From a virus (lineage: Duplodnaviria; Heunggongvirae; Uroviricota; Caudoviricetes), in the IMG/VR virus record IMGVR_UViG_3300037321_000115: a stretch of DNA of 64,000 bases; one strand, given 5' to 3'. Below the pieces are notes generated by a model. That model was given only the letters and a program-made list of their open reading frames with translations. It ran no database searches and had not been told where the DNA came from. The position numbers and the translations under genes are program-made. This document shows positions 1-64,000 of the stretch, one piece after another. The first letter of the stretch is position 1; each line of letters opens with the position of its first letter.

Positions 1-272
1 TCCAAGTACCTCGTGCGTGGCGATTGAATATGTTCTTATATGGACATCATATCTCCACCAATCTTGGCCATCAATCACTTTGTGGATTTTTTTACGACGT
101 ATGATATTGTTATCTTCGTCTATGGAAAAGAAGACATCACCAACTTTGAGTTTTTCTATGTCGAACATTATTTTAACGCCTTTGTATTATCAAACCTGGG
201 TTTACGGTCCTGTATTCTAATAGTTTAATTGTACATCAACACTTATACATAATACAAGCGAGGACGATTTGG

Positions 273-557
273 TTAAAGATCCAAATCGTCCGTGTCGACA
301 TCTAACAAGCCTGCTTTGCCTGTACCACGAACTTTATCAAGGTTTTCCATCACACATTTGTCACAAATAGCAACATCAAGTGTTTCTCGTGTGCCCATTG
401 GATCGAATATTCCTGATCCGTAATGTCCACTTGTCGAGAAGTGCAATCCAGACATAGGATGCACTTCAATCGGTATTCCATCTCTAGTATTGCAGTTCAA
501 ATTGTGAAGCTCTTTTGAGCACACAATGCATGCTATCTTAGTATAAGTATCTATCAT
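273..557 (-). CDS. hypothetical protein (two CxxC motifs)
   Basis: 94 aa ORF, overlaps upstream gene by 4 nt (ATGA), CIVC and CDKC motifs. Confidence 0.6.
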   Translation of the reverse strand: MIDTYTKIACIVCSKELHNLNCNTRDGIPIEVHPMSGLHFSTSGHYGSGIFDPMGTRETLDVAICDKCVMENLDKVRGTGKAGLLDVDTDDLDL

Positions 558-907
558 GTGTATATCCTTGTAGGAACATTGGCTTTTTCGGCAAGCCCGA
601 TCATCATTTTTGTGCCAATTCCGCCAGGGAATGCTATCACCAATTTAGGTCTACCTTGTTTGAGCATCAACGTGTTTCGTACAAATCCTGCAGATTTTTT
701 GTATTTGGCCCAATCAGCAGGGTAGGCCTCAGCCTCAAAACCACGATCTTTGGCCCATTCTGCTGCAAGTGTGTCTGCTCCTGTCGCAGCGCCGTGTATA
801 ATAATTACGTCACCAACAGCTTTTGTTGCACTGTCCAACACACTACAAACCTTATATCTGTCACCATAGTATCTACCACCACAGACAAGAATTCTAAATT
901 CAATCAT
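554..907 (-). CDS. DUF2493/YspA-like SLOG-fold protein
   Basis: RILVCGGR, IIHGAATGAD, YPADW..Y.KSAGFVRN..ML, AFPGG.GT..M motifs. Confidence 0.8.
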   Translation of the reverse strand: MIEFRILVCGGRYYGDRYKVCSVLDSATKAVGDVIIIHGAATGADTLAAEWAKDRGFEAEAYPADWAKYKKSAGFVRNTLMLKQGRPKLVIAFPGGIGTKMMIGLAEKANVPTRIYT

Positions 908-1182
908 GGCACCACGACTACAAACAAGTCTTTTACATCTTGCTTTAATCTCATTGCACGCGGTGTCAAAGCATCATCATCTTCCAAAGCATATTCCCTT
1001 ATGAGAAATTCAGAATATACGCGGAGTTCTTTCAAGGGTTCGTCCACACCAAACACCAACACTGTCTCATTAAACCCTGACGGATATCTGATCCCATAAA
1101 CAGAGAAATCGTCATTCTTTTCTAGGCGGTAATATGGATAGTATACAGATTCGTATGTGATGTCGTCTATCGTTATTCTCAT
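904..1182 (-). CDS. hypothetical protein
   Basis: 92 aa ORF translationally coupled to the next gene. Confidence 0.6.
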   Translation of the reverse strand: MRITIDDITYESVYYPYYRLEKNDDFSVYGIRYPSGFNETVLVFGVDEPLKELRVYSEFLIREYALEDDDALTPRAMRLKQDVKDLFVVVVP

Positions 1183-1228
1183 GGTGTCATAGAGCTCCAG
1201 TATATCACATTATGTAGTGAGTGGTCAA

Positions 1229-1750
1229 TCAACGGTCGGAACTATAAAAAATGTGTGCGTCGATCTGGGCTACACGATCGTAGCTGCTTGTCCAAAAGGG
1301 CGTCACGTAGTCAGCGTGGAACATTGTTGCACTTTCGACAGGACCCTCTTCGTCTTGGAGCCAACGAATCAGTGCCTTGTTGGCAACTGTTTTTGCGTTT
1401 TCCCATGCGCGCTGTTCAACTACACCTGTTGATGGCCGATCTGGTTTGCCGTCATGTGTCCAGCTGAACTGTTTTGTTTGCCACACAACATCACAAATGG
1501 TATCAGGATATCTTGTGTGTTTGACACGGTTCAGAGTAACCCATGCAACAGCACGTTGCCCGAGACTACTCTGGTTGCGCGCTTCAAAATATACATTCTG
1601 TTGAAGACACAATGCTTGTTCATCAGATATTTGTCTCAGTAAATTGGAGATTTTGACGTCGTTGTAAGAGTGAACACCGATCCCAACCATGCTTGCAACA
1701 ACAAGCACATTTACAATCTTGGCGGCAGTTGTAACAAGTCCAATAAGCAT
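1229..1750 (-). CDS. SleB-like cell wall hydrolase (Hydrolase_2)
   Basis: CL..NVYFEARNQ, AVAWVTLNRV, YPDTICDVVWQ..QFSWT, FHADYVTP.W, HIFY; N-terminal hydrophobic anchor. Confidence 0.85.
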   Translation of the reverse strand: MLIGLVTTAAKIVNVLVVASMVGIGVHSYNDVKISNLLRQISDEQALCLQQNVYFEARNQSSLGQRAVAWVTLNRVKHTRYPDTICDVVWQTKQFSWTHDGKPDRPSTGVVEQRAWENAKTVANKALIRWLQDEEGPVESATMFHADYVTPFWTSSYDRVAQIDAHIFYSSDR

Positions 1751-1811
1751 ATTACATTCTTCCTTTGTTGATATTTATTATTGTACAGAACAGACAATCT
1801 CGTGTCAACAA

Positions 1812-1837
1812 AAAAACGGGCTGTGAAGCCCGTTTTT
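1812..1837. terminator. intrinsic terminator (likely bidirectional)
   Basis: AAAAACGGGC-tgtgaa-GCCCGTTTTT inverted repeat downstream of nrdA. Confidence 0.75.
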
Positions 1838-1857
1838 AATTTTTATTCGCCGTCGCT

Positions 1858-3954
1858 TTAGGCTTCGCAAGCAGCACAGTCCATCGATTGTACACGCTTA
1901 CGTGTCAACGCTTGTGCAGCAGACATTGAGAAGCTGTAATACAGACTCTTTACACCCATCTCGTGTGCATACAGATACAGTGCGTTGATTTCCTTTACAG
2001 ACATGTCAGGATCTAGCATAAGATTCAAGCTCTGTCCTTGGTCGATGTATTGTTGTCTGATTGCAGCGTGATCAATTACTGCATATGCATTTATCTCCGA
2101 GAACGTCTTGAACACTTCCTTCTCTTCATCAGTCAAAAACGTAAGGTGTTGTACTGATCCGTCGTTTGTCTTAATCGACTCCCACACATCATACGTGTTT
2201 TTGTCTTTTTCACTAAGTAGTTTGTCAAGGTAGGGGTTTTTGATTGTTACTTTAATCTTAGCAAGATCTTTGACGTAACAGTTGGAGAATTCAGGTTCAA
2301 TGGACTGACTGACTTGTCCTAAAATAAACGAACTAGACCGCGTCGGCGCAATTGCCATGGTAGTTGCGTTACGCATTCCATAGCCTTCAAGCAGTGGAGG
2401 CTCGCCCAGCGACACAGCGAGCTCGCGTGAGGCTGCATGCGATCTTTCCTGAAGCGTCTTAGCAATCTCAAGATTCTTTTTGGAGGCTGCCTTCGATTCA
2501 AAAGGAATCATGTTTGATTGAAGATACGAGTGCCAACCAAGAATGCCTACGCCCAATGCACGGTGATTAATTGCAAAGTTTCGTGCACGTTTGAGATACT
2601 CTTGGCCCTCTGTCTTGATGATAAATTCTTCGCATACCGTATCAAGAAATTTAGTCATCACTTCAATTGCATCTGTTTGAGCGAGTTCGTCCCAAAAGAG
2701 TACGTTAATTGAGGAAAGCACACACGTAAACGTCTCATCGACAGAAGATGGTAGGGAAATTTCTGCACAGTTGTGTACTAATACATCATTAGCAAAAAAT
2801 GATTGCGTTTCTGGCACTGTGATGTCGTACACAGGGATTTCTTCTTCGTACGTAATTCTTTCTGTTTTGATTGTTTTGCTCGACGAACCATCAATCAGCA
2901 ATTGATCTTCTTCTGTAAGATCTTGAGCCTCGACCCAACCTCTATTTTGAGTGAATAGCTTGTGGTTGGGCGTACACTCAACAACTTTTCCTGTAACATC
3001 GTCTGTGATTCGAATCATATCTTTAGTGGACCCTGTTTGAGCAGCAGCAGTCACCACTTGAAAACCATGTTCTGTTTTAACCTTTGTATCAGATGGGATA
3101 CCGCCAATAGCCCACAACTTACAGAATGTTTCAATTTCAACGACATCAGGAAGCGTGTTGGAAGGAAGTTGTATTGTAATAACACTGTCCCCACGAAGGC
3201 ACATGTTGCTAGCATGGACACGCATATCCTTGTCTTTATAAACCTGTGGCTTGTTATTGTTTACATTATCGCCAAATAGGATGTATGGATATCCCATCTC
3301 TGATCTACGTTGAAGAACCTTAGCCCAAAGACGACGCTTCTCTGCATCACCTGCCTTGACCTGACGAATAAAATCGTCCGATACAACAATTCCTGTTGTC
3401 AGACCTTGAATCGGATTGCCTTCTGAACCGATATCAAGGAACTCGTCCGCATCTTTGTGATCGATGTCTTGATATGCTGTGAAGAACCCTCTGCGAACAG
3501 ACCCTTGCGATATTACAGACGACAGTGTATCATATAGCTGCATAAAGTGAACAGATCCTGAGGACTCGCCTGAATCCTTAATATGGGAACCACGTGGACG
3601 TACTGCACCGAAGTAACCAGAGCACCCGCCACCGTTTTTCATTAGCATGCCGTTTTCAGCAACACCGTACATAATCGATTCCATGTGATCATCAATGTAT
3701 GATCCAAAGCACGAAACAGGTAAACCACGCGCTTTGCCGTAGTTAGCCCACACAGGCGAAGCCAACGAATAATATCCACGACTCATATATTCGTAGAATT
3801 TATCTGCAAATCCTGGTTCGTTAAGGTATTTTTCTGCAGTGTTTGCAATGTCGCGAATGCGACTTTCAGGTGTTTCCGATTCGCTCAAATATCCTCGTGA
3901 CAAGAATTTGCGCGAGTCTTCGTTTAGCCAATAAAATGGTTCTCGTCTATCCAT
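1858..3954 (-). CDS. nrdA: class I ribonucleotide reductase alpha subunit containing a mini-intein
   Basis: SLASPVW, SCF, GGGCSG, RRG motifs; spliced N-M-C-A-E active site; MAIAPT and C-terminal CAACEA. Confidence 0.95.
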   Translation of the reverse strand: MDRREPFYWLNEDSRKFLSRGYLSESETPESRIRDIANTAEKYLNEPGFADKFYEYMSRGYYSLASPVWANYGKARGLPVSCFGSYIDDHMESIMYGVAENGMLMKNGGGCSGYFGAVRPRGSHIKDSGESSGSVHFMQLYDTLSSVISQGSVRRGFFTAYQDIDHKDADEFLDIGSEGNPIQGLTTGIVVSDDFIRQVKAGDAEKRRLWAKVLQRRSEMGYPYILFGDNVNNNKPQVYKDKDMRVHASNMCLRGDSVITIQLPSNTLPDVVEIETFCKLWAIGGIPSDTKVKTEHGFQVVTAAAQTGSTKDMIRITDDVTGKVVECTPNHKLFTQNRGWVEAQDLTEEDQLLIDGSSSKTIKTERITYEEEIPVYDITVPETQSFFANDVLVHNCAEISLPSSVDETFTCVLSSINVLFWDELAQTDAIEVMTKFLDTVCEEFIIKTEGQEYLKRARNFAINHRALGVGILGWHSYLQSNMIPFESKAASKKNLEIAKTLQERSHAASRELAVSLGEPPLLEGYGMRNATTMAIAPTRSSSFILGQVSQSIEPEFSNCYVKDLAKIKVTIKNPYLDKLLSEKDKNTYDVWESIKTNDGSVQHLTFLTDEEKEVFKTFSEINAYAVIDHAAIRQQYIDQGQSLNLMLDPDMSVKEINALYLYAHEMGVKSLYYSFSMSAAQALTRKRVQSMDCAACEA
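2770..3201 (-). other. contiguous mini-intein (144 aa) in NrdA
   Basis: Begins CLRGDS, has CTPNH block B and VYDITV block F, ends VHN followed by +1 Cys; no endonuclease domain. Confidence 0.92.
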
Positions 3955-4004
3955 AGGATCCTCTTTGGTTTAAATGTTGGGGTGTGTGTTGATGATGGGT
4001 GTAG

Positions 4005-4043
4005 AAAGATGTTGGCGAGATTCAGATCTCGCCAACATCTTTT
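4005..4043. terminator. intrinsic terminator or strong hairpin between nrdB and nrdA
   Basis: AAAGATGTTGGCGAGA-ttcaga-TCTCGCCAACATCTTT perfect inverted repeat. Confidence 0.7.
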
Positions 4044-4048
4044 GGGAT

Positions 4049-5287
4049 CTAGAACAGGTCATCTTCTGAAAAAGATTTAGATTTTTTGTTATAACTAGTG
4101 GACCGTTTAACAAAAAAGTCGGAATTTTTTGTGCTAAGAATTTCTTCTACGAACCAGTCTGTTGTTCGTACCTTCTCTTCGTCTACATCATACAATGGCT
4201 TCATGTCAATTGCAACCAAAGACTGGTTGAACCTGTACTTGAGAAACTCTTTTACAGTGTCTTTTGGCATGAAATCAAGATCTACGTCGCCGTATATCCA
4301 ATCAACAATTGCAGATTCTGCCTTGAATGCGTCACGTGCAAGTCGGTTAATTTCTGTCGTTGTGTCCTTGGTCCACCATTCTGGGTTTTCGGCCTTGATG
4401 ATGTTTACAATTTCAAACCCAAATCGTGCGTGGACATCTTCTTCTTTCGACGTTGCTTCTACGGCGTTGGAAATACCCTTCAAGATGTTCTTGTGTTTGT
4501 TGAAAGCCATGATAATTAGGAACTGGGAAAACAAAGATACGTTTTCCACAAACATTGAAAATAGAATTATTTTATAAAAATAATCTTTATCGTCTATTGG
4601 TGCTTGTATTGATTGTTCAAGATATGCAATGCGTTTTCTGATGGCAGGAACTTCAACAATTTTTTCAAATTCTTCGTTCAGCCCCATTATTTCAATTAAA
4701 TTCGAATACGCATCTGCATGTCGAACTTCTGATTCGCCAAAAGTTATGCCAACAGCTTGAACTTCCGGCTTTGGCATCTTGTCACCAATCTTAGCCCAAA
4801 AAGTTTTCACCTGTACCTCAATCTGCGAAATAGCAAGCATAGATCTTTTCACAATTTCTACCTCAGATGGTGTCATCTTAACTTTCATGTCTTGGATATC
4901 AGACGTGAAATTAAATTCTGCGTGGGTCCAATAGCTGTGGCGAATTGCATCAACATATTCTATAAGTTGTGGATATTCGTAAGGTTTTAGATTTGTACGC
5001 TTCCGAAAGATGTCAGGCATATTTTTGTGACGATAAAGAATATATTCACGTGCAAGGTCATGCAGCCCCATATCCATCAACACATTTTCAACAGCAAGGT
5101 GAACAACATCAACCTCGACACTCAATCCGTCATACTCTTTCATTATTTTATCTGTGACGTCTGTTGCGACTTCCACAGGAATAGACTTACTCTTTATCCC
5201 AATAGATTTCATCGCTTTTGACACAGCGTTCTCTATTTTAACGGAACCGAATTCTTCTAGCGTTCCGTTTCTTTTTCTTACCTGCAT
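4049..5287 (-). CDS. nrdB: ribonucleotide reductase beta subunit with N-terminal ATP-cone
   Basis: N-terminal VRKRNG..EEF...KI..AV.KA cone motif; diiron ligands SEVRHADAY and KEEDVHARFG; C-terminal DFF. Confidence 0.92.
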   Translation of the reverse strand: MQVRKRNGTLEEFGSVKIENAVSKAMKSIGIKSKSIPVEVATDVTDKIMKEYDGLSVEVDVVHLAVENVLMDMGLHDLAREYILYRHKNMPDIFRKRTNLKPYEYPQLIEYVDAIRHSYWTHAEFNFTSDIQDMKVKMTPSEVEIVKRSMLAISQIEVQVKTFWAKIGDKMPKPEVQAVGITFGESEVRHADAYSNLIEIMGLNEEFEKIVEVPAIRKRIAYLEQSIQAPIDDKDYFYKIILFSMFVENVSLFSQFLIIMAFNKHKNILKGISNAVEATSKEEDVHARFGFEIVNIIKAENPEWWTKDTTTEINRLARDAFKAESAIVDWIYGDVDLDFMPKDTVKEFLKYRFNQSLVAIDMKPLYDVDEEKVRTTDWFVEEILSTKNSDFFVKRSTSYNKKSKSFSEDDLF

Positions 5288-5391
5288 CTTGTCTTTCCTT
5301 GTTGTTGTTGATGTAACTGAACGCTAGGTGTCCACTGTCACAAATGATATGATGTCCGTTGTGTCACAAATGTTTTTGCGACACAGTGCGG

Positions 5392-5399
5392 TATTTATA
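5392..5399 (-). promoter_or_regulatory. T4-type late promoter TATAAATA
   Basis: Exact motif upstream of nrdB; same motif on minus strand at 9743, 15267, 18467, 22928, 35843, 36789, 50648, 57486, 58922 and 63871. Confidence 0.7.
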
Positions 5400-5448
5400 A
5401 TTGAACGTGTTTAAACTAGCTTGTGTTTAAGCAAAAAAATAAATATAT

Positions 5449-6339
5449 TTACGTTGCCATCGGTGCTTTTATAGTTGGGTGGTATTGGTATCCATCCAAA
5501 GTAAACAGGTCAACGTCGTTCAACCGGAAGCCGTTCTTGAGCCTATCCATCAGATCAAAGGATTCGTCAATCATTAGCGTAGGCAGCGGATATTCTTTTC
5601 TACTCAGTTGCTCGCTAACTTGATCGAAGTGGTCATTATATACGTGTGCATCGCCAATAGAATGTATAAAATCTCCAACTTCCAAGCTACATTCACGAGC
5701 AATAATATGAGTCAGTAGAGAATACGATGCGATGTTGAAAGGAACTCCCAAGAAGAAATCCCCAGATCTTTGTGTCATCATGCAGCTTAGCTTGTCACCA
5801 CACACGCGAAATTGGACTGCGAAGTGACATGGTGGTAAAGCCATCTCAGATAGCAATGTTGGATTCCATGCAGACAGTAAGATTCTTCTAGAGTTAGGTG
5901 CCATTTTGATTTGTTCGATGATATATTCTATCTGATCGGTCCCAGGCTCCGAATCGAAGAAGCCACCAAAGTCTCTCCAGCTAGATCCATAAATTGGTCC
6001 CAGTTCTTTTGTGGTGTCATTGTTAGTGTATGCTAGTTGAACACCTTGGTTATCTGCATTTGATGTCCATATTGTAGTTTTTCCAATAAGATCTGTTCTT
6101 GGTTTCCCATAGGTCAGCTCTGCAAGTCTCCTTTCATCAGTACTACCTTCAAGCATCCAAAGTAGCTCACCTACTACAGATCGCCACGCAAGCCTTTTTG
6201 TAGTAATAGCAGGAAACCCTTCAGAAAGGTTAAATCTCATTTGATAGCCAAACAATGACCGTGTATCTATTCCTGTACGGTTTTTTACATCTTCCCCACG
6301 CTCTAAAATGTCTTCTAACAAGTCATGATATTGCCTCAT
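5449..6339 (-). CDS. td: thymidylate synthase ThyA
   Basis: GIDTRSLFG, ELLWMLEG, MALPPCH, QRSGDFFLGVPFNIASY, GDAHVY; start placed at the ATGA overlap with the frd stop. Confidence 0.97.
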   Translation of the reverse strand: MRQYHDLLEDILERGEDVKNRTGIDTRSLFGYQMRFNLSEGFPAITTKRLAWRSVVGELLWMLEGSTDERRLAELTYGKPRTDLIGKTTIWTSNADNQGVQLAYTNNDTTKELGPIYGSSWRDFGGFFDSEPGTDQIEYIIEQIKMAPNSRRILLSAWNPTLLSEMALPPCHFAVQFRVCGDKLSCMMTQRSGDFFLGVPFNIASYSLLTHIIARECSLEVGDFIHSIGDAHVYNDHFDQVSEQLSRKEYPLPTLMIDESFDLMDRLKNGFRLNDVDLFTLDGYQYHPTIKAPMAT

Positions 6340-6818
6340 ACAGCACTTTTCCTTTTCCATTTGGTGATGATTCCGAAAGACCTGATATCTGTGGTTGAAG
6401 CTTCAAACCCTGCTGTTATTGCTTTCTTTGGAAGAAAGACGTCACACTTGTAATCTCCTCCAACGTTATTTAGCCACAGCTCGTCCACAATGTCGATGCA
6501 ACTTGTGAGAAGACTCGCACCTCCGATGATCCACACGTTTTGATCTTCGATCGATTTCAGCTTTCCTACAAGGTTCTCTGATGTGATGACTTCAACGTCG
6601 CGTGAGGTCTTCATTGTGTTAGATACAACGATGTTGTGGCGTTTACGGAGGGGCTTGAAAGGAAGACTATCCCATGTTTTCCTACCCATTACAACCGTAC
6701 CGTTGACAGTACATTGCTTGAACCACTCTAAATCTTCGCTGTTTTTTGGCCAAGGCAAGGTGTTGTTCTTACCAATGCCCCAATGTGCATCACATGCTAA
6801 TATTGCCTTTATGCTCAT
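6336..6818 (-). CDS. frd: dihydrofolate reductase
   Basis: GIGKNNTLPW...EDL.WF, VVMGRKTWDSLP.KPL..R.NIV, WIIGGA. Confidence 0.95.
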   Translation of the reverse strand: MSIKAILACDAHWGIGKNNTLPWPKNSEDLEWFKQCTVNGTVVMGRKTWDSLPFKPLRKRHNIVVSNTMKTSRDVEVITSENLVGKLKSIEDQNVWIIGGASLLTSCIDIVDELWLNNVGGDYKCDVFLPKKAITAGFEASTTDIRSFGIITKWKRKSAV

Positions 6819-6882
6819 AATGTCCCTCTACAATTGGTTAAAGGGGCCCACGAAGGCCCCATTCTTCATACAAGCTGTTTGA

Positions 6883-8070
6883 TTAAACTAGTTTTGCACG
6901 TGTCAGCACTGTTTGCTTCGCACCGTTGTATACTTTATGTTCTTTGATTGAGGCGTCAAGTTTGACCACTGATCCCCCATCCGCTTCCATTTTGTTCCCC
7001 GTAACCCATGTGAATACATTGCCTTGAATGTCCTTCATTGTGTGAAGATAAGTTGGACCATAGGCTCCTGAACCGAGAAAGATGATTTTTTCCAAAACCA
7101 ATTCCATCCCTCTGATTCGCTCTTTAACAACGCCCACAAAGTCGCTTGTCACATCATGTGTCTTGTCTTTTGGTGCTAGGCGCCTTTGAGCAGCCAGAAC
7201 GCCACTTGAAACCAGCGCTACGTGACCGCGCTTTATAAAATCTTGCTTAAACAACACGCGAAGATTGTCCATGTAATCATTGCCAAATGAGTCTGTTGAC
7301 CGAAAAAGCTCAATGGCTTTGTTGGTCCATGTTGTATCCTCGTTAGTGGTCTCTACATCGAATCCTGGTACACCATCCATCACAAACAACACACTTTCAC
7401 CTGTAGCCACATCACCCGTCTCGGCCTGCTTGGCCTTTGAAACATATCCTACAGTGCGGATCAATCCTGCTGCGATCACCAGGACGCTACGAAGATCGAC
7501 ATAGCCAAAACTACCAAACAAATTAGAGAAATCTTCGTCTCTGATGTTTTGGATTTCCTCAAAGAACTGAGCACGTTCAACGATCGACTTGGGATCATCA
7601 ATTCCGAGAAAGTCACGCAGACATGTCCGACCAACAGCAATCTGCTGTGTCCCGTCTGTAAGAACATATACATCGTTACGACGACGATCTGTGTTGCAGT
7701 GGTCACAGTGACCGTTATGTGTGCGAAAGGACGTATCTAAGGAAACATCAACGCCTGGAACACAATGGACGAGATTCTCACCACCTTCAAGCAGCTCAAT
7801 CCGTGCAAGAAGATTATAGCCGCCTATTTGTGGGGCCTCACCTGAAACAGTAATCTCAACACATTCACATTCGCGCGGCCCGTTTTCTGTGTTAACGGTT
7901 TCTGTTGTCACGCTGCCGAACGAATATACAATATCCTCGTTCCCGTACTTCAAAGCTTTTTTAACCAGCTTCTGAAGACGCTTTTCAATTTGTACTTTGG
8001 AGAAAAGTGGAATCGTAAAAGTTGCAAGTTTCATCGGATCTACCTTTGTGTACGTCTCTAAAGAAAGCAT
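6883..8070 (-). CDS. conserved phage protein with CxxC/C metal motif and probable C-terminal OB-fold
   Basis: HCDHCNTDRRRN and VGRTCLRDFLG; C-terminal beta-rich segment IKEHKVYNGAKQTVLTR. Confidence 0.7.
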   Translation of the reverse strand: MLSLETYTKVDPMKLATFTIPLFSKVQIEKRLQKLVKKALKYGNEDIVYSFGSVTTETVNTENGPRECECVEITVSGEAPQIGGYNLLARIELLEGGENLVHCVPGVDVSLDTSFRTHNGHCDHCNTDRRRNDVYVLTDGTQQIAVGRTCLRDFLGIDDPKSIVERAQFFEEIQNIRDEDFSNLFGSFGYVDLRSVLVIAAGLIRTVGYVSKAKQAETGDVATGESVLFVMDGVPGFDVETTNEDTTWTNKAIELFRSTDSFGNDYMDNLRVLFKQDFIKRGHVALVSSGVLAAQRRLAPKDKTHDVTSDFVGVVKERIRGMELVLEKIIFLGSGAYGPTYLHTMKDIQGNVFTWVTGNKMEADGGSVVKLDASIKEHKVYNGAKQTVLTRAKLV

Positions 8071-8090
8071 GCGCCCTTTTCATCAGGATG

Positions 8091-9113
8091 TCAACACTTC
8101 TTCCACGTGCGAAATCTCAACTGTCCCTCAAGACCGCTGTACGTGTTTGATTTGATCACACCTTCAATGTCCTGCATACCATTCAGATGCATGTCGTTAA
8201 TGTCTTTAGCGGGAACAGAAGATGGCCATATACAGACCTTGTGACCCATCGTCAAAAGCTTTTCCATTCTGTTACAAATTTGAAGGTTCCTTGGCTCAGC
8301 ATCGTGGACAAAAGTTGCATTCTCTATTTGTTCCAGCCCATACACGTTTGTATCTGCACCCACCATAGCAAGAGCGTTTGTCAGAAACATGGAGTCAAGA
8401 GCTCCTTCAGTTATGAAGTAATTCTTGTTGAAGTTCACCTTATCAAGACCGAATATCTTTGGCACTTCTTCAAACATGATGGTAATGTATCTTAAATTGC
8501 TTTTTGGATCAAAACTACGTGCAGAGACGCCAAACACCTTTCCTTCCTTGCTAAACAAAGGCATGACCAATCTCGGCTCGTCTTTGTCAACGTGTTCAAA
8601 TTTGTTTGGAAGAATTGTGTTGATCCACGTTTTAAACTTGGGAGCGTAATACAGCCTGTGATGTTGATGTGATGGTATCTGTCTCTTTTGAATGTATAGT
8701 TTGACAGGATGATCAGACTTCAGTTGGCTGACTTTTTTGATAGAGGACAAGGGGTTTCTATTGAACTTGGGTTTAGGTGTTTTTGCACACTCGTCGATCG
8801 AGTGTGTAGAAGGCTTGTCCTTACTTTTGCTGATGTATTTTTCTGCAATGTAGTTTGCATACATTGGAAGGAAGTTCGCTTTGAGAAAACTTCCGAATCC
8901 TTGACTTGCACCACAATTGAAACAGTGATATTGAAATGCGCCTGTCTTAGGACTCTCGATGATCCATGCACGTGCTTTTGTTTGAGATTTTTGCGAGTCT
9001 CCACATATCACACATCTGAAATTTGCCTTGAATGGGTTCCGATGTTTTACCACATATTTTTGCAACTGTCCTGCCAGAAGGCTGACATATTGCACGTCGA
9101 CAAAATCTGCCAT
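8091..9113 (-). CDS. gp61: DNA primase
   Basis: NFRCVICGDS..HCFNCG zinc ribbon, TEGALDSMF TOPRIM motif, KDINDM. Confidence 0.95.
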   Translation of the reverse strand: MADFVDVQYVSLLAGQLQKYVVKHRNPFKANFRCVICGDSQKSQTKARAWIIESPKTGAFQYHCFNCGASQGFGSFLKANFLPMYANYIAEKYISKSKDKPSTHSIDECAKTPKPKFNRNPLSSIKKVSQLKSDHPVKLYIQKRQIPSHQHHRLYYAPKFKTWINTILPNKFEHVDKDEPRLVMPLFSKEGKVFGVSARSFDPKSNLRYITIMFEEVPKIFGLDKVNFNKNYFITEGALDSMFLTNALAMVGADTNVYGLEQIENATFVHDAEPRNLQICNRMEKLLTMGHKVCIWPSSVPAKDINDMHLNGMQDIEGVIKSNTYSGLEGQLRFRTWKKC

Positions 9114-9135
9114 AGCGTGTCACTTTCATTGTAAA

Positions 9136-9164
9136 TATTGCCCACCATAACACGGACAACGCTT
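9136..9164 (-). promoter_or_regulatory. sigma70-like early promoter (representative of a family)
   Basis: TTGACG-17 nt-TATGGT upstream of gp61; TTGAC(A/G/T)-N17-TA..(A/T) sites also near 1805, 41340, 43230, 44785, 46418, 48010, 49435, 57512 and 63215 on the minus strand. Confidence 0.6.
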
Positions 9165-9168
9165 GACG

Positions 9169-9687
9169 TCAACCGACAAACAAGCTCCAGACCTGCGTCG
9201 ATAACGTGATTAGAACAGCACCGGCTCCCATCACCCACCACTTCCACTGCTCTAACTTAGACACCCTGCTTTCAAGAGTTCGAATCTCATCGTCTAATTC
9301 GTCTCTGTTTTTTGCTATTGCTGTGTATACCTTTTCAAAAGATATTGCTGTAGCATTTTTGAGAATCTTGACTTCATCGAGAACAGAATTAATATTGTCT
9401 GTGAATGCTTTTTCGTTGGATGAGGACATAGAAGTCATCTGTTGCTTTATCTCGCGAACAGAATTCTCAGACTCACGTCTTCTCAAGTCCGCATCAACTC
9501 TTACAGATTTCAGGTCTTCTTGAATTTTATCGAGACGCGATGTGGCCAATAGAATTTGATCAGACACGCGTTCAACCTTTAACACGTTTTTTTCTATGGA
9601 ACTGAAATAACGCTCAATGTTTTGTAGATTTACACGCAAAACAGCAATATCTGTTTTCAAATCGCCTACTTCTTCTTTGTTGTCCAT
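9169..9687 (-). CDS. coiled-coil protein with C-terminal TM helix (possible holin or lysis accessory)
   Basis: Heptad-rich, ends WKWWVMGAGAVLITLSTQVWSLFVG; next to spanin genes and under a late promoter. Confidence 0.55.
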   Translation of the reverse strand: MDNKEEVGDLKTDIAVLRVNLQNIERYFSSIEKNVLKVERVSDQILLATSRLDKIQEDLKSVRVDADLRRRESENSVREIKQQMTSMSSSNEKAFTDNINSVLDEVKILKNATAISFEKVYTAIAKNRDELDDEIRTLESRVSKLEQWKWWVMGAGAVLITLSTQVWSLFVG

Positions 9688-9755
9688 TGGAATTGGCCCT
9701 CTATTGGTATGTTATACACGCCAAATCAGCAACTGCACAGTCTATTTATATCTTT

Positions 9756-10100
9756 TCATTTGTAGCTTGATTTATACACGATTATTATTTCTTTTTGTTG
9801 TCTTATTAGGGTTTGAAGGTCTGACAGATTCAGCGCAAGTGCCTCATATCCCTCTGACGTCAATGCAAACAGTACCAACTCACCTGATAGTATTTCAGCA
9901 AACTTGGCGTCGACGTTTTCAGGTGTTATGACGACCCACGTAACTGGTTTGAGTCTAAGTTGATCGACGAGAGGGACGATCGGTGCAGGCTTGGATATCT
10001 GCACCGTTCTAACTTCAATCGGCCTGGCTTGTTCAACGTGTTCAGGAACACTGCACGCACCCACTAGAAACATCACAATTACAAGCAAAAAGTTTCTCAT
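9756..10100 (-). CDS. o-spanin (lipoprotein)
   Basis: MRNFLLVIVMFLVGA-C lipobox, Pro-rich segment, YEALALNLSDL; ATGA overlap with i-spanin. Confidence 0.75.
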   Translation of the reverse strand: MRNFLLVIVMFLVGACSVPEHVEQARPIEVRTVQISKPAPIVPLVDQLRLKPVTWVVITPENVDAKFAEILSGELVLFALTSEGYEALALNLSDLQTLIRQQKEIIIVYKSSYK

Positions 10101-10570
10101 TGGACCAGTTCCTCCCACATCCACGGACACTCTGAGTTGAACTGACCCTCAGTTTGAGCATCGCGCTCTTTTTTGTTAATGGGTGCACCTGACATCAGTT
10201 CGAAACACCTCTGTACGTTTGCCGATGCGTTGTTAATAGTCCGCTCAACAAGAACAGGTTTGGCTGCAGCCAAAGTACCTAATTCGTGTCTGCTAAGACG
10301 CTGCTTCAGTTCATTGTTTTGCAACCTTGCGATTTGAAATTGCGATTGCAATTCTGAAAAGTTGTCCTGAACAGTGTTGTATGAGTTTTGCAGCTCATCA
10401 ACCACCTTTACGTTTTGGATGTTTGCATCTGTGATTGTCTGAATGTTAGTTTTTAACGTGGCATTGTTAGTAGTCAGGTCTGCAATACGAGTTTGAGTGG
10501 TGCTGTAGTAAAAATATACAGCACCACTCATCAAAGCGACTAGCAGTCCTATGAAGACCCACAGTTTCAT
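10097..10570 (-). CDS. i-spanin
   Basis: N-terminal TM helix then long coiled coil, directly upstream of a lipoprotein gene. Confidence 0.75.
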   Translation of the reverse strand: MKLWVFIGLLVALMSGAVYFYYSTTQTRIADLTTNNATLKTNIQTITDANIQNVKVVDELQNSYNTVQDNFSELQSQFQIARLQNNELKQRLSRHELGTLAAAKPVLVERTINNASANVQRCFELMSGAPINKKERDAQTEGQFNSECPWMWEELVQ

Positions 10571-10659
10571 TTACTTTATTCTTTCTTTAGTTACCATTAG
10601 CAGCAAACAGCGTTTAGGACTTCTGAATCGCCCATCTCAAGTTCATCAAGACTAATGGA

Positions 10660-11184
10660 CTATTTCATTAGCTGACTATGTATCATTTCCACTTGCTTCG
10701 GCTCGAGAATTACCATGTCCTTTCCGGACGAGTCTTTGCTGACAAGAGTCATGCTGCCATCAGTGTCAAAAACGGCCTTGGTGTTTCCGCCCAGATCCTT
10801 TATTACCTTCTTGGATTTGTCTTTTTTCATTAGCTGACTATGTATCATTTCCACTTGCTTCGGCTCGAGAATTACCATGTCCTTTCCGGACGAGTCTTTG
10901 CTGACAAGAGTCATGCTACCATCGGTGTCAAAAACAGCTTTGGTGTTTCCGCCCAGATCCTTCATTACCTTAACAGCTTCGTCCATACTGTCATCATCAT
11001 CATCATCATCGTCATCGTCATCATCGTCATCGTCATCATCATCGTCATCATGATCGTCTTCCATTTTCTGCATTTTTGCTTCAATGACGACAGCGACACG
11101 TGCGTTCAGTTCTGCTTCCAGTGCTTCTTTAAGAGCAAGGGGATTTCTATCCATCGCTTCTTTGATTATCTGTTTGATTGACAT
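10660..11184 (-). CDS. acidic prohead-core-like or internal protein with poly-Asp tract and duplicated module
   Basis: Helical N-terminus, about 19-residue Asp run, two near-identical copies of a ~50 aa module. Confidence 0.65.
   Translation of the reverse strand: MSIKQIIKEAMDRNPLALKEALEAELNARVAVVIEAKMQKMEDDHDDDDDDDDDDDDDDDDDDDDSMDEAVKVMKDLGGNTKAVFDTDGSMTLVSKDSSGKDMVILEPKQVEMIHSQLMKKDKSKKVIKDLGGNTKAVFDTDGSMTLVSKDSSGKDMVILEPKQVEMIHSQLMK
10664..10962. repeat. near-identical direct repeat, 137 bp unit with 162 bp period
   Basis: 10664-10800 versus 10826-10962 differ at only a few positions; period is in frame. Confidence 0.9.
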
Positions 11185-11186
11185 TA

Positions 11187-12035
11187 TTATGTTCTCCCTA
11201 ATATTTGATTGATTTGTTTTTGGTTCAAAATACCATTTGATGTGTATCTATTTATACGTTGCCAGGACTCAACAGCACGTACTGTCTGTGGTCCGAAATC
11301 CCCATCAGCACCAATTTTCAAGGCTGCCTGAATACTCCTTACAAGATCTCCCTTTGATCCTTTGGAAATCGTTGTGGAATCACTTGTCGTTGTAGACGGC
11401 TGTGAATTGGATTCCATGGTCAATTTGGCACGTGCATAACGCTTACGACGATCATCAATACCTATCAATCCGCCATTAATCGCTTTGCTCATTCCATCAA
11501 TATCATCTCTATCAGCAAACCGTGCAATGTTGTTTTTCTTCCAGAACCAACACGCCGATTCAAGAGCGCCTTGTTTTGTTCTAACGTAATCAGCAGCCTC
11601 TTCAGGAGACATTCCTACATCTTTGGCAAAAACAGAATAGTTACTTCTGCCTGTCAGTTGTTTGATCCCACCACCACGAAATCTCCATCCATCGCCTGGC
11701 CGTGTGTTTCCAAGAGCTCCTCTTGTAGTTCTAAATTCGTCCATGTAAACATAGTTTGCAATTTTTTCAGGGTTGCGTGCATATTCAGAAGCATTCCGCT
11801 TGCCCGCCCCAAAGTATCTACCAAACACACGGTTGAGAGCACCTGTTGAATAATTAAGATTTTCTTCAAGTGCTGTAAAATCACATGATTCGTGACCACA
11901 TTGTGCCATGAATCCGGCAATCCTGTTAGGAGTGTTAATATCGTACCTATTAAAAAAATCAACCACTATAGGGAACCACAACTCTGGTTCTTTGTTGGTT
12001 GGAATGGTTTTTTTGAATTGTTGCAATGTTATCAT
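11187..12035 (-). CDS. endolysin, glycoside hydrolase family 19 with C-terminal peptidoglycan-binding domain
   Basis: RIAGFMAQCGHES, EENLNYS, GDGWRFRGGGIKQLTGRSNY, INGGLIG..DR; C-terminal ADGDFGPQT..AV..WQ. Confidence 0.92.
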   Translation of the reverse strand: MITLQQFKKTIPTNKEPELWFPIVVDFFNRYDINTPNRIAGFMAQCGHESCDFTALEENLNYSTGALNRVFGRYFGAGKRNASEYARNPEKIANYVYMDEFRTTRGALGNTRPGDGWRFRGGGIKQLTGRSNYSVFAKDVGMSPEEAADYVRTKQGALESACWFWKKNNIARFADRDDIDGMSKAINGGLIGIDDRRKRYARAKLTMESNSQPSTTTSDSTTISKGSKGDLVRSIQAALKIGADGDFGPQTVRAVESWQRINRYTSNGILNQKQINQILGRT

Positions 12036-12613
12036 GTGATACCTATAATGTCTCTAAGATTTTTCTTTTTTTTGTTTCCGCTCTTGTAGCGTGCTTGTTG
12101 TGCTTTTGTTATTCCTGGTTCCCCTTGAGCACCCACACCTATTCCTGCGATCGCACCTGATCCTGCAGTCATTCCCTCTTCTTTGAATCTTTGCTCAAAA
12201 AAAGTGTTCAGATCCTCATTTATGCTGTTGTCATCGTTGTCGAGCATGTGGATAATAGAGTTATGCTCTAGAATGAAGAAGTCTAAGGACTTTAGCAGTT
12301 GTGCGTCTGATACAGATTCGTTTAGGAGCGAATTTTTTGTGAAGTGGTTCCATTCGCGAAGTAGAAACAAAGCTGCAGCGTAAGATGCAAGACGTGTCTT
12401 ACCTCCTGGAACCTTTTCCAGGAGCTTTTTCAAGTTTAAAACCATAAGATCAAACACGCCAAAAGCGTTGCGCTCTTCTTGTCGCCTGAGATCTTTTCGT
12501 TTGATTAATACTTTGCCATCAGCGTCTATTATGCCAAGGTCATATGCTGTCCACTCATCAAAAGGTGTGGACAGTCTACGAATAAATGAATATACAAGGA
12601 AAAGATCAACCAT
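12032..12613 (-). CDS. conserved T4-like hypothetical protein
   Basis: PF.EW.AY.LGIID..G and LASYAAALFLLRE motifs typical of T4-like phages. Confidence 0.75.
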   Translation of the reverse strand: MVDLFLVYSFIRRLSTPFDEWTAYDLGIIDADGKVLIKRKDLRRQEERNAFGVFDLMVLNLKKLLEKVPGGKTRLASYAAALFLLREWNHFTKNSLLNESVSDAQLLKSLDFFILEHNSIIHMLDNDDNSINEDLNTFFEQRFKEEGMTAGSGAIAGIGVGAQGEPGITKAQQARYKSGNKKKKNLRDIIGIT

Positions 12614-12737
12614 CAGATATTACAATCTAGGACGAATTTTGAACGACCAAATCTTGTGATATGTTTTTGAAATTGAAAGATTTGGTCGTTCAGTTTTTTG
12701 TCAAGGGCGTTTTCTATCTGTCTCTTAATGTCCATTT

Positions 12738-13112
12738 TTATATTCTCCGCAACGTGTTTTCAATTAGAAGATTGTTTTCAATCTTCTCTATGTCTATTAC
12801 TTTGCCGTTGTATACTACTTGATGTGTGGTGTAGTTCAAGTAATCAACAAAAGGGTTTAAATGTTCATGATATCCTTCGAGTTTCATGAACAACATATCC
12901 GTAGTCTTTGGACCAAACACGTTATACAAAACGATCAAGTGGTTTAGGATAAGCCTTTCACGCAACTCACCAAATTGTTTGTAGCGATTAAATAACTTGC
13001 GAAGGTACTGAAAGCGTTTCAGGTCTTCTTCAAACTCAGCTATGTCATGACACGAAGGATTGTCATAACAGTTCATTGCGTATATTAGAAAGGTTCCATC
13101 ATTTAAGATCAT
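12738..13112 (-). CDS. conserved T4-like hypothetical protein
   Basis: YDNPSC...EFEEDLKRF.Y and RLILNHLIVLYNVFG motifs. Confidence 0.75.
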   Translation of the reverse strand: MILNDGTFLIYAMNCYDNPSCHDIAEFEEDLKRFQYLRKLFNRYKQFGELRERLILNHLIVLYNVFGPKTTDMLFMKLEGYHEHLNPFVDYLNYTTHQVVYNGKVIDIEKIENNLLIENTLRRI

Positions 13113-13118
13113 GTTGTA

Positions 13119-13532
13119 TTACGTGGTCGACTTCATCGCAACTAGAGTTTCAACGCGTTTGCGTCCGTCTCCATATTCCTCATACAACGTCCAACCAGGT
13201 GTCTTAATACCATCGGCACGCGTGAGAGCACTAATCTCATCCACTTCAACGTACAGTACATTGTTAATCTGTGTCACTGGCAAGTACTTTGGTGCCTGTG
13301 AAAGCAGTACAGCTTGTGCCGCAAGGCCGACTTCAGCAATAGGAAGAACTTCTATTTCAACGTCGCTGTTGATTGCTTTAACCATGAAAACGCTTGTGTC
13401 AAGTGTAATAAGGCTATTCAGCTCAACTTCTGTTAAGAATGCTGTGCCTGTACCCGTTACGATGTTTGTATCTACTGTTATGGAACCTGTACCTGTAAGT
13501 GCAAGACCGTCAACTCTACTCCAACTAGCCAT
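13119..13532 (-). CDS. probable virion structural protein
   Basis: Thr/Gly-rich beta repeats; C-terminal PGW..Y..Y.DGRKRVETLVAM motif seen in T4-like virion proteins. Confidence 0.6.
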   Translation of the reverse strand: MASWSRVDGLALTGTGSITVDTNIVTGTGTAFLTEVELNSLITLDTSVFMVKAINSDVEIEVLPIAEVGLAAQAVLLSQAPKYLPVTQINNVLYVEVDEISALTRADGIKTPGWTLYEEYGDGRKRVETLVAMKSTT

Positions 13533-13538
13533 ATTATT

Positions 13539-13688
13539 CTACTCCCTTTGTTTTTTTATTTTTTTGGCTTCAATAATAGGCTCAACCGCTTCAATAATAG
13601 GCTCAACCGCTTCAATAATAGGCTCAACCGCTTCAATAACAGAACTCTTTTTCCGCTCCTGCCTAATCTTAAAATTCTTGTAGGACAT
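13539..13688 (-). CDS. 49 aa protein with (IIEAVEP)x3 repeat, not in the ORF track
   Basis: Manual translation: MSYKNFKIRQERKKSSVIEAVEPIIEAVEPIIEAVEPIIEAKKIKKQRE. Confidence 0.55.
   Translation of the reverse strand: MSYKNFKIRQERKKSSVIEAVEPIIEAVEPIIEAVEPIIEAKKIKKQRE
13569..13638. repeat. 21-bp tandem repeat, about 3.3 copies
   Basis: TTCAATAATAGGCTCAACCGC repeated head to tail with no spacers. Confidence 0.9.
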
Positions 13689-13761
13689 GTGTAACCTTCT
13701 CTGTTATTGTGTGTGCGTTACCACTATTTATCACAAATATTAGTTCGCATTTCGAGGATTG

Positions 13762-14481
13762 TTATACTACGTTTCGTCTCGCTACTTGTAGTTTGGCCAT
13801 AACATCTCTTACTTTGTATGTTTTTGCGAGGCCGTACAACAAGGAAATTACGAACAGTGCAGCTTGTGGACCAGGCCACGGAAAACTAAACAACGTACCT
13901 GTTACGAATAGCGAAATCAGCTTAACACCTTCAGGACCTGCAAAAATAGAACTTAACGTAAACTTGCCTAACAATGCATCTAGCAATGCTGACTGATCGA
14001 AGTCATAATCAAAGTCGCCTGTGAAACTCATATTCAGCCAGATGTATAGTAGAATTGCGCCAACTGCGATGCCTGCCATTCTTTTCGTTTTAGGATGCTT
14101 AGACAGAAATGTGTCAAGATCTTTGAGTTTTTCTTCGGTCCACTTTACTACCTTCGTTGATGCGAGATAATCTGCGATTGCTTTTTTAAGATCCTGAAAG
14201 TGTTTGAATCCTGATTGAACCCTCTTGAATATATTACCCACAGAGAATTTAATCTTGCTGAAAAAATCAAACACCTTCTTGTTTTTTAATAGTTCAGCAA
14301 CGTCCTTGATGCTCACCTTTGCGTATTGGGCAAAGTCTTTGATAAAATTGTAGTACCTTTTTAGTCTCCCTACAATTTCAAACTCGTCCAGTGTACCTTT
14401 TTCGTGTAGAAATATGGCCTCTAAATAGAGGCCATATTTACATTCTTTTTGAAATTCGCTGAACTTCTTCATTTGTTGCAC
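13762..14481 (-). CDS. hypothetical protein with hydrophobic C-terminal helices and CTS-like N-terminus
   Basis: MKKFSEFQKE near the N-terminus; several hydrophobic segments. Confidence 0.65.
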   Translation of the reverse strand: MQQMKKFSEFQKECKYGLYLEAIFLHEKGTLDEFEIVGRLKRYYNFIKDFAQYAKVSIKDVAELLKNKKVFDFFSKIKFSVGNIFKRVQSGFKHFQDLKKAIADYLASTKVVKWTEEKLKDLDTFLSKHPKTKRMAGIAVGAILLYIWLNMSFTGDFDYDFDQSALLDALLGKFTLSSIFAGPEGVKLISLFVTGTLFSFPWPGPQAALFVISLLYGLAKTYKVRDVMAKLQVARRNVV

Positions 14482-14482
14482 A

Positions 14483-15235
14483 TCAGTCCTTGATGCGCGT
14501 CGTTTTTGCAGCCTTGTGCCATTTCAAGGAATTTGCTTTGCTGCTATTTCTATGAACAGCGTCGCTAACAATATCCCCCATTGCTGTGTCAAGATTCCTT
14601 AGGAATTCAGAAGAAGATTTGTGATCGGCAGGATCTACACTACGCAGAAGCTTATGATGCATCATAAGATCCTCACGGTCTCTACCTTTAAAAGGTTGTG
14701 CTGCATTCCACAAAGCAGTGGCAGCTTTTCTGTATGGGCTATTTGCCTCGTTTGTAGATTCTTTGATCGGCTTGTTCTTAAAGGAATTCCAATCTGACAG
14801 GTCTGTTGATACAATGTTGTATAGGGGCACTGTATCTTTTGTTGACGTGTGAACCACGCCACGACCCTTCCTCGTCGCCTTTGCAAGGTTGTACATTCCG
14901 TTTTGCTTGTATATTACAGTTCCACCGAGCGCAATGTCATCTTCCTCGTACCCTTCGCCATACATGGTGGAGTACTCATATTCCATCTCGTCAGAGTCGT
15001 CACCCATGTCATAATCGCCCATATCAGCACTCATTGACGTGGAAACAGATGCGAGTTCGTCTGATGCCTTTACAATTGCGCTGATCTGCCACCGCATGAT
15101 TGTGGCACCGTTGTCGATCATTTCAAGTATGTTGCTTGCAGAGTTAATAGCAATCCGAAGTTCTTTTTGCGTCATGTCATCGCCAGGGTAACGATCGTGA
15201 CCCTCTGTAACGTTGAATTCCTTGAAACTTTTCAT
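14483..15235 (-). CDS. probable internal head protein
   Basis: N-terminus MKSFKEFNVTE, internal IKES/TNEA motifs, late promoter at 15267. Confidence 0.65.
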   Translation of the reverse strand: MKSFKEFNVTEGHDRYPGDDMTQKELRIAINSASNILEMIDNGATIMRWQISAIVKASDELASVSTSMSADMGDYDMGDDSDEMEYEYSTMYGEGYEEDDIALGGTVIYKQNGMYNLAKATRKGRGVVHTSTKDTVPLYNIVSTDLSDWNSFKNKPIKESTNEANSPYRKAATALWNAAQPFKGRDREDLMMHHKLLRSVDPADHKSSSEFLRNLDTAMGDIVSDAVHRNSSKANSLKWHKAAKTTRIKD

Positions 15236-15265
15236 TGTAGTCCTCTTTTTAAATGTTGTTTGTGG

Positions 15266-15799
15266 TTATTTATAATATGGGTTATCAGGATCAGTGTCGC
15301 CTGATTTATCGGGCCACCAATCAAGTTCGAACTTTACACCATCCACGAACATTTTACTCATAGACTTAATTCTTTTTTCATACTCTGCTTTGGATGGAAC
15401 GACTCTTTTTTCGACGACATCCATTACGTATTGTATTGTTGTTGCATTTGCGCTCAGACTTGAACACCGTGCACCAAGCTCACTCTTGAGATTGTCGATA
15501 AGAATGCTTTCACTGCTCATTGCTAGGTCATCAGCCATTTCGTGTGGAATTTTTAAATTGACATAGCAATACACATAATCGTGGTGTGGGGTTGGTGAGG
15601 CGTGTAGAACAAACTCGTCCAACACTTCTATTCTTATGAAACCGTCTTTGTTGTACCACACAGCTCTTTTTTCGGTCAATTCTTCAGGTTGTCCAAAAAA
15701 CATACTGAGATGTCTGGCATATTTCACAGGAGCTGTATTTTTCCACTGGGACGTTGGATCTGTAACTGTTCTTTGTGTGTATGCCTTATATCTAATCAT
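15266..15799 (-). CDS. conserved hypothetical protein
   Basis: FGQPEE.T...AVW.N, H..P.PH.D, LGARC...AN pattern. Confidence 0.65.
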   Translation of the reverse strand: MIRYKAYTQRTVTDPTSQWKNTAPVKYARHLSMFFGQPEELTEKRAVWYNKDGFIRIEVLDEFVLHASPTPHHDYVYCYVNLKIPHEMADDLAMSSESILIDNLKSELGARCSSLSANATTIQYVMDVVEKRVVPSKAEYEKRIKSMSKMFVDGVKFELDWWPDKSGDTDPDNPYYK

Positions 15800-15823
15800 C
15801 AGGATTGTCCTTTTTATGTATTT

Positions 15824-16879
15824 CTAAAATTCTTTAATCATTTTTTCTTCAGATGGGCCTTTCATTGCTGATCCATCAGCCATCTTCACGTCTCGGAAAC
15901 GTGTTGGATATTGAAAAAAGAGCTTTCCGTTTGTACTCCGCTTGAACAACACACTGCTCGTAATGACAAAACTGCTGCCGTCATTAAATTCAAACACCAT
16001 AGTATTTTCTACCATGCCGTTGTTTATATTTGTCTTTATAATTTTGTGTGTCTTTGGCGTGTCTTTTTTCTGAAGTATGAGCGCAAGCTTCGAAGAGTTT
16101 TTAGCAACGAATCTATCAACGACCATTGCAACACTATCATCAATTAATTTTGTTACTCTTGCCTTGTGCCCGTCTATTAGCTCTAGTGTAGCATCTCTAC
16201 GAGTACCTCTTACAATAAAGATTGTATTAGCAACTTGTTGAGTGTTAGGATCTTTTGGCAAGTTTTTTGGATCGGTAATGGTAAGAATTTTTTCATACGC
16301 GCCCATCATTTGATTAGTGACACTTACTTTCAACTCTTTTGAAAACGAGCCTGAGGCTTCTCTCATAAACTTCAACGCTAATTTTGTTGCGTCTACAGAA
16401 GCTATAGGCTTGTAGAACTGTCCTGGTTTCGGCTGAGCAGGTGGCTTCCCCGATTTGACGTAGCCCTTTAAGATCTTGAAACCATCGTGTATTCCTGAAA
16501 CAGCATCTGTGAACGCAACTGCTGTAGAAATCTTTGGGGACATGCTATTAAATATCTTCGTTATTCTCTTGATGTCGCCTGCAGATGTCATGCTCCAAAG
16601 GTCATGTGTTTCTTGGCCTGATCTGATTACATCAGCCTTTATTTCGTCGAACAACGTCCTGTACGCATATTCTATTCCACGTGTTATGGCCGATTTGTGA
16701 TCAGAGAACCTTGCGTTGTATATCTCTTTTTGCTCTGCTGCCATTTCAAGAGCTGCCAGAGCGTCAATATAATTTTGTTTGGTCCTTTCGCTCTTGATAT
16801 AAGATACAATACTTCGCGCATCTTTAAATGTAGAAGCTGCTTGAGCGCTCTCAGAAAGATATTGTTTGAAACGTATCAC
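15824..16879 (-). CDS. probable internal head protein
   Basis: N-terminus MIRFKQYLSE-S; 351 aa. Confidence 0.65.
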   Translation of the reverse strand: MIRFKQYLSESAQAASTFKDARSIVSYIKSERTKQNYIDALAALEMAAEQKEIYNARFSDHKSAITRGIEYAYRTLFDEIKADVIRSGQETHDLWSMTSAGDIKRITKIFNSMSPKISTAVAFTDAVSGIHDGFKILKGYVKSGKPPAQPKPGQFYKPIASVDATKLALKFMREASGSFSKELKVSVTNQMMGAYEKILTITDPKNLPKDPNTQQVANTIFIVRGTRRDATLELIDGHKARVTKLIDDSVAMVVDRFVAKNSSKLALILQKKDTPKTHKIIKTNINNGMVENTMVFEFNDGSSFVITSSVLFKRSTNGKLFFQYPTRFRDVKMADGSAMKGPSEEKMIKEF

Positions 16880-18432
16880 ACTTTGACCTCAGGATTTGGT
16901 GTACGGAAGTTCTTTTTGCGCATGATTGTTTTTGAAACTACACGCAATTCATCTCTCGACCTATCATATTCAATTGCTATTGGCATATTAAGATCCGTCT
17001 GCATGTCTTTAATTACCACTTCAGTATTCACATGTTTAGACAACAGGTCAACCCCTGCAACCTTCTTTTTGTAAATTTTGTTAATCATCAGTGCGAGCTC
17101 TTTGACGTTGATACAGGGGTTGTTTCTTGTATCAGACATCCGGTCGCGGAAGTGTCGTGTAAAGTCAAAGTTTATCCCAAATTTTGCAAAAAGTTTGTCG
17201 ACAACCTTTTCGAAAGAGGCCATCTGGCTCTGAGTAAATACACCACACACTTCATCGTCTTCCATTAGGGTGTATTCTACCACATTCTCATTAAAACGCG
17301 ATTCAAAAATGGAATTCAAATCCTCAATTAATTGTGCGTCGCGGTGACGCACAAGGTATAGAAATCCTTCCGAATCGCGTACGCGTAGGTGTTCTACAGT
17401 ACTTCCAACAACTGTTCCCTGTTTTTCACCATCTGTCACTACGTCCATTGTATGTTGTGTAAACCTTACACGATCGCCTCTTGTAAGGTTTGTGAAATCT
17501 GAGCCGAGATCTGTTTGGTAATAGTTTTCGTTTTGACCTGGTGTATCGCCCTTATATATTCTGACAAGGCTATCAGTTCCTTGTTCGCGGTCATATGGAT
17601 CAGTAGATTCGGTCGGGACGCAGTTGGGGACCTCCTTGCCGTTTTTCATTTTAGTACCAAGCTGAACATGGCCATCCCAGCAAGGATCGTCTTTGTCTTT
17701 TTGCAACTTGCTCTCTGTGATGTTCATCAGATCTGCAGCATCTTCAATAAAATTTTGAGCAAACAGTTCGTCCAATTTATCTTCTTTGCTACGGTACATT
17801 TTAAATCTTCTGTCAAATTTGACCCGACCCTCTTTAGTGAATGCACGGTGATGTACCTTTGGGGGACACTCACGCATTTCGTTTATGAAATTGTCAAACT
17901 GCGTATCAATGCTCTCTTTTGTGGTTGGCGATGCATCGGTACTGCGGACCCTTGCCAGTCTCTCCATTTCCGCTTTTCGAACGGTTGGCAACTGCCTTGT
18001 GGCAATCCGATTAATTGCTGTGGGTGATATTCTAAGAAGTCTCTTATCGAGTTGTATTTTTTCGGACGAGGACATCTCTGAGTATTTCTTTCCCGCTGCA
18101 AGTCTATTCTTAATAATCTCTCTTGCTTTTTTACGTGCACGTGTCTTTAACTTTTCAGGTGAAGCCTTGCGCTTTGCAGCGCGTTTACGTGCCATTGCAA
18201 TGCGCCCTTTATACCGTCTCATCGTCCTTCCACGTGCACGTCGCTGTTGGATAGACAGTGGGGCTCTCTCGTCAAGAATTGACACTTCTGTAATAGGATC
18301 GCCGCCATCAGCTGTGGTTGGGTCCAATTCTACAAATTTTGAATTGTCTGTTTTTCTCTTCTTTGCGGCCTTGTCGACATCGTCGATCTTCTCTACAGCC
18401 TTGTTAATAACATCGACAGGTTCTTTTGTCAC
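16876..18432 (-). CDS. multidomain virion-associated protein
   Basis: Basic Arg/Lys region, PCWDGHVQLGTKMKNGKEVPNCVP motif, many xxE putative protease sites; late promoter at 18467. Confidence 0.65.
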   Translation of the reverse strand: MTKEPVDVINKAVEKIDDVDKAAKKRKTDNSKFVELDPTTADGGDPITEVSILDERAPLSIQQRRARGRTMRRYKGRIAMARKRAAKRKASPEKLKTRARKKAREIIKNRLAAGKKYSEMSSSEKIQLDKRLLRISPTAINRIATRQLPTVRKAEMERLARVRSTDASPTTKESIDTQFDNFINEMRECPPKVHHRAFTKEGRVKFDRRFKMYRSKEDKLDELFAQNFIEDAADLMNITESKLQKDKDDPCWDGHVQLGTKMKNGKEVPNCVPTESTDPYDREQGTDSLVRIYKGDTPGQNENYYQTDLGSDFTNLTRGDRVRFTQHTMDVVTDGEKQGTVVGSTVEHLRVRDSEGFLYLVRHRDAQLIEDLNSIFESRFNENVVEYTLMEDDEVCGVFTQSQMASFEKVVDKLFAKFGINFDFTRHFRDRMSDTRNNPCINVKELALMINKIYKKKVAGVDLLSKHVNTEVVIKDMQTDLNMPIAIEYDRSRDELRVVSKTIMRKKNFRTPNPEVKV

Positions 18433-18535
18433 AGCAAATCCTCGAGTAAATAATGGGTTCTGAAGGTATTTATATAAAATTAGACTCGTGTGTAATAGAT
18501 TGTTAGTATAAATAAGTTATGGATGATCTTTTGTT

Positions 18536-18898
18536 ATGGCAATTTTAATAGGAAGTATTAACATGTCGAAGCGCACAGGTACAAACTCTGAACACGATGC
18601 AAACGGTGATGGAAACATTGATAGCGAAGAAATAAAAAACATGGAAAAGCTCACATCAATCGAAAATGCAGACAAAAAGGAGGATGCTCAGCGGAAGATG
18701 GCGTGGGTTGCTATTGGCGGGATGGTTACCTATCCGCTGCTTGTGATAGGTTTGACTGTGACGAGTTTCGACGCTTCTATTTTAGCATCGATGGCTGACT
18801 TGTATTTTATATCTGTGGCAGGTATTGTGGCTGCGTTCTATGGCAAAGAAGCATATATGAGCATACGAAAAGGCTCCAATAACAACGATAGCTTCTAA
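18536..18898 (+). CDS. membrane protein with EF-hand-like loop (possible holin)
   Basis: [12 protein letters not shown] loop followed by two TM helices; TATAAATA at 18507-18514 on the + strand. Confidence 0.6.
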
Positions 18899-20112
18899 GA
18901 GCGGCCGAGTGTGCACCTATGCCAAAGTTCGTCCATCGCCTGAACCAGATGGTCTATTTGGCCAATGCTGTGAACAGGAGAAGGCGTGAACCGAAGTCTC
19001 TCAGTTCCGCGTGGGACCGTAGGAAAGTTGATAGGCTGCACATAAATTCCATGTTGTTGTAGTAACATGTCAGACAATGCCTTACAGTGGATGGGGTTGC
19101 CTACATGTACAGGAACAATGTGACTGCCGTTATCAATCAAAGGTAGTCCAATCCTTTTAAAGTGTCCTTTCAACATGTTGACACGAAGTAGGTGCGTGTC
19201 GCGCATATGTTGCGCGGTTTTCAAATAACGTACTGATGCTGCTGCCCCAGCAGCAACGGCAGGAGGCATAGAGGACGTAAATATAAATCCTGGCGCATAA
19301 GATCGTATTGCGTCGCACATCTTGGCTGATCCAGCGATGTAGCCACCTGCCACGCCGTAGGCTTTGGCCAATGTACCGTTGATAATATCAATTCTACCCA
19401 TCAGACCGTCACGCTCACATACGCCTGCTCCACGTGGCCCGTACATGCCGACAGCATGTACCTCGTCAATGTACGTAAGAGCGTTAAATTCATCCGCAAG
19501 ATCACATATTCTTTCTATCGGTGCAAAATCACCATCCATCGAGTATATAGATTCGAATGCAATTAACTTTGGAGCAGATGGATCGTCAGCAGTAAGTAGA
19601 TCACGTAGATGGTCAACATCGTTGTGCCTAAAGATACGCTTTGCGCCACCATTACGTCTCATGCCCTCAATCATCGAAGCGTGATTCAGCGCATCGGAAT
19701 ATATGATGAGGCCTGGAAAGAGCTTGGGCAACGTTGACAATGTAGCATCGTTGGCATTGTATGCTGAGGTGAATACAAGAGCAGCCTCTGTCTGATGCAA
19801 ATCAGACAGTTCCGCTTCAAGTCTGCTGTGGTATACTGTGGTTCCTGATATGTTTCTCGTGCCGCCTGAACCTGCTCCTGTTGCCTCAAGTGCAACAGCC
19901 ATTGCCTCTAAAACCACAGGATGTTGACCCATGCCGAGATAATCGTTGCCACACCACACAACAATGTCTCGACGTTCTCCATCCATATCGTACCACGTAG
20001 CGGTAGGATATGCACCCCTTTTGCGCTCAATATCAACAAACGTCCTGTAACGTCCCTCTGAACGTAGAAGGTTCAAGGCAACATCAAGTCCTGATTCGTA
20101 GTTCATGTTCAC
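18895..20112 (-). CDS. hemA: 5-aminolevulinate synthase (Shemin/C4 pathway)
   Basis: [47 protein letters not shown] (PLP lysine), [27 protein letters not shown]. Confidence 0.96.
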
Positions 20113-20144
20113 TCTCCAAGAATACAGTAGCCATTCGGACGCGA

Positions 20145-20285
20145 CTATTTATCCCTAAGTTGTTCTTGAATGTTTCTTCTGACTTCATCATCCAGAAGGT
20201 GGTTATAATGTGTTAACAGCTGACGCGCAACACTCCGTTCTCTTGCTTTAACGTATGATACAAAGAAGTTTTTTATGTACTTCAT
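20145..20285 (-). CDS. 46 aa hypothetical protein
   Basis: [46 protein letters not shown]; ATGA overlap with the upstream DUF1127 gene. Confidence 0.55.
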
Positions 20286-20440
20286 CGCGATTCTTGACCA
20301 GATAAAGGCGGACACGACATTGCTACGTTTCTTATATCGCCTCGTGTGATTCCTATGTCCTTCAACTGGTTGTCTGTCATTTGTGACAGATCTTGAACCA
20401 CTCGTAAGTATGTAAAGTAATCGCGTATCGTTTTGAACAT
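20282..20440 (-). CDS. DUF1127 (YjiS-like) small protein, 52 aa, not in the ORF track
   Basis: Manual translation [52 protein letters not shown]; L..M.D..LKDIGI.R.DI signature; purine-rich RBS AAAAGGGAAA. Confidence 0.8.
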   Translation of the reverse strand: MFKTIRDYFTYLRVVQDLSQMTDNQLKDIGITRGDIRNVAMSCPPLSGQESR

Positions 20441-20806
20441 CGTCGTTTCCCTTTTGCACGTGTATGGCGATATTTATTCCAGGGAAACGGAAAAAGCCTA
20501 GGCTTTTTAGGAACATCAGCCATACCCTACAGGGGTGACTCTTTCCTATTTGCCTAAGCGTCTTTTAAATATTCTATGTGCTTGTTTAATAGAAACGTCT
20601 TCTGAACTCTGCACACCTTGCCAAACAGAGTCAGGATTTGTGTCGCTGTCTAATGCCCTGCTCGAGGTGTCGTATCTCTCCATCAGATGTATAATAATAA
20701 TAAGCTGGAGTCGGTTTAAGATCAGATGGCTTTTTCTGATCGTTTTGTTGAACATGATACTTCACCCACTTTTGCATGTGAAGGAGCCATTACAGCTCCC
20801 TTGTTT

Positions 20807-22375
20807 TTAGCGTATGAAATTGATCAGTTGTTTCTGACCGTTGTTGTATAGTAAACAACAAGTCTGGGTCCATGAAGACGGACCTCTGTTGTATCTCATG
20901 TTAAGATCAGAAAGGGTTCCGACTCTAAAGATTGATCTTTGTATTGCTGCAGAGTGCGTATGTCCCGTGACACTATCACCGTAAATCTTCTCCAACGAGT
21001 TCAGAGAACACTTGGCTCCGTTCATGCCAAGATCACCGTGCGCGGCGCATTCGACACCGCCAATCCTCAGAGAATCTTCACGTGAAAGAAATCTCCAGTT
21101 GTTAGGAACAGTCTCAACGAGATTCATAGCAGCCTTTAGCACATCTTCACCCTCGTCAAAAAGCGTCGGTGCTATTCTCAAGCTGAATAGATGGTTCTTA
21201 GGATCCTCAACATACGTGCCTGCTGCAAGATAACGATCGAGAAACTCATCGTGGTTTGATTTGACGATGTTCACGGTCGTTGGATTTAATTTGTCCGCAA
21301 CGTACTTGACTGTGTCAAATGTCAAAAGCACCTCTTCTTCTAGTGAATCTGCCCCTTTATTTGATCTAGCAGCCTTCTCGGCAATGTCTTTAACGTGATG
21401 ATTTATTGAATATGCGTCAAAGACATCATGGAGAAAAATGCAATCAACCTTCAGGCTCTTGAATTTTTCTATGAAATAATCAAGAGCCTCCTTATCAATA
21501 AACGTCGAGTGTAGATCGCCAAGAATGACGTTGACAGGAACTTGCAACATAGTACCATCAGAGTTGTATTGTGTCCCCACATCAATAAAGGATCCGTCTG
21601 ATGCAGCTTGAATCTGTCTAAAATCAAACTTGGTTTCGTTTTCAATATCAACAATGATTGCACCGATTGTGTGGTCTGATTCTGCAATATATGAAAGACG
21701 CTTTGATACAAACGTGTCTGTATAGTATGATGATTTTGTACACGCACCAGGCGTCATGATAGCATAGTTCTTACCACGGTTGTTACCTGATGGAACATAC
21801 TCAAGGAACTGTTTTGGGCTTGCGAACACATACGAACCTTCACGATTTCCAAGACGTGAAAGGCCTGTGATTGATTTGATCTGTTTTGCAGATACCTGAA
21901 TGCTACACAAAGAAAAATTGCTGTTGAGCTGAACATCGCTATTGACAACTCTAAAGTGTGCTTCGTTGAAGATCGGATCAAATGTTGCGGTCTTTTTCTC
22001 GAAACTGTTGGTAACACTTTCGCAAGGCATGATTACGAGCTGTGCACTGTTCGTATCGCAATATAGCTTTAAAGCAGCAAGGAAATTTTTATCGGCAGGT
22101 GAGTCAGCAACTGCTGTCGTAATCACAAACTTGGTGGTTGATACGTCAATTGATCGATTAGGATCAAAAATGCTTTCCACTGTAGAGAAGTGCACCTTGA
22201 GCTCCTCTTCGTGTGTTTCTCTCATCTGTGCGTGTAGATTTTCGATGCCACCAAAGTGGTGTCTGATAGTACTTCTCGAAACATCAAGTGCAAGAAAATC
22301 GTTGTAGACAGGGAGATCTTTCTTTGTCTCAACAATTTTCAAATATAACCCAACAAGGTTCTCATCTGTATCCAT
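20807..22375 (-). CDS. calcineurin-like metallophosphoesterase with N-terminal extension
   Basis: GDLH, HDVFD, SNHD, HGD and GHTHS metal-binding motifs. Confidence 0.8.
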   Translation of the reverse strand: MDTDENLVGLYLKIVETKKDLPVYNDFLALDVSRSTIRHHFGGIENLHAQMRETHEEELKVHFSTVESIFDPNRSIDVSTTKFVITTAVADSPADKNFLAALKLYCDTNSAQLVIMPCESVTNSFEKKTATFDPIFNEAHFRVVNSDVQLNSNFSLCSIQVSAKQIKSITGLSRLGNREGSYVFASPKQFLEYVPSGNNRGKNYAIMTPGACTKSSYYTDTFVSKRLSYIAESDHTIGAIIVDIENETKFDFRQIQAASDGSFIDVGTQYNSDGTMLQVPVNVILGDLHSTFIDKEALDYFIEKFKSLKVDCIFLHDVFDAYSINHHVKDIAEKAARSNKGADSLEEEVLLTFDTVKYVADKLNPTTVNIVKSNHDEFLDRYLAAGTYVEDPKNHLFSLRIAPTLFDEGEDVLKAAMNLVETVPNNWRFLSREDSLRIGGVECAAHGDLGMNGAKCSLNSLEKIYGDSVTGHTHSAAIQRSIFRVGTLSDLNMRYNRGPSSWTQTCCLLYNNGQKQLINFIR

Positions 22376-22908
22376 TACGCTGTGTACTCCTCACTCTTGA
22401 TTTTAATAGAAAGGATAGACTCGAGAGCAAATGTTCTCAGTATAACCTTGTCGTCAATTCCACCCTGAGATTCCACTTGTGTTTCGGTCTTCTCTTTCGG
22501 ATCGTCCAAACCTTCAACGTCTTTCCTGTCAATAGGCTCATCGTCAAGGAAGTATGAAGATGTCCCTGCATTAATGAAAAAACACTCGAGGTAATACTTA
22601 CCGTTGTGTTCAATGAACGGGCTATTGTCAATACGCTTGCCCCATGGCCTTGGCTTGAGTACAAATGTCTCTGGATCTTTGCCTTCTGCAACCATACGAC
22701 GCTTGACCATGCCTTCATATCCATTAACAGACGAGTTGGAAAACAACATGATGTTTGCCTTCTCTGTAGTTTTGGTAACACGACCTTGCTGCAGGTTCTT
22801 CTTGCCACCCTTGAGCTTGACAGAGGTCTTTGTAGTCAGACCAGCAAACGTGGTTCCTTTGATCGCGTCAATCTGCTTCTTCAGTACATCATAGTCAATC
22901 ATCTTCAT
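22375..22908 (-). CDS. conserved phage hypothetical protein
   Basis: YEGMVKRR..AEGK, PRPWG.RI.NSPFIEHNGKYYL; a late promoter at 22928 suggests a start downstream of the ORF-track start, so the start is approximate. Confidence 0.65.
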   Translation of the reverse strand: MKMIDYDVLKKQIDAIKGTTFAGLTTKTSVKLKGGKKNLQQGRVTKTTEKANIMLFSNSSVNGYEGMVKRRMVAEGKDPETFVLKPRPWGKRIDNSPFIEHNGKYYLECFFINAGTSSYFLDDEPIDRKDVEGLDDPKEKTETQVESQGGIDDKVILRTFALESILSIKIKSEEYTA

Positions 22909-22997
22909 TTCCTTTCGGCTGTGTTTGTATTTATAACTCAACGCGTTGAGCTGTTACCTAATCATAGCGCGCCTCTACACAAAAGGCAACTATCTTA

Positions 22998-23612
22998 TCA
23001 TATGAATCCGTCTGCCTTAGTTTTCTTCCAAGAAGGTTTCATTCTAAATGATTCCTCTTGTCCGAAGTTAGAGGTATCAAACGTAGGCTTATCCTCATCC
23101 TCTCGTGGTTGTTGTTTTTTCCTTGTCTCGTTTTGAACATCGCTCTGCGCACCTTCTTCCAAGTCATACAGCTTCATTTTTGATCTGTCTATTCCAACAA
23201 CAAACCGTCTATAGAATCCAAGATCGCCCCATCTGTTTTTTAACTGCTTGATCATGATTTGGCCCATCGCCTCCAATTCTTCTGAAGAGATCAAGCCGAG
23301 GATACAATCCGCAGTGTGAGCAATCCCCATGCTGTTTTTTGTCAAGATGTTGTTGCAGTAGAACAATTGACTACCTGTTACAGATATATCTACCGTTTCC
23401 ACCATGCCGACATTCTCAATTTCTACAATGGTATCATTATAATCAATTTTACTGTCTTCAACCTGTTGCTTCTCCTCCTTCTCCATCTCCATGCTTATCA
23501 GCAGATCTGTCAGGTCAAACAAGTCCATCTCTTTGGTCATGTTATTGGCGATCATATGATGAGCTTTAACAAAACAATCGTTCTGCATCTTTTCCATTTG
23601 GCTGTCGTTCAT
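22998..23612 (-). CDS. gp41: replicative helicase C-terminal fragment fused to split-intein IntC
   Basis: 93 aa IntC ending VETVDISVTGSQLFYCNNILTKN, then extein SMGIAHTAD..LKNRWGD..RFVVGIDRSKMKLYD. Confidence 0.92.
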   Translation of the reverse strand: MNDSQMEKMQNDCFVKAHHMIANNMTKEMDLFDLTDLLISMEMEKEEKQQVEDSKIDYNDTIVEIENVGMVETVDISVTGSQLFYCNNILTKNSMGIAHTADCILGLISSEELEAMGQIMIKQLKNRWGDLGFYRRFVVGIDRSKMKLYDLEEGAQSDVQNETRKKQQPREDEDKPTFDTSNFGQEESFRMKPSWKKTKADGFI

Positions 23613-23615
23613 ATG

Positions 23616-25001
23616 TTAATCCTCTACCACATTAAGACTGTAACCTACATTTAGTCCCTGACTGACAGATAGTCGCGACACAACACCGTCGTTTGACATA
23701 GATGGAAATACGTGATCCTTACTGACAGTGATTGACTTGCCGCTGTTCATTTTAATCTTGACACAGTCCTTCATCTTAGGATGGTGGACCATCGTGACTA
23801 GCTTTGTACTGTCTTCGCTTTTAATTTTGTCGCCTGGTTTCAGGTCAGATATGCATCTCGACGTTCCGTCACTCATGGTAACTGTTTCTTTAACGTAGAT
23901 ACATTCAGACGTGTTTGTGAGGTCAACGTCGCTCGAATCGTATGCTCCGCGGTTGTACTGACTTGACGATACAATAGGACAATCAAACTCCATTGCTAAA
24001 CCACGTATTTCCTCAGCGATTGACTTGACCAGCGTGTATGAGTTTGCGGCTGCTGCACCCTTCACACGAGAAGATGCACAGATGTTGAGATAATCAATGA
24101 AGATAATATCAGGAACAAACCCCTTCTTTAGTTTCAGCTCATTGAGAAGATGTCTAAAGTGTCCTGCGTGAGCAGACCCTGTAGGGTATTCTTTGACTAC
24201 AAGTTTTCCGGGCGTTCTGCTTTTAACCTTGGCAATTCTTGTATTGAACATTTCTCTGGGCATTTCTCGTAGCTGATCAATTGTGACGTCTAATAGATTA
24301 GCATCAATACGTTCTGCAATTCTCTCCTCAGCCATCTCAGCTGTTATGTAGAGGACGTTCTTGGCATGCATAAGAGAAGCTGCAGCCATGTGACATTTCA
24401 TCAAACTTTTGCCACCACCTGTGGTCGCTAAAATCAACGTCAAGGATTTGCGGGGCAGTCCACCCTTAGTGATTTGGTTCAACAGATCAATGTCAAAAGG
24501 AATTCGCTCTTCTGTGCGATGATAGAAATCATAACGACTGTCTGCATCTTCAATATAATCATGCCCAATGTGACTATCAAAGTTGATTCCAAGCGAATCA
24601 GACAACAGCTTAGGAATAGCACCCTTGTCAAACTCTTTGTCTTGCCCATCAAGAATCAAAATTGCTTTTCTAATTGAATTGAACAGATCCTTGTCTTGGC
24701 AGAACTTCTCTGTCTCGCCTAAAAGCCAATCTTGATTAGTTGCTGCATCAATCTTCAACTCGTCGATGGCTGTATTAACAGCTTTAAACAAATCCTCGTT
24801 GAGATCTTTACGTGCCTCCAGCGTAATCTTGAGAGCCTCAATTGAAGGTGGTTCTTTGTATGTACTGACATATTCAGAGAAAGATGCAAATATCTTTTTG
24901 GTAGCAACATCATCAAAATACTCTTCTTTGATGTATGGGATGACTTTGCGACAAAACTCCCCATTGTAAAGTAGATTAGCAAGAATAGTTTGCTCTATCA
25001 T
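23616..25001 (-). CDS. gp41: replicative helicase N-terminal fragment fused to split-intein IntN
   Basis: Walker A ATTGGGKS, IFIDYLNIC, SQYNR, extein ends DLTNTSE; 95 aa IntN CIYVKE..VSKDHVFP..GLNVG then stop. Confidence 0.93.
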   Translation of the reverse strand: MIEQTILANLLYNGEFCRKVIPYIKEEYFDDVATKKIFASFSEYVSTYKEPPSIEALKITLEARKDLNEDLFKAVNTAIDELKIDAATNQDWLLGETEKFCQDKDLFNSIRKAILILDGQDKEFDKGAIPKLLSDSLGINFDSHIGHDYIEDADSRYDFYHRTEERIPFDIDLLNQITKGGLPRKSLTLILATTGGGKSLMKCHMAAASLMHAKNVLYITAEMAEERIAERIDANLLDVTIDQLREMPREMFNTRIAKVKSRTPGKLVVKEYPTGSAHAGHFRHLLNELKLKKGFVPDIIFIDYLNICASSRVKGAAAANSYTLVKSIAEEIRGLAMEFDCPIVSSSQYNRGAYDSSDVDLTNTSECIYVKETVTMSDGTSRCISDLKPGDKIKSEDSTKLVTMVHHPKMKDCVKIKMNSGKSITVSKDHVFPSMSNDGVVSRLSVSQGLNVGYSLNVVED

Positions 25002-25072
25002 CAGGACCTCTTGTTATAATGGAAATGGGATGGGCAGAGTATCACTCTGCCCATCATTCAATTGTACACTGT

Positions 25073-25672
25073 TTATTCGTATGTGTCCATGTCCATTTCC
25101 ACATCTGCATCATCTTCTCCGTGGCTGTCGTCCGACTTCTTTTGAGTTGCAGACAGTTTGAACTTGCGCTCTACAAACTCTTTGAAATCCACGTTTTTAA
25201 CAAGTTTTTCAAAAAAAGCATTGTTAGTAACCACATCTGCCTGACGATAGTTCTTCTCGTCTACTTCGCCTGTCTCAGGATCAACAAGATTGTACCAACC
25301 AACCTTCGGTTTCGTGATGAAGCCAGATTCCATTGCAATGTCGAAGATTGCAGTCCACTTTTGTATACCATCCTCATACATTACAGTGAATGGTAGTTTA
25401 GATTTCTCTTTGACGTAACGTGACTTCTCAATGTTGATTGTGAACTTCCATCCTGCAAGCTCAGTTCCGTCTTTCTCTTGTGACTTGCTGATGATGAACA
25501 CAGTATTTGCTGAATACATGATTCCCGTCCCACCACTAACAATGGCCTTGGGATATAAGGAATTGTGTGCAATTACTCCGTTGTCAAGCTCAAAGCAATG
25601 GTCTTCCTCTACAGTTATGTCGTATATTGGAAACGGATCGACTTTTTTAATTCCAGTAAGAGTTCTCATCAT
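25073..25672 (-). CDS. uvsX: RecA-like recombinase C-terminal fragment fused to split-intein IntC
   Basis: 37 aa IntC MMRTLTGIKK..IYDITVEEDHCFELDNGVIAHN, then extein SLYPKAIVSGGTGIMYSANTVFII..KSRYVKEKSK. Confidence 0.93.
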   Translation of the reverse strand: MMRTLTGIKKVDPFPIYDITVEEDHCFELDNGVIAHNSLYPKAIVSGGTGIMYSANTVFIISKSQEKDGTELAGWKFTINIEKSRYVKEKSKLPFTVMYEDGIQKWTAIFDIAMESGFITKPKVGWYNLVDPETGEVDEKNYRQADVVTNNAFFEKLVKNVDFKEFVERKFKLSATQKKSDDSHGEDDADVEMDMDTYE

Positions 25673-25883
25673 TTACCTTTCGTTTTACAATTGTCAAAAT
25701 GCCACCTCTTAAATGCAGAGGGCATTCCTGTTGATTTCTTGTTACAGTGTGGACAAATTGCCACATCATACACTTTAGTTTTTTCTTTGTAGTTTCTATA
25801 GCAATCTTTAATATTAACATCTAATAAGATTTCATCTGCTTCTGATTTACTGACATCAATATCTCGGTATGTGTCTTAATCAT
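25669..25883 (-). pseudogene. frameshifted or truncated remnant of a free-standing homing endonuclease gene
   Basis: Strong SD AAGGAG + ATG at 25883, frameshift within a few codons, then ..ICPHCNKKSTGMPSAFKRWHFDNCKTKGK-stop, a zinc-finger tail typical of phage homing endonucleases. Confidence 0.7.
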
Positions 25884-25887
25884 GAGC

Positions 25888-25928
25888 TTCTCCTTTTATT
25901 AACCATGCTTATTTTTATAAAAGGAGAA
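25888..25928 (-). promoter_or_regulatory. RBS-sequestering hairpin with embedded late-promoter-like motif
   Basis: 12-bp perfect inverted repeat TTCTCCTTTTAT/ATAAAAGGAGAA whose 3' arm contains the SD of the remnant gene; TATAAAAATA overlaps the 5' arm. Confidence 0.7.
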
Positions 25929-25942
25929 ACTTCATGTATGGT

Positions 25943-26815
25943 TTACCTAAATTTGGTACCCATATTCATACTTCCAGCTTCGACCCAGTTTCCGAACACA
26001 TCAAGAAACTTGTGGTCGTTGGTACACCTGACAGTAGAGCCATCATCAAACTGCAATTCGAAAAATTCTTTGTCTTCCGAATCCAATCTTTCAGGTCCAA
26101 GCGTATCAAGCACTTTTTGCATACCGTTCTGAGTATAAACCATGTCACCAACATTTATGTCCTTAATGTTGATAGAACCTCTGTTGGTTTTCACGAGCGT
26201 ATCACCAGCTAAACATTGCTCCAGATATACGTGATTCACTGCAAGGCACGGAATTCCTTTAGTTGTCAGGTATGGCGTGATGATACGAAACAACGACTTC
26301 AAGCTCTTGGCACGTGACATGTCCGCGACAGACTTTTCGTTTTGTGCATCTTCTAGCTCTTTCTTAGATGCAAGGTTGCCGACCGAGTCAATCATGATAA
26401 ACACTTTGTCTTTTTTGCCAATCGCATCTAACTTTTGAACCATATCGAACTTGAGCTCCTCCACATCCTTGACGGGAATGTGAACAACGCGATCAATGTC
26501 GATGTCGATGCTCTCAATGTACTCTGGTGTAATACCAAACTCAGAGTCATATAGCAGCGCAATGCCCTCAGGGTACTTGTCCAAATATGCCTTCATGCAG
26601 TAGAGGCTCAGTAGAGTTTTGAAGCTCTTTGATACACCTGCAACAACAGTCAATCCTGGTAGAAGCCCACCATCAATAGATCCACTAAATGCAATGTTGA
26701 GAATTGGGAGGTCGGTAGGAATTGCTTCCTTTGCATTGAAAAAGGGCGATGAGGATAGAACAGCAGAAGATTTGGTACTCCCCGTGCTTAGCATCTTTTC
26801 AAGTAGTGTACTCAT
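25943..26815 (-). CDS. uvsX: RecA-like recombinase N-terminal fragment fused to split-intein IntN
   Basis: GVSKSFKT Walker A, YDSEFG, IDSVGNLASKKE, extein ends VNHVYLEQ; 90 aa IntN CLAGDT..CTNDHKF then stop. Confidence 0.93.
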   Translation of the reverse strand: MSTLLEKMLSTGSTKSSAVLSSSPFFNAKEAIPTDLPILNIAFSGSIDGGLLPGLTVVAGVSKSFKTLLSLYCMKAYLDKYPEGIALLYDSEFGITPEYIESIDIDIDRVVHIPVKDVEELKFDMVQKLDAIGKKDKVFIMIDSVGNLASKKELEDAQNEKSVADMSRAKSLKSLFRIITPYLTTKGIPCLAVNHVYLEQCLAGDTLVKTNRGSINIKDINVGDMVYTQNGMQKVLDTLGPERLDSEDKEFFELQFDDGSTVRCTNDHKFLDVFGNWVEAGSMNMGTKFR

Positions 26816-27090
26816 TTTTTATGTTTCCCTTCTGTGATCATTTTCAAACGTGTCTTAAATTCAGTAATCTTTTCCACTCTATCAGGCCAAAGAATAGTAG
26901 ACCTGCTTGGGTTTCTGCATAAGTTGTCAAGAAACGGAGTGATGGTATCATATAGAAGATCTACACGTGATTGCAATTCTTCCATCTCTTCTTTGTGTGA
27001 TGAATGTTCTTTGAGTTTGGCTTCAACATTCTCGTCAACGAACGAAAATCCGAAGTCAAACTCAACATCTGAGTCTGTCTTTTTTGTCAT
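26812..27090 (-). CDS. conserved T4-like hypothetical protein
   Basis: FDFGFSFV and PFLDNL..NP....I.WPDR motifs. Confidence 0.7.
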   Translation of the reverse strand: MTKKTDSDVEFDFGFSFVDENVEAKLKEHSSHKEEMEELQSRVDLLYDTITPFLDNLCRNPSRSTILWPDRVEKITEFKTRLKMITEGKHKK

Positions 27091-27116
27091 AATGTGATTT
27101 TTCTAAATGATAATAG

Positions 27117-27150
27117 GCGAGGCTGCTGTTTCGAAACAGCAGCCTCGCCT
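27117..27150. terminator. terminator after gp32
   Basis: GGCGAGGCTGCTGTT-tcga-AACAGCAGCCTCGCC long perfect hairpin. Confidence 0.75.
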
Positions 27151-27157
27151 CTATATC

Positions 27158-28078
27158 TTAATTGTCGGCGAGATTGCGGAAGAATGCCAAATCGTCGTCT
27201 GTATCAGCGGACGGGGACGTGTCAGAAGTAGAGCTCTTCTTTTCAGGTTCTTCTGAAACGTTGCTGAGTTTACTCATGTCGAGGTCCTCGTCAACCATAT
27301 TCTCTGCAGTTGAATTGTTACTTTCACCGAGGTTGCCTGAAACGCCAAGCACTTTGTGGAGACGTGCCTGCAGATCATCGTATGTTTTGAACTGTGAAGG
27401 TGCAATCAATTCTGCAAGAGAATTCAGCTGCTTGTACGTCTCTTCAAGCTTGACTTCGTCACCATCGTACAGTTGAGACGCTTCTTCCCACTCTGAACGA
27501 TCATAGTTTGGATAGCCTTCATATTGACGAATCTTCAGTTTGAAGTTAGCACCTTCCCAGAAGTCGAATGGGTTGATTGGCGTTTCGTCTTCGAACTGTG
27601 GCTTCATCATGTCGTTCAGCTTGTCAAAGATCTTTTTACCGTACGCGTAAAGAAAGACCTTGCCTTCGTTTTCAGGTTCAGCTGAATCTTTGACGACGAG
27701 AATGTTCGAATGGTACTTCAGACGACGCTTCTGCTTGCGAACTTGCTCTTTGTCAGCTTCGTTCCCTGTATTCCACAGCTTTGCGTTGAATTTGCCCAAC
27801 GGATCATCTTGTCCAATAGTGGACAAAGACTTCTCGATGTACCATCCACCTGTACTCTTAAATGCGTGATCCCACACACGAACGAAAGGAACGTCATCAC
27901 CCTCTGCAGCAGGCAGAAAGCGAATGATTGCGAATCCATTACCTGCAGTGTCGCGAGTAGGGGTCCAGTATTTTTCTTTGAGGGGATCTGCGAAGCCTTT
28001 TGAGGCCATCTTGTCAAGCTGTGACGAAAGTTTGTCCAGTGAGCTTGAACGGTTCTTCTTTAAATTTGCAAAAGACAT
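27158..28078 (-). CDS. gp32: single-stranded DNA-binding protein
   Basis: AIIRFLPA, WYIEKSLSTIGQDDP, GKVFLYAYGKKIFDK, PFDFWEGANFKLKI, acidic tail ending DDLAFFRNLA. Confidence 0.96.
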   Translation of the reverse strand: MSFANLKKNRSSSLDKLSSQLDKMASKGFADPLKEKYWTPTRDTAGNGFAIIRFLPAAEGDDVPFVRVWDHAFKSTGGWYIEKSLSTIGQDDPLGKFNAKLWNTGNEADKEQVRKQKRRLKYHSNILVVKDSAEPENEGKVFLYAYGKKIFDKLNDMMKPQFEDETPINPFDFWEGANFKLKIRQYEGYPNYDRSEWEEASQLYDGDEVKLEETYKQLNSLAELIAPSQFKTYDDLQARLHKVLGVSGNLGESNNSTAENMVDEDLDMSKLSNVSEEPEKKSSTSDTSPSADTDDDLAFFRNLADN

Positions 28079-28177
28079 TAATATCTCCTTGTTTTGCGAT
28101 GTATGAATTTGATATGACAGTTTTGCGTAACCTTCTGCAGCTACGAATGTATTTATGTGGTTTTTTGGAGAGTTTAG

Positions 28178-28780
28178 TTAGAAGAATCGATCTTTTATCA
28201 CTTTTGTTACTTTTTCTTTTGAGTATACAAGAAATGGGTGATACTTGTCGATCTTCAGTGTTATATCAGGAAACAGAACTTTGTCCGTTACTGTCTTGTT
28301 CCAATATGCTTGGCTGTTAGTCATCTTTGTAATTATCGTAAGTAGTTCAAGTGTGATCCGCTTTTGAAGATAAAGATTGACTATGTGTGGATATTGTCCG
28401 TTGTCCACTTTGAAGTTTGATTGCAGATCGTCGTCCAGATCGCTCAATCCTTCTTTTACGTGGTGAGTGATTGCGCTTTGTTTTTTGGCCCAATCTGTAT
28501 GAACCGCACGTGCTGAATCGTCTAACAATTGACCTGCCCAGATCTTGGGATTGAGTATGACATTTGATAAAATCAAACCTTCGTAATCTTTTTGTTTGCC
28601 CATCCGTTGAAATGTAAAGGCGTCCTTTCTGTGGACAAAACTTTCAAAAGATGCATTGACTTTTCCGTTGTACTTGTGGTAGTCGTAAGATGGAGTAGTA
28701 AAGTGTCGCTTCAGAGCAAGATAAGTTGTGTATGCTTTAAAGCCTGTTTCATTCAAAGAAGTGTGTTGAAGTAGTATCAT
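28178..28780 (-). CDS. gp59: helicase loader
   Basis: YLALKRHFT...YDYHKYNGKV...F..RKD, ITLELL. Confidence 0.9.
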   Translation of the reverse strand: MILLQHTSLNETGFKAYTTYLALKRHFTTPSYDYHKYNGKVNASFESFVHRKDAFTFQRMGKQKDYEGLILSNVILNPKIWAGQLLDDSARAVHTDWAKKQSAITHHVKEGLSDLDDDLQSNFKVDNGQYPHIVNLYLQKRITLELLTIITKMTNSQAYWNKTVTDKVLFPDITLKIDKYHPFLVYSKEKVTKVIKDRFF

Positions 28781-29066
28781 TGTTCTTTAGTAGTCTCCTA
28801 TTCTTTGCCTCAACCCTGATCTTTTCCTTGATGGTAGGTGACTTCTTGATGATATCAGCCACAGCTTCTATTTCGAGGTTGTGCTCCTCAGCATATTCCA
28901 CCAAAGCGTCTATGTAGGACGCTCCAATCGCCAATCGCTTTTCAATCGCGAGGTGAATGCGTTCAGGTGTTTGAGTATCTAAGGTTGTCATGTCCATATT
29001 AAATTTTGCAACTTTCTGCACGTATGTTCCTGTGCGCCTGTAAAACCAATTTGAAATGCCCTGCAT
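28749..29066 (-). CDS. gp33: late-transcription coactivator
   Basis: SYIDALVEYAEEHNLEIE.V..II...IKEKI..EA; true start may be the downstream Met. Confidence 0.8.
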   Translation of the reverse strand: MQGISNWFYRRTGTYVQKVAKFNMDMTTLDTQTPERIHLAIEKRLAIGASYIDALVEYAEEHNLEIEAVADIIKKSPTIKEKIRVEAKNRRLLKNNDTTSTHFFE

Positions 29067-29197
29067 GCACGGCTCGCATCTTGTCTTGAAGAATACATGT
29101 CTGCAAATATGACATATTCATAATGACCTTCACTCAACTTTAGACGGACAAACAATTCTGTAAAATCTACTTCATAGTTGCCATATTTTTCAACCAT
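28988..29197 (-). CDS. hypothetical protein
   Basis: 69 aa ORF in the co-directional run. Confidence 0.45.
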   Translation of the reverse strand: MVEKYGNYEVDFTELFVRLKLSEGHYEYVIFADMYSSRQDASRACRAFQIGFTGAQEHTCRKLQNLIWT

Positions 29198-29393
29198 TCA
29201 ACACGTTAATCGCTGCTAACCAACTCGCTGCTGCGCTTTCCACAAATTTCGCAGTCTTATCAGGGTAATCTTCGCTGTTGACTTGATTGCCGTTGACAAA
29301 GTATTTTATAGAAAACATTGTGTCGGTATGGTGTATCTGTGCCTCGAAGGACACATTATCTGCTTCTTTCATGTGCGTCTTTACAATTGCCAT
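29190..29393 (-). CDS. hypothetical protein
   Basis: 67 aa ORF with upstream GGA RBS. Confidence 0.55.
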   Translation of the reverse strand: MAIVKTHMKEADNVSFEAQIHHTDTMFSIKYFVNGNQVNSEDYPDKTAKFVESAAASWLAAINVLNG

Positions 29394-29504
29394 AAAAAGT
29401 TTTTCCTTCCTGTCGCTCAGCTTATACTGAACTGTGTTACGTGAAACTAGATCAAGGACATCTTACACCGAGATGGTCGATGTTCGGGATACGACTGTAC
29501 ATCT

Positions 29505-30140
29505 TCATTTAACGAAGAATCCAATCCTTGGTTTCAACAAGAAACCATCTGCATCGTCGGGGGCATTGATATAAGCATACCCGTTTTTCTGTAGTATATC
29601 AACAACTTCTTCGTTCTTTTCCCACAGAGGGATTAAAAAATTATATTGAGGATCAGGACTGTCACGAAGGTGAACTTCAATTATTTTGTCGCCTATAAAC
29701 TCCACATTGAACGAAGGAACCTTTACCAAGTCGTTATACAGAAACGACGGTATCTCAAAATTGTCACGTTCGATCTTTTTCCAGGACGTGAACGTGGACA
29801 GATCTGTCGGGCTATTGAACCCTTGATAGCACGATATCTGAACTACAACACCACCATTCACAGCATATGAAACAGAACAATGTGGTCCTTCAAACCATTC
29901 GCACCAGAAGTGACCTGGTGGCACTTTGCACAACTCGTCCTCGTCCATCCAGATTTTCTCTGCACCTACCCCCATTCCACGCAAGTTCATGATGGGCCTT
30001 GAAACAAACCATCCTGGCGTTTCAGGTCCTACACCACCAGGTCCGCAATGGTAATTGAGATTCTCTGCAAGCCACAGCTTATTGAATAAGTGTACGAGGT
30101 TGGGATGTTCACGATATGCTTTACTGTCGTCGTCGTTCAT
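29505..30140 (-). CDS. conserved T4-like protein, possible ATP-grasp-like fold
   Basis: FNKLWLA..L.Y.CGP.G, RPIMNL.GMG.GA, FWCEWFEG.H.SV, NVEFIGDKIIEVHLR. Confidence 0.65.
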   Translation of the reverse strand: MNDDDSKAYREHPNLVHLFNKLWLAENLNYHCGPGGVGPETPGWFVSRPIMNLRGMGVGAEKIWMDEDELCKVPPGHFWCEWFEGPHCSVSYAVNGGVVVQISCYQGFNSPTDLSTFTSWKKIERDNFEIPSFLYNDLVKVPSFNVEFIGDKIIEVHLRDSPDPQYNFLIPLWEKNEEVVDILQKNGYAYINAPDDADGFLLKPRIGFFVK

Positions 30141-30361
30141 ATTATACTCCCTAGAACACGGCCGTTTTTATGGTTTGGTCTATCTTTTTAGAGGGCTGCT
30201 CCGCGTCGCCTTATAACAGCGGCTCTGGTCGCACCATGACGACGCAGGTCTCGCCGATATTCGCCTTACCAGCAAACCAGTCGCGCAGCGTCATGCCGTG
30301 CTCTGCACAAGGGGCGTGCGGCTCGTTAGAGTGAGGGATCGGGAACGCGGCCCCACCGCTG

Positions 30362-30628
30362 TCATGCCAGTTCATGCTGCCACCCCACGACTGGCGCGTC
30401 GGCAATAAGTTGCAACAGGGTGTCGCACTGACGTTTGATGGCATCGGCATCGGCATAGGCGGCGGCATAGGCGGCGGCATAGGCGGCGGCATAGGCGGCG
30501 GCACGAGCAGCAGCATCGTAAGTAGCCAAAGCAACAACATCAGCCTCAGCCTCAGCAGCACGAGCAGCAGCATCATAAGTAGCCAAAGCAGCATCCATTG
30601 CAGCTTTAAGTTCTTCTAGTTTAGTCAT
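30362..30628 (-). CDS. Ala-rich low-complexity protein (MTKLEELKAA family)
   Basis: Start moved to ATGACTAAACTAGAA at 30628; (AAAY)n repeat from a 12-bp tandem repeat. Confidence 0.6.
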   Translation of the reverse strand: MTKLEELKAAMDAALATYDAAARAAEAEADVVALATYDAAARAAAYAAAYAAAYAAAYADADAIKRQCDTLLQLIADAPVVGWQHELA

Positions 30629-30815
30629 TTGGTAATCCCTTTGTTTTCTTTTGTTCATTCTCGACGGCATTAAGGGCAGCTGTTGCTAGGCAAGAAACCA
30701 ATTCATCGGCACGTACACCCCAACCAAAGGAACCCTCGTCTAGTTCGCCCCACAGGGCATCTTCAATTTTATCCAGTAGTTGTGCCCTACGGGCACCCTC
30801 TAGTTTAGTCATCAT
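30621..30815 (-). CDS. hypothetical protein (MTKLE start)
   Basis: 64 aa, coupled to both neighbours. Confidence 0.6.
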   Translation of the reverse strand: MMTKLEGARRAQLLDKIEDALWGELDEGSFGWGVRADELVSCLATAALNAVENEQKKTKGLPND

Positions 30816-31003
30816 AGTAAGTCCTTATCAATTTCAGCTAATGCAATCAGGAACTTCTCTTGCAGTAAGGATTGTTGTACCCCTATGGTGATTGTCTTCC
30901 AAGAGATATGTCCTAGCTGTTGTGGCCCTTCTGGCGTTTCATCTATAAGCCAGATTCCTAGCTCATCTGTGTCTAGTGTTAGGTTAATCATTTGATAATC
31001 CAA
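30812..31003 (-). CDS. hypothetical protein
   Basis: 63 aa, 4-nt overlap with the next gene. Confidence 0.5.
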   Translation of the reverse strand: MDYQMINLTLDTDELGIWLIDETPEGPQQLGHISWKTITIGVQQSLLQEKFLIALAEIDKDLL

Positions 31004-31314
31004 TCCATATTTAACCAGTCAGTATCTTCTGGCATCATTTCAACTTTATCACCGTGAAGTTCTTGTAGTCGTGTCCATACCCCTGCGTTATTCATCCTTA
31101 ACATAAAAGAACGTTTATTACAACGATACACAGAGCCAGAGCTACCGTAGAATAACCAGTGGCCGTCAGCATCGTCAACACGAATGATACCGCTGTTCAT
31201 TCGCCAGCTATCGCCATCTAAGTAACCGCCACTCCACCCGCCTAGAACACGGTAGTGAGGGTCATCACCTTTCAGTTTAAAAATGACCCAGTTGTCAGGT
31301 GTATACTCAGTCAT
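30988..31314 (-). CDS. conserved phage hypothetical protein
   Basis: Y.PDNWV, YRVLGGWSGGYL.GDSWRMNSGI, FYGSSGSVYRC. Confidence 0.75.
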   Translation of the reverse strand: MTEYTPDNWVIFKLKGDDPHYRVLGGWSGGYLDGDSWRMNSGIIRVDDADGHWLFYGSSGSVYRCNKRSFMLRMNNAGVWTRLQELHGDKVEMMPEDTDWLNMDWIIK

Positions 31315-31467
31315 CTTGTTCCACCGATATGTAGTGGTCTGAATCTATAGTAAAACCACACCCCCTCAAGAAGTAAGTAAACTGTTGCAACACTTCCTGC
31401 ACACTCATTAGGTCAGCATTGAATTCTAAAGTAATTTTAGAGCCAGCTGAGTTTGTGTTAGTGAACT

Positions 31468-31659
31468 TCATTTTGTTTCTCCTTTTATATAAGCCTCACA
31501 GACATCTGAAAAGTCAGCCATAGCAATAGGTGCATTGTCAGGGTCGTGGGACCACCACTTACGTGAACCATCTCGTTCAGCCTCCCCGAAGTGTCTATGG
31601 CAGGTTGTGTTGGTGCAATCAGACGCACAGAACGTCTTGTCTTTATAGCATAGTGGCAT
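31468..31659 (-). CDS. small Cys-rich hypothetical protein
   Basis: CYKDKTFCASDC....CHRH pattern. Confidence 0.65.
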   Translation of the reverse strand: MPLCYKDKTFCASDCTNTTCHRHFGEAERDGSRKWWSHDPDNAPIAMADFSDVCEAYIKGETK

Positions 31660-31790
31660 CAGTATTGGTCCTTGTTTAGCTCGGCATTATAAGTAGCATA
31701 AGCATCAGCAGCAGCAGCATCATAAGCAGCAGCATCATAAGCAGCTTTAGCAGCAGCTTGAGCTGCCTTGAGTTCTTCTAGTTTAGTCAT
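31659..31790 (-). CDS. 43 aa Ala-rich protein (MTKLEELKAA family), not in the ORF track
   Basis: MTKLEELKAAQAAAKAAYDAAAYDAAAADAYATYNAELNKDQY; TGA overlaps the next ATG. Confidence 0.55.
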   Translation of the reverse strand: MTKLEELKAAQAAAKAAYDAAAYDAAAADAYATYNAELNKDQY

Positions 31791-31990
31791 TAGTCTATCC
31801 TCTCTGTAGTAGTCCATGTCTCTATCCATAGACATTCTGTTACCCCTCCCCCATCAAAGCCGACCAACTCACGGGGAACAGCTCCCGCATTCCCTCACTG
31901 ATCTGGTCCGCCTCCAAGAAACCTGCTGCGTAGGCGTGGTCTACGTATGTTGCTTTAATCTGAGGGACTTGTCCCGATTTATGTATCATA

Positions 31991-32650
31991 TTATTTACTC
32001 TCCTTTAGTACATAAGTAATACCATCAATTACTACTTCTTTACCATTACAACTAGGCTTCTTCTTGGGTGAAGTATCAGCTTTATGCTCTGCTTCTTTCA
32101 AATCTTTACCATTGAGGCACCACCACTTATCACCATTGCTATGCTCAATAGCTGGTCCATCTTCTCGGTGTAGCTTACCATTAAGATACCAAGACTTATT
32201 ACCATTGCTATACTCAACAGCAGGTCCCTCTTCTCGGTGTAGCTTACCTTTAAGGTACCAACACTTATCACCATCGTTATACTCAACAGCAGGTCCATCT
32301 TCTCGGTGTAGCTTATCGTTGATGTACCAATACCTAGAACCATTGGCCCACTCAATAGCAGGGCCATCTTCTCGGTGTTGCTTATCGTTAAGGTACCAGA
32401 ACTTAGTACCATCGCTATACTCAGTAGCAGGCCCATCTTCTCGGTGTCGCTTACCCTTGAGGTACCAAGACTTATAACCACTGTTATACTCAACAGCAGG
32501 GCCACCTTCTCGGTGCCGCTTACCATTAAGGTACCAAAACTTATCACCATTGTTATACTCAATAGCTGGTCCATCTTCTCGGTGTTGCTTACCGTTGAGG
32601 TACCAATACCTAGAACCATTAGTGTCTACTGTAACTGTATATTCAATCAT
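31991..32650 (-). CDS. tandem-repeat protein (WYLNGK.HREDGPA(I/V)E repeats, MORN-like)
   Basis: Seven to eight copies of a 23 aa (69 bp) unit. Confidence 0.85.
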   Translation of the reverse strand: MIEYTVTVDTNGSRYWYLNGKQHREDGPAIEYNNGDKFWYLNGKRHREGGPAVEYNSGYKSWYLKGKRHREDGPATEYSDGTKFWYLNDKQHREDGPAIEWANGSRYWYINDKLHREDGPAVEYNDGDKCWYLKGKLHREEGPAVEYSNGNKSWYLNGKLHREDGPAIEHSNGDKWWCLNGKDLKEAEHKADTSPKKKPSCNGKEVVIDGITYVLKESK

Positions 32651-33376
32651 CCTGTTTCTCCTTTAGGGTGCAGGTAACAACTTCTTTACCTTCATGAGAG
32701 GGCTTCTTAGATGTAGCAGCTTTATGTTCTGCCGTCTAAGTGATGCGTTGCCGCGTACCTCACATGTCAAGCATACCTGTGACTTGCACACATGTCCAGC
32801 TCTCAATCCGCTTAGCGAAATTGTAAGATGTTTCACGCATAGGACCAAGGGTTTCCATGTGACCACTGACTTGATACTCCAACACACATAGCTGACGCAC
32901 ATCAGTAGTCACATGCAATACGCTCTGTTGGTCCTCCACCTAGTCAGTGTCTCGAATGAATTTATCGAAGTTGGCCTGACCCATCGTAAAGAGGGCTCAA
33001 GTTCCCCGTAGCACGCTTAGTATCAAGAAAACGAGTGAAGGTGGCCATAGTGTGAAGACTAGACACATTATCAACAGAGAATATTACCTTAGATAAGTAC
33101 ATTTTATTCCATCCTTGCTACGTATTCACATACAACATCAGCGTTATATCCTCAGCGATGCCCATCGCGCCGTACACGTCCAGTTGGAAGTCACTCTTGA
33201 TTACATCTGACATTCTAATTGTTCCTTTTCCGCAGGTGGAGTTGACACGCAAACAGCACTCAAGCTATTAAGCCAGGCACGGTGGACCCACAGGTAAGTC
33301 AAGGCCGCAAACACCGCCTCTTGGTCCATCCTAGGGTTTCGTGCAGGGGTCCAAGTATACGGTACATTATTAACAG

Positions 33377-33949
33377 TTATGGTTTGGTTGGCGATTCCAT
33401 GTCAGCAAACACCACTTCAATTTCATCAAAAACTTTGTAGACAAATTCAAAGCACAGGTTAGCTTCAGTTGCAAGACCATCATGTAATTTTTCTCTCACT
33501 CTAGCTTTCAAGTCATCTACCTCACAGTCAAATTCATAATGCGTCGAAGGTCCTGGCACGTATTTTTTGATAATTTGGCCACCAGACAGATCGCCCATGT
33601 GTCTGACATAAACATGAGCTAAAAGGGAATCGTAATCCTCTTTGATGGCGTTTAAATGGTCGATGTAAGCGTATGTAGCTTTACACATTGTAGGAACTAC
33701 AAACGAAGCATTTGAGCTCTCCATCTCCAACATGTCGTCGTTCATCTTGGAAGCTCTTGAAATGTCTTCAATGCCTTCGAGCACACCTACTTGTCTCGCA
33801 CATCCTTCAAGATGTACGTACACGTGGTGTAGGTTACAAAGATATACATAATATTGGTGTTGTGAAAGATGTTTTTTGAGAAGGCGTTTCACAAAAACAG
33901 TTCTCTCGACCTTTTTGTGATTTTCCCACGTCAGCTCTTTTAATGACAT
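33377..33949 (-). CDS. hemO: heme oxygenase
   Basis: LKELT.E.H..VE (proximal His), LLAHVYVRHMGDLSGGQII, EAN.CFE. Confidence 0.92.
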   Translation of the reverse strand: MSLKELTWENHKKVERTVFVKRLLKKHLSQHQYYVYLCNLHHVYVHLEGCARQVGVLEGIEDISRASKMNDDMLEMESSNASFVVPTMCKATYAYIDHLNAIKEDYDSLLAHVYVRHMGDLSGGQIIKKYVPGPSTHYEFDCEVDDLKARVREKLHDGLATEANLCFEFVYKVFDEIEVVFADMESPTKP

Positions 33950-33967
33950 TGTAACTCCTGTTAATGA

Positions 33968-33996
33968 GAAGGAGGGGCCATTATGGCCCCTCCTTC
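33968..33996. terminator. intrinsic terminator
   Basis: GAAGGAGGGGCC-attat-GGCCCCTCCTTC perfect inverted repeat. Confidence 0.7.
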
Positions 33997-34015
33997 TACA
34001 ATCTATATTTATGGG

Positions 34016-34582
34016 TTAGAAACGATATGTCGCGTTTACATTCAAGTCTACGTTTTTAGACTCAGTTGAATATGTTACACTTGGTGTAACAGTCGTTCCG
34101 GATGTGAGTGTGAATGGTGTCCCAACTTCTACAACGCCGCCCAAACCGTTAAAGTCGTTTGACGCGTCCCACGTGTACCCAACTTCACCATATACACTGA
34201 CCATGTCTGCAATCTCATGTGATACGCCCACAGTAGGATCAATAGACCATACACCACTGCTGAAATCTACCGTACTTGCATATTTAATAGCCGCGGTGCC
34301 GTAAACATCAACGCTGTCAATCAAAGTAGCAGATCGCGTGTACTCTCCACGCACGTACAAATTGTCCGATTCAACGATGTCCGTGCCGACAGCAATGTGG
34401 AAGTCAGATACAGTCACGCCCACTTGAATGTCTGCCAAGCCGTCGTTGTTTGCACCAACTTCGACGTCAAGTGCTCCAGACACGAGTGTGAGATCAGCTG
34501 TTGTGTTGTTGAAGTTGTCTGCAATGGCTGGTGTAACTAGAAGTGTGGCAATCGCTGCTAGTGTCATCATAAATGTTTTCAT
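34016..34582 (-). CDS. outer-membrane beta-barrel protein (porin-like)
   Basis: Sec signal peptide ending PAIA, alternating amphipathic strands, terminal YRF (BAM-type signature). Confidence 0.7.
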   Translation of the reverse strand: MKTFMMTLAAIATLLVTPAIADNFNNTTADLTLVSGALDVEVGANNDGLADIQVGVTVSDFHIAVGTDIVESDNLYVRGEYTRSATLIDSVDVYGTAAIKYASTVDFSSGVWSIDPTVGVSHEIADMVSVYGEVGYTWDASNDFNGLGGVVEVGTPFTLTSGTTVTPSVTYSTESKNVDLNVNATYRF

Positions 34583-34635
34583 GTAGTGTCCTTAGTGTTG
34601 TGTTGTATGAGCATTATTGCTCGGTTGTATTGGTT

Positions 34636-35097
34636 TTACCTTGTGTAGTGGTCTGCACTTGTAGAAGCAGCCCACGATTCAGGCTTTAACTTCGCTCGAA
34701 TTCCTGTGACGCCAAGAACATAGCCTGCAGCCTGTGTTGCGACACAGCTTGATCCGTTCTTCGTGTCGTTGCTAATATCCAAATGTATTTCAACATCATA
34801 TGAATCAATTAGGGGTGCAAGTTGAGTGTAAAGTTCGCATGACTTCTGCACTTCAGTCATAAAACGGATTGAAGGACGGTTTTTCTTTTCATCATAATCT
34901 CGTGCAACATGTTCAGATCTGTAGATCGTACATCCATGGCGACCGTTTTTATGAACGACAAGCACAGTCGCGTATCGAGCATGCCAAACATTGCATATTT
35001 TGAATCTGAACGAATCAGTTCCTATATACAGTCTTGTATCAGGACTTAACGAACAAAGCAATTCAACTAACTGCTCTTCTTGATTTACTGTGAACAT
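34636..35097 (-). CDS. RNase H-like YkuK (DUF458) family protein
   Basis: YIGTDS, YATVLVVH, R...EV.KS, EIHLDI, K.KPESWAAS..ADH. Confidence 0.8.
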   Translation of the reverse strand: MFTVNQEEQLVELLCSLSPDTRLYIGTDSFRFKICNVWHARYATVLVVHKNGRHGCTIYRSEHVARDYDEKKNRPSIRFMTEVQKSCELYTQLAPLIDSYDVEIHLDISNDTKNGSSCVATQAAGYVLGVTGIRAKLKPESWAASTSADHYTR

Positions 35098-35099
35098 TT

Positions 35100-35330
35100 T
35101 TAAGTGTTGTACTCAATTCTGAATACACCTTCTGTTGTTTTCATTGCTTGTTGGGCTTCGAACCACATAGAGTGTGACATGTTGATCAAATCATAGCGAG
35201 CTATGTTTTCGTTCCATTGGCGAATAAACACTTCGTTGCCATCAATAAAAACGTGAACGTCCTCGTGATTGCCTCGATCGTCCATTACAGTTGTTACTGT
35301 CTCGTCAGAGAAAAATTCGTTTGTAAACAT
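35100..35330 (-). CDS. conserved T4-like hypothetical protein
   Basis: MFTNEF..DET.TTVMD....EDV.V.I...V.IRQW. Confidence 0.65.
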   Translation of the reverse strand: MFTNEFFSDETVTTVMDDRGNHEDVHVFIDGNEVFIRQWNENIARYDLINMSHSMWFEAQQAMKTTEGVFRIEYNT

Positions 35331-35374
35331 GTGTGAGTCGCCTCCGATAGAAATGGATTGAAATCAGTATACAA

Positions 35375-35818
35375 TCAGGTGCCTGCATAGCTGTCGATTG
35401 TCCACTGCATTTTGGAATGAAAGCGTATAGCATCTTCGAGCGTCGTCACAAGGGCTATACTACCGTTCAACGTGGCTGCTACATGCACCTCCTGAATCAG
35501 TGTCTCGATTAGCGCATTGTCGCCTGATAGACGAACAAACATGAACTTAGCACTGGGGATCCCCACCTCGTCTGAGATTTTTGTCAATTCTGAAAATCTG
35601 GTGAGTGATCCAGGAGCGTAAGCACCGAGCTGTCGAATGTGCTCTCCGTACATGTCTGTATATCCATTCAACGAAGTGTAATACTTCTGAAAAAACTTAT
35701 GATGATCGCCAAAATTTATCCCGCTGACATTCCAGTGATAATTTTGCGCTTTAATGCTCAGTGATACTGTTGATGCGAGAAGCGTCTTGAGAAACTCCGC
35801 GAGGGCCATGTTGTCCAT
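35375..35818 (-). CDS. dps: Dps ferritin-like DNA-protection protein
   Basis: K.QNYHWNVSG.NF..HH.FF..Y......D..GEHIR.LG ferroxidase motif; late promoter at 35843. Confidence 0.88.
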   Translation of the reverse strand: MDNMALAEFLKTLLASTVSLSIKAQNYHWNVSGINFGDHHKFFQKYYTSLNGYTDMYGEHIRQLGAYAPGSLTRFSELTKISDEVGIPSAKFMFVRLSGDNALIETLIQEVHVAATLNGSIALVTTLEDAIRFHSKMQWTIDSYAGT

Positions 35819-36097
35819 TGTTAATACTCCTTATTATAAACTTATTTATAATTATGCATGTCCATATTCAGTCACGCGAACTGTAGTGTCATGTGACCTA
35901 TAGAGGTCTACATGGCCACATATCTGCTTTGTACACAAGACATGTGGTTGAACGACTAGATACTGTTCGATGCTCACCACGCAGGCAGAAAGAGACACCA
36001 TCATGACAATTATCATAATAAGTTTTTTCATTGTCAAATTCAATCCTGAGATGAAAATCCTACAGTCATCCTCAAAGAGATCACAGGATTTGTTTTT

Positions 36098-36181
36098 TGG
36101 AGGTCAGCACGTGAATCAAACACGTTACCTTGCAGTGCCTGGGATTTGCAATCCCGCCTCTTATCATCCGAGCCGCTGACC
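36098..36181 (-). tRNA. tRNA-Cys(GCA) with long variable arm
   Basis: GGTCAGC/GCTGACC acceptor, U73, CCA, loop TTGCAAA, 14 nt variable region. Confidence 0.65.
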
Positions 36182-36253
36182 AATGTTGTTTCTTGTAATT
36201 GAGTTTCTGTTGTTGGCTCCTACTTAAACAATCGTGCAAGTAGGAGCCATTTT

Positions 36254-36598
36254 TTAACACAGTGACGAAACCGCATTGAAAAGTCCCTTGATGAACTTTC
36301 CAGTGTCCTTAGCTTCTTTATAAAGAAACGCTTTCATTGTACGCTTCGGCAACTGCGAAAAAGGAAGCTGGACATTGACGTGCTGTCCGTTGAGAACGCC
36401 GTCACAATATGACACATCAAAGAAAGGACATCCTCGGTCGGAAAGCAGACGGAGACGTGTAATCTCAAGACCTGCTGTCGTCCAACACACTTTAGCAACA
36501 CCACCTTTTTGAGCGTAGCGTTCGTTGTGGTACTGTGCACCGTTCACAAGACCGTTTACTTCTCCGACAGAGGGACGATTTGTTGTTTCAAAAGACAT
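36254..36598 (-). CDS. conserved phage hypothetical protein
   Basis: ITRLRLLSD...PFFDVSYC.G motif. Confidence 0.65.
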   Translation of the reverse strand: MSFETTNRPSVGEVNGLVNGAQYHNERYAQKGGVAKVCWTTAGLEITRLRLLSDRGCPFFDVSYCDGVLNGQHVNVQLPFSQLPKRTMKAFLYKEAKDTGKFIKGLFNAVSSLC

Positions 36599-36700
36599 GG
36601 CGTTTCCTTTATATCTTCTCTATACATTCAATTTAGCACAAAGAAGATATTGTGTCAACACGTCTTGTGTCGTTATTTACTTCGACACTCCTAGAAAAAT

Positions 36701-36775
36701 TGGCAGGGGTGCCCAGAATCGAACTGGGTTCTCAAGGTTTTGGAGACCTGCGGATTGCCAGTTTCCCTCACCCCT
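36701..36775 (-). tRNA. tRNA-Trp(CCA)
   Basis: AGGGGTG/CACCCCT acceptor, loop CTCCAAA, TTCGATT, CCA end. Confidence 0.9.
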
Positions 36776-36803
36776 GCGGTGTTGCTACTATTTATAGTAA
36801 ATA

Positions 36804-36879
36804 TGGTCCTGAGTAATAGATTTGAACTGTTCCTTCCTGGTCCACAACCAGACGTGCTAACCGCTAACACCAACTCAGG
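36804..36879 (-). tRNA. tRNA-His(GTG) with A73 and no encoded G-1
   Basis: CCTGAGT/ACTCAGG acceptor, A73, CCA, loop TTGTGGA; the -1 base is T. Confidence 0.85.
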
Positions 36880-36884
36880 ATATT

Positions 36885-36973
36885 TGGTATCCAGTGGGGG
36901 AATTGAACCCCTCTTTGATTATGAATGTGACGCCTAAGCAATCATAACCGGCTGAACCTAGCCAATACTGGAC
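36885..36973 (-). ncRNA. tRNA-like element with expanded (21 nt) anticodon loop
   Basis: GTCCAGT/ACTGGAT acceptor, A-CCA, D arm and T arm (TTCAATT) present; anticodon cannot be assigned. Confidence 0.6.
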
Positions 36974-37457
36974 TTGTAATTTGCAGAGCAGTTTTTCCAC
37001 AGGCTTCAGCCATGCTGCTCAGGTGGGATCTGTTGTCTTTGTGTAAAGGCACATCCAACCTCTTGTTGATATTATTTAATTCCCGCAGTTCTCTTTCAGG
37101 CTATCGCAGCCACCCTCGAGCTGAGCGTCTCAACTTCGCTACTGATTTTGGTGACCATTTGGTCAAATATTTAGCAAAGAGAAGTGAGTGATAATCAGGA
37201 CAATGTGCGTATGGCGGCGCGGTATATAGGCCCCATTCGTGCAAAGTGCAACGTTCAAAGTGAAATAAATTCTTGTTTCCAGTAAACAAAGTGCAACACC
37301 CTGGGGTGATCTATTTACACTGGAGCATGAAATTATGGGTTAAAACCCTCCATTTGATATGTAAGAATTACCTTACGTTGATTATTCTCTTTCTTCCCTT
37401 TACTGCGGTGGTTTACAGGTTCTCCTAGGAGTCTGTCCTACATAACCACCAAACTGT

Positions 37458-38018
37458 TTAAATGATGTCCAATCCAGTCAAGAACTGAGCAGTAGCATCA
37501 CTCAATTCAATCTGGGTTGTAATGTTCAATTCTAGAAGCTGGTCCTGAAGCTTTTGCTTCTGTTTCTTGAGATTCGCCGCTGTTGATTTGTAGCCATCAA
37601 CCTCTTCTTGTGTGAAGATCGTGGTACTGATCGGTGCGCAGGGGCGATAAGAATCTTCAACCACATTGGCATTTTTCTTGAGTTTACCATTTAGAACAGC
37701 CAAGTCGGTCTGTGTTCCCTTGCTCGCCAACATCGCAACAAAGTTGCCATCTTTCTCCAATTTTGCCGCTGTGGAAAGAATTTCATTAATCTTTGAGGTT
37801 GCATTGGCAGTTCCAACAGACTGTCGAATTTCATACAACGAAGACATCAAGCGTGTCCATGTTTCAACATCCTTGAAGAATTTGTCCCTCACTGTGTCAA
37901 TCTGTCCTTGAACAGATTGGAATTCGTTGAATTGAACAGTGTGACTGAGACCAAGAGATTTGATCTGCTCGTTGATTGAATTCTGTACTGCATTTGCCTT
38001 ACGAAGAGAGATTTTCAT
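37458..38018 (-). CDS. conserved coiled-coil phage protein
   Basis: MKISLRKANAVQNSI.. N-terminus, ..KQKLQDQLLELN.T.QIEL C-terminus. Confidence 0.75.
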   Translation of the reverse strand: MKISLRKANAVQNSINEQIKSLGLSHTVQFNEFQSVQGQIDTVRDKFFKDVETWTRLMSSLYEIRQSVGTANATSKINEILSTAAKLEKDGNFVAMLASKGTQTDLAVLNGKLKKNANVVEDSYRPCAPISTTIFTQEEVDGYKSTAANLKKQKQKLQDQLLELNITTQIELSDATAQFLTGLDII

Positions 38019-38540
38019 GTCTTTGTCCTTTGATTTGTACTAATTTTTGAAGAACAGTCTGGGTTGAGGCAAACTGGCATTTACGTTTCAAACATGGCCG
38101 GCAAGTACTGCGCCACATCATGCTTTGTTTATTCCGCTAAAAACAAAGCAATAAGATTGCTTTTCTACTCTTGAAAATTTGGAATGTTATTAATGTCTAC
38201 GTTCATAGTATAGAACTGTTCATCAAGCTTTAGTATCGTATAGCGCCTCCAGATTGCCGTCTAGAACTTATAATGTTAAAGGAGCAACCCTTCCATATAA
38301 GTCCATTGCCACAGCATTTTGTCTCGTGCAATCCAGAATTTGTTTGATCAACCAAGTCTTACAAGTTACTTACTCTGCTTGGTCTTATAGGTTATATTAA
38401 CATATTTTTGTTTGCGTGTCAACAACCAATTTCAACAACCACATAATTATTTAATAAGTGCTGGTCTTTACATTTTTCCAGACACGTGGCCACTGGCATA
38501 ACAACTGACTTGATTCTCTGTCATTTTTTGAAAAAATAGG

Positions 38541-38787
38541 TCATTTAATACACTCTTGATAGTCGTCAACATTGGTCTTGTGGGCAAAATACTTTCGACG
38601 TGTACCATTTCCTTCTACCTCATCAGTGTCAATGTAAGAATAACCTTGGTAACTACCCGCGTCCATCAATACTGTCTCAAGCATCGTGCACAAGGCTTCA
38701 CGACCATCTGGTGTACTGTCTGGACAAGCCAATGCCACATTGACCATTGCCAAAATCTTACCAACTTCAACTGTTTTACGTGACATG
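38541..38787 (-). CDS. hypothetical protein
   Basis: MSRKTVEVGKIL..LETVLMDAGSYQGYSY; start set approximately at an internal Met after AAAAAGG. Confidence 0.55.
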
Positions 38788-39172
38788 GGTGCTACCTTTT
38801 TTGTTTGTCTACAATTCATATTACGATATTCTATAGTCTGTGTCAACGTGTCATTTTGTTTCTCTGCCGCTGTAATTATTGGCACAGTTGTTACACTACC
38901 AAATAAAATTTCGTGGTGACACTTCTTTATGTTCTCGTTGTGATGCGTGACAACGAGAACATTTGCACGATCAGTAGTTTGACACACACCGCGTAAACTT
39001 CTTTTGTTTCCGTTGGTTCAGTCTCCTGTTTGTTGTTCGTCAACCAGAGCCGCTATTAGGGCGCGGATGTCTTCGCGAGCAACACTGACGAGGCGTACCG
39101 CCGCCGTTTGTGCCATGCCAGCCTTCGTATGTTGTGCCGTTTGGACAGTCCTTGATAACGTGTGTACAGGCA

Positions 39173-39436
39173 TCATCGCTCTCGGAGAGCATCATCCCGC
39201 GCCGTCTGGGCCTGTGCAGCGATAAGCTGAGTGTTACACTCTTCCCAAGACTTGCTGCATATCTCCAGCGCACCGTTTGCGGCGACAAGCCGGTCGCGAA
39301 GAGTGTCAATAAGACTAGCGGCTGCGCGGCATAGAACGTCTCCCTCCGCTTCAGCGACATTGCGCAAGTCGCTGACTATTTCCAGTATAGTCGCAGAATC
39401 GTATCCCATTGCTGCCTCTATATCAATATTATTCAT
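39173..39436 (-). CDS. hypothetical protein
   Basis: MNNIDIEAAMG.. with GGAG RBS; start approximate. Confidence 0.45.
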   Translation of the reverse strand: MNNIDIEAAMGYDSATILEIVSDLRNVAEAEGDVLCRAAASLIDTLRDRLVAANGALEICSKSWEECNTQLIAAQAQTARDDALRER

Positions 39437-39683
39437 TGTTGTTCTCCTGTGTAATACGCGCCCTAAAGGTGTGATGATTCTCGACACACTCCGCGTATGC
39501 GGCTTTGTAGTCATTCTTATAACCAACCTGCGTTGCAATCTCTGCGGTTAGCGCGTCACGTTCATCCTCTACCGTTGCGAGTTTGGCACGTAGAGCTGCT
39601 ATGGTATCAGACTGACGACAAATAAGACCGCGCATATCCCCGCCGGGCATGTCTAGAAACTCCACTGCGCTTGTATCAGTCAT
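39429..39683 (-). CDS. hypothetical protein
   Basis: MTDTSAVEF.., coupled to the upstream gene, AGGAGA RBS. Confidence 0.55.
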   Translation of the reverse strand: MTDTSAVEFLDMPGGDMRGLICRQSDTIAALRAKLATVEDERDALTAEIATQVGYKNDYKAAYAECVENHHTFRARITQENNNE

Positions 39684-40627
39684 GGCTTTTCTCCTGCGTC
39701 GATGTAATTTTTAATGGCTTCCCTATCTTCTTCATCAAACCATTCCTTCATAGTCCACGGGTTTTCCTCGTCGTGTCCGTAGTCCGCAGTGTCGTGTTCT
39801 GCTACAGTTTCTTGTAGCATCCCTACCAGGGCATCGGCAGCTTTGACCCGCGCCTCTACTGTTGTGAGTCTGTCACGTAGAGCTTCGTTGTCAGCGCTCA
39901 GTGAAGCGTTTGCCTCACGTTCACCCTGAATAACGCTTGGGGCGATGTAATTGGTACGATCTACATCCCTCAAGTGTTGTACCTGATCAAGCGTAAACTC
40001 GTGCAATGTTTTTGCTGCCCCAGCCTGACGCTTTATGGCAGTATGTAGAGTGTCACGTTCGGCTGCAAGGGCGATCACCGTTACGGATGCACGACCCCGC
40101 CAGTCGTTTATCACGCCCTCGTCAATCTCGTCCCAATCCTTCAGATTTTCTGCCAACTTCTCCACCGCCTCTGTGCTGGTGTCTGGATTAGTCATGTCAG
40201 TCTCCAATCTCGTAGCAGGTGTCGCAAAAGTTTCCTCGGAAAATACTGTCATACGCTTTTCCAAATCCGCAATGCGAAACATTTGCCGGGCAATCATCAT
40301 GTGGGCATCATCTGCAATTTGCTGAAATTCGCCGGGAAAGGGCGTTGAGCCAATGCGCTTTTGCATTACCCGCGCTGCTTCCGCCAGATTTCGTGGTTTT
40401 GTTGGACCTGATTGTGAACGGTCAAAATCTTGACCAAGTGCGGCCAGTTCATTCATTGCCGCGATACGCTTGGAAAATTCAGATGCCCAAAAATTGCCCA
40501 TAATTTTTGTTATGGTTGAGCAGTCCAATCCGTTTTTCTCCATCGTGACCCATTGGTCTCGGCACAGGTCTTTCGTGTCTAGGTTTCCGCAATCTTGATC
40601 AGTCCACCAAACGTCAAAATCTGTCAT
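39680..40627 (-). CDS. mosaic hypothetical protein(s)
   Basis: AAGGAG RBS before MTDFDVW at about 40627; second candidate start MTNPDTSTEAVE at about 40195. Confidence 0.45.
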   Translation of the reverse strand: MTDFDVWWTDQDCGNLDTKDLCRDQWVTMEKNGLDCSTITKIMGNFWASEFSKRIAAMNELAALGQDFDRSQSGPTKPRNLAEAARVMQKRIGSTPFPGEFQQIADDAHMMIARQMFRIADLEKRMTVFSEETFATPATRLETDMTNPDTSTEAVEKLAENLKDWDEIDEGVINDWRGRASVTVIALAAERDTLHTAIKRQAGAAKTLHEFTLDQVQHLRDVDRTNYIAPSVIQGEREANASLSADNEALRDRLTTVEARVKAADALVGMLQETVAEHDTADYGHDEENPWTMKEWFDEEDREAIKNYIDAGEKP

Positions 40628-40661
40628 GTCTTTTCTCCTTTGCTTGCCGCGATAAGAATTT

Positions 40662-40964
40662 TCAAAATGGTGGCGCAGTAGTATGTTTCCAGTGAGTGAC
40701 TCTCGGCGTGTACCACGAGCCTTTTGTGCAAGCATACATATCAAACACCGTTGTCCAATTGACATCCCCACACGTCTCGACGTTCCAATACCCCATCTCC
40801 AAAAGTACATCTTTCGGTGCGGTTGATATGTTCTGCCATTGCAGGACAAGGTCTGCGCGGACGTAGGAAGTCGGGATACTACCGGACCCTTGGTAATTTC
40901 CTCGCCAATAGTCATGCACCATTCCGCTCGCTTCGATCAAGTCGATCCGCTCCGGCGCGCTCAC
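40662..40964 (-). CDS. DUF551-like phage protein
   Basis: MSAPERI, YVRADL, WQNISTAPKD, VTHW....PP. Confidence 0.7.
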   Translation of the reverse strand: MSAPERIDLIEASGMVHDYWRGNYQGSGSIPTSYVRADLVLQWQNISTAPKDVLLEMGYWNVETCGDVNWTTVFDMYACTKGSWYTPRVTHWKHTTAPPF

Positions 40965-41096
40965 AACACGCCCCTAGCGCACAAACGATCTTTGGTAGTG
41001 AGCTGAAGATCGTTGCAATATACGTAACGACAACATAGCTGATAAATGTGCAGACCGTCAACAGTGCACCCACCCTTATTGTTATCTAGTTCCACG

Positions 41097-41285
41097 TCAA
41101 ATGTCCACTTCAAATTCTTCAATGTCATAATCACGCCGCTTTCGAGTGTAGTTTTCTTCAATTGCTTCAATTGCACTGCTTGCTTTCTCATAGGACGAGA
41201 AAGTTCCAATAACATATCCATCCGAAAACACTTCGCCTGAACAATCTGTCACTGTATCTGCTGTTACAACATAAACTTTCATCAC
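41097..41285 (-). CDS. hypothetical protein
   Basis: MKVYVV....VIGTFSSYEKA; follows an early promoter. Confidence 0.6.
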   Translation of the reverse strand: MMKVYVVTADTVTDCSGEVFSDGYVIGTFSSYEKASSAIEAIEENYTRKRRDYDIEEFEVDI

Positions 41286-41728
41286 TACATCTCTCTATCG
41301 TGTTTCTATATACTTTATAAAACAAAAGAGGGGCCACGTCAACTCCTCTTTTCAGTATTGTATGATTTGCTTGTAGTTTCTGTACCATCTGTACAACCTA
41401 ACCGAGGCCAACACCAAGAATACTGCATACAGACTAGACATCATGAACAGACCCAATCATTCCTTTTCAATGTCAGTAAGCTTGGCAAGGGCTTTATCAT
41501 AAACTCCTTATTAGTATACGTACCTCACTATGAACCACATCTTGTATGCTGTCAAGATGTTATTTCTGTCTGATTGTTTCAACGTGTGTTTCTTGGACCA
41601 TTGTGATTATCACTCTCTGTGCGCCACTGTGAATTGCAGATTCGGCTAGAAGTCTTGCTTCTCCCAGATCAGAACGCGACCCAACATCTCTGCCACCATC
41701 ACTAAACAGTCCAGTCACTGTGTATCGC

Positions 41729-41959
41729 CTAACCATCGCAGGACAATTCCTCTGACGGTCTGGCAGAATTTGGGTGCAGCATCATGGCAATCATGGCACC
41801 GCTCAAGTCATCGTCAAAAGGTTTGTTGAATCCTTTTGTAAACTTGCTGAACCCTTTGCCATCCACTCTCACCATCATTGGCAATTCAATTGGAATTCTA
41901 ACATCAGTGTAAACTGATTCAAATGCCTTCATTCTATTTCCAAAGTCATCACGTTTCAT
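41729..41959 (-). pseudogene. truncated tRNA-His guanylyltransferase (Thg1-like) N-terminal fragment
   Basis: GNRMKAFE..P.MVRVDGKGFSKFT..F.KPFD signature, then unrelated sequence and a stop at 76 aa. Confidence 0.75.
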
Positions 41960-42172
41960 TTACATTACCTCTACAATGTCAAGACTTGGATTCTTAACAG
42001 ATTCGCCGTTTGTATTCCAGCAATGCGACCAATTCTCTGTGTGGTATGAGGACTGTCCATCCTCATCTTCTGCTTCAGAGAAAACAATTTGATAAATTGC
42101 TCCTTCTCGTGTTTTAGCTAAAATGACAGAAGTTTCGGTCAACTTTGATTTCAGTTGTTCTTCAGTGCTCAT
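41960..42172 (-). CDS. hypothetical protein
   Basis: 70 aa ORF in the co-directional run. Confidence 0.5.
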   Translation of the reverse strand: MSTEEQLKSKLTETSVILAKTREGAIYQIVFSEAEDEDGQSSYHTENWSHCWNTNGESVKNPSLDIVEVM

Positions 42173-42328
42173 CTAATCTTCTCTTCTTCAACCCACACCA
42201 ATAGAAGTATCTTGATATCCTCGACAGATTTGCAGTCGAGGATCCTTTGAAACGTTCGTTCTTTGTTAATCATGGAACGAACTTGTTCAGATGTGTACTC
42301 TAATTTCCTGCTCTTTGCAGTAAGCTAC

Positions 42329-42841
42329 TCACGTGATCACAGTGCCAAACATATCATACGTCGTGATGTCGTCGAACCCCTCTGACAATTCTGGCTTCTG
42401 ATAGTTTTTCATCATGCTATTTAGAATATGGTCTGGGATAGTCTTACCTGGACGAGACCCTAGACGTCGGTGCCATTCAGCACGTTCATTTTCTGTTTCT
42501 GGAGGTGTAAAACTAACACACTCAACAGAATAACCCACGGATTTCATCTTGTTGATGATTGACTTCCGTTTCTTGATGCCTAGATTTGTCTGGTCCCAGA
42601 TAATCCACTGACGTTCATCAGCAACCGCTTCTTCCAACATCTGATTCATCGAGGCAGTTGCCCCCTTGATATTATTCTCGAACATTTCATTGTACGTTGA
42701 ATTGAAATGAGTAGCAGCATCTTCAATAAACTGATCAGTGCTATATACAAAGTACGAATCCGGATCAGCAGAAATGACATTTTTCACAAATGTTGATTTT
42801 CCACTGGCAGGAACACCCACCATGACATAACATTTTTTCAT
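42329..42841 (-). CDS. polynucleotide-kinase-like P-loop protein (AAA_33/PseT kinase domain)
   Basis: MVGVPASGKST, YSTD..IE, IIWDQTNL...RK, R..RPGK.IP. Confidence 0.8.
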   Translation of the reverse strand: MKKCYVMVGVPASGKSTFVKNVISADPDSYFVYSTDQFIEDAATHFNSTYNEMFENNIKGATASMNQMLEEAVADERQWIIWDQTNLGIKKRKSIINKMKSVGYSVECVSFTPPETENERAEWHRRLGSRPGKTIPDHILNSMMKNYQKPELSEGFDDITTYDMFGTVIT

Positions 42842-43467
42842 TTTGTTTCCTTTATAATGTTAATGGCAAATTAACATGTTTAGACTAACCATTCTTGCGG
42901 AGGGATCATGAACCATACGCTCACCCGTATCAGTCTCAAAGAATGTTACTGGCTTTGAGTAAAAAGAAGCAATCAAGTTCTGTGCTGCAGTGTTCATTTT
43001 CGATCTTTCTTATTGGTGGTGTGGGTTTAGGCGGAGGCTTTGTGGTACGCAGTGCACAGCTTGCGGTGGTATGCCTTTAAGCTGGTGATTTTCCCCTTTC
43101 CTTCGGGGGACTCTAACTGGGCTTCGACCCTGATGATTTCGGCCGCGATTTCCGATTTTGTCATTTCATTTCCTCACTTGTTTGCTTTTCTGTCTATACA
43201 TCCTCTATAGCTTCAAACATGTGAGATGTCAATAGGATTTCAACAAAGCCCAAACACACTCCTGAAATATAGGCTTACTGAGCCTTTTTCATTTTGTCTG
43301 CTTCTTTTTTGTGCATCGCGCTCTTCGTAGCCTTGTCTGCAGCAGCCTTAGCGGCGCTGTATGACATCGAGGATACTAGTTTTGCTCCTCTCTCGGGACG
43401 CGATTCGCCTAAATAACTTTTGATTTCTTCGTTGATGTAATTACCATTTTACTACACCCTTATACTT

Positions 43468-43755
43468 TTACGCTGCCAACAAACTCATTTCAGCTTCGAA
43501 TGTTTCAAAAAGAACTTCTTCGGCGATGTTGTTTTGAACGATGCAAGGAGCACAGTTATCGGGTGTCGGGTTTGTATCGATGTGGTAAGTGCCATCTTCG
43601 TTACGGTTCACAGCAACTCTCTTGTGTTCAGAAGTGTAGGCCCACAAGTGCATTAGGAGACCAACCTTGGTGCTGTACCTCGAAACGCGTCCGTAAGCGG
43701 CGTGGTCAAAGCCTTGTGCTTTCATCAGTTCGTTGATCTGTGTGCCTATTTTCAT
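43468..43755 (-). CDS. hypothetical protein
   Basis: 95 aa ORF with RBS. Confidence 0.5.
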   Translation of the reverse strand: MKIGTQINELMKAQGFDHAAYGRVSRYSTKVGLLMHLWAYTSEHKRVAVNRNEDGTYHIDTNPTPDNCAPCIVQNNIAEEVLFETFEAEMSLLAA

Positions 43756-43850
43756 TGTCGTGTCTCTCGTTTAATTTCTTCTTACTCATTCTTTGTAGCC
43801 TTTAAAGTAAGTGACGTCAAGAGATATCTTCGTGTCATAATAAAAAGATT

Positions 43851-43924
43851 GCTCCTCTTGCGGGGTTCGAACTTACGACAGTCTGATTAGTGGCCAGACG
43901 CTCGACCAACTGAGTTACAGGGGC
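43851..43924 (-). pseudogene. degenerate tRNA
   Basis: D arm and TTCGAAC retained; acceptor and T stems mispaired; no CCA. Confidence 0.6.
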
Positions 43925-44473
43925 GTAATTATTTCTAAGATCGAATGTTACCTTGTGGATAGACCAAACACAAAGGAATTCTTCTCCAATGTCACACCAT
44001 ATCCGAACATCTCTTGGATGCCCATCGCGCTCAAATTACTCTGCAAGGACGAATGTTCGTCAATCAAAAGAGCTGATAACGATCTGTGTTGACCTCTTTT
44101 GTTGTAATTGTAATTTTTAAACTGGTCTCCTGTCAGTACATTCTCGTCGCCACGGCCAAATTTACATTTGTTGTCAAGATTGAATTTGGATTTGTAAGAG
44201 TATCGAAGAACGTGGTTTTACCAACTTGGCGTGGCACATTCACTGATGTGGGCCGCTTTCGTCAAACAGTCACAATAATTGAAGTTCTGGTTATGTTGCA
44301 CGGCCGTGCAGCATCTGTCTCCATACCTTCTGCCAGCTATTATCGACATGCCCTGTAAACATTCAGGAATTTCCTTTTCGGATGGTTAAAGACAATTTGT
44401 TAAGCGAGTCTCCTAGACTTGGTTGTCGACCTGACGAGTTACTGGAATGCTCCATCCCGCAATCTGTTTATTC

Positions 44474-44595
44474 TGGTACCCATTACCGGACTCGAACCGG
44501 TACGCCACTAAGGACATGAGATTTTTAGCGATGGTCCCAAACAATTTTAAAACCATCGTAGAAGTCTCAGGCGTCTACCATTCCGCCAAATGGGC
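44474..44595 (-). tRNA. tRNA-Leu (probably TAA) interrupted by a 36 nt insertion in the anticodon loop
   Basis: Leu-type body (GCCCATT/AATGGGT, A73, long variable arm); removing 44526-44561 gives an 86 nt tRNA with loop CTTAAAA. Confidence 0.75.
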
Positions 44596-44632
44596 ATTGT
44601 GTTAATACAATCAAGTACCAAAAAGTGACCTT

Positions 44633-44711
44633 TGGTGCCCAAGGAGGGATTCGAACCCCCATCGATCCAATTACGGTACTACCGTTTAGAAGACGGTTCC
44701 GATACTTGGGC
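44633..44711 (-). tRNA. atypical tRNA-Arg(TCT)-like gene lacking a D arm
   Basis: GCCCAAG/CTTGGGC acceptor, A-CCA, ACCGT-CTTCTAA-ACGGT; about 7 nt in place of the D arm and about 20 nt variable region. Confidence 0.65.
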
Positions 44712-44879
44712 ACATAACGTCACTCTTTTGTACTTGTTCGTGTCTTGTTTCTTAAACTGATATTATGTGTTTTGGTGGTGTGTGTCAACAGTCTTTCTTG
44801 CCGTTAAATTTACTAAATTTTCAATGTTGTATGTCCACCAAGTGATCTAGGAACAATGTGATCACACTCATAATATCCA

Positions 44880-44934
44880 GGTGCAACCTACCGCTCATAA
44901 GGCGGTAGCACTGTCCCCATTGTGCTACAGAAGC
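44880..44934 (-). pseudogene. 5' half of a tRNA (3' half lost)
   Basis: D arm and anticodon arm ACCGC-CTTATGA-GCGGT present; T arm and acceptor 3' strand absent. Confidence 0.45.
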
Positions 44935-45156
44935 ACCAAAAACTAATGCTCGATGAAACTAACATACTACACTTTCACAGAGATATAACCTTTTCCTCGT
45001 CGTCTCTGAAGTTATAAGATCTCTAGACATGAAGAAGGGTTGGCGTGACTGCTTGTCACGCCAACCCTTGATGCTAGATTCGCTCATATTGGGTCGTACG
45101 AAATCACGAGATGCTCTTCTTGTTCTAACGCGTAGCGAATTGTAAAGGGCAATTTG

Positions 45157-45233
45157 TGGTGGACCCTCCCAGATTCGAACTGGGGACCCTCGAATTAGAA
45201 GTTCGATGCTCTATCCTACTGAGCTAAGGATCC
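45157..45233 (-). tRNA. tRNA-Arg(TCT)
   Basis: Complete cloverleaf, loop CTTCTAA, CCA. Confidence 0.92.
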
Positions 45234-45420
45234 ATCAAAAATTGCCTTGATAAAAGTACTGTAGTTATGCGTGCCTGTAGAACTCTACAGCATTCGAGCC
45301 TTGATCGGCGATCTCATTTACTCGGATTGGGGTCCAGTAAAATCATGAGTCATAATAGTTTTACCTTGTGAGTTCATCACATAAACCAGTGAGCGGCGGT
45401 GTTTGTTTGAAACTAATTAA

Positions 45421-45666
45421 CTAGCATATCAGATCAATTTTATTGGAACCTGAAATCCTCATGTGTCCTCCGTCAATTGTCTCCACTACAATCATATTCT
45501 CAGTAAAAACAAAACTTTCAACCCGGAAGTAAGCAGCATCGTTGGATTTGATAACATCGCCCACTCTCAAGCCGCAATTTTTAATTCCGTTTACTGTCAC
45601 ATTTTCTGCCATTGGGGTTGATTTTGTCATTTGGTGTGTGAGAAACATGATAATGTCCTTTGTCAT
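45421..45666 (-). CDS. hypothetical protein
   Basis: 81 aa ORF between tRNA genes. Confidence 0.45.
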   Translation of the reverse strand: MTKDIIMFLTHQMTKSTPMAENVTVNGIKNCGLRVGDVIKSNDAAYFRVESFVFTENMIVVETIDGGHMRISGSNKIDLIC

Positions 45667-45849
45667 CTGTTACATTGCATATACAACAAACCATACAACT
45701 CGTCAACGGTCTTTCTCGCACAACTTTAACACAACGCACATTCGTGGTTAGTGAGAGATGGTCCAACTATACAGTGGTTTATTGGCAAGGAAATTAGAAG
45801 AGTTAGTTAACTCGTCACTTGTGTTTCGTCTCTGACTTTAAGAGCATAA

Positions 45850-45922
45850 TGGTAGGCTAGGTAGGATTCGAACATATAACCTACTCCCTTACTTTTGCTC
45901 TATCCAGTTGAGCTACAGAACC
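45850..45922 (-). pseudogene. chimeric pseudo-tRNA
   Basis: 3' end resembles the 47814 CAT tRNA and 5' half resembles the 48043 Arg(TCG) tRNA; anticodon arm broken. Confidence 0.55.
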
Positions 45923-45973
45923 TTGTTTATTATTACTACAAAGGGTCTGAACCCACGGACGAACAGTGATCAT

Positions 45974-46060
45974 TGGCGGAAGCCTGAGGTCTTGATCCCC
46001 ATACCTTGCGGTACCACCGGTTTTCAAGACCGGGTGACACTCCTGTGCCATTAAGCTTCC
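45974..46060 (-). tRNA. tRNA-Ser(TGA)
   Basis: GGAAGCT acceptor, G73, loop CTTGAAA, long variable arm. Confidence 0.9.
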
Positions 46061-46065
46061 GTATT

Positions 46066-46150
46066 TGGTGGGGCCAGAGAGACTCGAACTCTCATACCTT
46101 GCGGCGTCACGACCTAAACGTGATGTGTCTACCAATTCCACCACGGCCCC
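46066..46150 (-). tRNA. tRNA-Leu(TAG)
   Basis: GGGGCCG acceptor, loop TTTAGGT, long variable arm, CCA. Confidence 0.92.
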
Positions 46151-46461
46151 AAATATATTCTTTTTAGCTTACCTCAACAATCACACGATTTTCCGTTGTG
46201 AACGTTGCAAGGAATTCACGACCAGGTAGTCCGGTCACTGCAGGGGGTGAGCACCCACGAACTCTCCATCTTTATATTCGTTGCCAAACAACGAAGTTTC
46301 CTTGTATGTCAGTTTCTTTCCAATGCTCTCTTTCAGATCTTGTATCCAGTGATAATTATCACACTAAGCATCTTCAATTTGTTTATAATTCATATTAGTA
46401 CATCTAGAACAGATAGTCAACAATAAACTCGCTAATTTACGCACGTGAGTTTATTGAATAG

Positions 46462-46526
46462 TGGTGCTGCCACGAAGGTTCTAACTCCGGACACTCTGGT
46501 TTGTAACCACCTGAGCTAAGACGACA
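46462..46526 (-). pseudogene. internally deleted tRNA
   Basis: ACCA end and partial arms; D arm fused to anticodon arm. Confidence 0.5.
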
Positions 46527-46531
46527 TTGTT

Positions 46532-46606
46532 TGGTACGGAATGTTAGACTTGAACTAACAACCTTCGGTATGTAACACCACTGCTCCACCATTGAGCTAA
46601 TCCCGC
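46532..46606 (-). tRNA. tRNA-Val(TAC)
   Basis: GCGGGAT/ATTCCGT acceptor, A-CCA, anticodon TAC; weak anticodon stem. Confidence 0.75.
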
Positions 46607-46650
46607 ATTACTACTATCATGTGAATACACATCATTAGTTTCTTAATTTT

Positions 46651-46725
46651 TGGTGCTGATGGAGAGAATCGAACTCCCAATCTACTGATTACAAATCAGT
46701 TGCCTTACCATTCGGCCACATCAGC
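46651..46725 (-). tRNA. tRNA-Thr(TGT)
   Basis: GCTGATG/CATCAGC acceptor, loop TTTGTAA, CCA. Confidence 0.92.
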
Positions 46726-46837
46726 GTATTAGTTTAAAATAGCGCCTATAATTTACCATGTAGGCATACAAGCAATATATGGTAGATAGTCCATAATATG
46801 TTCGACAGGTTTAAAGCCAAATGACTCGGTTGTTGTT

Positions 46838-46911
46838 TGGAGCGGCATGTGGGAATTTAACCCACCTCTTTGGTTTGGAAAACCAAGGCACATACCCTAT
46901 ACCAATGCCGC
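46838..46911 (-). tRNA. tRNA-Gly(TCC)
   Basis: GCGGCAT/ATGCCGC acceptor, U73, loop TTTCCAA. Confidence 0.85.
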
Positions 46912-47093
46912 AAACTGTCTAAAGAGGACCAATTTCTCTAGCAGGTAGGAATTCCTTAATCGCATCAACGAGTTAGGTCAAACTCTCCGCGTATGATTAG
47001 ATGGAATTCCTACAATTCTTTGAACCGTTACCACAAATTTCATCTGTATTCAGATGCCAAAATCCTGCATAGTTATTAGTATCCGTCAACGTG

Positions 47094-47780
47094 TTATTTA
47101 ATTTCTGGAAAAAGACATTCTTGTATGAATGTCTTCACATCTTCTTCGGACAGTCCCAAACTAACCATTGTCTTAGGAGTGTGGGGGTTTTGCTTCTGAT
47201 AATATGCGTAGCGATTTTGCGCTTCTTTCACTAAAATTGTATCAGACGTGTTGTTAGTTTTTCCTATACTCAAAAGATATTCGTCTATGCTTTTACAACT
47301 GACTTCTACAATCTGATCAATCTCTTCTTTAATATTTATATTACCTGCTGCAATCATATGCGGGCTAAAAATAGCTTTTGCCCAATCTGGTAGATCGCGT
47401 TTCTTTCGCCATTCTAAACTGTCAACTTCTTCGCCAAAGTTGATAATCATTTCATGTTCAACATCTACACTCGCAGAATAATCATGGAAAAATCCAGTAA
47501 TTTTATTTTTGCCTGCAATTACATCAAGACCAAAAATAGGACCGTTGTTGTGTAGGTGTGGGAATATGCAACAATGCATCATCCAAAGACCTTTTGTCTC
47601 TCTAACATCTACCACATCAACATGTGCACGACGGTAGTTTTCACTGGTCCACACTCTGTTGACCCAGTTTGGTTTGTTAAACTGGGTCATGCCTTCTTCA
47701 AACACCTCATGTCCACTAGACTCAAATCTTTGAACTAACCTGTCTTGAATGTCGACAAGCGCATCCCAAACTTGACTCAT
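47094..47780 (-). CDS. ferredoxin-dependent bilin reductase (PcyA/PcyX family)
   Basis: W.N.VW.S..YRRAHVDVVD, LWMMHCCIFP, PIFGLDVIAG..K..GFFHDYS, LPDWAKAIFS..M.AAG, YQKQNPHT. Confidence 0.88.
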   Translation of the reverse strand: MSQVWDALVDIQDRLVQRFESSGHEVFEEGMTQFNKPNWVNRVWTSENYRRAHVDVVDVRETKGLWMMHCCIFPHLHNNGPIFGLDVIAGKNKITGFFHDYSASVDVEHEMIINFGEEVDSLEWRKKRDLPDWAKAIFSPHMIAAGNINIKEEIDQIVEVSCKSIDEYLLSIGKTNNTSDTILVKEAQNRYAYYQKQNPHTPKTMVSLGLSEEDVKTFIQECLFPEIK

Positions 47781-47813
47781 AAGAAACTCCTAAATTTTAA
47801 TGTAAGAACATAA

Positions 47814-47890
47814 TGGTAGGCCAGGTAGGACTTGAACCTACAACCTCTCCCTTATGAGGGGATTGCTCAAACCAATTGAGCTACTGGCCC
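47814..47890 (-). tRNA. tRNA-Ile2/Met(CAT)
   Basis: GGGCCAG/CTGGCCT acceptor, A-CCA, loop CTCATAA; body resembles Ile2, consistent with tilS in the window. Confidence 0.85.
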
Positions 47891-47937
47891 ACGATTATGT
47901 TCTTACTTTTACTACACTATCAATTAGATAGGATCTT

Positions 47938-47975
47938 AACCCATTAGACGAAAGGACCACGATTATAACTTCTTA
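47938..47975. repeat. 38 bp direct repeat (second copy at 48796-48833)
   Basis: AACCCATTAGACGAAAGGACCACGATTATAACTTCTTA occurs identically twice; includes a 5' tRNA fragment and leader. Confidence 0.85.
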
Positions 47976-48042
47976 TTAACACTAATATACTACAAACTAC
48001 AGAACTCGTCAACAGTCTTTCTTGCTTTCCCGTATGCCTTAT

Positions 48043-48119
48043 TGGTGATTCTGATAGGATTCGAACCTATAACCTACTCCTTCGAAGGGAGTTGCTCTAT
48101 CCAGTTGAGCCACAGAACC
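48043..48119 (-). tRNA. tRNA-Arg(TCG)
   Basis: ACTCC-CTTCGAA-GGAGT, complete cloverleaf, CCA. Confidence 0.9.
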
Positions 48120-48130
48120 TTGTTTGTGTT

Positions 48131-48203
48131 ATTACTGTAAAGGATTTGAACCTTTCTCTCCACTGACTCCGCAGTAGTGTCCTAACCCATAGACGAACAG
48201 TAA
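48131..48203 (-). pseudogene. degenerate tRNA-like element
   Basis: TTACTGT/ACAGTAA acceptor and T arm intact, 6-nt anticodon loop, no CCA. Confidence 0.5.
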
Positions 48204-48211
48204 TCATTGTT

Positions 48212-48286
48212 TGGAGCGGACAGGGAATTTCGAAATCCCGACACCCAGGTTGGAAACCTAGTGCTCTGCCTCTGAGCTATGCCCGC
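48212..48286 (-). tRNA. tRNA-Gly(TCC), second copy
   Basis: GCGGGCA/TGTCCGC acceptor, U73, loop TTTCCAA. Confidence 0.88.
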
Positions 48287-48296
48287 ATTTGTTATT

Positions 48297-48371
48297 TGGT
48301 GGAGTCACTCGGACTTGAACCGAGGACCTGATGCTTGCAAAGCAACTGCTCTCCCACTGAGCTATGACCCC
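48297..48371 (-). tRNA. tRNA-Ala(TGC)
   Basis: GGGGTCA acceptor with G3:U70, loop TTTGCAA. Confidence 0.93.
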
Positions 48372-48390
48372 ATTTGTTAGCAAGTATATT

Positions 48391-48513
48391 TGGCTCTTGT
48401 TGCAGGGCTCGAACCTGCGACAACCTGATTACTTTTGATACTTTCAGAATCGAACTGAACAATTTACCTTTAGTATCCACAGTCAGGCGCTCTACCAACT
48501 GAGCTAAACAAGA
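48391..48513 (-). tRNA. tRNA-Asn(GTT) interrupted by a 47 nt insertion within the anticodon
   Basis: Removing 48432-48478 gives an exact 76 nt cloverleaf with CCTGA-CTGTTAA-TCAGG, U1:A72, G73 and CCA. Confidence 0.8.
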
Positions 48514-48532
48514 GCAAAATATACTTTGTTAT

Positions 48533-48619
48533 TGGCGGAAGAAGGAGGAATTGAACCCCATGGATTTCTCCACGATTTGATTAGCAATCAGTCTTAATCA
48601 CCAGATTAAATCATCTTCC
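48533..48619 (-). tRNA. tRNA-Ser(GCT)
   Basis: GGAAGAT acceptor, G73, loop TTGCTAA, long variable arm. Confidence 0.85.
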
Positions 48620-48668
48620 GTTATTTGGTATTGACAAAAAGTATCTCAACCTCCTCCACATCAATTAT

Positions 48669-48794
48669 TGGTGAACCATCTAGGATTCGAACCTAGGACA
48701 CGCGGATTACTGTTGACATAGAAGATTCGCACTTCACAGGACTTAAAATCCTCTGTCCAAAGTCCGCTGCTCTAACCAACTGAGCACTGGACTT
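48669..48794 (-). pseudogene. tRNA-Lys(TTT) interrupted by a 49 nt insertion, 5' acceptor strand damaged
   Basis: Removing 48710-48758 gives GCGGA-CTTTTAA-TCCGC; D and T arms and A-CCA intact; 5' strand does not pair. Confidence 0.7.
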
Positions 48795-48883
48795 AAACCC
48801 ATTAGACGAAAGGACCACGATTATAACTTCTTAATATAATGTTCTGTGTTAAACTTTTCGTGTCAATATATATTATTGAATTT

Positions 48884-48956
48884 TGGCTCCAATGGTAGGA
48901 CTCGAACCTACAGTGCTTTCGCGTCTGGTGAGTTTACCAGTTCTTCTACATTGGAA
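48884..48956 (-). pseudogene. degenerate tRNA
   Basis: Acceptor CCAAT(G)/CATTGG, T arm GTAGG-TTCGAGT-CCTAC and GCCA end; no recognisable anticodon arm. Confidence 0.5.
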
Positions 48957-49485
48957 TGGTTGTGGTTGGCTCTACCGGATGGCGACTTAGATGCACAATG
49001 CATTACCGTGTTTTAATTTACTAATTTTAAATACATTCTATCACTTGGGCAATTTGACCTAAAGTTGGTTTTGGCTTTCAGGCCTATCTTGAGAGATTAC
49101 TAAGTGGTGTTTCACTTTACAACAGCTTTTAACTGAGACATTGCATTAACCAAGGCTGGAATTTTTTTGTTGTTAAACGTTATTCTGTTTTCCACTGCAC
49201 ATCCAAAGATTGCTTCCTATCAGGTTAATCCACTTTGGTAACCTAATGACTAATCAGAACATTTCAAGTAGACTATACCTAACATGCAGTAGAGAACAGA
49301 AAGAATTTCAATTAAGGTTTACAGGATACTATCCATACTTAATCATCTTTCAATCTAACAACATTTGTAGTTGGTTTCAAAGAGTGTGTTATTATCTGAT
49401 ACGTTCATTGTAACTTATTTGTACAGCTTTGTCAACGACTACATTTTATTTTTCTTAGTTGTTCCGCTACTGACAATAAAGTACA

Positions 49486-49650
49486 TCACCACATGTCACC
49501 AACATCTTCTAGTGACGTGACCAACCCATCGAAGTCTTCGGTTGGACCTAGAAGATCTGCAAGTTCAAAAGCAATGTGGCCATGCTCTTCTGCAAGTGTG
49601 TCGAGATATTCTTCGCGATTCGCAAAGCCGTTAGTTTCATAAACGTCCAT
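49486..49650 (-). CDS. 54 aa conserved phage protein, not in the ORF track
   Basis: MDVYETNGFANREEYLDTLAEEHG..LGPTEDFDGLVTSLED. Confidence 0.65.
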   Translation of the reverse strand: MDVYETNGFANREEYLDTLAEEHGHIAFELADLLGPTEDFDGLVTSLEDVGDMW

Positions 49651-49651
49651 A

Positions 49652-49867
49652 TTAACGCTCCAAAGTTACGATACGTCCGAAGTATCTATCAAAGGTAAGT
49701 ACGAGATTATCGTAATCACCACTTTTCATTTCATTTATGATCAGCTCATGATCAATCCCTAGTTGTTTTGCCAAGTCTCTCGCATATCCCATTAGAGCAT
49801 ATGCATTGCCATCAGGCCCTGTAAGGTCCAAAACGATTTCACGTTTTTCAATTTTGTTCCGAATCAT
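49652..49867 (-). CDS. conserved phage hypothetical protein
   Basis: LDLTGPDGNAY.LMG.A..LAKQLG, M.SGDY..L...FD.YFG. Confidence 0.75.
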   Translation of the reverse strand: MIRNKIEKREIVLDLTGPDGNAYALMGYARDLAKQLGIDHELIINEMKSGDYDNLVLTFDRYFGRIVTLER

Positions 49868-49952
49868 TGTCTAGTTCCTTTACCTTTTTTGATTGCTACA
49901 TCTTTTTACACTATGACGCCTAGCACGTCAACGCTAAGCGTCAGGAAATAAG

Positions 49953-50033
49953 TGAGCATGACCACGAATCGAACGTGTTTAATTGTCACTGACTATATAG
50001 TCCACTTCCAGGTAGCTACATCTGGCGTCATGC
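49953..50033 (-). ncRNA. tRNA-like element of uncertain status
   Basis: GCATGAC/GTCATGC acceptor-like stem and CACG-TTCGATT-CGTG T arm; other arms non-canonical. Confidence 0.4.
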
Positions 50034-50698
50034 TATTCGTATACAGCCAAAGAGACTGTCTACCAACGGGGTAGGCTCGACCACAAGTGTGGCGACTTAG
50101 CTGCAGTATGCAGTACCACGAGTTCTTCTGTTTTCAGTTACGTTGTTTGTTGATTAGAGACAATGTAGGTGAAAGCAGAAGGCAACAACCACCACACAGT
50201 CTGAAGAGCAGTGCACCAATTATTACCTCACGCAAAGTTTTTGAACAGTGTATATTCAAAAACTTTGCTTTCAATCCATCATCGAGAAAATTCTCTAAGA
50301 TCATAGGATACAGTTAGATTTAAAGAGCGTTGGTGTTTCTAAAATACCACGTCGTAGTGTTGTTTCGAACTTCTTTTTGCCTTTTGGCTTTGTTAGGCGT
50401 CCACAGTGTTCATAGTATACTCAACGATCCTTTTCATCAACCGTTAAAACAAAAAGCCCTGATAACAATATCAGGGCTGATTTAGAATAAAAATGTTTAT
50501 AAAAAACTCTATTATTCTAAATCAGCCTTCGCTATATTACTCACGGATGGAATGCAACCTGAATTGATACTATTCGGTCTCCCATACTGCAGTGATGTCG
50601 ATGTTCGTAGAATGTTCATTTTCTTCTCTCTAATGGAATTATAAGCTTATTTATAACAAAAATTCCAAGTTCGACAAATAAACTTGGAATTTTTCAAT

Positions 50699-51078
50699 TT
50701 AATTTTTTTGGATGGTGTGTATAAACTTTTCAACCAACGTGACAGAGTCTTTGTAAGCCTCCACCTCCCACCACCGTTTCATGTAAGGAATATCAGATCG
50801 GTTGTCGAGAAACCACCCCAGATTCTCTTTCATGTACTGCTCACGTGAACCATCTCATGAGCAATTGTGACAAAAATATCAATCGGTTGTCTCTCTTCCT
50901 CATTAACAAGAATGATAAACTCGTCTGGAGATGTATCAATGCACATCCCGACAGCATCAGACATGCGATATGTTGCGATCGTCAGCTCTCGTGGTACAAT
51001 GTCCAATTCTGAACACAAAAAGGTGACAAACCTCTCAACAACGTTTGTATCAAAATCGGACGTGAGTTCGATTTTCAT
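50699..51078 (-). pseudogene. HEXXH metallopeptidase-like gene with a 1-bp frameshift
   Basis: TIAHEMVHV then a frameshift at about 50840 to (K)QYMKE..PYMKRWWEVEAY; paralog of 52918-53331. Confidence 0.7.
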
Positions 51079-51082
51079 GTGT

Positions 51083-51322
51083 TTATACTTCCTCTTCGAA
51101 GAAGGTGTAGTATGATAACACTCTATCAGCACGGAAAGCAACTTCAGAAGTTCCGCCGTGTCTAACATCTGTGAATTTGAAAATTACATGGTTTGCGGTG
51201 TGAACAACGTCTACAACGCCTCGAATTTCATCTGTGATTGTGTTGGCCATAATCACAGAATCAGGTTCACCAACCTTCAGTAATTTAATAGAAGCTACTA
51301 CAACCATTGTTTTCGACTCCAC
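51083..51322 (-). CDS. hypothetical protein
   Basis: 79 aa ORF. Confidence 0.55.
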   Translation of the reverse strand: MESKTMVVVASIKLLKVGEPDSVIMANTITDEIRGVVDVVHTANHVIFKFTDVRHGGTSEVAFRADRVLSYYTFFEEEV

Positions 51323-51393
51323 GTCTATGTTGTTTTATATGCTTGTTATTACCTCGACTGCGGATGTTTGTCAACGAGGTTGTTATACATGCT

Positions 51394-51633
51394 CTAGCAG
51401 TTTTGGCAGAACCAAACAGTTCTCTTTCTGCTATAGGTTCTCTGGCCTGAATTAAAAATCCATGTCCATACTGCTCGGCGACTCTTTTGATTTCCGAGCA
51501 TCGCTCCAATCCACGTTACCCACGAAAGGCCTTGTTTGGACTTTCCTGTCTCGACATAAACCTTTTCGTTTCGCATTGTAGACTGGTTACAACGAAGGCC
51601 ACATACAGAGCAAGTTTTTTTCGTGTAGGTCAT
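51394..51633 (-). CDS. small Cys-motif protein
   Basis: CSVCG at the N-terminus and CQNC at the C-terminus. Confidence 0.55.
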   Translation of the reverse strand: MTYTKKTCSVCGLRCNQSTMRNEKVYVETGKSKQGLSWVTWIGAMLGNQKSRRAVWTWIFNSGQRTYSRKRTVWFCQNC

Positions 51634-51712
51634 GCGTTGACGTATCCTCTACGGTTCCTACACAACATAAAACGGTTACAATCAAAAGTCAACTCTAATA
51701 AATATTGTTTTA

Positions 51713-52018
51713 TTGGAGAATGTGATGGAAATCTACGCGATTGGGACTGAGACGAAGCAAAAAATAGGATTCAGCAAAAATCCTAAGGCAAGGCTGAAGC
51801 AATTGCAAACAGGGAACTCTGAAACACTACACTTGCATCACACTATACAGGTGTCTGAGGACAATGTCCGCATATTAGAGAAATTCTTGCACAAGGACAT
51901 TGGCTACAAGCGGTTGAAAGGCGAATGGTTTGACATGACAAAGTTAGATGCTATCAGTTATCTGACATTTGCAGATATAACATGGGCTCACGATCCGATG
52001 CTCAAGTACAAACTTTAA
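51713..52018 (+). CDS. GIY-YIG-like (T5orf172/MUG113-type) nuclease-domain protein
   Basis: IYAIG..KIGFSKNP..RLKQLQTGN, LEKFLH, R..GEWF. Confidence 0.85.
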   Translation: MENVMEIYAIGTETKQKIGFSKNPKARLKQLQTGNSETLHLHHTIQVSEDNVRILEKFLHKDIGYKRLKGEWFDMTKLDAISYLTFADITWAHDPMLKYKL

Positions 52019-52905
52019 CTATACTTGTCGATGACCGCTTGAAGCTCGTTGACCATGCGATCTAAAGGGACTTCGCACTTGACCGCTGTGCTAAGAGAGC
52101 CATAATGTTGCTCGAGACAGCTCATCAACAATTCTTTGATTGCTTGCTCGTCTGGGCCCTGCTGAAGTGTCGACTTCTGATATAAGTCATCAAGGTGTCG
52201 TTCCTTCTGCGTTGCCCACTCTTTGATTCTTTCATAAGACCATTCGCCACGACGAACAGATTTAAGCACTTCTCGATTACGTTCAATGTCCAAATCGTGC
52301 TCGACAAGAATCTGTTCGCATTGCAGTCCGAGACGTATTGTATGTGTTGCAAATTTTGTACAAAAACCAAACTTGGCAATGTTTGCTGCTCTTTTCTCAT
52401 TAGCAGAGTTTGCCTTTGTGCCAATTTTGTGCAGTTGGCTGAACATATATCCTCTAAACTTCTGATAGCTTCCTTTATGCAAGAACGATTTTCTATTGTC
52501 ACGAACAAGCTGTGCGACAGTGGTACAGAACAGCACACACCGTTGAGGCGTGAACAGCGAATCGAGAATGTTCGGATTGTTGTCCATTGCAAGTGACATA
52601 TAGGACACAATAGAGTAGATCGCAAAATCGTATTCCTGTCGTGTTTCTTTGTCTGTTACATGATGTTGTTGCCACACATTGAACTTGTCTCTTTGTGTTC
52701 CAAACCCTGGGATAATGCCTGCGAGGTGAGGAAACACATCCTCTTTGGGAGGAATACAAAAACCGACAATATCCATGTCTGATTCGTCTGAGTTGATTCC
52801 ATATGATTGTGAGCCTGCAATGGTTTCATAGTGGATGTTTGGTGTCAACCATTTTGGAGGACTGATCAATCCTTTTTGCTTCATAAGCTGTGCACGGGAC
52901 GACAT
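52015..52905 (-). CDS. Pol-beta superfamily nucleotidyltransferase (RlaP/Nuc-transf-like)
   Basis: GSQSYG.N..ESDMD..G, NNPNILD.LF, K.A.H..RL..Q. Confidence 0.85.
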   Translation of the reverse strand: MSSRAQLMKQKGLISPPKWLTPNIHYETIAGSQSYGINSDESDMDIVGFCIPPKEDVFPHLAGIIPGFGTQRDKFNVWQQHHVTDKETRQEYDFAIYSIVSYMSLAMDNNPNILDSLFTPQRCVLFCTTVAQLVRDNRKSFLHKGSYQKFRGYMFSQLHKIGTKANSANEKRAANIAKFGFCTKFATHTIRLGLQCEQILVEHDLDIERNREVLKSVRRGEWSYERIKEWATQKERHLDDLYQKSTLQQGPDEQAIKELLMSCLEQHYGSLSTAVKCEVPLDRMVNELQAVIDKYS

Positions 52906-52917
52906 ATACGTTCTCCT

Positions 52918-53331
52918 TTATGTGGTTGACAACAGTGGTGTGCAATTATCAACACTAAACAACTCTACCATTTTGTTCTCGATGTCGAACGCCTCTAATT
53001 CCCATGGAAGATTCTCGTAAATTTCTGTGTGTGGAACGCCCATCCACGTGTTAGGACGTCCGTGTACAAGCCTTCCATCATGGTGCTGTTTGACGTGAAC
53101 CATTTCGTGGAACAGTGTCCTCGCCACGTCATTTGTGTTCAGTCGCTGTGACAGAGTAATGACCACTTCGTCCTGTTCGTAATCGCAAAAACCGTAGACG
53201 TGCTTTTTAAGTTTTTTAAATTCTAACACAACATCAACATCAACATGCAGGTAATCGCACGCAAACGAGATTGCTTTGTCGAGGAAAGCAATCTCGATCC
53301 GTTTAGGCTTGTTGTAAACCTCGTAAATCAA
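52918..53331 (-). CDS. HEXXH zinc metallopeptidase-like protein
   Basis: TLFHEMVHVKQ, Y..LPWELEA. Confidence 0.8.
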   Translation of the reverse strand: MIYEVYNKPKRIEIAFLDKAISFACDYLHVDVDVVLEFKKLKKHVYGFCDYEQDEVVITLSQRLNTNDVARTLFHEMVHVKQHHDGRLVHGRPNTWMGVPHTEIYENLPWELEAFDIENKMVELFSVDNCTPLLSTT

Positions 53332-53747
53332 TCGAACGCCTTCATGATCTCGTCATCTGTTTTGCCAAGTGCCGCTTTGATCATCAAGAACTTGAATCCC
53401 TCTCCGATCAACGTCGCTTGATTTTCAACATCGACGTTGAAATTTACCACTGCAGAACCGTCTTCCATTTCAGTGATATTAACAATCTCTGCGCTTCCTA
53501 CCACTTTATCAGACGAAGACGAAACTGTTTTGAGTTTTTTAAAATCCAACGTTTCAACAAAATATTCATACTCCTTCGACACCGTGTAGTACTCAATCAC
53601 TTTCAGAAATCCATCCACACAACTAGATGTCTCATCAAGGTTGTGGTGACATTCCCACGGATCGTCAAGAATCCCTCTAACAACAGATTTTAGATCTGCT
53701 AGTATGATGCCATCTGCTTGATCGCACGTCAGTTCTACAGTTACCAT
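53328..53747 (-). CDS. hypothetical protein
   Basis: 139 aa, coupled to the next gene. Confidence 0.6.
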   Translation of the reverse strand: MVTVELTCDQADGIILADLKSVVRGILDDPWECHHNLDETSSCVDGFLKVIEYYTVSKEYEYFVETLDFKKLKTVSSSSDKVVGSAEIVNITEMEDGSAVVNFNVDVENQATLIGEGFKFLMIKAALGKTDDEIMKAFD

Positions 53748-53759
53748 TTTATAATTCCT

Positions 53760-55160
53760 CTAATTTGTTTGTAATTGATTTAGGTCGTTGAGAAACTGCT
53801 TCTTGATGGTTGTCTTGGACCAAAACATCAATTGAACTTCTGCGTCTTGACATTCTTTATCGAGCTGTTTGACCATCTCATCAGTAAGACTCATCATATT
53901 AACTCTTAGTAGCTTGTCAACATCTTCGTCTTTGGCAGACGTGTTGTCAACAATTTGTTTTGCCACACGGTCTTTTTTCATATTCTTGAATGTGATCTTG
54001 TTGTCGATTACCGCCTGAATAAATTGCATTTTAGCATTGAGCCATCTCGTGTCTTCAACATACTCCTCGATCCTTTTTGCAATTCTTTTTTCGATTACAG
54101 TGTTGCGATAGTCACAAAAGTCCTTAATCAACTGTCGCTCGTCTTTATACTCACGCAACTTTCCATCATGATCGATTACAACAAGATTCTCTGTGAACAT
54201 CTTCTCAAGTTTAAACTGTGTGAGAATCTTTTCATCGCTCCATCCTGATGAGGTGCTTTGCTTGAGCTTGACCTCAAATTTGAATCCGTCCTTGTCGCAT
54301 AGATCGTCGTATGAAACGATGAGGTCCCTATCTTCAAGAACATCAAGAATCTTCACGTAATTTTCTCTGTCGTAACCGTAGGGAACTTCAGTAATCGTGA
54401 CGATGGTCTTGCCCTTACGTTCAAAAATACCACGACTGACATAACGATCATTCTCAACGTCATATGACACTGTTCCTCGAAAATCAGGAAACTTCAGATT
54501 GACCTTATTAACAATGTCACCTGTATTGATATATTCTTCACATGCGCGTGCGAGCTCAATAGGATCGCGTGGTAGAATGTTTGTCGCGAACCCCGTACCA
54601 ATTCCCTTGATGCCATTTACAAGAACAAGAGGAATCGACGGAACGTAGAATGCAGGAGGCTCGTGCTCAGGGTCACTGTGAACAGGAGCAATGTCGATAT
54701 CCTTGATATACTTCTCGAAGTTGTCGTGTAATTTCGTATATGTGTATCGTGGAGCAGCAGCATCATTAACCAGTCGTGTTCCAAAGGAACCACGTCCTTG
54801 AATCAAACAAATGTTGTTTGCCCAATCAGCTGCCATTAACTGGCCCGCTGCAGCAGCAGACGTCTCGCCGTGGTTGTAGCCATATCCCGAGACCACACCT
54901 GATACGGCAGACACCTTCTTAAATTCCTTCTTAGAATTTTTGATGGACGAATAAAGATAAAACCGATTGACAGGCTTCATGCCATCGATCATGTTTGGGA
55001 TTGCGCGCGACTCGATGGTGTACATTGCGTAATCTTTCCACTCGTTGCTGGCAAGTGCGGAAAGAGGATACGGTTTAACGGTGGATTTTGACACTTGAGG
55101 AGTATCCTTTCGCTGTGTTTGTTCATCTTGTTCAAAGAAGTCTGTCAGTTGGTTATTCAT
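53760..55160 (-). CDS. gp52: type II DNA topoisomerase, GyrA/ParC-like subunit
   Basis: RAIPNMIDGMKP, YNHGETS, AAAPRYT catalytic Tyr, P.VLVNGIKGIGTGFAT.I.PR. Confidence 0.96.
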   Translation of the reverse strand: MNNQLTDFFEQDEQTQRKDTPQVSKSTVKPYPLSALASNEWKDYAMYTIESRAIPNMIDGMKPVNRFYLYSSIKNSKKEFKKVSAVSGVVSGYGYNHGETSAAAAGQLMAADWANNICLIQGRGSFGTRLVNDAAAPRYTYTKLHDNFEKYIKDIDIAPVHSDPEHEPPAFYVPSIPLVLVNGIKGIGTGFATNILPRDPIELARACEEYINTGDIVNKVNLKFPDFRGTVSYDVENDRYVSRGIFERKGKTIVTITEVPYGYDRENYVKILDVLEDRDLIVSYDDLCDKDGFKFEVKLKQSTSSGWSDEKILTQFKLEKMFTENLVVIDHDGKLREYKDERQLIKDFCDYRNTVIEKRIAKRIEEYVEDTRWLNAKMQFIQAVIDNKITFKNMKKDRVAKQIVDNTSAKDEDVDKLLRVNMMSLTDEMVKQLDKECQDAEVQLMFWSKTTIKKQFLNDLNQLQTN

Positions 55161-56986
55161 GTCAACATGAACTTTTTACGGAGGCTCGAGTCACTGCCAA
55201 ACATCACCTCAAACAGTCCTTCATCATCAACAGTAACCTGATCCATTGTTGGGTCGTTCAGGATCACAGAATATTCACTCTCTTCGAGAGATCCAAGACC
55301 TTTTATGAATCGGTGTGCATATCCATTAGTAACATCCTTTTTGAATTCCTCAGCTTCCTTATACGTGTAGAACCATGACGTCTCCTTGCCCTTTGTGGAG
55401 ATCATAATAGGTGTTCGCGTGATTCTGATCCGACCATCAGCCAACAGTTTTGGCCAAAACTTGTAGAAGAATGTTACCAGAAGAGCAGCAATGTGTCCAC
55501 CGTCTTTATCAGCATCAGCGAGGATCGCAATGTTCTTATAGTGAGCAAATTGAGCGCTGCTCGGATCGTTAATGTTTAGTCCGAGGACAGCAACAAGTTC
55601 ACTAAGTTCTTTGTTTTTCAAAACGTCTGAGGCCTTCATGTCCCAGATGTTCATTACCTTACCACGCAAAGGATACATTCCGTGCATTTTCGGATCACGA
55701 ACTTTGATGCAGAAACCTGATGCAGATTGACCTTCAGTCAAGAAGAGTGTCGCGTCAGGCGAAGAAGCAGAGATGTGCTTTGCAACTTTAACCTTCTTGA
55801 GTTTCTTCTGTGCTTGAAGTGCCTCACGTCGATCCTGCTGCTCTTTCTTTGCAATCTGAGCAGCAATGATTGGCTCGATAATGTCGTGTGCTGCAAACAG
55901 TCTCTTAGCTATATGTTGAAAAGGCTTCGCTCCTGATTTCTCAAAATGCTCCCGAACATCTGCAAGTGGATTGGTCAACCTCTCTTTGGTCTGACTGTCA
56001 AACTTTGGGTTTGTGAAACCACGCGCAAACATTACAAAGGTAATTCCGTTCTTCAGCGTAGATTTAGCAACTTCAATTTTGTATTTCTTTTTAATCATTC
56101 CGCCGAGTTCGTCCATTACATTGTTGACAATATAATCAACATAGACGCCGCCCTGGCGTGTATTCACTCCGTTGACAAAGCTGTTTGAACGAAATCCGTC
56201 ATCAGACGCTACAAAGAAGAACGACAAGTCGTCTGTCTTTTCAACGACGATGGACGCATCTTGCGGAGTAAACAACGCCGCATACTTTTTGAGGTCAGTT
56301 ACCTTAATCTTGCTTCCATTGAACGAGAACTGAATTTCAGGAAATGCTAATTGTAGAGACGTCAACCTATCTTCAACCAAAGCAACAGTATCAAGCTCTA
56401 ATACTCCACCAACTTCCAAAAGACTGAAATCAGGAGTAAAGGATACAGATGTGCCATGCCCTTCTTTCTTCTTGGTTTTTGCTTCGATTGTTTCAGCACC
56501 ATTGAGGCAATTTACCTCAATACATTTGCCATTCTGCCATGTGTGTCCAACAAAACTTGTTGACATATAATTTACAAGTGCTGCTCCGAGTCCGTGCGAG
56601 CCAATAGACGTTCTTTCACTTGAAAAGCTCGTACCAGAATTGTTTCTTGTCCACGCTGCAACAGGTCTTGAAATCATTTCGTTGGTGGACACGTCTAGGA
56701 TATCATCCTGTGGGATCCCTCTACCATTATCAACGATGGTGACAGTATCACCGTCAACGGAGACCCCTATTTTATTAGCACACTTGAAGTCTGTTCTGAT
56801 TGCTTCGTCGATGCTATTATCAACAATCTCGTCGATCATTTTTGACAATGCTGGCACATAGGACACTCTATCCCACTTGCCCACAACAAACCTATCAATC
56901 TCCTCAATAGATGTCGATCCAAGCCACATCCCTGTTTTTAGCCTTACATGTTGACGTGGTGTCAGTATTTCAAATTTTTCAGTCAT
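55157..56986 (-). CDS. gp39: type II DNA topoisomerase, GyrB/ParE-like subunit (gp39+gp60 fused)
   Basis: EIVDNSIDE, DNGRGIP, G.HGLGA, FLTEGQSA, YPLRGK, DADKDG, IKGLGS. Confidence 0.96.
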   Translation of the reverse strand: MTEKFEILTPRQHVRLKTGMWLGSTSIEEIDRFVVGKWDRVSYVPALSKMIDEIVDNSIDEAIRTDFKCANKIGVSVDGDTVTIVDNGRGIPQDDILDVSTNEMISRPVAAWTRNNSGTSFSSERTSIGSHGLGAALVNYMSTSFVGHTWQNGKCIEVNCLNGAETIEAKTKKKEGHGTSVSFTPDFSLLEVGGVLELDTVALVEDRLTSLQLAFPEIQFSFNGSKIKVTDLKKYAALFTPQDASIVVEKTDDLSFFFVASDDGFRSNSFVNGVNTRQGGVYVDYIVNNVMDELGGMIKKKYKIEVAKSTLKNGITFVMFARGFTNPKFDSQTKERLTNPLADVREHFEKSGAKPFQHIAKRLFAAHDIIEPIIAAQIAKKEQQDRREALQAQKKLKKVKVAKHISASSPDATLFLTEGQSASGFCIKVRDPKMHGMYPLRGKVMNIWDMKASDVLKNKELSELVAVLGLNINDPSSAQFAHYKNIAILADADKDGGHIAALLVTFFYKFWPKLLADGRIRITRTPIMISTKGKETSWFYTYKEAEEFKKDVTNGYAHRFIKGLGSLEESEYSVILNDPTMDQVTVDDEGLFEVMFGSDSSLRKKFMLT

Positions 56987-56988
56987 GA

Positions 56989-57186
56989 TTACTCTTCAGC
57001 CTTCTTTTCAATCACTCGCAATCTTGCACGCTCTTTACGTGCATCATCCCTCTTCTGTTGAAACTTATCAACATAGCCTACACTCCCTAATTCAACGACG
57101 TTTACATTACCTGCTTTAACTGCTGCATCGATCATGTCACGTTCTTCCTGAGTAAATCTCTGGTCGCGTCTATTAAGCTGAAACAC
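56989..57186 (-). CDS. hypothetical protein
   Basis: 65 aa ORF with GAGG RBS. Confidence 0.5.
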   Translation of the reverse strand: MFQLNRRDQRFTQEERDMIDAAVKAGNVNVVELGSVGYVDKFQQKRDDARKERARLRVIEKKAEE

Positions 57187-57277
57187 AGTTCAAGCCTCCT
57201 GTTTGGGGTAATTGGGGGGTTCTGACAGTTACAATGCATAAAACATTAAAAGGAACAGTCAATGAAAGACACTGTGA

Positions 57278-57478
57278 TTAAGTGACCTTGATTGACCATT
57301 CCTTGTTCAGTTTCATTTTATCGTTACGTCTCGAAGCCTTTTTCGACTTCTGATGGCTTCCTGCACCTGCTCCTGCTCTTTGAATCAGCTGCACAACAAA
57401 TTCGTTTCTTTGTTTGGGCAGGCCCTTTTTCTTCTTTTGCTTCATTGGATTTGCTTTCTTTGTTAAAACTTCGCACAC
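57278..57478 (-). CDS. small basic hypothetical protein
   Basis: RN..V..L..R..AG.H.KS.K..RR motif; start uncertain. Confidence 0.5.
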   Translation of the reverse strand: MCEVLTKKANPMKQKKKKGLPKQRNEFVVQLIQRAGAGAGSHQKSKKASRRNDKMKLNKEWSIKVT

Positions 57479-57667
57479 GTAAGACTATTTATATATGCGG
57501 AATTACACAATGTCAACTATCGTAATTACTACTGTTTGTTGAGCCAATTAAGCGTTCTTGTAGCCCAACCCCTCGTTTTGAAAGATTGAGACCAAGCGCT
57601 TGTGTTGTCAGGATATAAAATCGTCCAACCTTTTAGTGTTTGTTCAACGTGACACGAAGACCACAAA

Positions 57668-58111
57668 TCACCCATAGACGTATACCACAGGCAATGTTCG
57701 TGTCAGGGTGTTTTCTATAATTGCGGAGATTACGTCCCAATTTCCATTTGCTAATCCTGCACCAATCATCGGCAGCGCAATCTGTTTAATGTTGACGGCC
57801 GAGTCAATGTATCTGAAAGCTTCAGCAATGGCCCAATATGACACATACACTACATTTTTATTGTTGCCGTAGTTTTGCTGCGTGATGGCGTTGTAAATCA
57901 CTTTGTCGTCACGTTGGATAGAAGGGATGACCGTGCCCAGTTCAAGACCGACACGGTTATACTCATCTACGTATCTTTGATATGCTGGGGGATATTTTGA
58001 TCTGACCATCTTAGCAACGCCAGAGCCCATCACTCCGTGACTATTACAGCCGTGGACAATGTGGGCGATGTCTGTGGTTAACACATCGCCGCGACGATAC
58101 TCAATTTTCAT
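57668..58111 (-). CDS. macro-domain (ADP-ribose-binding/hydrolase) protein
   Basis: GDVL, IVHGCNSHGVMGSGVA, NAITQ..YG, IALPMIGAGLANGNW. Confidence 0.9.
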   Translation of the reverse strand: MKIEYRRGDVLTTDIAHIVHGCNSHGVMGSGVAKMVRSKYPPAYQRYVDEYNRVGLELGTVIPSIQRDDKVIYNAITQQNYGNNKNVVYVSYWAIAEAFRYIDSAVNIKQIALPMIGAGLANGNWDVISAIIENTLTRTLPVVYVYG

Positions 58112-58192
58112 AATAAATCCTCCATTTGTAGGTTATACACAGATCCGTAGTATACAATGACTACCTTTTTAGTCAACGGTAGTCATTATCAA

Positions 58193-58504
58193 TTACCACT
58201 TTTCTTTGTCGGACCAATATGCTGCACTCATTTTGCCGCGAGCGATGTCTTCACCGTGTCGCGCTTTGAACGATTTGCGCTTGGCTATCATTCTATCAGA
58301 TTCGCCTTTTTTGGGCTCACCAGCAGTTTCAGCACCTTGCTCACCAAACCGAATCAGTTTAATTTTACCACCCTCTTTGGCGACAACCACGTGCGATTTT
58401 GTTGCATGTGAGGGTGTTCTTTTTGGTTCATTGTATTTTGAAACACCTGCTGCTTTGAGCTGTGCTTCTGACTCAACGATATATTCCTTAAACGTATTCA
58501 TCAA
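58193..58504 (-). CDS. conserved basic protein with CTS-like N-terminus
   Basis: MNTFKEYIVE-S; KLIRFGEQG, RKSFKARH, SAAYWS.K.KW. Confidence 0.75.
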   Translation of the reverse strand: MMNTFKEYIVESEAQLKAAGVSKYNEPKRTPSHATKSHVVVAKEGGKIKLIRFGEQGAETAGEPKKGESDRMIAKRKSFKARHGEDIARGKMSAAYWSDKEKW

Positions 58505-58532
58505 CTGCTTCCTATTTAGAGGTTACAGTTAT

Positions 58533-58784
58533 TTATGTCATTTCATCGCCGTCCACTTTTCGACAATGTCCCATTGCAGACAACATCTCAGGATAGTCTA
58601 ACATTACTGTAAAGTGCCTATTAAGCTCACCAACAAGTAGTTCTTCTGACAATTGATCTGACCTTATCTCACAGTAGTGTTCTGTCTTATACGGACCCCA
58701 CGCATCTTTTATGTATATGCAATTGTCAAAATCGACCTCAAGTGCAAAAGAACTAGCACAAATCATAATTATAACTTCAAACAT
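58533..58784 (-). CDS. hypothetical protein
   Basis: Signal-like N-terminus, C..D.WGPY.TE..C..R. Confidence 0.6.
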   Translation of the reverse strand: MFEVIIMICASSFALEVDFDNCIYIKDAWGPYKTEHYCEIRSDQLSEELLVGELNRHFTVMLDYPEMLSAMGHCRKVDGDEMT

Positions 58785-58916
58785 GGTGGATTCCTTTCAT
58801 TGTTAAAACTTCGTATGTACAAGTGAAGTTACATTTTATATAAATAAGGTTATAGGCAATCGCGATACTACCAATATCCATTGCCACTAGTCTTATTCAA
58901 AGGTTTCAACCAGCAC

Positions 58917-60164
58917 ATGTCTATTTATAAAGCCTACAAATACAGGATCTATCCAACTTTTGATCAGAGGCGAACTCTTGATCGTAATTTTGGTGCAGTT
59001 AGATTCGTATGGAACCAGTTGGTTGCAAACTTCAATTCCTACGGTACGGATGATCATGTGAAAAATATGTCGGAAGCTCATGTCAAGTCAGAACACGTTT
59101 GGCTCAAGGAATGCATTTCCTTTTGCATTCAACAGAAAACGCGAGACTTTCACGAAACTACCAAACAGTTCTTCAACAAGAAACGCAAGACGAAGTCTGG
59201 TAGGCCAAACTTCAAGAAAAAGGGGGTCTCGAGGGACTCGATGAGAATCCCTGGTCAGGCACTGGCATATAACAAAGCGGTAGACTTCGAAGCAGGTACA
59301 ATCAAAATTACGAAAATGACGCCTATTAAAGTTGTCTATCATCGCGAGTTCAAGGGCGAACTAAGAAGTGTCACACTATCCAAGACCAAAACTAACGAAT
59401 ACTACGTATCGATCCTTGTAAAAGAAGAAATGCAAGAAAAACCTAAGACAGGCAAGGATATTGGCATTGATCTCGGTATCAATCACCTTGCAATCCTGTC
59501 TGACGGCACCAAATTTACTAACCTAAAATATTTTCGCGAAACTCAAGCGAAACTGAAGAAGATGCAACAACATCTTGCAAGAAAAACTAAAGGCAGCAAC
59601 AGATACAACCAGGCTCGGCTAAAAGTTGCCAAAATACACGAGAAAATAGCCAGACAACGAAACTGGTATTATCACCAAGTTAGCAACTATCTTGTTACCA
59701 ATTATGACAGCATCTTTGTCGAAGACCTTGCAGTCAAAAACATGGTTAAGAATAGGAAACTGAGCAAAGCAATCGCTGATGTCGCGTGGTCGACTTTAGT
59801 TGGAATGATGGCATACAAGGCGAACTGGTACGGTAAAGAAGTTTGCAAAGTCGGAAGATTCTTCGCCTCAAGCAAGACTTGCTCGTGTTGTGGTCACAAG
59901 CTAGACAAACTTGATCTTGGAACAAGAGATTGGACTTGTCCTAGTTGTCATGTTGTGCACGATAGAGACATAAATGCTGCCAAAAACATTTACAAAGAAG
60001 GCATGAAGAATTTTCATGGTCTACTGTCGGAGGATTTGCCCGACATCAACAATCGTGGAGAGGATATAAGACCAGAATGGTTCCTGCAAAGGAATCGTTT
60101 GGCAAACCTCAACGAAGCGACTAGCAAACCTGTAGAGTTCGTCGAACTTTATGGACATGCATAA
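58917..60164 (+). mobile_element. tnpB: IS200/IS605-family TnpB RNA-guided nuclease, no TnpA partner (IS1341-like)
   Basis: AYKYRIYPT, FGAVRFVWN, GIDLG (RuvC-I), VEDL (RuvC-II), SSKTCSCCG..CPSC..HDRDINAAKNI (zinc finger and RuvC-III). Confidence 0.93.
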
Positions 60165-60566
60165 TTACTTTGCGAAATAATCATTTGCGTACTTCTGTGC
60201 TACGCCAATAGGATCTTTTTGCCATGCGATAGTTGTGGCAATGTCATTTTCAATTTCAACAATTCTCTCTTGGTCATACAGTAGCGACCCTTCACACTCG
60301 CACGCTTCTTCGTCGCCCTTGAGCAATATACAGACCTCGTTGACACCAAACGAACATTCCTCTCCGTCGTTGAAATGTGGGGTATATTGAGTCCAAAACA
60401 GGTTTTCAACAAGCTCCCCATGACACGTAAAAAACTCTTTGAACCCTTCTGCCATCAGGTCACGCGACTTCGCTTGCGCCTTCGTCTTTAGTGCTTCTAT
60501 CTGGTTGTTAAGCTCACCACATTCAAATTTCAGCAGTTTGAGTGTTTTTGTGTCCATTTTCAGCAA
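60165..60566 (-). CDS. conserved phage protein, possibly 3'-truncated next to tnpB
   Basis: WTQYTPHFNDGEECSF.V motif; stop codon directly abuts the tnpB stop. Confidence 0.65.
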   Translation of the reverse strand: MLKMDTKTLKLLKFECGELNNQIEALKTKAQAKSRDLMAEGFKEFFTCHGELVENLFWTQYTPHFNDGEECSFGVNEVCILLKGDEEACECEGSLLYDQERIVEIENDIATTIAWQKDPIGVAQKYANDYFAK

Positions 60567-60847
60567 CTCCCTTCAATTAAAATCCCATCTTTGACGGGTC
60601 TCCATTTTGTTTCAGAAACAGTGTAGGATTCGACCTCATTGATGGACCACATCTCGTCTTGGCCATCTTGTATCTCTGTGGCGCCTTCACCCCAATAACA
60701 CTTGAAGAATTTCCCTGTCGAAAACTGCTGCACTACAACACTCTTATAGATCGACCACCGACTCTGATCTTCAATGGTTACACTATTGACGTGCAAAAAG
60801 TCTTCGCCGTCACCGTCTACAATCTCGTTAAACTCTTGTCTTTCCAT
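60560..60847 (-). CDS. conserved phage hypothetical protein
   Basis: SRWS.....VV......KFF...W..GATE.QD. Confidence 0.7.
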   Translation of the reverse strand: MERQEFNEIVDGDGEDFLHVNSVTIEDQSRWSIYKSVVVQQFSTGKFFKCYWGEGATEIQDGQDEMWSINEVESYTVSETKWRPVKDGILIEGSC

Positions 60848-61209
60848 TAATCAGCCTCCATTCCTATACTCATTATGTGCTTTCGCAAACCTTTGCCGAC
60901 CATCCAATCTTGTGGTGGCAAGTCCCCAAGCCACTGATCGATGGTAGGGATCCTACCTTGACAATCTTCTTTGACATGATCCTCGGCAACGTCCCGTACA
61001 GATACTTGCTTGCCATCTGTATTAGTAACGTACACGCCAAACAACTGCTCACAAAGGAAGATTCCAAACGTATTGTGGAGAATTGCTCGATGGTAAAAAT
61101 TTGCTGTGGACGCTTTTGTACTGTCGAGCCAGTTGTGAACTTCGAGATAATCTTCAACTGTTCCGCCGTATCGCTTAACTGAGTTCCGCGCGTGAATTAG
61201 AGGTTTCAT
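60847..61209 (-). CDS. conserved His-rich phage protein (DUF6915-like)
   Basis: HA..SVKRYGG..EDY..VH.W.D.TK, HRAILH..FGI, E.HV.ED. Confidence 0.75.
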   Translation of the reverse strand: MKPLIHARNSVKRYGGTVEDYLEVHNWLDSTKASTANFYHRAILHNTFGIFLCEQLFGVYVTNTDGKQVSVRDVAEDHVKEDCQGRIPTIDQWLGDLPPQDWMVGKGLRKHIMSIGMEAD

Positions 61210-61424
61210 TTGTAGTTGTCCTTGTTAATTTTTGACCACATAGAGAAGTAGTAGTTCGTTTCGGACATGTCATCTTTATAACTCCAAAACTTTTCTTTCT
61301 CTCCAATCGACATCCCATCAAACCACAACCAAAAAGATTGCTTGAACTGTTGATACTCGTCGTCGTTAGGGTGCATCTGCCCCAACCTTCTTTTCCACAA
61401 CTTTGTGCAGTCCAGGGTTGACAA
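61206..61424 (-). CDS. hypothetical protein
   Basis: FW.WFD......K.KFW.Y..DM.E..YYF. Confidence 0.55.
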   Translation of the reverse strand: MSTLDCTKLWKRRLGQMHPNDDEYQQFKQSFWLWFDGMSIGEKEKFWSYKDDMSETNYYFSMWSKINKDNYK

Positions 61425-61986
61425 CCAATGCTTTTGGCATCAGATCACGACGAATGAAGTTTCTCATATATTTCACATCTTGATTGGACACGTCTTCGAT
61501 CCATGAGACATCTTTACGTCTTGCCCAGTTGGCAAATTCTGCTTTTCTGTTCTGGCGGAACGGACGGATGACGTTTAGGTTTGCATATGGGATAATCTTA
61601 CCATTCCCGTGAATGGATGACCACAGCCACGTTTCAACACAATCGTCAAGATGGTGGCAGGTAATAACAGGGCTGTCAAATGAGTGGAACCACGCATACC
61701 GTTCATTCCTCCAGTACTCTTCCCACGATTCTGATTTCGATTTTGTGTTTTGGACGTTGCCAAATTCGACACGCGTATCATCAGAAAACTCTCTTTGTGT
61801 GAATTTTTCTGTGATGAAGTTTCTTGCATCTGTTGATGTCTCTGTGCCATGATCAAAAAACAACAAGTTCACTTTGTGGTTTTGCATCAGGAAGTCGACA
61901 ACAGCCATGGAGTCGATTCCACCTGAACAGGCAACGTTTACTTCACGGTCAATTTTCCCTTGAATTTTAATCAAGCTCCCGTCCAC
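61366..61986 (-). CDS. tilS: tRNA(Ile)-lysidine synthetase, catalytic PP-loop domain only
   Basis: ACSGGIDS, E..WRNERY, T.HHLDD..ET, IRPF, W.ED.SN....Y.RN.IR. Confidence 0.88.
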   Translation of the reverse strand: MDGSLIKIQGKIDREVNVACSGGIDSMAVVDFLMQNHKVNLLFFDHGTETSTDARNFITEKFTQREFSDDTRVEFGNVQNTKSKSESWEEYWRNERYAWFHSFDSPVITCHHLDDCVETWLWSSIHGNGKIIPYANLNVIRPFRQNRKAEFANWARRKDVSWIEDVSNQDVKYMRNFIRRDLMPKALVVNPGLHKVVEKKVGADAP

Positions 61987-62206
61987 GCAGATCCGCTTAA
62001 AGAAATGCGGATGTACTTTTTACCTTCTGTGCTCCCAATTTTGGGACAGAGTTTCGCCACCACCCTATCAGTTTTAGAATACAAACTGATAGGTGTGAAA
62101 TAATTGTTGTTGATTGTATGAATCAGAGCTTGTGTTTCTTTTTGCATTTGAAGCCTTTCATCGCTTAAAACATAGATACTTGTTTAACTCATGGGGATCA
62201 ACACTT

Positions 62207-62479
62207 TCAATCTTCGTAGAGGAATTGTTCCTCACGCTCAAGAGACTCGTCTGTGTCTCGATAAACCATTTGGCACTTGACAGAGCCGTTTGACAGTTCC
62301 TCGTCAAGACGATCCAGAGCACGCGCATACGTGCGACACTTGGCAGATTGCGGTTTGTTAGAGTATGGCCGAGTAAAAAAGACACTATACATGTTATATT
62401 CGCTTTCATTGTGTGGGGAACGTGGGTTGGTGTTGATGTTACTCGCATGCTTCAACAAGAGCAACTGCTTCCTCTTCAA
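62207..62479 (-). CDS. hypothetical protein
   Basis: 90 aa ORF. Confidence 0.45.
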   Translation of the reverse strand: MKRKQLLLLKHASNINTNPRSPHNESEYNMYSVFFTRPYSNKPQSAKCRTYARALDRLDEELSNGSVKCQMVYRDTDESLEREEQFLYED

Positions 62480-62582
62480 TGATGTTATAGATACTCATCA
62501 TTCCATCAACAGTCTTTTCTTTACAGAATATCATGCAAGCAGCCTCAAACATTTTTCTTGCCTTATCTGTACTACATGTGTG

Positions 62583-63167
62583 TTATGTGTTACAGACGTA
62601 TGAGGCGTGATTGACATACGCAGCGATGTGTTCGAGTGCTTCCTTCATGTGTTCAAACCGGTGACTCCCACCTTCCCATGTATTGGTTGGGAACCCTTCA
62701 AGAGTGACCACCGTTTCACGCGAAGCGATGACTACATCACCCATATCAAGTAACACTAGAGGAAGTACACCAAACGTTTTTTTACAACTCTTCAACGGAG
62801 CTGTGTAATAGGTATCTACGTCGCGGTCCGTTAAAACCTGCTCTTCGCCCGTCTGGTAGTTCACTTGCGGCATTCCTACATACTTACGAAGCATTGTAAA
62901 CGGGTCAGTACACGGATTAATTATGATAGACGGAACACCAAAGTAGTGACCCATCTGCGCAGCCCAGAAACCACCGAGTGACGTTCCAACAAACACAACA
63001 TCTGAGGAATCAGGAACTTGGCTGACGATGTACTTAAATATGTTCGAGAACGTATCAAAGGTGTCGTACGTAATACCTGAGACTTCACCAATTGTAGATA
63101 GATCTACAACCTTCTGCGAATCTGATCCGTATGCCGAATTAAAGCCGTGTAAGTAAATGTAATGCAT
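62583..63167 (-). CDS. YqiA/YcfP-like alpha/beta hydrolase (esterase)
   Basis: YLHGFNS, GTSLGG nucleophile elbow, INP, D.VI, GGSHRF. Confidence 0.88.
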   Translation of the reverse strand: MHYIYLHGFNSAYGSDSQKVVDLSTIGEVSGITYDTFDTFSNIFKYIVSQVPDSSDVVFVGTSLGGFWAAQMGHYFGVPSIIINPCTDPFTMLRKYVGMPQVNYQTGEEQVLTDRDVDTYYTAPLKSCKKTFGVLPLVLLDMGDVVIASRETVVTLEGFPTNTWEGGSHRFEHMKEALEHIAAYVNHASYVCNT

Positions 63168-63219
63168 TGTGCGGTCTCCTTGTGTGTATATATAAGCTGA
63201 ATACAGACAGACGTCAACG

Positions 63220-63840
63220 CTATTTTGACATTATACCAAGATTTGGAGTTCCCATAGCAGCTTTCAGATGCATCTCACCGCCAAGTGATCTGATGTAGAA
63301 GAAAGGACGTAATTGAGGAAATTTGTCGTACGTTAATTTGTCTTTCGTGTTCAATTGTTCTACACCAAACTCTGCCACTGTCATTACATCCACGCTACTA
63401 TTTTTTGATATTTGCTTTGGTGTAAGCATGAAGTTCTGCAACACGTCCCACGGGACTGTTTTTATCATCATTGCAAGAGAAGGTCCTGACTTTTCACCAT
63501 ATGAAACACCAAGAGACGCCTTAAAAATATCTCCAACAACTTTCTTACCAAGATCGGACCCGTCAGTGGCAATTGCCACTGACTTTCTGCCGCCTTTATC
63601 TTTATAGAAGGCTGCAGCCACAAGGTTATCCCCTTTTGTGTACAATTTCCAAAAGGGGATCTTTTCGATCATATCTTTTTTAGAGCCAAAACCGCTACCT
63701 TGAATTCCACCAATCGGTGCGTAAGACTTCTGTACGATGTCCCACACCCGATCAATCCACTTCTCACGTTGAATTCTTGTTTCTACAGGTCCTATAAAAT
63801 TCTTATAGTTTTCATTCACGTGCTGTTTAAATGACATCAT
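63220..63840 (-). CDS. probable internal head protein
   Basis: N-terminus MSFKQHVNE-N; late promoter at 63871. Confidence 0.65.
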   Translation of the reverse strand: MMSFKQHVNENYKNFIGPVETRIQREKWIDRVWDIVQKSYAPIGGIQGSGFGSKKDMIEKIPFWKLYTKGDNLVAAAFYKDKGGRKSVAIATDGSDLGKKVVGDIFKASLGVSYGEKSGPSLAMMIKTVPWDVLQNFMLTPKQISKNSSVDVMTVAEFGVEQLNTKDKLTYDKFPQLRPFFYIRSLGGEMHLKAAMGTPNLGIMSK

Positions 63841-63873
63841 TGGAGTAAGCCTCTTGTAAAGTATGTGCTTTAT

Positions 63874-63999
63874 TTATAATTTACAATCAGATCGGATAGA
63901 GGCTCTGGCTGATTTAATCGCTTGGATTCTCGCCTTGAACATTCCGTCTTTGATCTTGTTGACGTTTGTTTGACCGTTTGGGAAAACATTAGTAAACTT
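63874..63999 (-). CDS. 3' end of a gene truncated by the window edge
   Basis: Open frame KFTNVFPNG..SIRSDCKL-stop. Confidence 0.4.
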   Translation of the reverse strand, partial: KFTNVFPNGQTNVNKIKDGMFKARIQAIKSARASIRSDCKL

Positions 64000-64000
64000 C

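Follow-up and report, generated by a model that had tools for sequence, protein, structure and literature searches.

An anticodon split between positions 35 and 36 by a 49-nt tRNA-shaped insert raises the question of whether, and by what route, a tRNA-Lys(UUU) gene of a large T4-like phage could still yield a functional tRNA. The gene lies on the minus strand of a 64-kb stretch of viral DNA (here called the window, meaning the whole stretch that was analyzed), where the tRNA body occupies positions 48669 to 48785.

The interrupted tRNA-Lys(UUU) gene and its 5′ end

The exon features below were read from the sequence; two near-identical loci, L004 (a 99%-identical contig) and L094, were used for alignment.

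48669 to 48794, minus strand: tRNA-Lys(UUU) gene within the limits of the initial annotation; interrupted, damaged at the 5′ end, and probably a pseudogene here
48786 to 48800, minus strand: 15-nt patch GGGTTTAAGTCCAGT in place of the 5′ acceptor strand and positions 8 and 9, from alignments with L004 and L094
48759 to 48785, minus strand: remainder of the 5′ exon, the same in L004
48785 to 48769, minus strand: D arm, followed by A26 between the D arm and the anticodon stem
48767 to 48763, minus strand: 5′ strand of the anticodon stem, GCGGA
48762 to 48759, minus strand: loop positions C32 to U35, CTTT
48710 to 48758, minus strand: 49-nt tRNA-shaped insert (mini-intron) between anticodon positions 35 and 36
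48752 to 48757, minus strand: 5′ strand of the insert's outer, acceptor-like helix, GACAGA, pairing with 48720 to 48715 (TATGTC), from covariation
48739 to 48751, minus strand: inner hairpin of the insert, GGA-TTTTAAG-TCC, where a tRNA would have its anticodon arm, from covariation
48721 to 48735, minus strand: T-arm-like hairpin of the insert, GAAG-TGCGAAT-CTTC, from covariation
48710 to 48720, minus strand: 3′ strand of the outer helix, TATGTC (48720 to 48715), and single-stranded tail AACAG (48714 to 48710), abutting U36
48669 to 48709, minus strand: 3′ exon, the same in L004
48709 to 48707, minus strand: U36, A37, and A38, TAA
48706 to 48702, minus strand: 3′ strand of the anticodon stem, TCCGC, followed by the variable loop
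48696 to 48680, minus strand: T arm, CTAGG-TTCGAAT-CCTAG
48679 to 48669, minus strand: 3′ acceptor strand ATGGTTC, A73, and encoded CCA

Taking out the insert leaves a 7-nt loop, CTTTTAA, with the anticodon UUU, and the placement of the insert exactly between bases 35 and 36 in the initial annotation was borne out. A scan for an intron-less allele of the window's tRNA-Lys found none, which leaves room, for the Lys-type insert, for a split one base further on (36/37) that would give a UUG anticodon. We judge this reading unlikely because Gln ranked low when the exon body was typed by nearest neighbor, a comparison in which Val, Asn, Arg, and Lys came out alike. The Rfam tRNA model gave a local match to the window copy (48680 to 48785, model positions 10 to 63; 31.3 bits), and ARAGORN made no tRNA-Lys call for it, with introns allowed or not. 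A TTGACA at 48866 to 48861 received no score in a consensus promoter scan, and no promoter is claimed.

The initial annotation had described the 5′ acceptor strand as apparently lost. This loss is real: the Rfam match is partial, ARAGORN makes no call, and L004 and L094 keep GGACCAT, with the tRNA-Lys of both starting GGACCAT-TA and the site corresponding to the patch reading TAATAACGGACCATTA. The window differs from L004 by a 15/16-nt replacement at 48785 to 48800, with flanks otherwise identical (100%). Pairing of GGGTTTAAGTCCAGT with the 3′ acceptor ATGGTTC is impossible, and the window copy thus lacks the 7-bp acceptor stem taken as a criterion for a functional tRNA-Lys. The intact allele of L004 and L094 is called by ARAGORN as tRNA-Lys(ttt) with a 49-nt intron and is matched over its full length by the Rfam model (55.9 bits); its insert matches that of the window at 100% identity in L004 and at all but 1 nt in L094. 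Because these near-identical loci retain both GGACCAT and the same insert, the window copy appears to be a recent casualty, and because the replacement destroys the 5′ acceptor strand, this copy is most likely nonfunctional, so that comparison with intact alleles supports the earlier suspicion of a dead copy.

The gene had also been said to abut a 38-bp duplicated segment. A duplication is present, but its length was overstated and comes to about 13 to 28 nt: a repeat search at the patch returned 28 nt at 71% identity, in whose solid core the patch matches the inner hairpin of the insert at 12/13 positions (TTTAAGTCC.GTG). Shuffled patches matched the gene equally well in 7 of 5,000 trials, and an equal-scoring match to the patch is also present elsewhere in the 64-kb window. 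The patch itself was not found elsewhere in the window, in the fetched loci, or in IMG/VR. Its restriction to the window, the 100% identity of its flanks to L004, and its partial repetition of sequence 50 nt away, which is able to mislead assemblers, are compatible with an assembly or consensus artifact, in which case the real phage would carry an intact tRNA-Lys. We consider this distinctly unlikely, in that the patch is an inexact copy of neighboring sequence and further short mosaic patches divide the window from L004, at 49080 to 49106 and 50367 to 50404.

A miniature tRNA-like insert and its relatives

The Lys insert is laid out as a miniature tRNA without a D arm, comprising an acceptor-like helix, an inner hairpin, a T-arm-like hairpin, and an N73-CCA-like end. 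The features first described, namely, a GGA start, a GACA/TGTC stem, GAAG-TGCGAAT-CTTC, and AACAG before TAA, are all present, and the GACA/TGTC stem extends to six positions, one being a G·A. The acceptor-like helix of seven positions starts at the 5′ junction, and the tail ends exactly at the 3′ junction; in tRNA numbering, the stretch from 48710 to 48720 corresponds to positions 66 to 72 and N73, followed by CAG in the place of CCA. By the criterion of a cloverleaf with an anticodon arm, the insert is not a genuine tRNA, its D arm being absent and its inner loop variable, and ARAGORN in standard, mitochondrial, and relaxed modes detected no tRNA in any short insert.

The structure is drawn from covariation among four sequences, in which 17 pairs were 100% paired and eight were altered on both sides; none of 500 shuffles reached this covariation, and slid controls were only 31 to 49% paired. 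Five of the pairs, 100% paired and including two with three Watson-Crick types, belong to the outer helix of the four sequences, and four pairs, two of them altered on both sides, belong to the T-arm-like hairpin. Folding of single inserts was weakly significant (z scores of −0.8 to −2.4; a z of −1.2 is counted against the main explanation given below), and the minimum free energy of the window insert favors an alternative, nonconserved helix over the tRNA-like fold.

A 48-nt homologous insert occupies the same site in the tRNA-Lys of a cultured phage, Agrobacterium phage Atu_ph07, and a 50-nt homologue occupies it in a tRNA-Arg(UCU) at locus L221. Exact and degenerate IMG/VR scans for the Lys insert recovered only L004 and Atu_ph07, and L221 was added by a looser pattern of T-loop and tail. 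The loop TGCRAAT is kept in the window, Atu_ph07, and L221, and the inner hairpin of Atu_ph07 differs in both its sequence (TCC...GGA) and its loop. Insert position and structure are therefore kept among homologues, as seen from Atu_ph07, L221, and the covariation, the opposite of the finding that had been named as evidence against the first reading. BLAST of the locus against cultured phages returned nothing beyond generic matches to tRNA halves, and no short tRNA-like insert was present among the 23 matches from a scan of 185,579 species' genomes. Two cellular tRNA-Lys genes in the latter scan carry long inserts of a different kind. A nuclease-decoy role for the inner loop TTTTAAG, through resemblance to the anticodon loop of tRNA-Lys, was rejected because this loop differs in the homologues, being AAAACG in Atu_ph07 and TATCAAAG in L221.

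A second interrupted gene lies nearby in the window:

48394 to 48513, minus strand: sibling tRNA-Asn(GUU) with a 47-nt insert (48478 to 48432) at 35/36; full-length Rfam match, 56.4 bits

With introns allowed, ARAGORN reports this gene as tRNA-Asn i(36,47). The proposal that both inserts are of one family held for site, boundaries, and architecture: they share the 35/36 position, a G start, A-A-N-A-G before TAA, an outer helix from insert nucleotide 2, and a T-arm-like hairpin stacked on the 3′ strand of the helix. They form two subfamilies and are not close copies; in the Lys type a 4-bp stem carries a UGCRAAU loop and is accompanied by an inner hairpin, and in the Asn type a 5-bp stem carries a UUCGAUU loop. 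In the alignment that the initial annotation had suggested, the boundaries were alike and the interiors of the two types could not be aligned in MAFFT. A covariance model, likewise suggested and built from Asn-type inserts only, found the Lys insert (24.4 bits; E = 2e-4), with a match made through the boundaries and the interiors left unaligned, and it found the Atu_ph07 Lys homologue at 23.3 bits, through the boundaries only. Since MAFFT fails on the interiors, the link between the types rests on boundaries, architecture, and the exchange of host genes. For the last, the tRNA-Asn site is empty in L094 (CTGT|TAA) and filled in the window, an Asn-type hairpin was found within the tRNA-Lys genes of L107 and L141, and one tRNA-Thr site holds different inserts in L040 and L077. 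Judged by these comparisons, the insert is a member of a mobile family in the anticodon loops of phage tRNAs, including those for Lys, Asn, Arg, and Thr.

More widely, phage tRNAs carry a class of tRNA-like inserts in their anticodon loops, to which the Lys insert belongs as a miniature form. The helix starts 0 to 1 nt from the 5′ junction in all members examined, and a frame of the helix plus 4 nt was found in 11 of 15 inserts in the first table and in 15/15 of the retabulated set, of which nine have an N-CCA end. The 3′ tails in the wider family are 2, 3, 4, 6, 7, or 11 nt long, and because of this variation a single rule of cutting after position 76 fails. Plain hairpins without a T arm occur in the same phages, as in the Thr insert of Atu_ph07 (33 nt), a Leu-like insert of the window, and L101. 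Across the acceptor-like helices of 15 inserts we counted 83 Watson-Crick pairs, 9 G·U pairs, and no A·C pairs; the presence of G·U, the absence of A·C, and the compensatory changes in the stems point to selection acting on the tRNA-strand transcript. These genes escape standard bacterial tRNA finders, and phage tRNA repertoires are therefore undercounted. Degenerate tRNA-like genes are frequent in the window's array.

Proposed routes of removal and competing explanations

Our preferred explanation, which in our judgment has about an even chance of holding as a whole, is that in intact genes the insert would be an RNA intron removed by proteins, without self-splicing, through RNase P, a second cut, and a ligase. 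The tRNA mimic would attract RNase P, which would cut exactly at the 5′ junction and leave U35 with a 3′-OH; a second endonucleolytic cut, for instance by an enzyme of the RNase Z/BN type, would fall where the 3′ tail of the mimic ends and leave a 5′-phosphate on U36; and an ATP-dependent RNA ligase of the phage, akin to those that mend broken anticodon loops, would seal the halves, kept together by the tRNA body. RNase P and RNase Z produce 3′-OH and 5′-phosphate ends, the substrates of Rnl-type ligases. Counting against this route, the 3′ tails vary in length across the wider family, some inserts are plain hairpins, RNase Z normally cuts after N73 and not three bases further, and the stacked acceptor and T helices of the Lys type come to 11 bp, not 12, with noncanonical G1·A72 and G6·A67.

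Two genes of the window are candidates for a part in such a route:

52015 to 52905, minus strand: RlaP-family nucleotidyltransferase (RNA-ligase-associated family; Pfam PF10127, E = 4.6e-17), a possible accessory of tRNA repair or splicing
42329 to 42841, minus strand: AAA_33 P-loop kinase resembling polynucleotide kinase (Pfam PF13671, E = 4.7e-18), a possible RNA end-healing enzyme

The window open reading frames that were scanned, genome G001, and the approximately 129 kb known of this phage, about 40% of whose genome is unseen, yielded no RNA ligase. Atu_ph07 encodes an Rnl1-type ligase, and a gene for an RNA ligase lies downstream of its interrupted tRNA-Lys at a distance of about 1 kb; the ligase genes of Atu_ph07 are at 66519 to 67163 and 201090 to 201674. 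G003 has both ligase types, and G002 and G004 encode proteins with an OB-fold and an RNA ligase, that of G002 adjoining RlaP. Ligase presence discriminates little, because large phages rich in tRNAs commonly carry RNA ligases in any case. Neither RtcB nor an archaeal splicing endonuclease was found in these phages, and joining by RtcB was accordingly rejected.

More tentatively, at somewhat less than even chances, the inserts may form a distinct, ribozyme-free class of introns of bacterial viruses, as mobile mimics whose ends would be set by RNase P and a 3′ endonuclease, with the host tRNA then resealed by a phage RNA repair ligase. The excised piece, with its 5′-phosphate and 3′-OH, could occasionally be put by the same ligase into another cleaved anticodon loop, which would account for the movement of insert lineages among Lys, Asn, Arg, Thr, Gln, and Trp tRNAs.

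Removal could instead fall to a dedicated, as yet unrecognized phage endonuclease that measures from the anticodon stem or reads the junctions, the tRNA shape serving for folding or mobility. Such an enzyme would fit the constancy of the site with respect to the exon (35/36) alongside 3′ tails that vary between lineages and are common within a phage (2 nt in both inserts of L057), and it would fit the hairpin-only inserts at the same site; numerous unannotated genes surround the tRNA-Lys of Atu_ph07 and its ligase gene. We regard it as unlikely, because an enzyme measuring from the stem leaves the start of the helix at the 5′ junction and the frequent N-CCA ends unexplained, and because no candidate emerged, the EndA-like domain (PF01974) being absent from the window and from G001 to G004 in searches with positive archaeal controls.

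It is rather unlikely that the insert is never removed, being a small selfish DNA element that inactivates anticodon loops, with the genes as decaying relics and the window copy further along. The damage to the window copy, the presence or absence of the insert among near-identical phages, the HNH endonuclease gene adjoining the Atu_ph07 copy, and the frequency of degenerate genes in the array would all agree with decay. Against it stand exons that are canonical throughout in at least six divergent phages, and the repertoire of Atu_ph07, which has no uninterrupted gene for Lys(UUU), Asn(GUU), or Thr(UGU) and keeps the exons of the interrupted ones intact; the transcript-level selection indicated by the stems argues in the same direction.

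The miniature tRNA might also be the useful product, serving to decoy or regulate an anticodon nuclease or an enzyme that binds tRNA, with the host tRNA mainly supplying signals for transcription and processing. The T-like loop (TGCRAAT) and tail (AACAG) are kept beyond the needs of base pairing, and the insert ends correspond to mature tRNA ends. This is improbable given that the inner loop and most of the sequence vary among homologues, that unrelated insert lineages fill the same site, that ARAGORN recognizes no short insert as a tRNA, and that neither Atu_ph07 nor L221 bears out mimicry of the Lys anticodon loop.

It is highly improbable that the insert is a very small ribozyme that splices or cleaves itself: the last base of several inserts is G and that of the 5′ exon is U, beside a G, as at group I splice sites, but the core of a group I or group II intron needs far more than 49 nt, the insert is matched by no Rfam ribozyme family, and the terminal G gives way to T in L094 and L221 and to A in CCA-ending relatives.

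Two established intron types were rejected, the group I intron on the length of 49 nt, a terminal base that may be G, T, or A, and the lack of any Rfam intron family at an E value of ≤1 over 35 to 52 kb, and the archaeal-type bulge-helix-bulge intron on junctions that fall in a 5 × 8-nt internal loop beside the insert helix and on the absence of PF01974 from the window and G001 to G004.

Comparison with known systems

To our knowledge, introns in bacteria and their viruses are thought to be removed solely by self-splicing RNA. If the preferred explanation of protein-dependent removal is true, there would be a further bacterial route of intron removal, one that makes use of RNase P, a nuclease of tRNA 3′ ends, and an RNA repair ligase, and phage RNA ligases would have a housekeeping role besides the repair of defense damage. 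Anticodon nucleases favor Lys(UUU) and Asn tRNAs as targets, and a gene product formed only after phage-controlled ligation may bear on this conflict, a putative link. Atu_ph07, which holds Lys-type and Asn-type inserts and a third one, with a ligase gene beside tRNA-Lys, and for which a standard laboratory strain serves as host, offers a system that can be tested at the bench. Its interrupted genes for tRNA-Lys, tRNA-Asn, and tRNA-Thr lie at 68159 to 68280, 323905 to 324023, and 335108 to 335213, respectively.

tRNA-like elements freed by RNase P and RNase Z are known from the mascRNA of MALAT1 and from mitochondrial tRNA punctuation. As proposed for the insert, a tRNA mimic there sets precise cuts by tRNA end-processing enzymes; these examples are eukaryotic, and, unlike in our proposal, the flanks are not rejoined. 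The archaeal and eukaryal bulge-helix-bulge introns, cut by EndA or Sen and joined by RtcB or Trl1, resemble the insert in being small, in lying in or near the anticodon loop, and in depending on proteins, as is proposed here. In contrast to those introns, the insert is at 35/36 and not at 37/38, and no bulge-helix-bulge can be drawn at its junctions.

Group I introns interrupt the anticodon loops of cyanobacterial tRNA-Leu(UAA) and of Agrobacterium tRNA-Arg. Another is found in Azoarcus tRNA-Ile (PMC13168695). Like the insert, they are mobile and sporadic, often with homing endonuclease genes near; they are about 200 nt or more in length, with a conserved catalytic core and a terminal G, whereas the insert has 49 nt and no conserved terminal G.

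In phage T4, the anticodon nuclease PrrC is countered by Pnkp and Rnl1, which repair tRNA-Lys. This repair has been reviewed (PMC7824862). It shares with our proposal the anticodon loop of tRNA-Lys(UUU) and the resealing of a broken loop by a phage RNA ligase, and the RlaP and the kinase resembling polynucleotide kinase in the window, like the RNA ligase beside the interrupted gene of Atu_ph07, provide a parallel. The break differs, being made by a host defense nuclease in mature tRNA between positions 33 and 34 in T4 and, as proposed here, being programmed by an insert in the gene.

The nearest published relatives are the "enigmatic" tRNA introns of the Lak megaphages (Devoto et al. 2019; PMC6784885), and it has been suggested that tRNA introns of jumbo phages "could encode another tRNA" (PMC13037316, 2026). 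These introns and the Lys insert are alike in interrupting the anticodon loops of phage tRNAs, in being tRNA-like in some cases, with acceptor and T arms, and in being identical in related phages and variably present. The Lak introns, at least 90 nt long, come from phages of Bacteroidota in which stop codons are recoded; they interrupt tRNAs for Tyr, Phe, Gly, and Thr and were placed by tRNAscan at its default position, 37/38. In contrast, the Lys insert is a D-arm-less element of 49 nt that lies at 35/36 in a T4-like phage, and the nearest relative of this phage to carry an insert has an alphaproteobacterium as its host. The Lys insert also has homologues with compensatory changes, one of them in a cultured phage.

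Interrupted tRNA-Lys gene and its intact alleles

The tRNA-Lys(UUU) gene of the window is interrupted by a tRNA-shaped mini-intron that is real, conserved and mobile, and this copy is damaged. Details of the insert and locus listed in the initial annotation (a GGA start, a GACA/TGTC stem, a T-arm-like GAAG-TGCGAAT-CTTC and an AA-N-AG end) were all found in the minus-strand sequence. Without the insert, the exon loop is CTTTTAA, that of Lys(UUU), which places the insert between positions 35 and 36.

Features of the interrupted tRNA-Lys(UUU) gene, as read from the sequence
48785-48769, minus strand: D arm
5' of the insert, minus strand: anticodon stem GCGGA, then loop CTTT
48758-48710, minus strand: insert, 49 nt
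3' of the insert, minus strand: TAA, TCCGC, variable loop and T arm CTAGG-TTCGAAT-CCTAG
to 48669, minus strand: 3' acceptor ATGGTTC, A73 and CCA

The suspected loss of the 5' acceptor strand was borne out by an Rfam tRNA match limited to model positions 10-63 (31.3 bits). ARAGORN with introns allowed made no Lys call at this locus and called the neighboring tRNA-Asn with a 47-nt intron. The gene is present in L004, an IMG/VR contig of 80.7 kb that is 99% identical to window positions 48489-64000; there its 5' strand is proper (GGACCAT-TA), its insert does not differ from that of the window, and Rfam matches the gene over its full length (55.9 bits). The metagenome contig L094 also has the gene with the GGACCAT-TA strand, its insert differing by one base at the last position. 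ARAGORN reports each of these two alleles as tRNA-Lys(ttt) containing a 49-nt intron.

Compared with L004, the window carries a 15/16-nt replacement at 48785-48800 between otherwise identical flanks. The patch, GGGTTTAAGTCCAGT, was found nowhere else in the window, in the fetched loci, or in IMG/VR, and an assembly error is a possible source. Outside it, the region differs from L004 by scattered single-base changes and by further short mosaic patches or indels at 49080-49106 and 50367-50404. Because such patches occur elsewhere between the two sequences, this one probably represents true variation. Its sequence is similar to the inner hairpin of the insert, 50 nt away, with 12 of 13 bases identical (7 of 5,000 shuffles match equally) and the outermost pair changed from A-U to U-A. 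The 38-bp duplicated segment reported initially was overstated, the repeat search giving 28 nt at 71% identity around the 12/13 core. Judging from this resemblance, the patch plausibly arose by a local template switch or by exchange with a diverged insert copy.

The source of the window is a large T4-like phage with genes for ribonucleotide reductase, gp32, gp59, and topoisomerase II, in which the gp41 helicase and UvsX genes are both split; a DNA-level search against cultured phages found no close one. Its genes lie almost all on the minus strand, as does the tRNA array (about 44.4-49.0 kb). A ferredoxin-dependent bilin reductase gene (47094-47780, minus strand) lies inside the array, with a heme oxygenase gene nearby (33377-33949, minus strand). 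Two class II tRNAs (48537-48619 and 45978-46060, minus strand), whose loops indicate Ser(GCU) and Ser(UGA), drew no ARAGORN call and matched only the Rfam tRNA-Sec model, below threshold. A tRNA-like gene at 48881-48950 (minus strand), with good acceptor and T arms and degenerate D and anticodon arms, is kept in L004 (Rfam, 32.6 bits there). The uninterrupted tRNA-Ala at 48297-48371 has a counterpart in L094 (390-1140, next after tRNA-Asn) whose anticodon region is split by an insertion of about 700 nt, which holds an open reading frame with GIY-YIG-like motifs followed by group-I-like sequence. An IS605 OrfB/TnpB gene (58881-60164, plus strand) lies within a segment of about 1.4 kb, in place of which L004 has one of about 0.3 kb.

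Homologues, mobility and the wider class

Position and structure of the insert recur in homologues. In the cultured Agrobacterium phage Atu_ph07 (490 kb), a tRNA-Lys(UUU) at 68159-68280 that is missing from the annotation has a 48-nt insert at the identical CTTT|TAA site, and a tRNA-Arg(UCU) of contig L221 has a 50-nt insert at CTTC|TAA, also 35/36. Common to these inserts and that of the window are G1 facing A, a helix that starts at nucleotide 2 and whose position 6 is conserved as non-canonical, an inner hairpin, a TGCRAAT loop closed by a 4-bp stem, and a single-stranded 5-nt tail after the 3' strand of the helix (AACAG in the window and Atu_ph07, AAAAT in L221). In a four-sequence alignment, all 65 informative cells are paired and 8 of 17 pairs have changed on both sides; none of 500 shuffles reached the observed covariation, and slid partners pair at 31 to 49%. 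Covarying stems with conserved loops and tails form the pattern that would be expected of a functional RNA.

The first four bases of all three Lys-type inserts repeat exon positions 29-32 (48758-48755 versus 48765-48762 in the window; also loci L032 and L221), as GGAC/GGAC, GGTC/GGTC and GGCC/TGCC, so that exon pair 31-39 covaries with insert pair 3-70. The repeat may reflect alternative pairing or the element's mode of insertion.

Membership of one family with the insert of tRNA-Asn (48478-48432), as initially proposed, is upheld by a common site, boundaries and architecture in both the window and the Atu_ph07 homologue. When the two inserts are aligned, these boundaries and the architecture agree and the interiors fail to align; the Asn type differs in its 5-bp stem and canonical TTCGATT loop, and its inner hairpin is minimal or absent. 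A covariance model built from inserts with the Asn-type hairpin alone finds the Lys inserts of the window (24.4 bits, E=2e-4) and Atu_ph07 (23.3 bits), matches that rest on the boundaries. The Asn-type hairpin also occurs within tRNA-Lys genes (L107, 49 nt; L141, 50 nt), just as the Lys type occurs within the tRNA-Arg of L221. L094, which otherwise hardly differs from the window in this region, has an uninterrupted tRNA-Asn (CTGT|TAA); this empty site fixes the boundaries of the Asn insert and shows that they involve neither shared bases nor a target duplication. Together, the swapping of tRNA hosts and this empty site indicate that both insert types are mobile elements with a common target site rather than fixtures of one tRNA.

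Pattern scans and ARAGORN with introns allowed revealed further interrupted phage tRNAs. The tRNA-Lys inserts of 70 to 78 nt in L036, L040, L059, and L090 are complete tRNA look-alikes whose ACCA or GCCA end abuts TAA, and a tRNA-Arg of L141 has a 77-nt insert ending in ACCA; others interrupt genes for Asn, Gln (34/35), Glu (36/37), and, probably, Trp. The 50-nt Lys insert of L141, which combines the hairpin of the window Asn insert with an ACCA end, links the miniature and full-size forms. In two related phages (L040 and L077), different inserts of 118 and 67 nt occupy one point of the same tRNA-Thr, suggesting that this site was invaded, or its insert replaced, more than once; the tRNA-Thr(UGU) exons are shared (GCGCA CTTG ... 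TAA TGCGC), and the inserts are unrelated.

An acceptor-like helix starts 0 to 1 nt from the 5' junction in all inserts examined. A frame in which seven helix positions are followed by one base and then three more, making the insert equivalent to tRNA positions 1-76, fits 11 of 15 inserts in the first tabulated set and 15 of 15 in a second, overlapping set; the 3' tail is not uniform, with lengths of 2, 3, 6, 7, and 11 nt besides the 4 nt of the frame. Across 15 inserts, these helices contain 83 Watson-Crick, 9 G.U and no A.C pairs; this composition argues for selection on the folded RNA of the tRNA strand and against selection on a DNA hairpin. No such insert turned up when the identical scan was run on one genome from each of 185,579 prokaryote species.

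Inserts of other kinds were also seen. In two cellular metagenome-assembled contigs (L245 and L247; a betaproteobacterium and a planctomycete), tRNA-Lys is split after CTTT by long inserts, possibly group I introns. A class II Leu-like tRNA of the window (44477-44595, minus strand) has a 36- to 37-nt plain hairpin (CGATGGT/ACCATCG), without a T arm, in its anticodon loop and can be read in two splice registers (Leu-UAA or UCA). A third interrupted tRNA of Atu_ph07 (335108-335213, minus strand), with a class I body, TTTG, a 33-nt hairpin and TAA, is read most simply as a Thr(UGU) gene interrupted at 35/36; the ARAGORN alternative is Ser(tga), split one base later.

Probable removal of the insert

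Atu_ph07 has about 34 tRNA genes, among which Lys(UUU), Asn(GUU), and Thr(UGU) are each represented only by an interrupted gene. The exons are canonical in Atu_ph07, L004, L094, L107, L141, and L221. Dead genes are hard to reconcile with these observations, which imply removal of the insert, probably at the RNA level and by some protein-dependent route.

Group I and group II introns were rejected, the insert being far too small for either core and matching no Rfam ribozyme. A bulge-helix-bulge intron was likewise rejected: no such motif can be drawn, and neither EndA nor RtcB is encoded in the five related phage records searched.

One specific route, which we put forward tentatively and think somewhat less likely than its alternatives combined, starts from the constant feature of the inserts: their tRNA-like acceptor/T-arm stack begins with the first base of the insert and would thereby position RNase P. 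RNase P would cut at this base, so that U35 ends in a 3'-OH; a second cut, where the tail ends, would be made by an RNase Z/BN-type enzyme and give U36 a 5'-phosphate; and an ATP-dependent RNA ligase would join the two tRNA halves. Such 3'-OH and 5'-phosphate ends are the substrate of ATP-dependent RNA ligases, and in the N-CCA-ended inserts the 3' junction is exactly a mature tRNA 3' end. Against this route count the variable tail lengths and the inserts that are plain hairpins, and it is further weakened by RNA ligases being common in such phages regardless.

Atu_ph07 encodes an Rnl1-type ligase; an RNA ligase gene lies 1 kb downstream of its interrupted tRNA-Lys, and an HNH endonuclease gene lies just upstream. 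Among related phage genomes, G003 has two ligases, and G002 and G004 have OB-fold plus RNA-ligase proteins, that of G002 adjoining RlaP. The window encodes RlaP, a PNK-like kinase and a Macro domain protein, and no RNA ligase was found in the approximately 129 kb available for its phage.

Comparison with known phage tRNA introns

Inserts shaped like tRNAs are already a known kind, barely characterized. A literature search found no paper on their mechanism, the 35/36 site or the miniature D-arm-less form. The tRNAs of Lak megaphages were described as having "enigmatic" introns, one of which "may encode a tRNA" (Devoto et al. 2019, PMC6784885), and a 2026 survey again noted of the tRNA introns in jumbo phages that they "could encode another tRNA" (PMC13037316). 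Our analysis adds intact alleles, homologues in Atu_ph07 and a tRNA-Arg with covariation, swapping between tRNA hosts, an empty site, a link to N-CCA-ended full-size relatives, and a ligase gene beside the cultured example. The Lak introns resemble the present inserts in that a supplementary Tyr example has an acceptor/T-arm module near its 3' end (PMC6784885).
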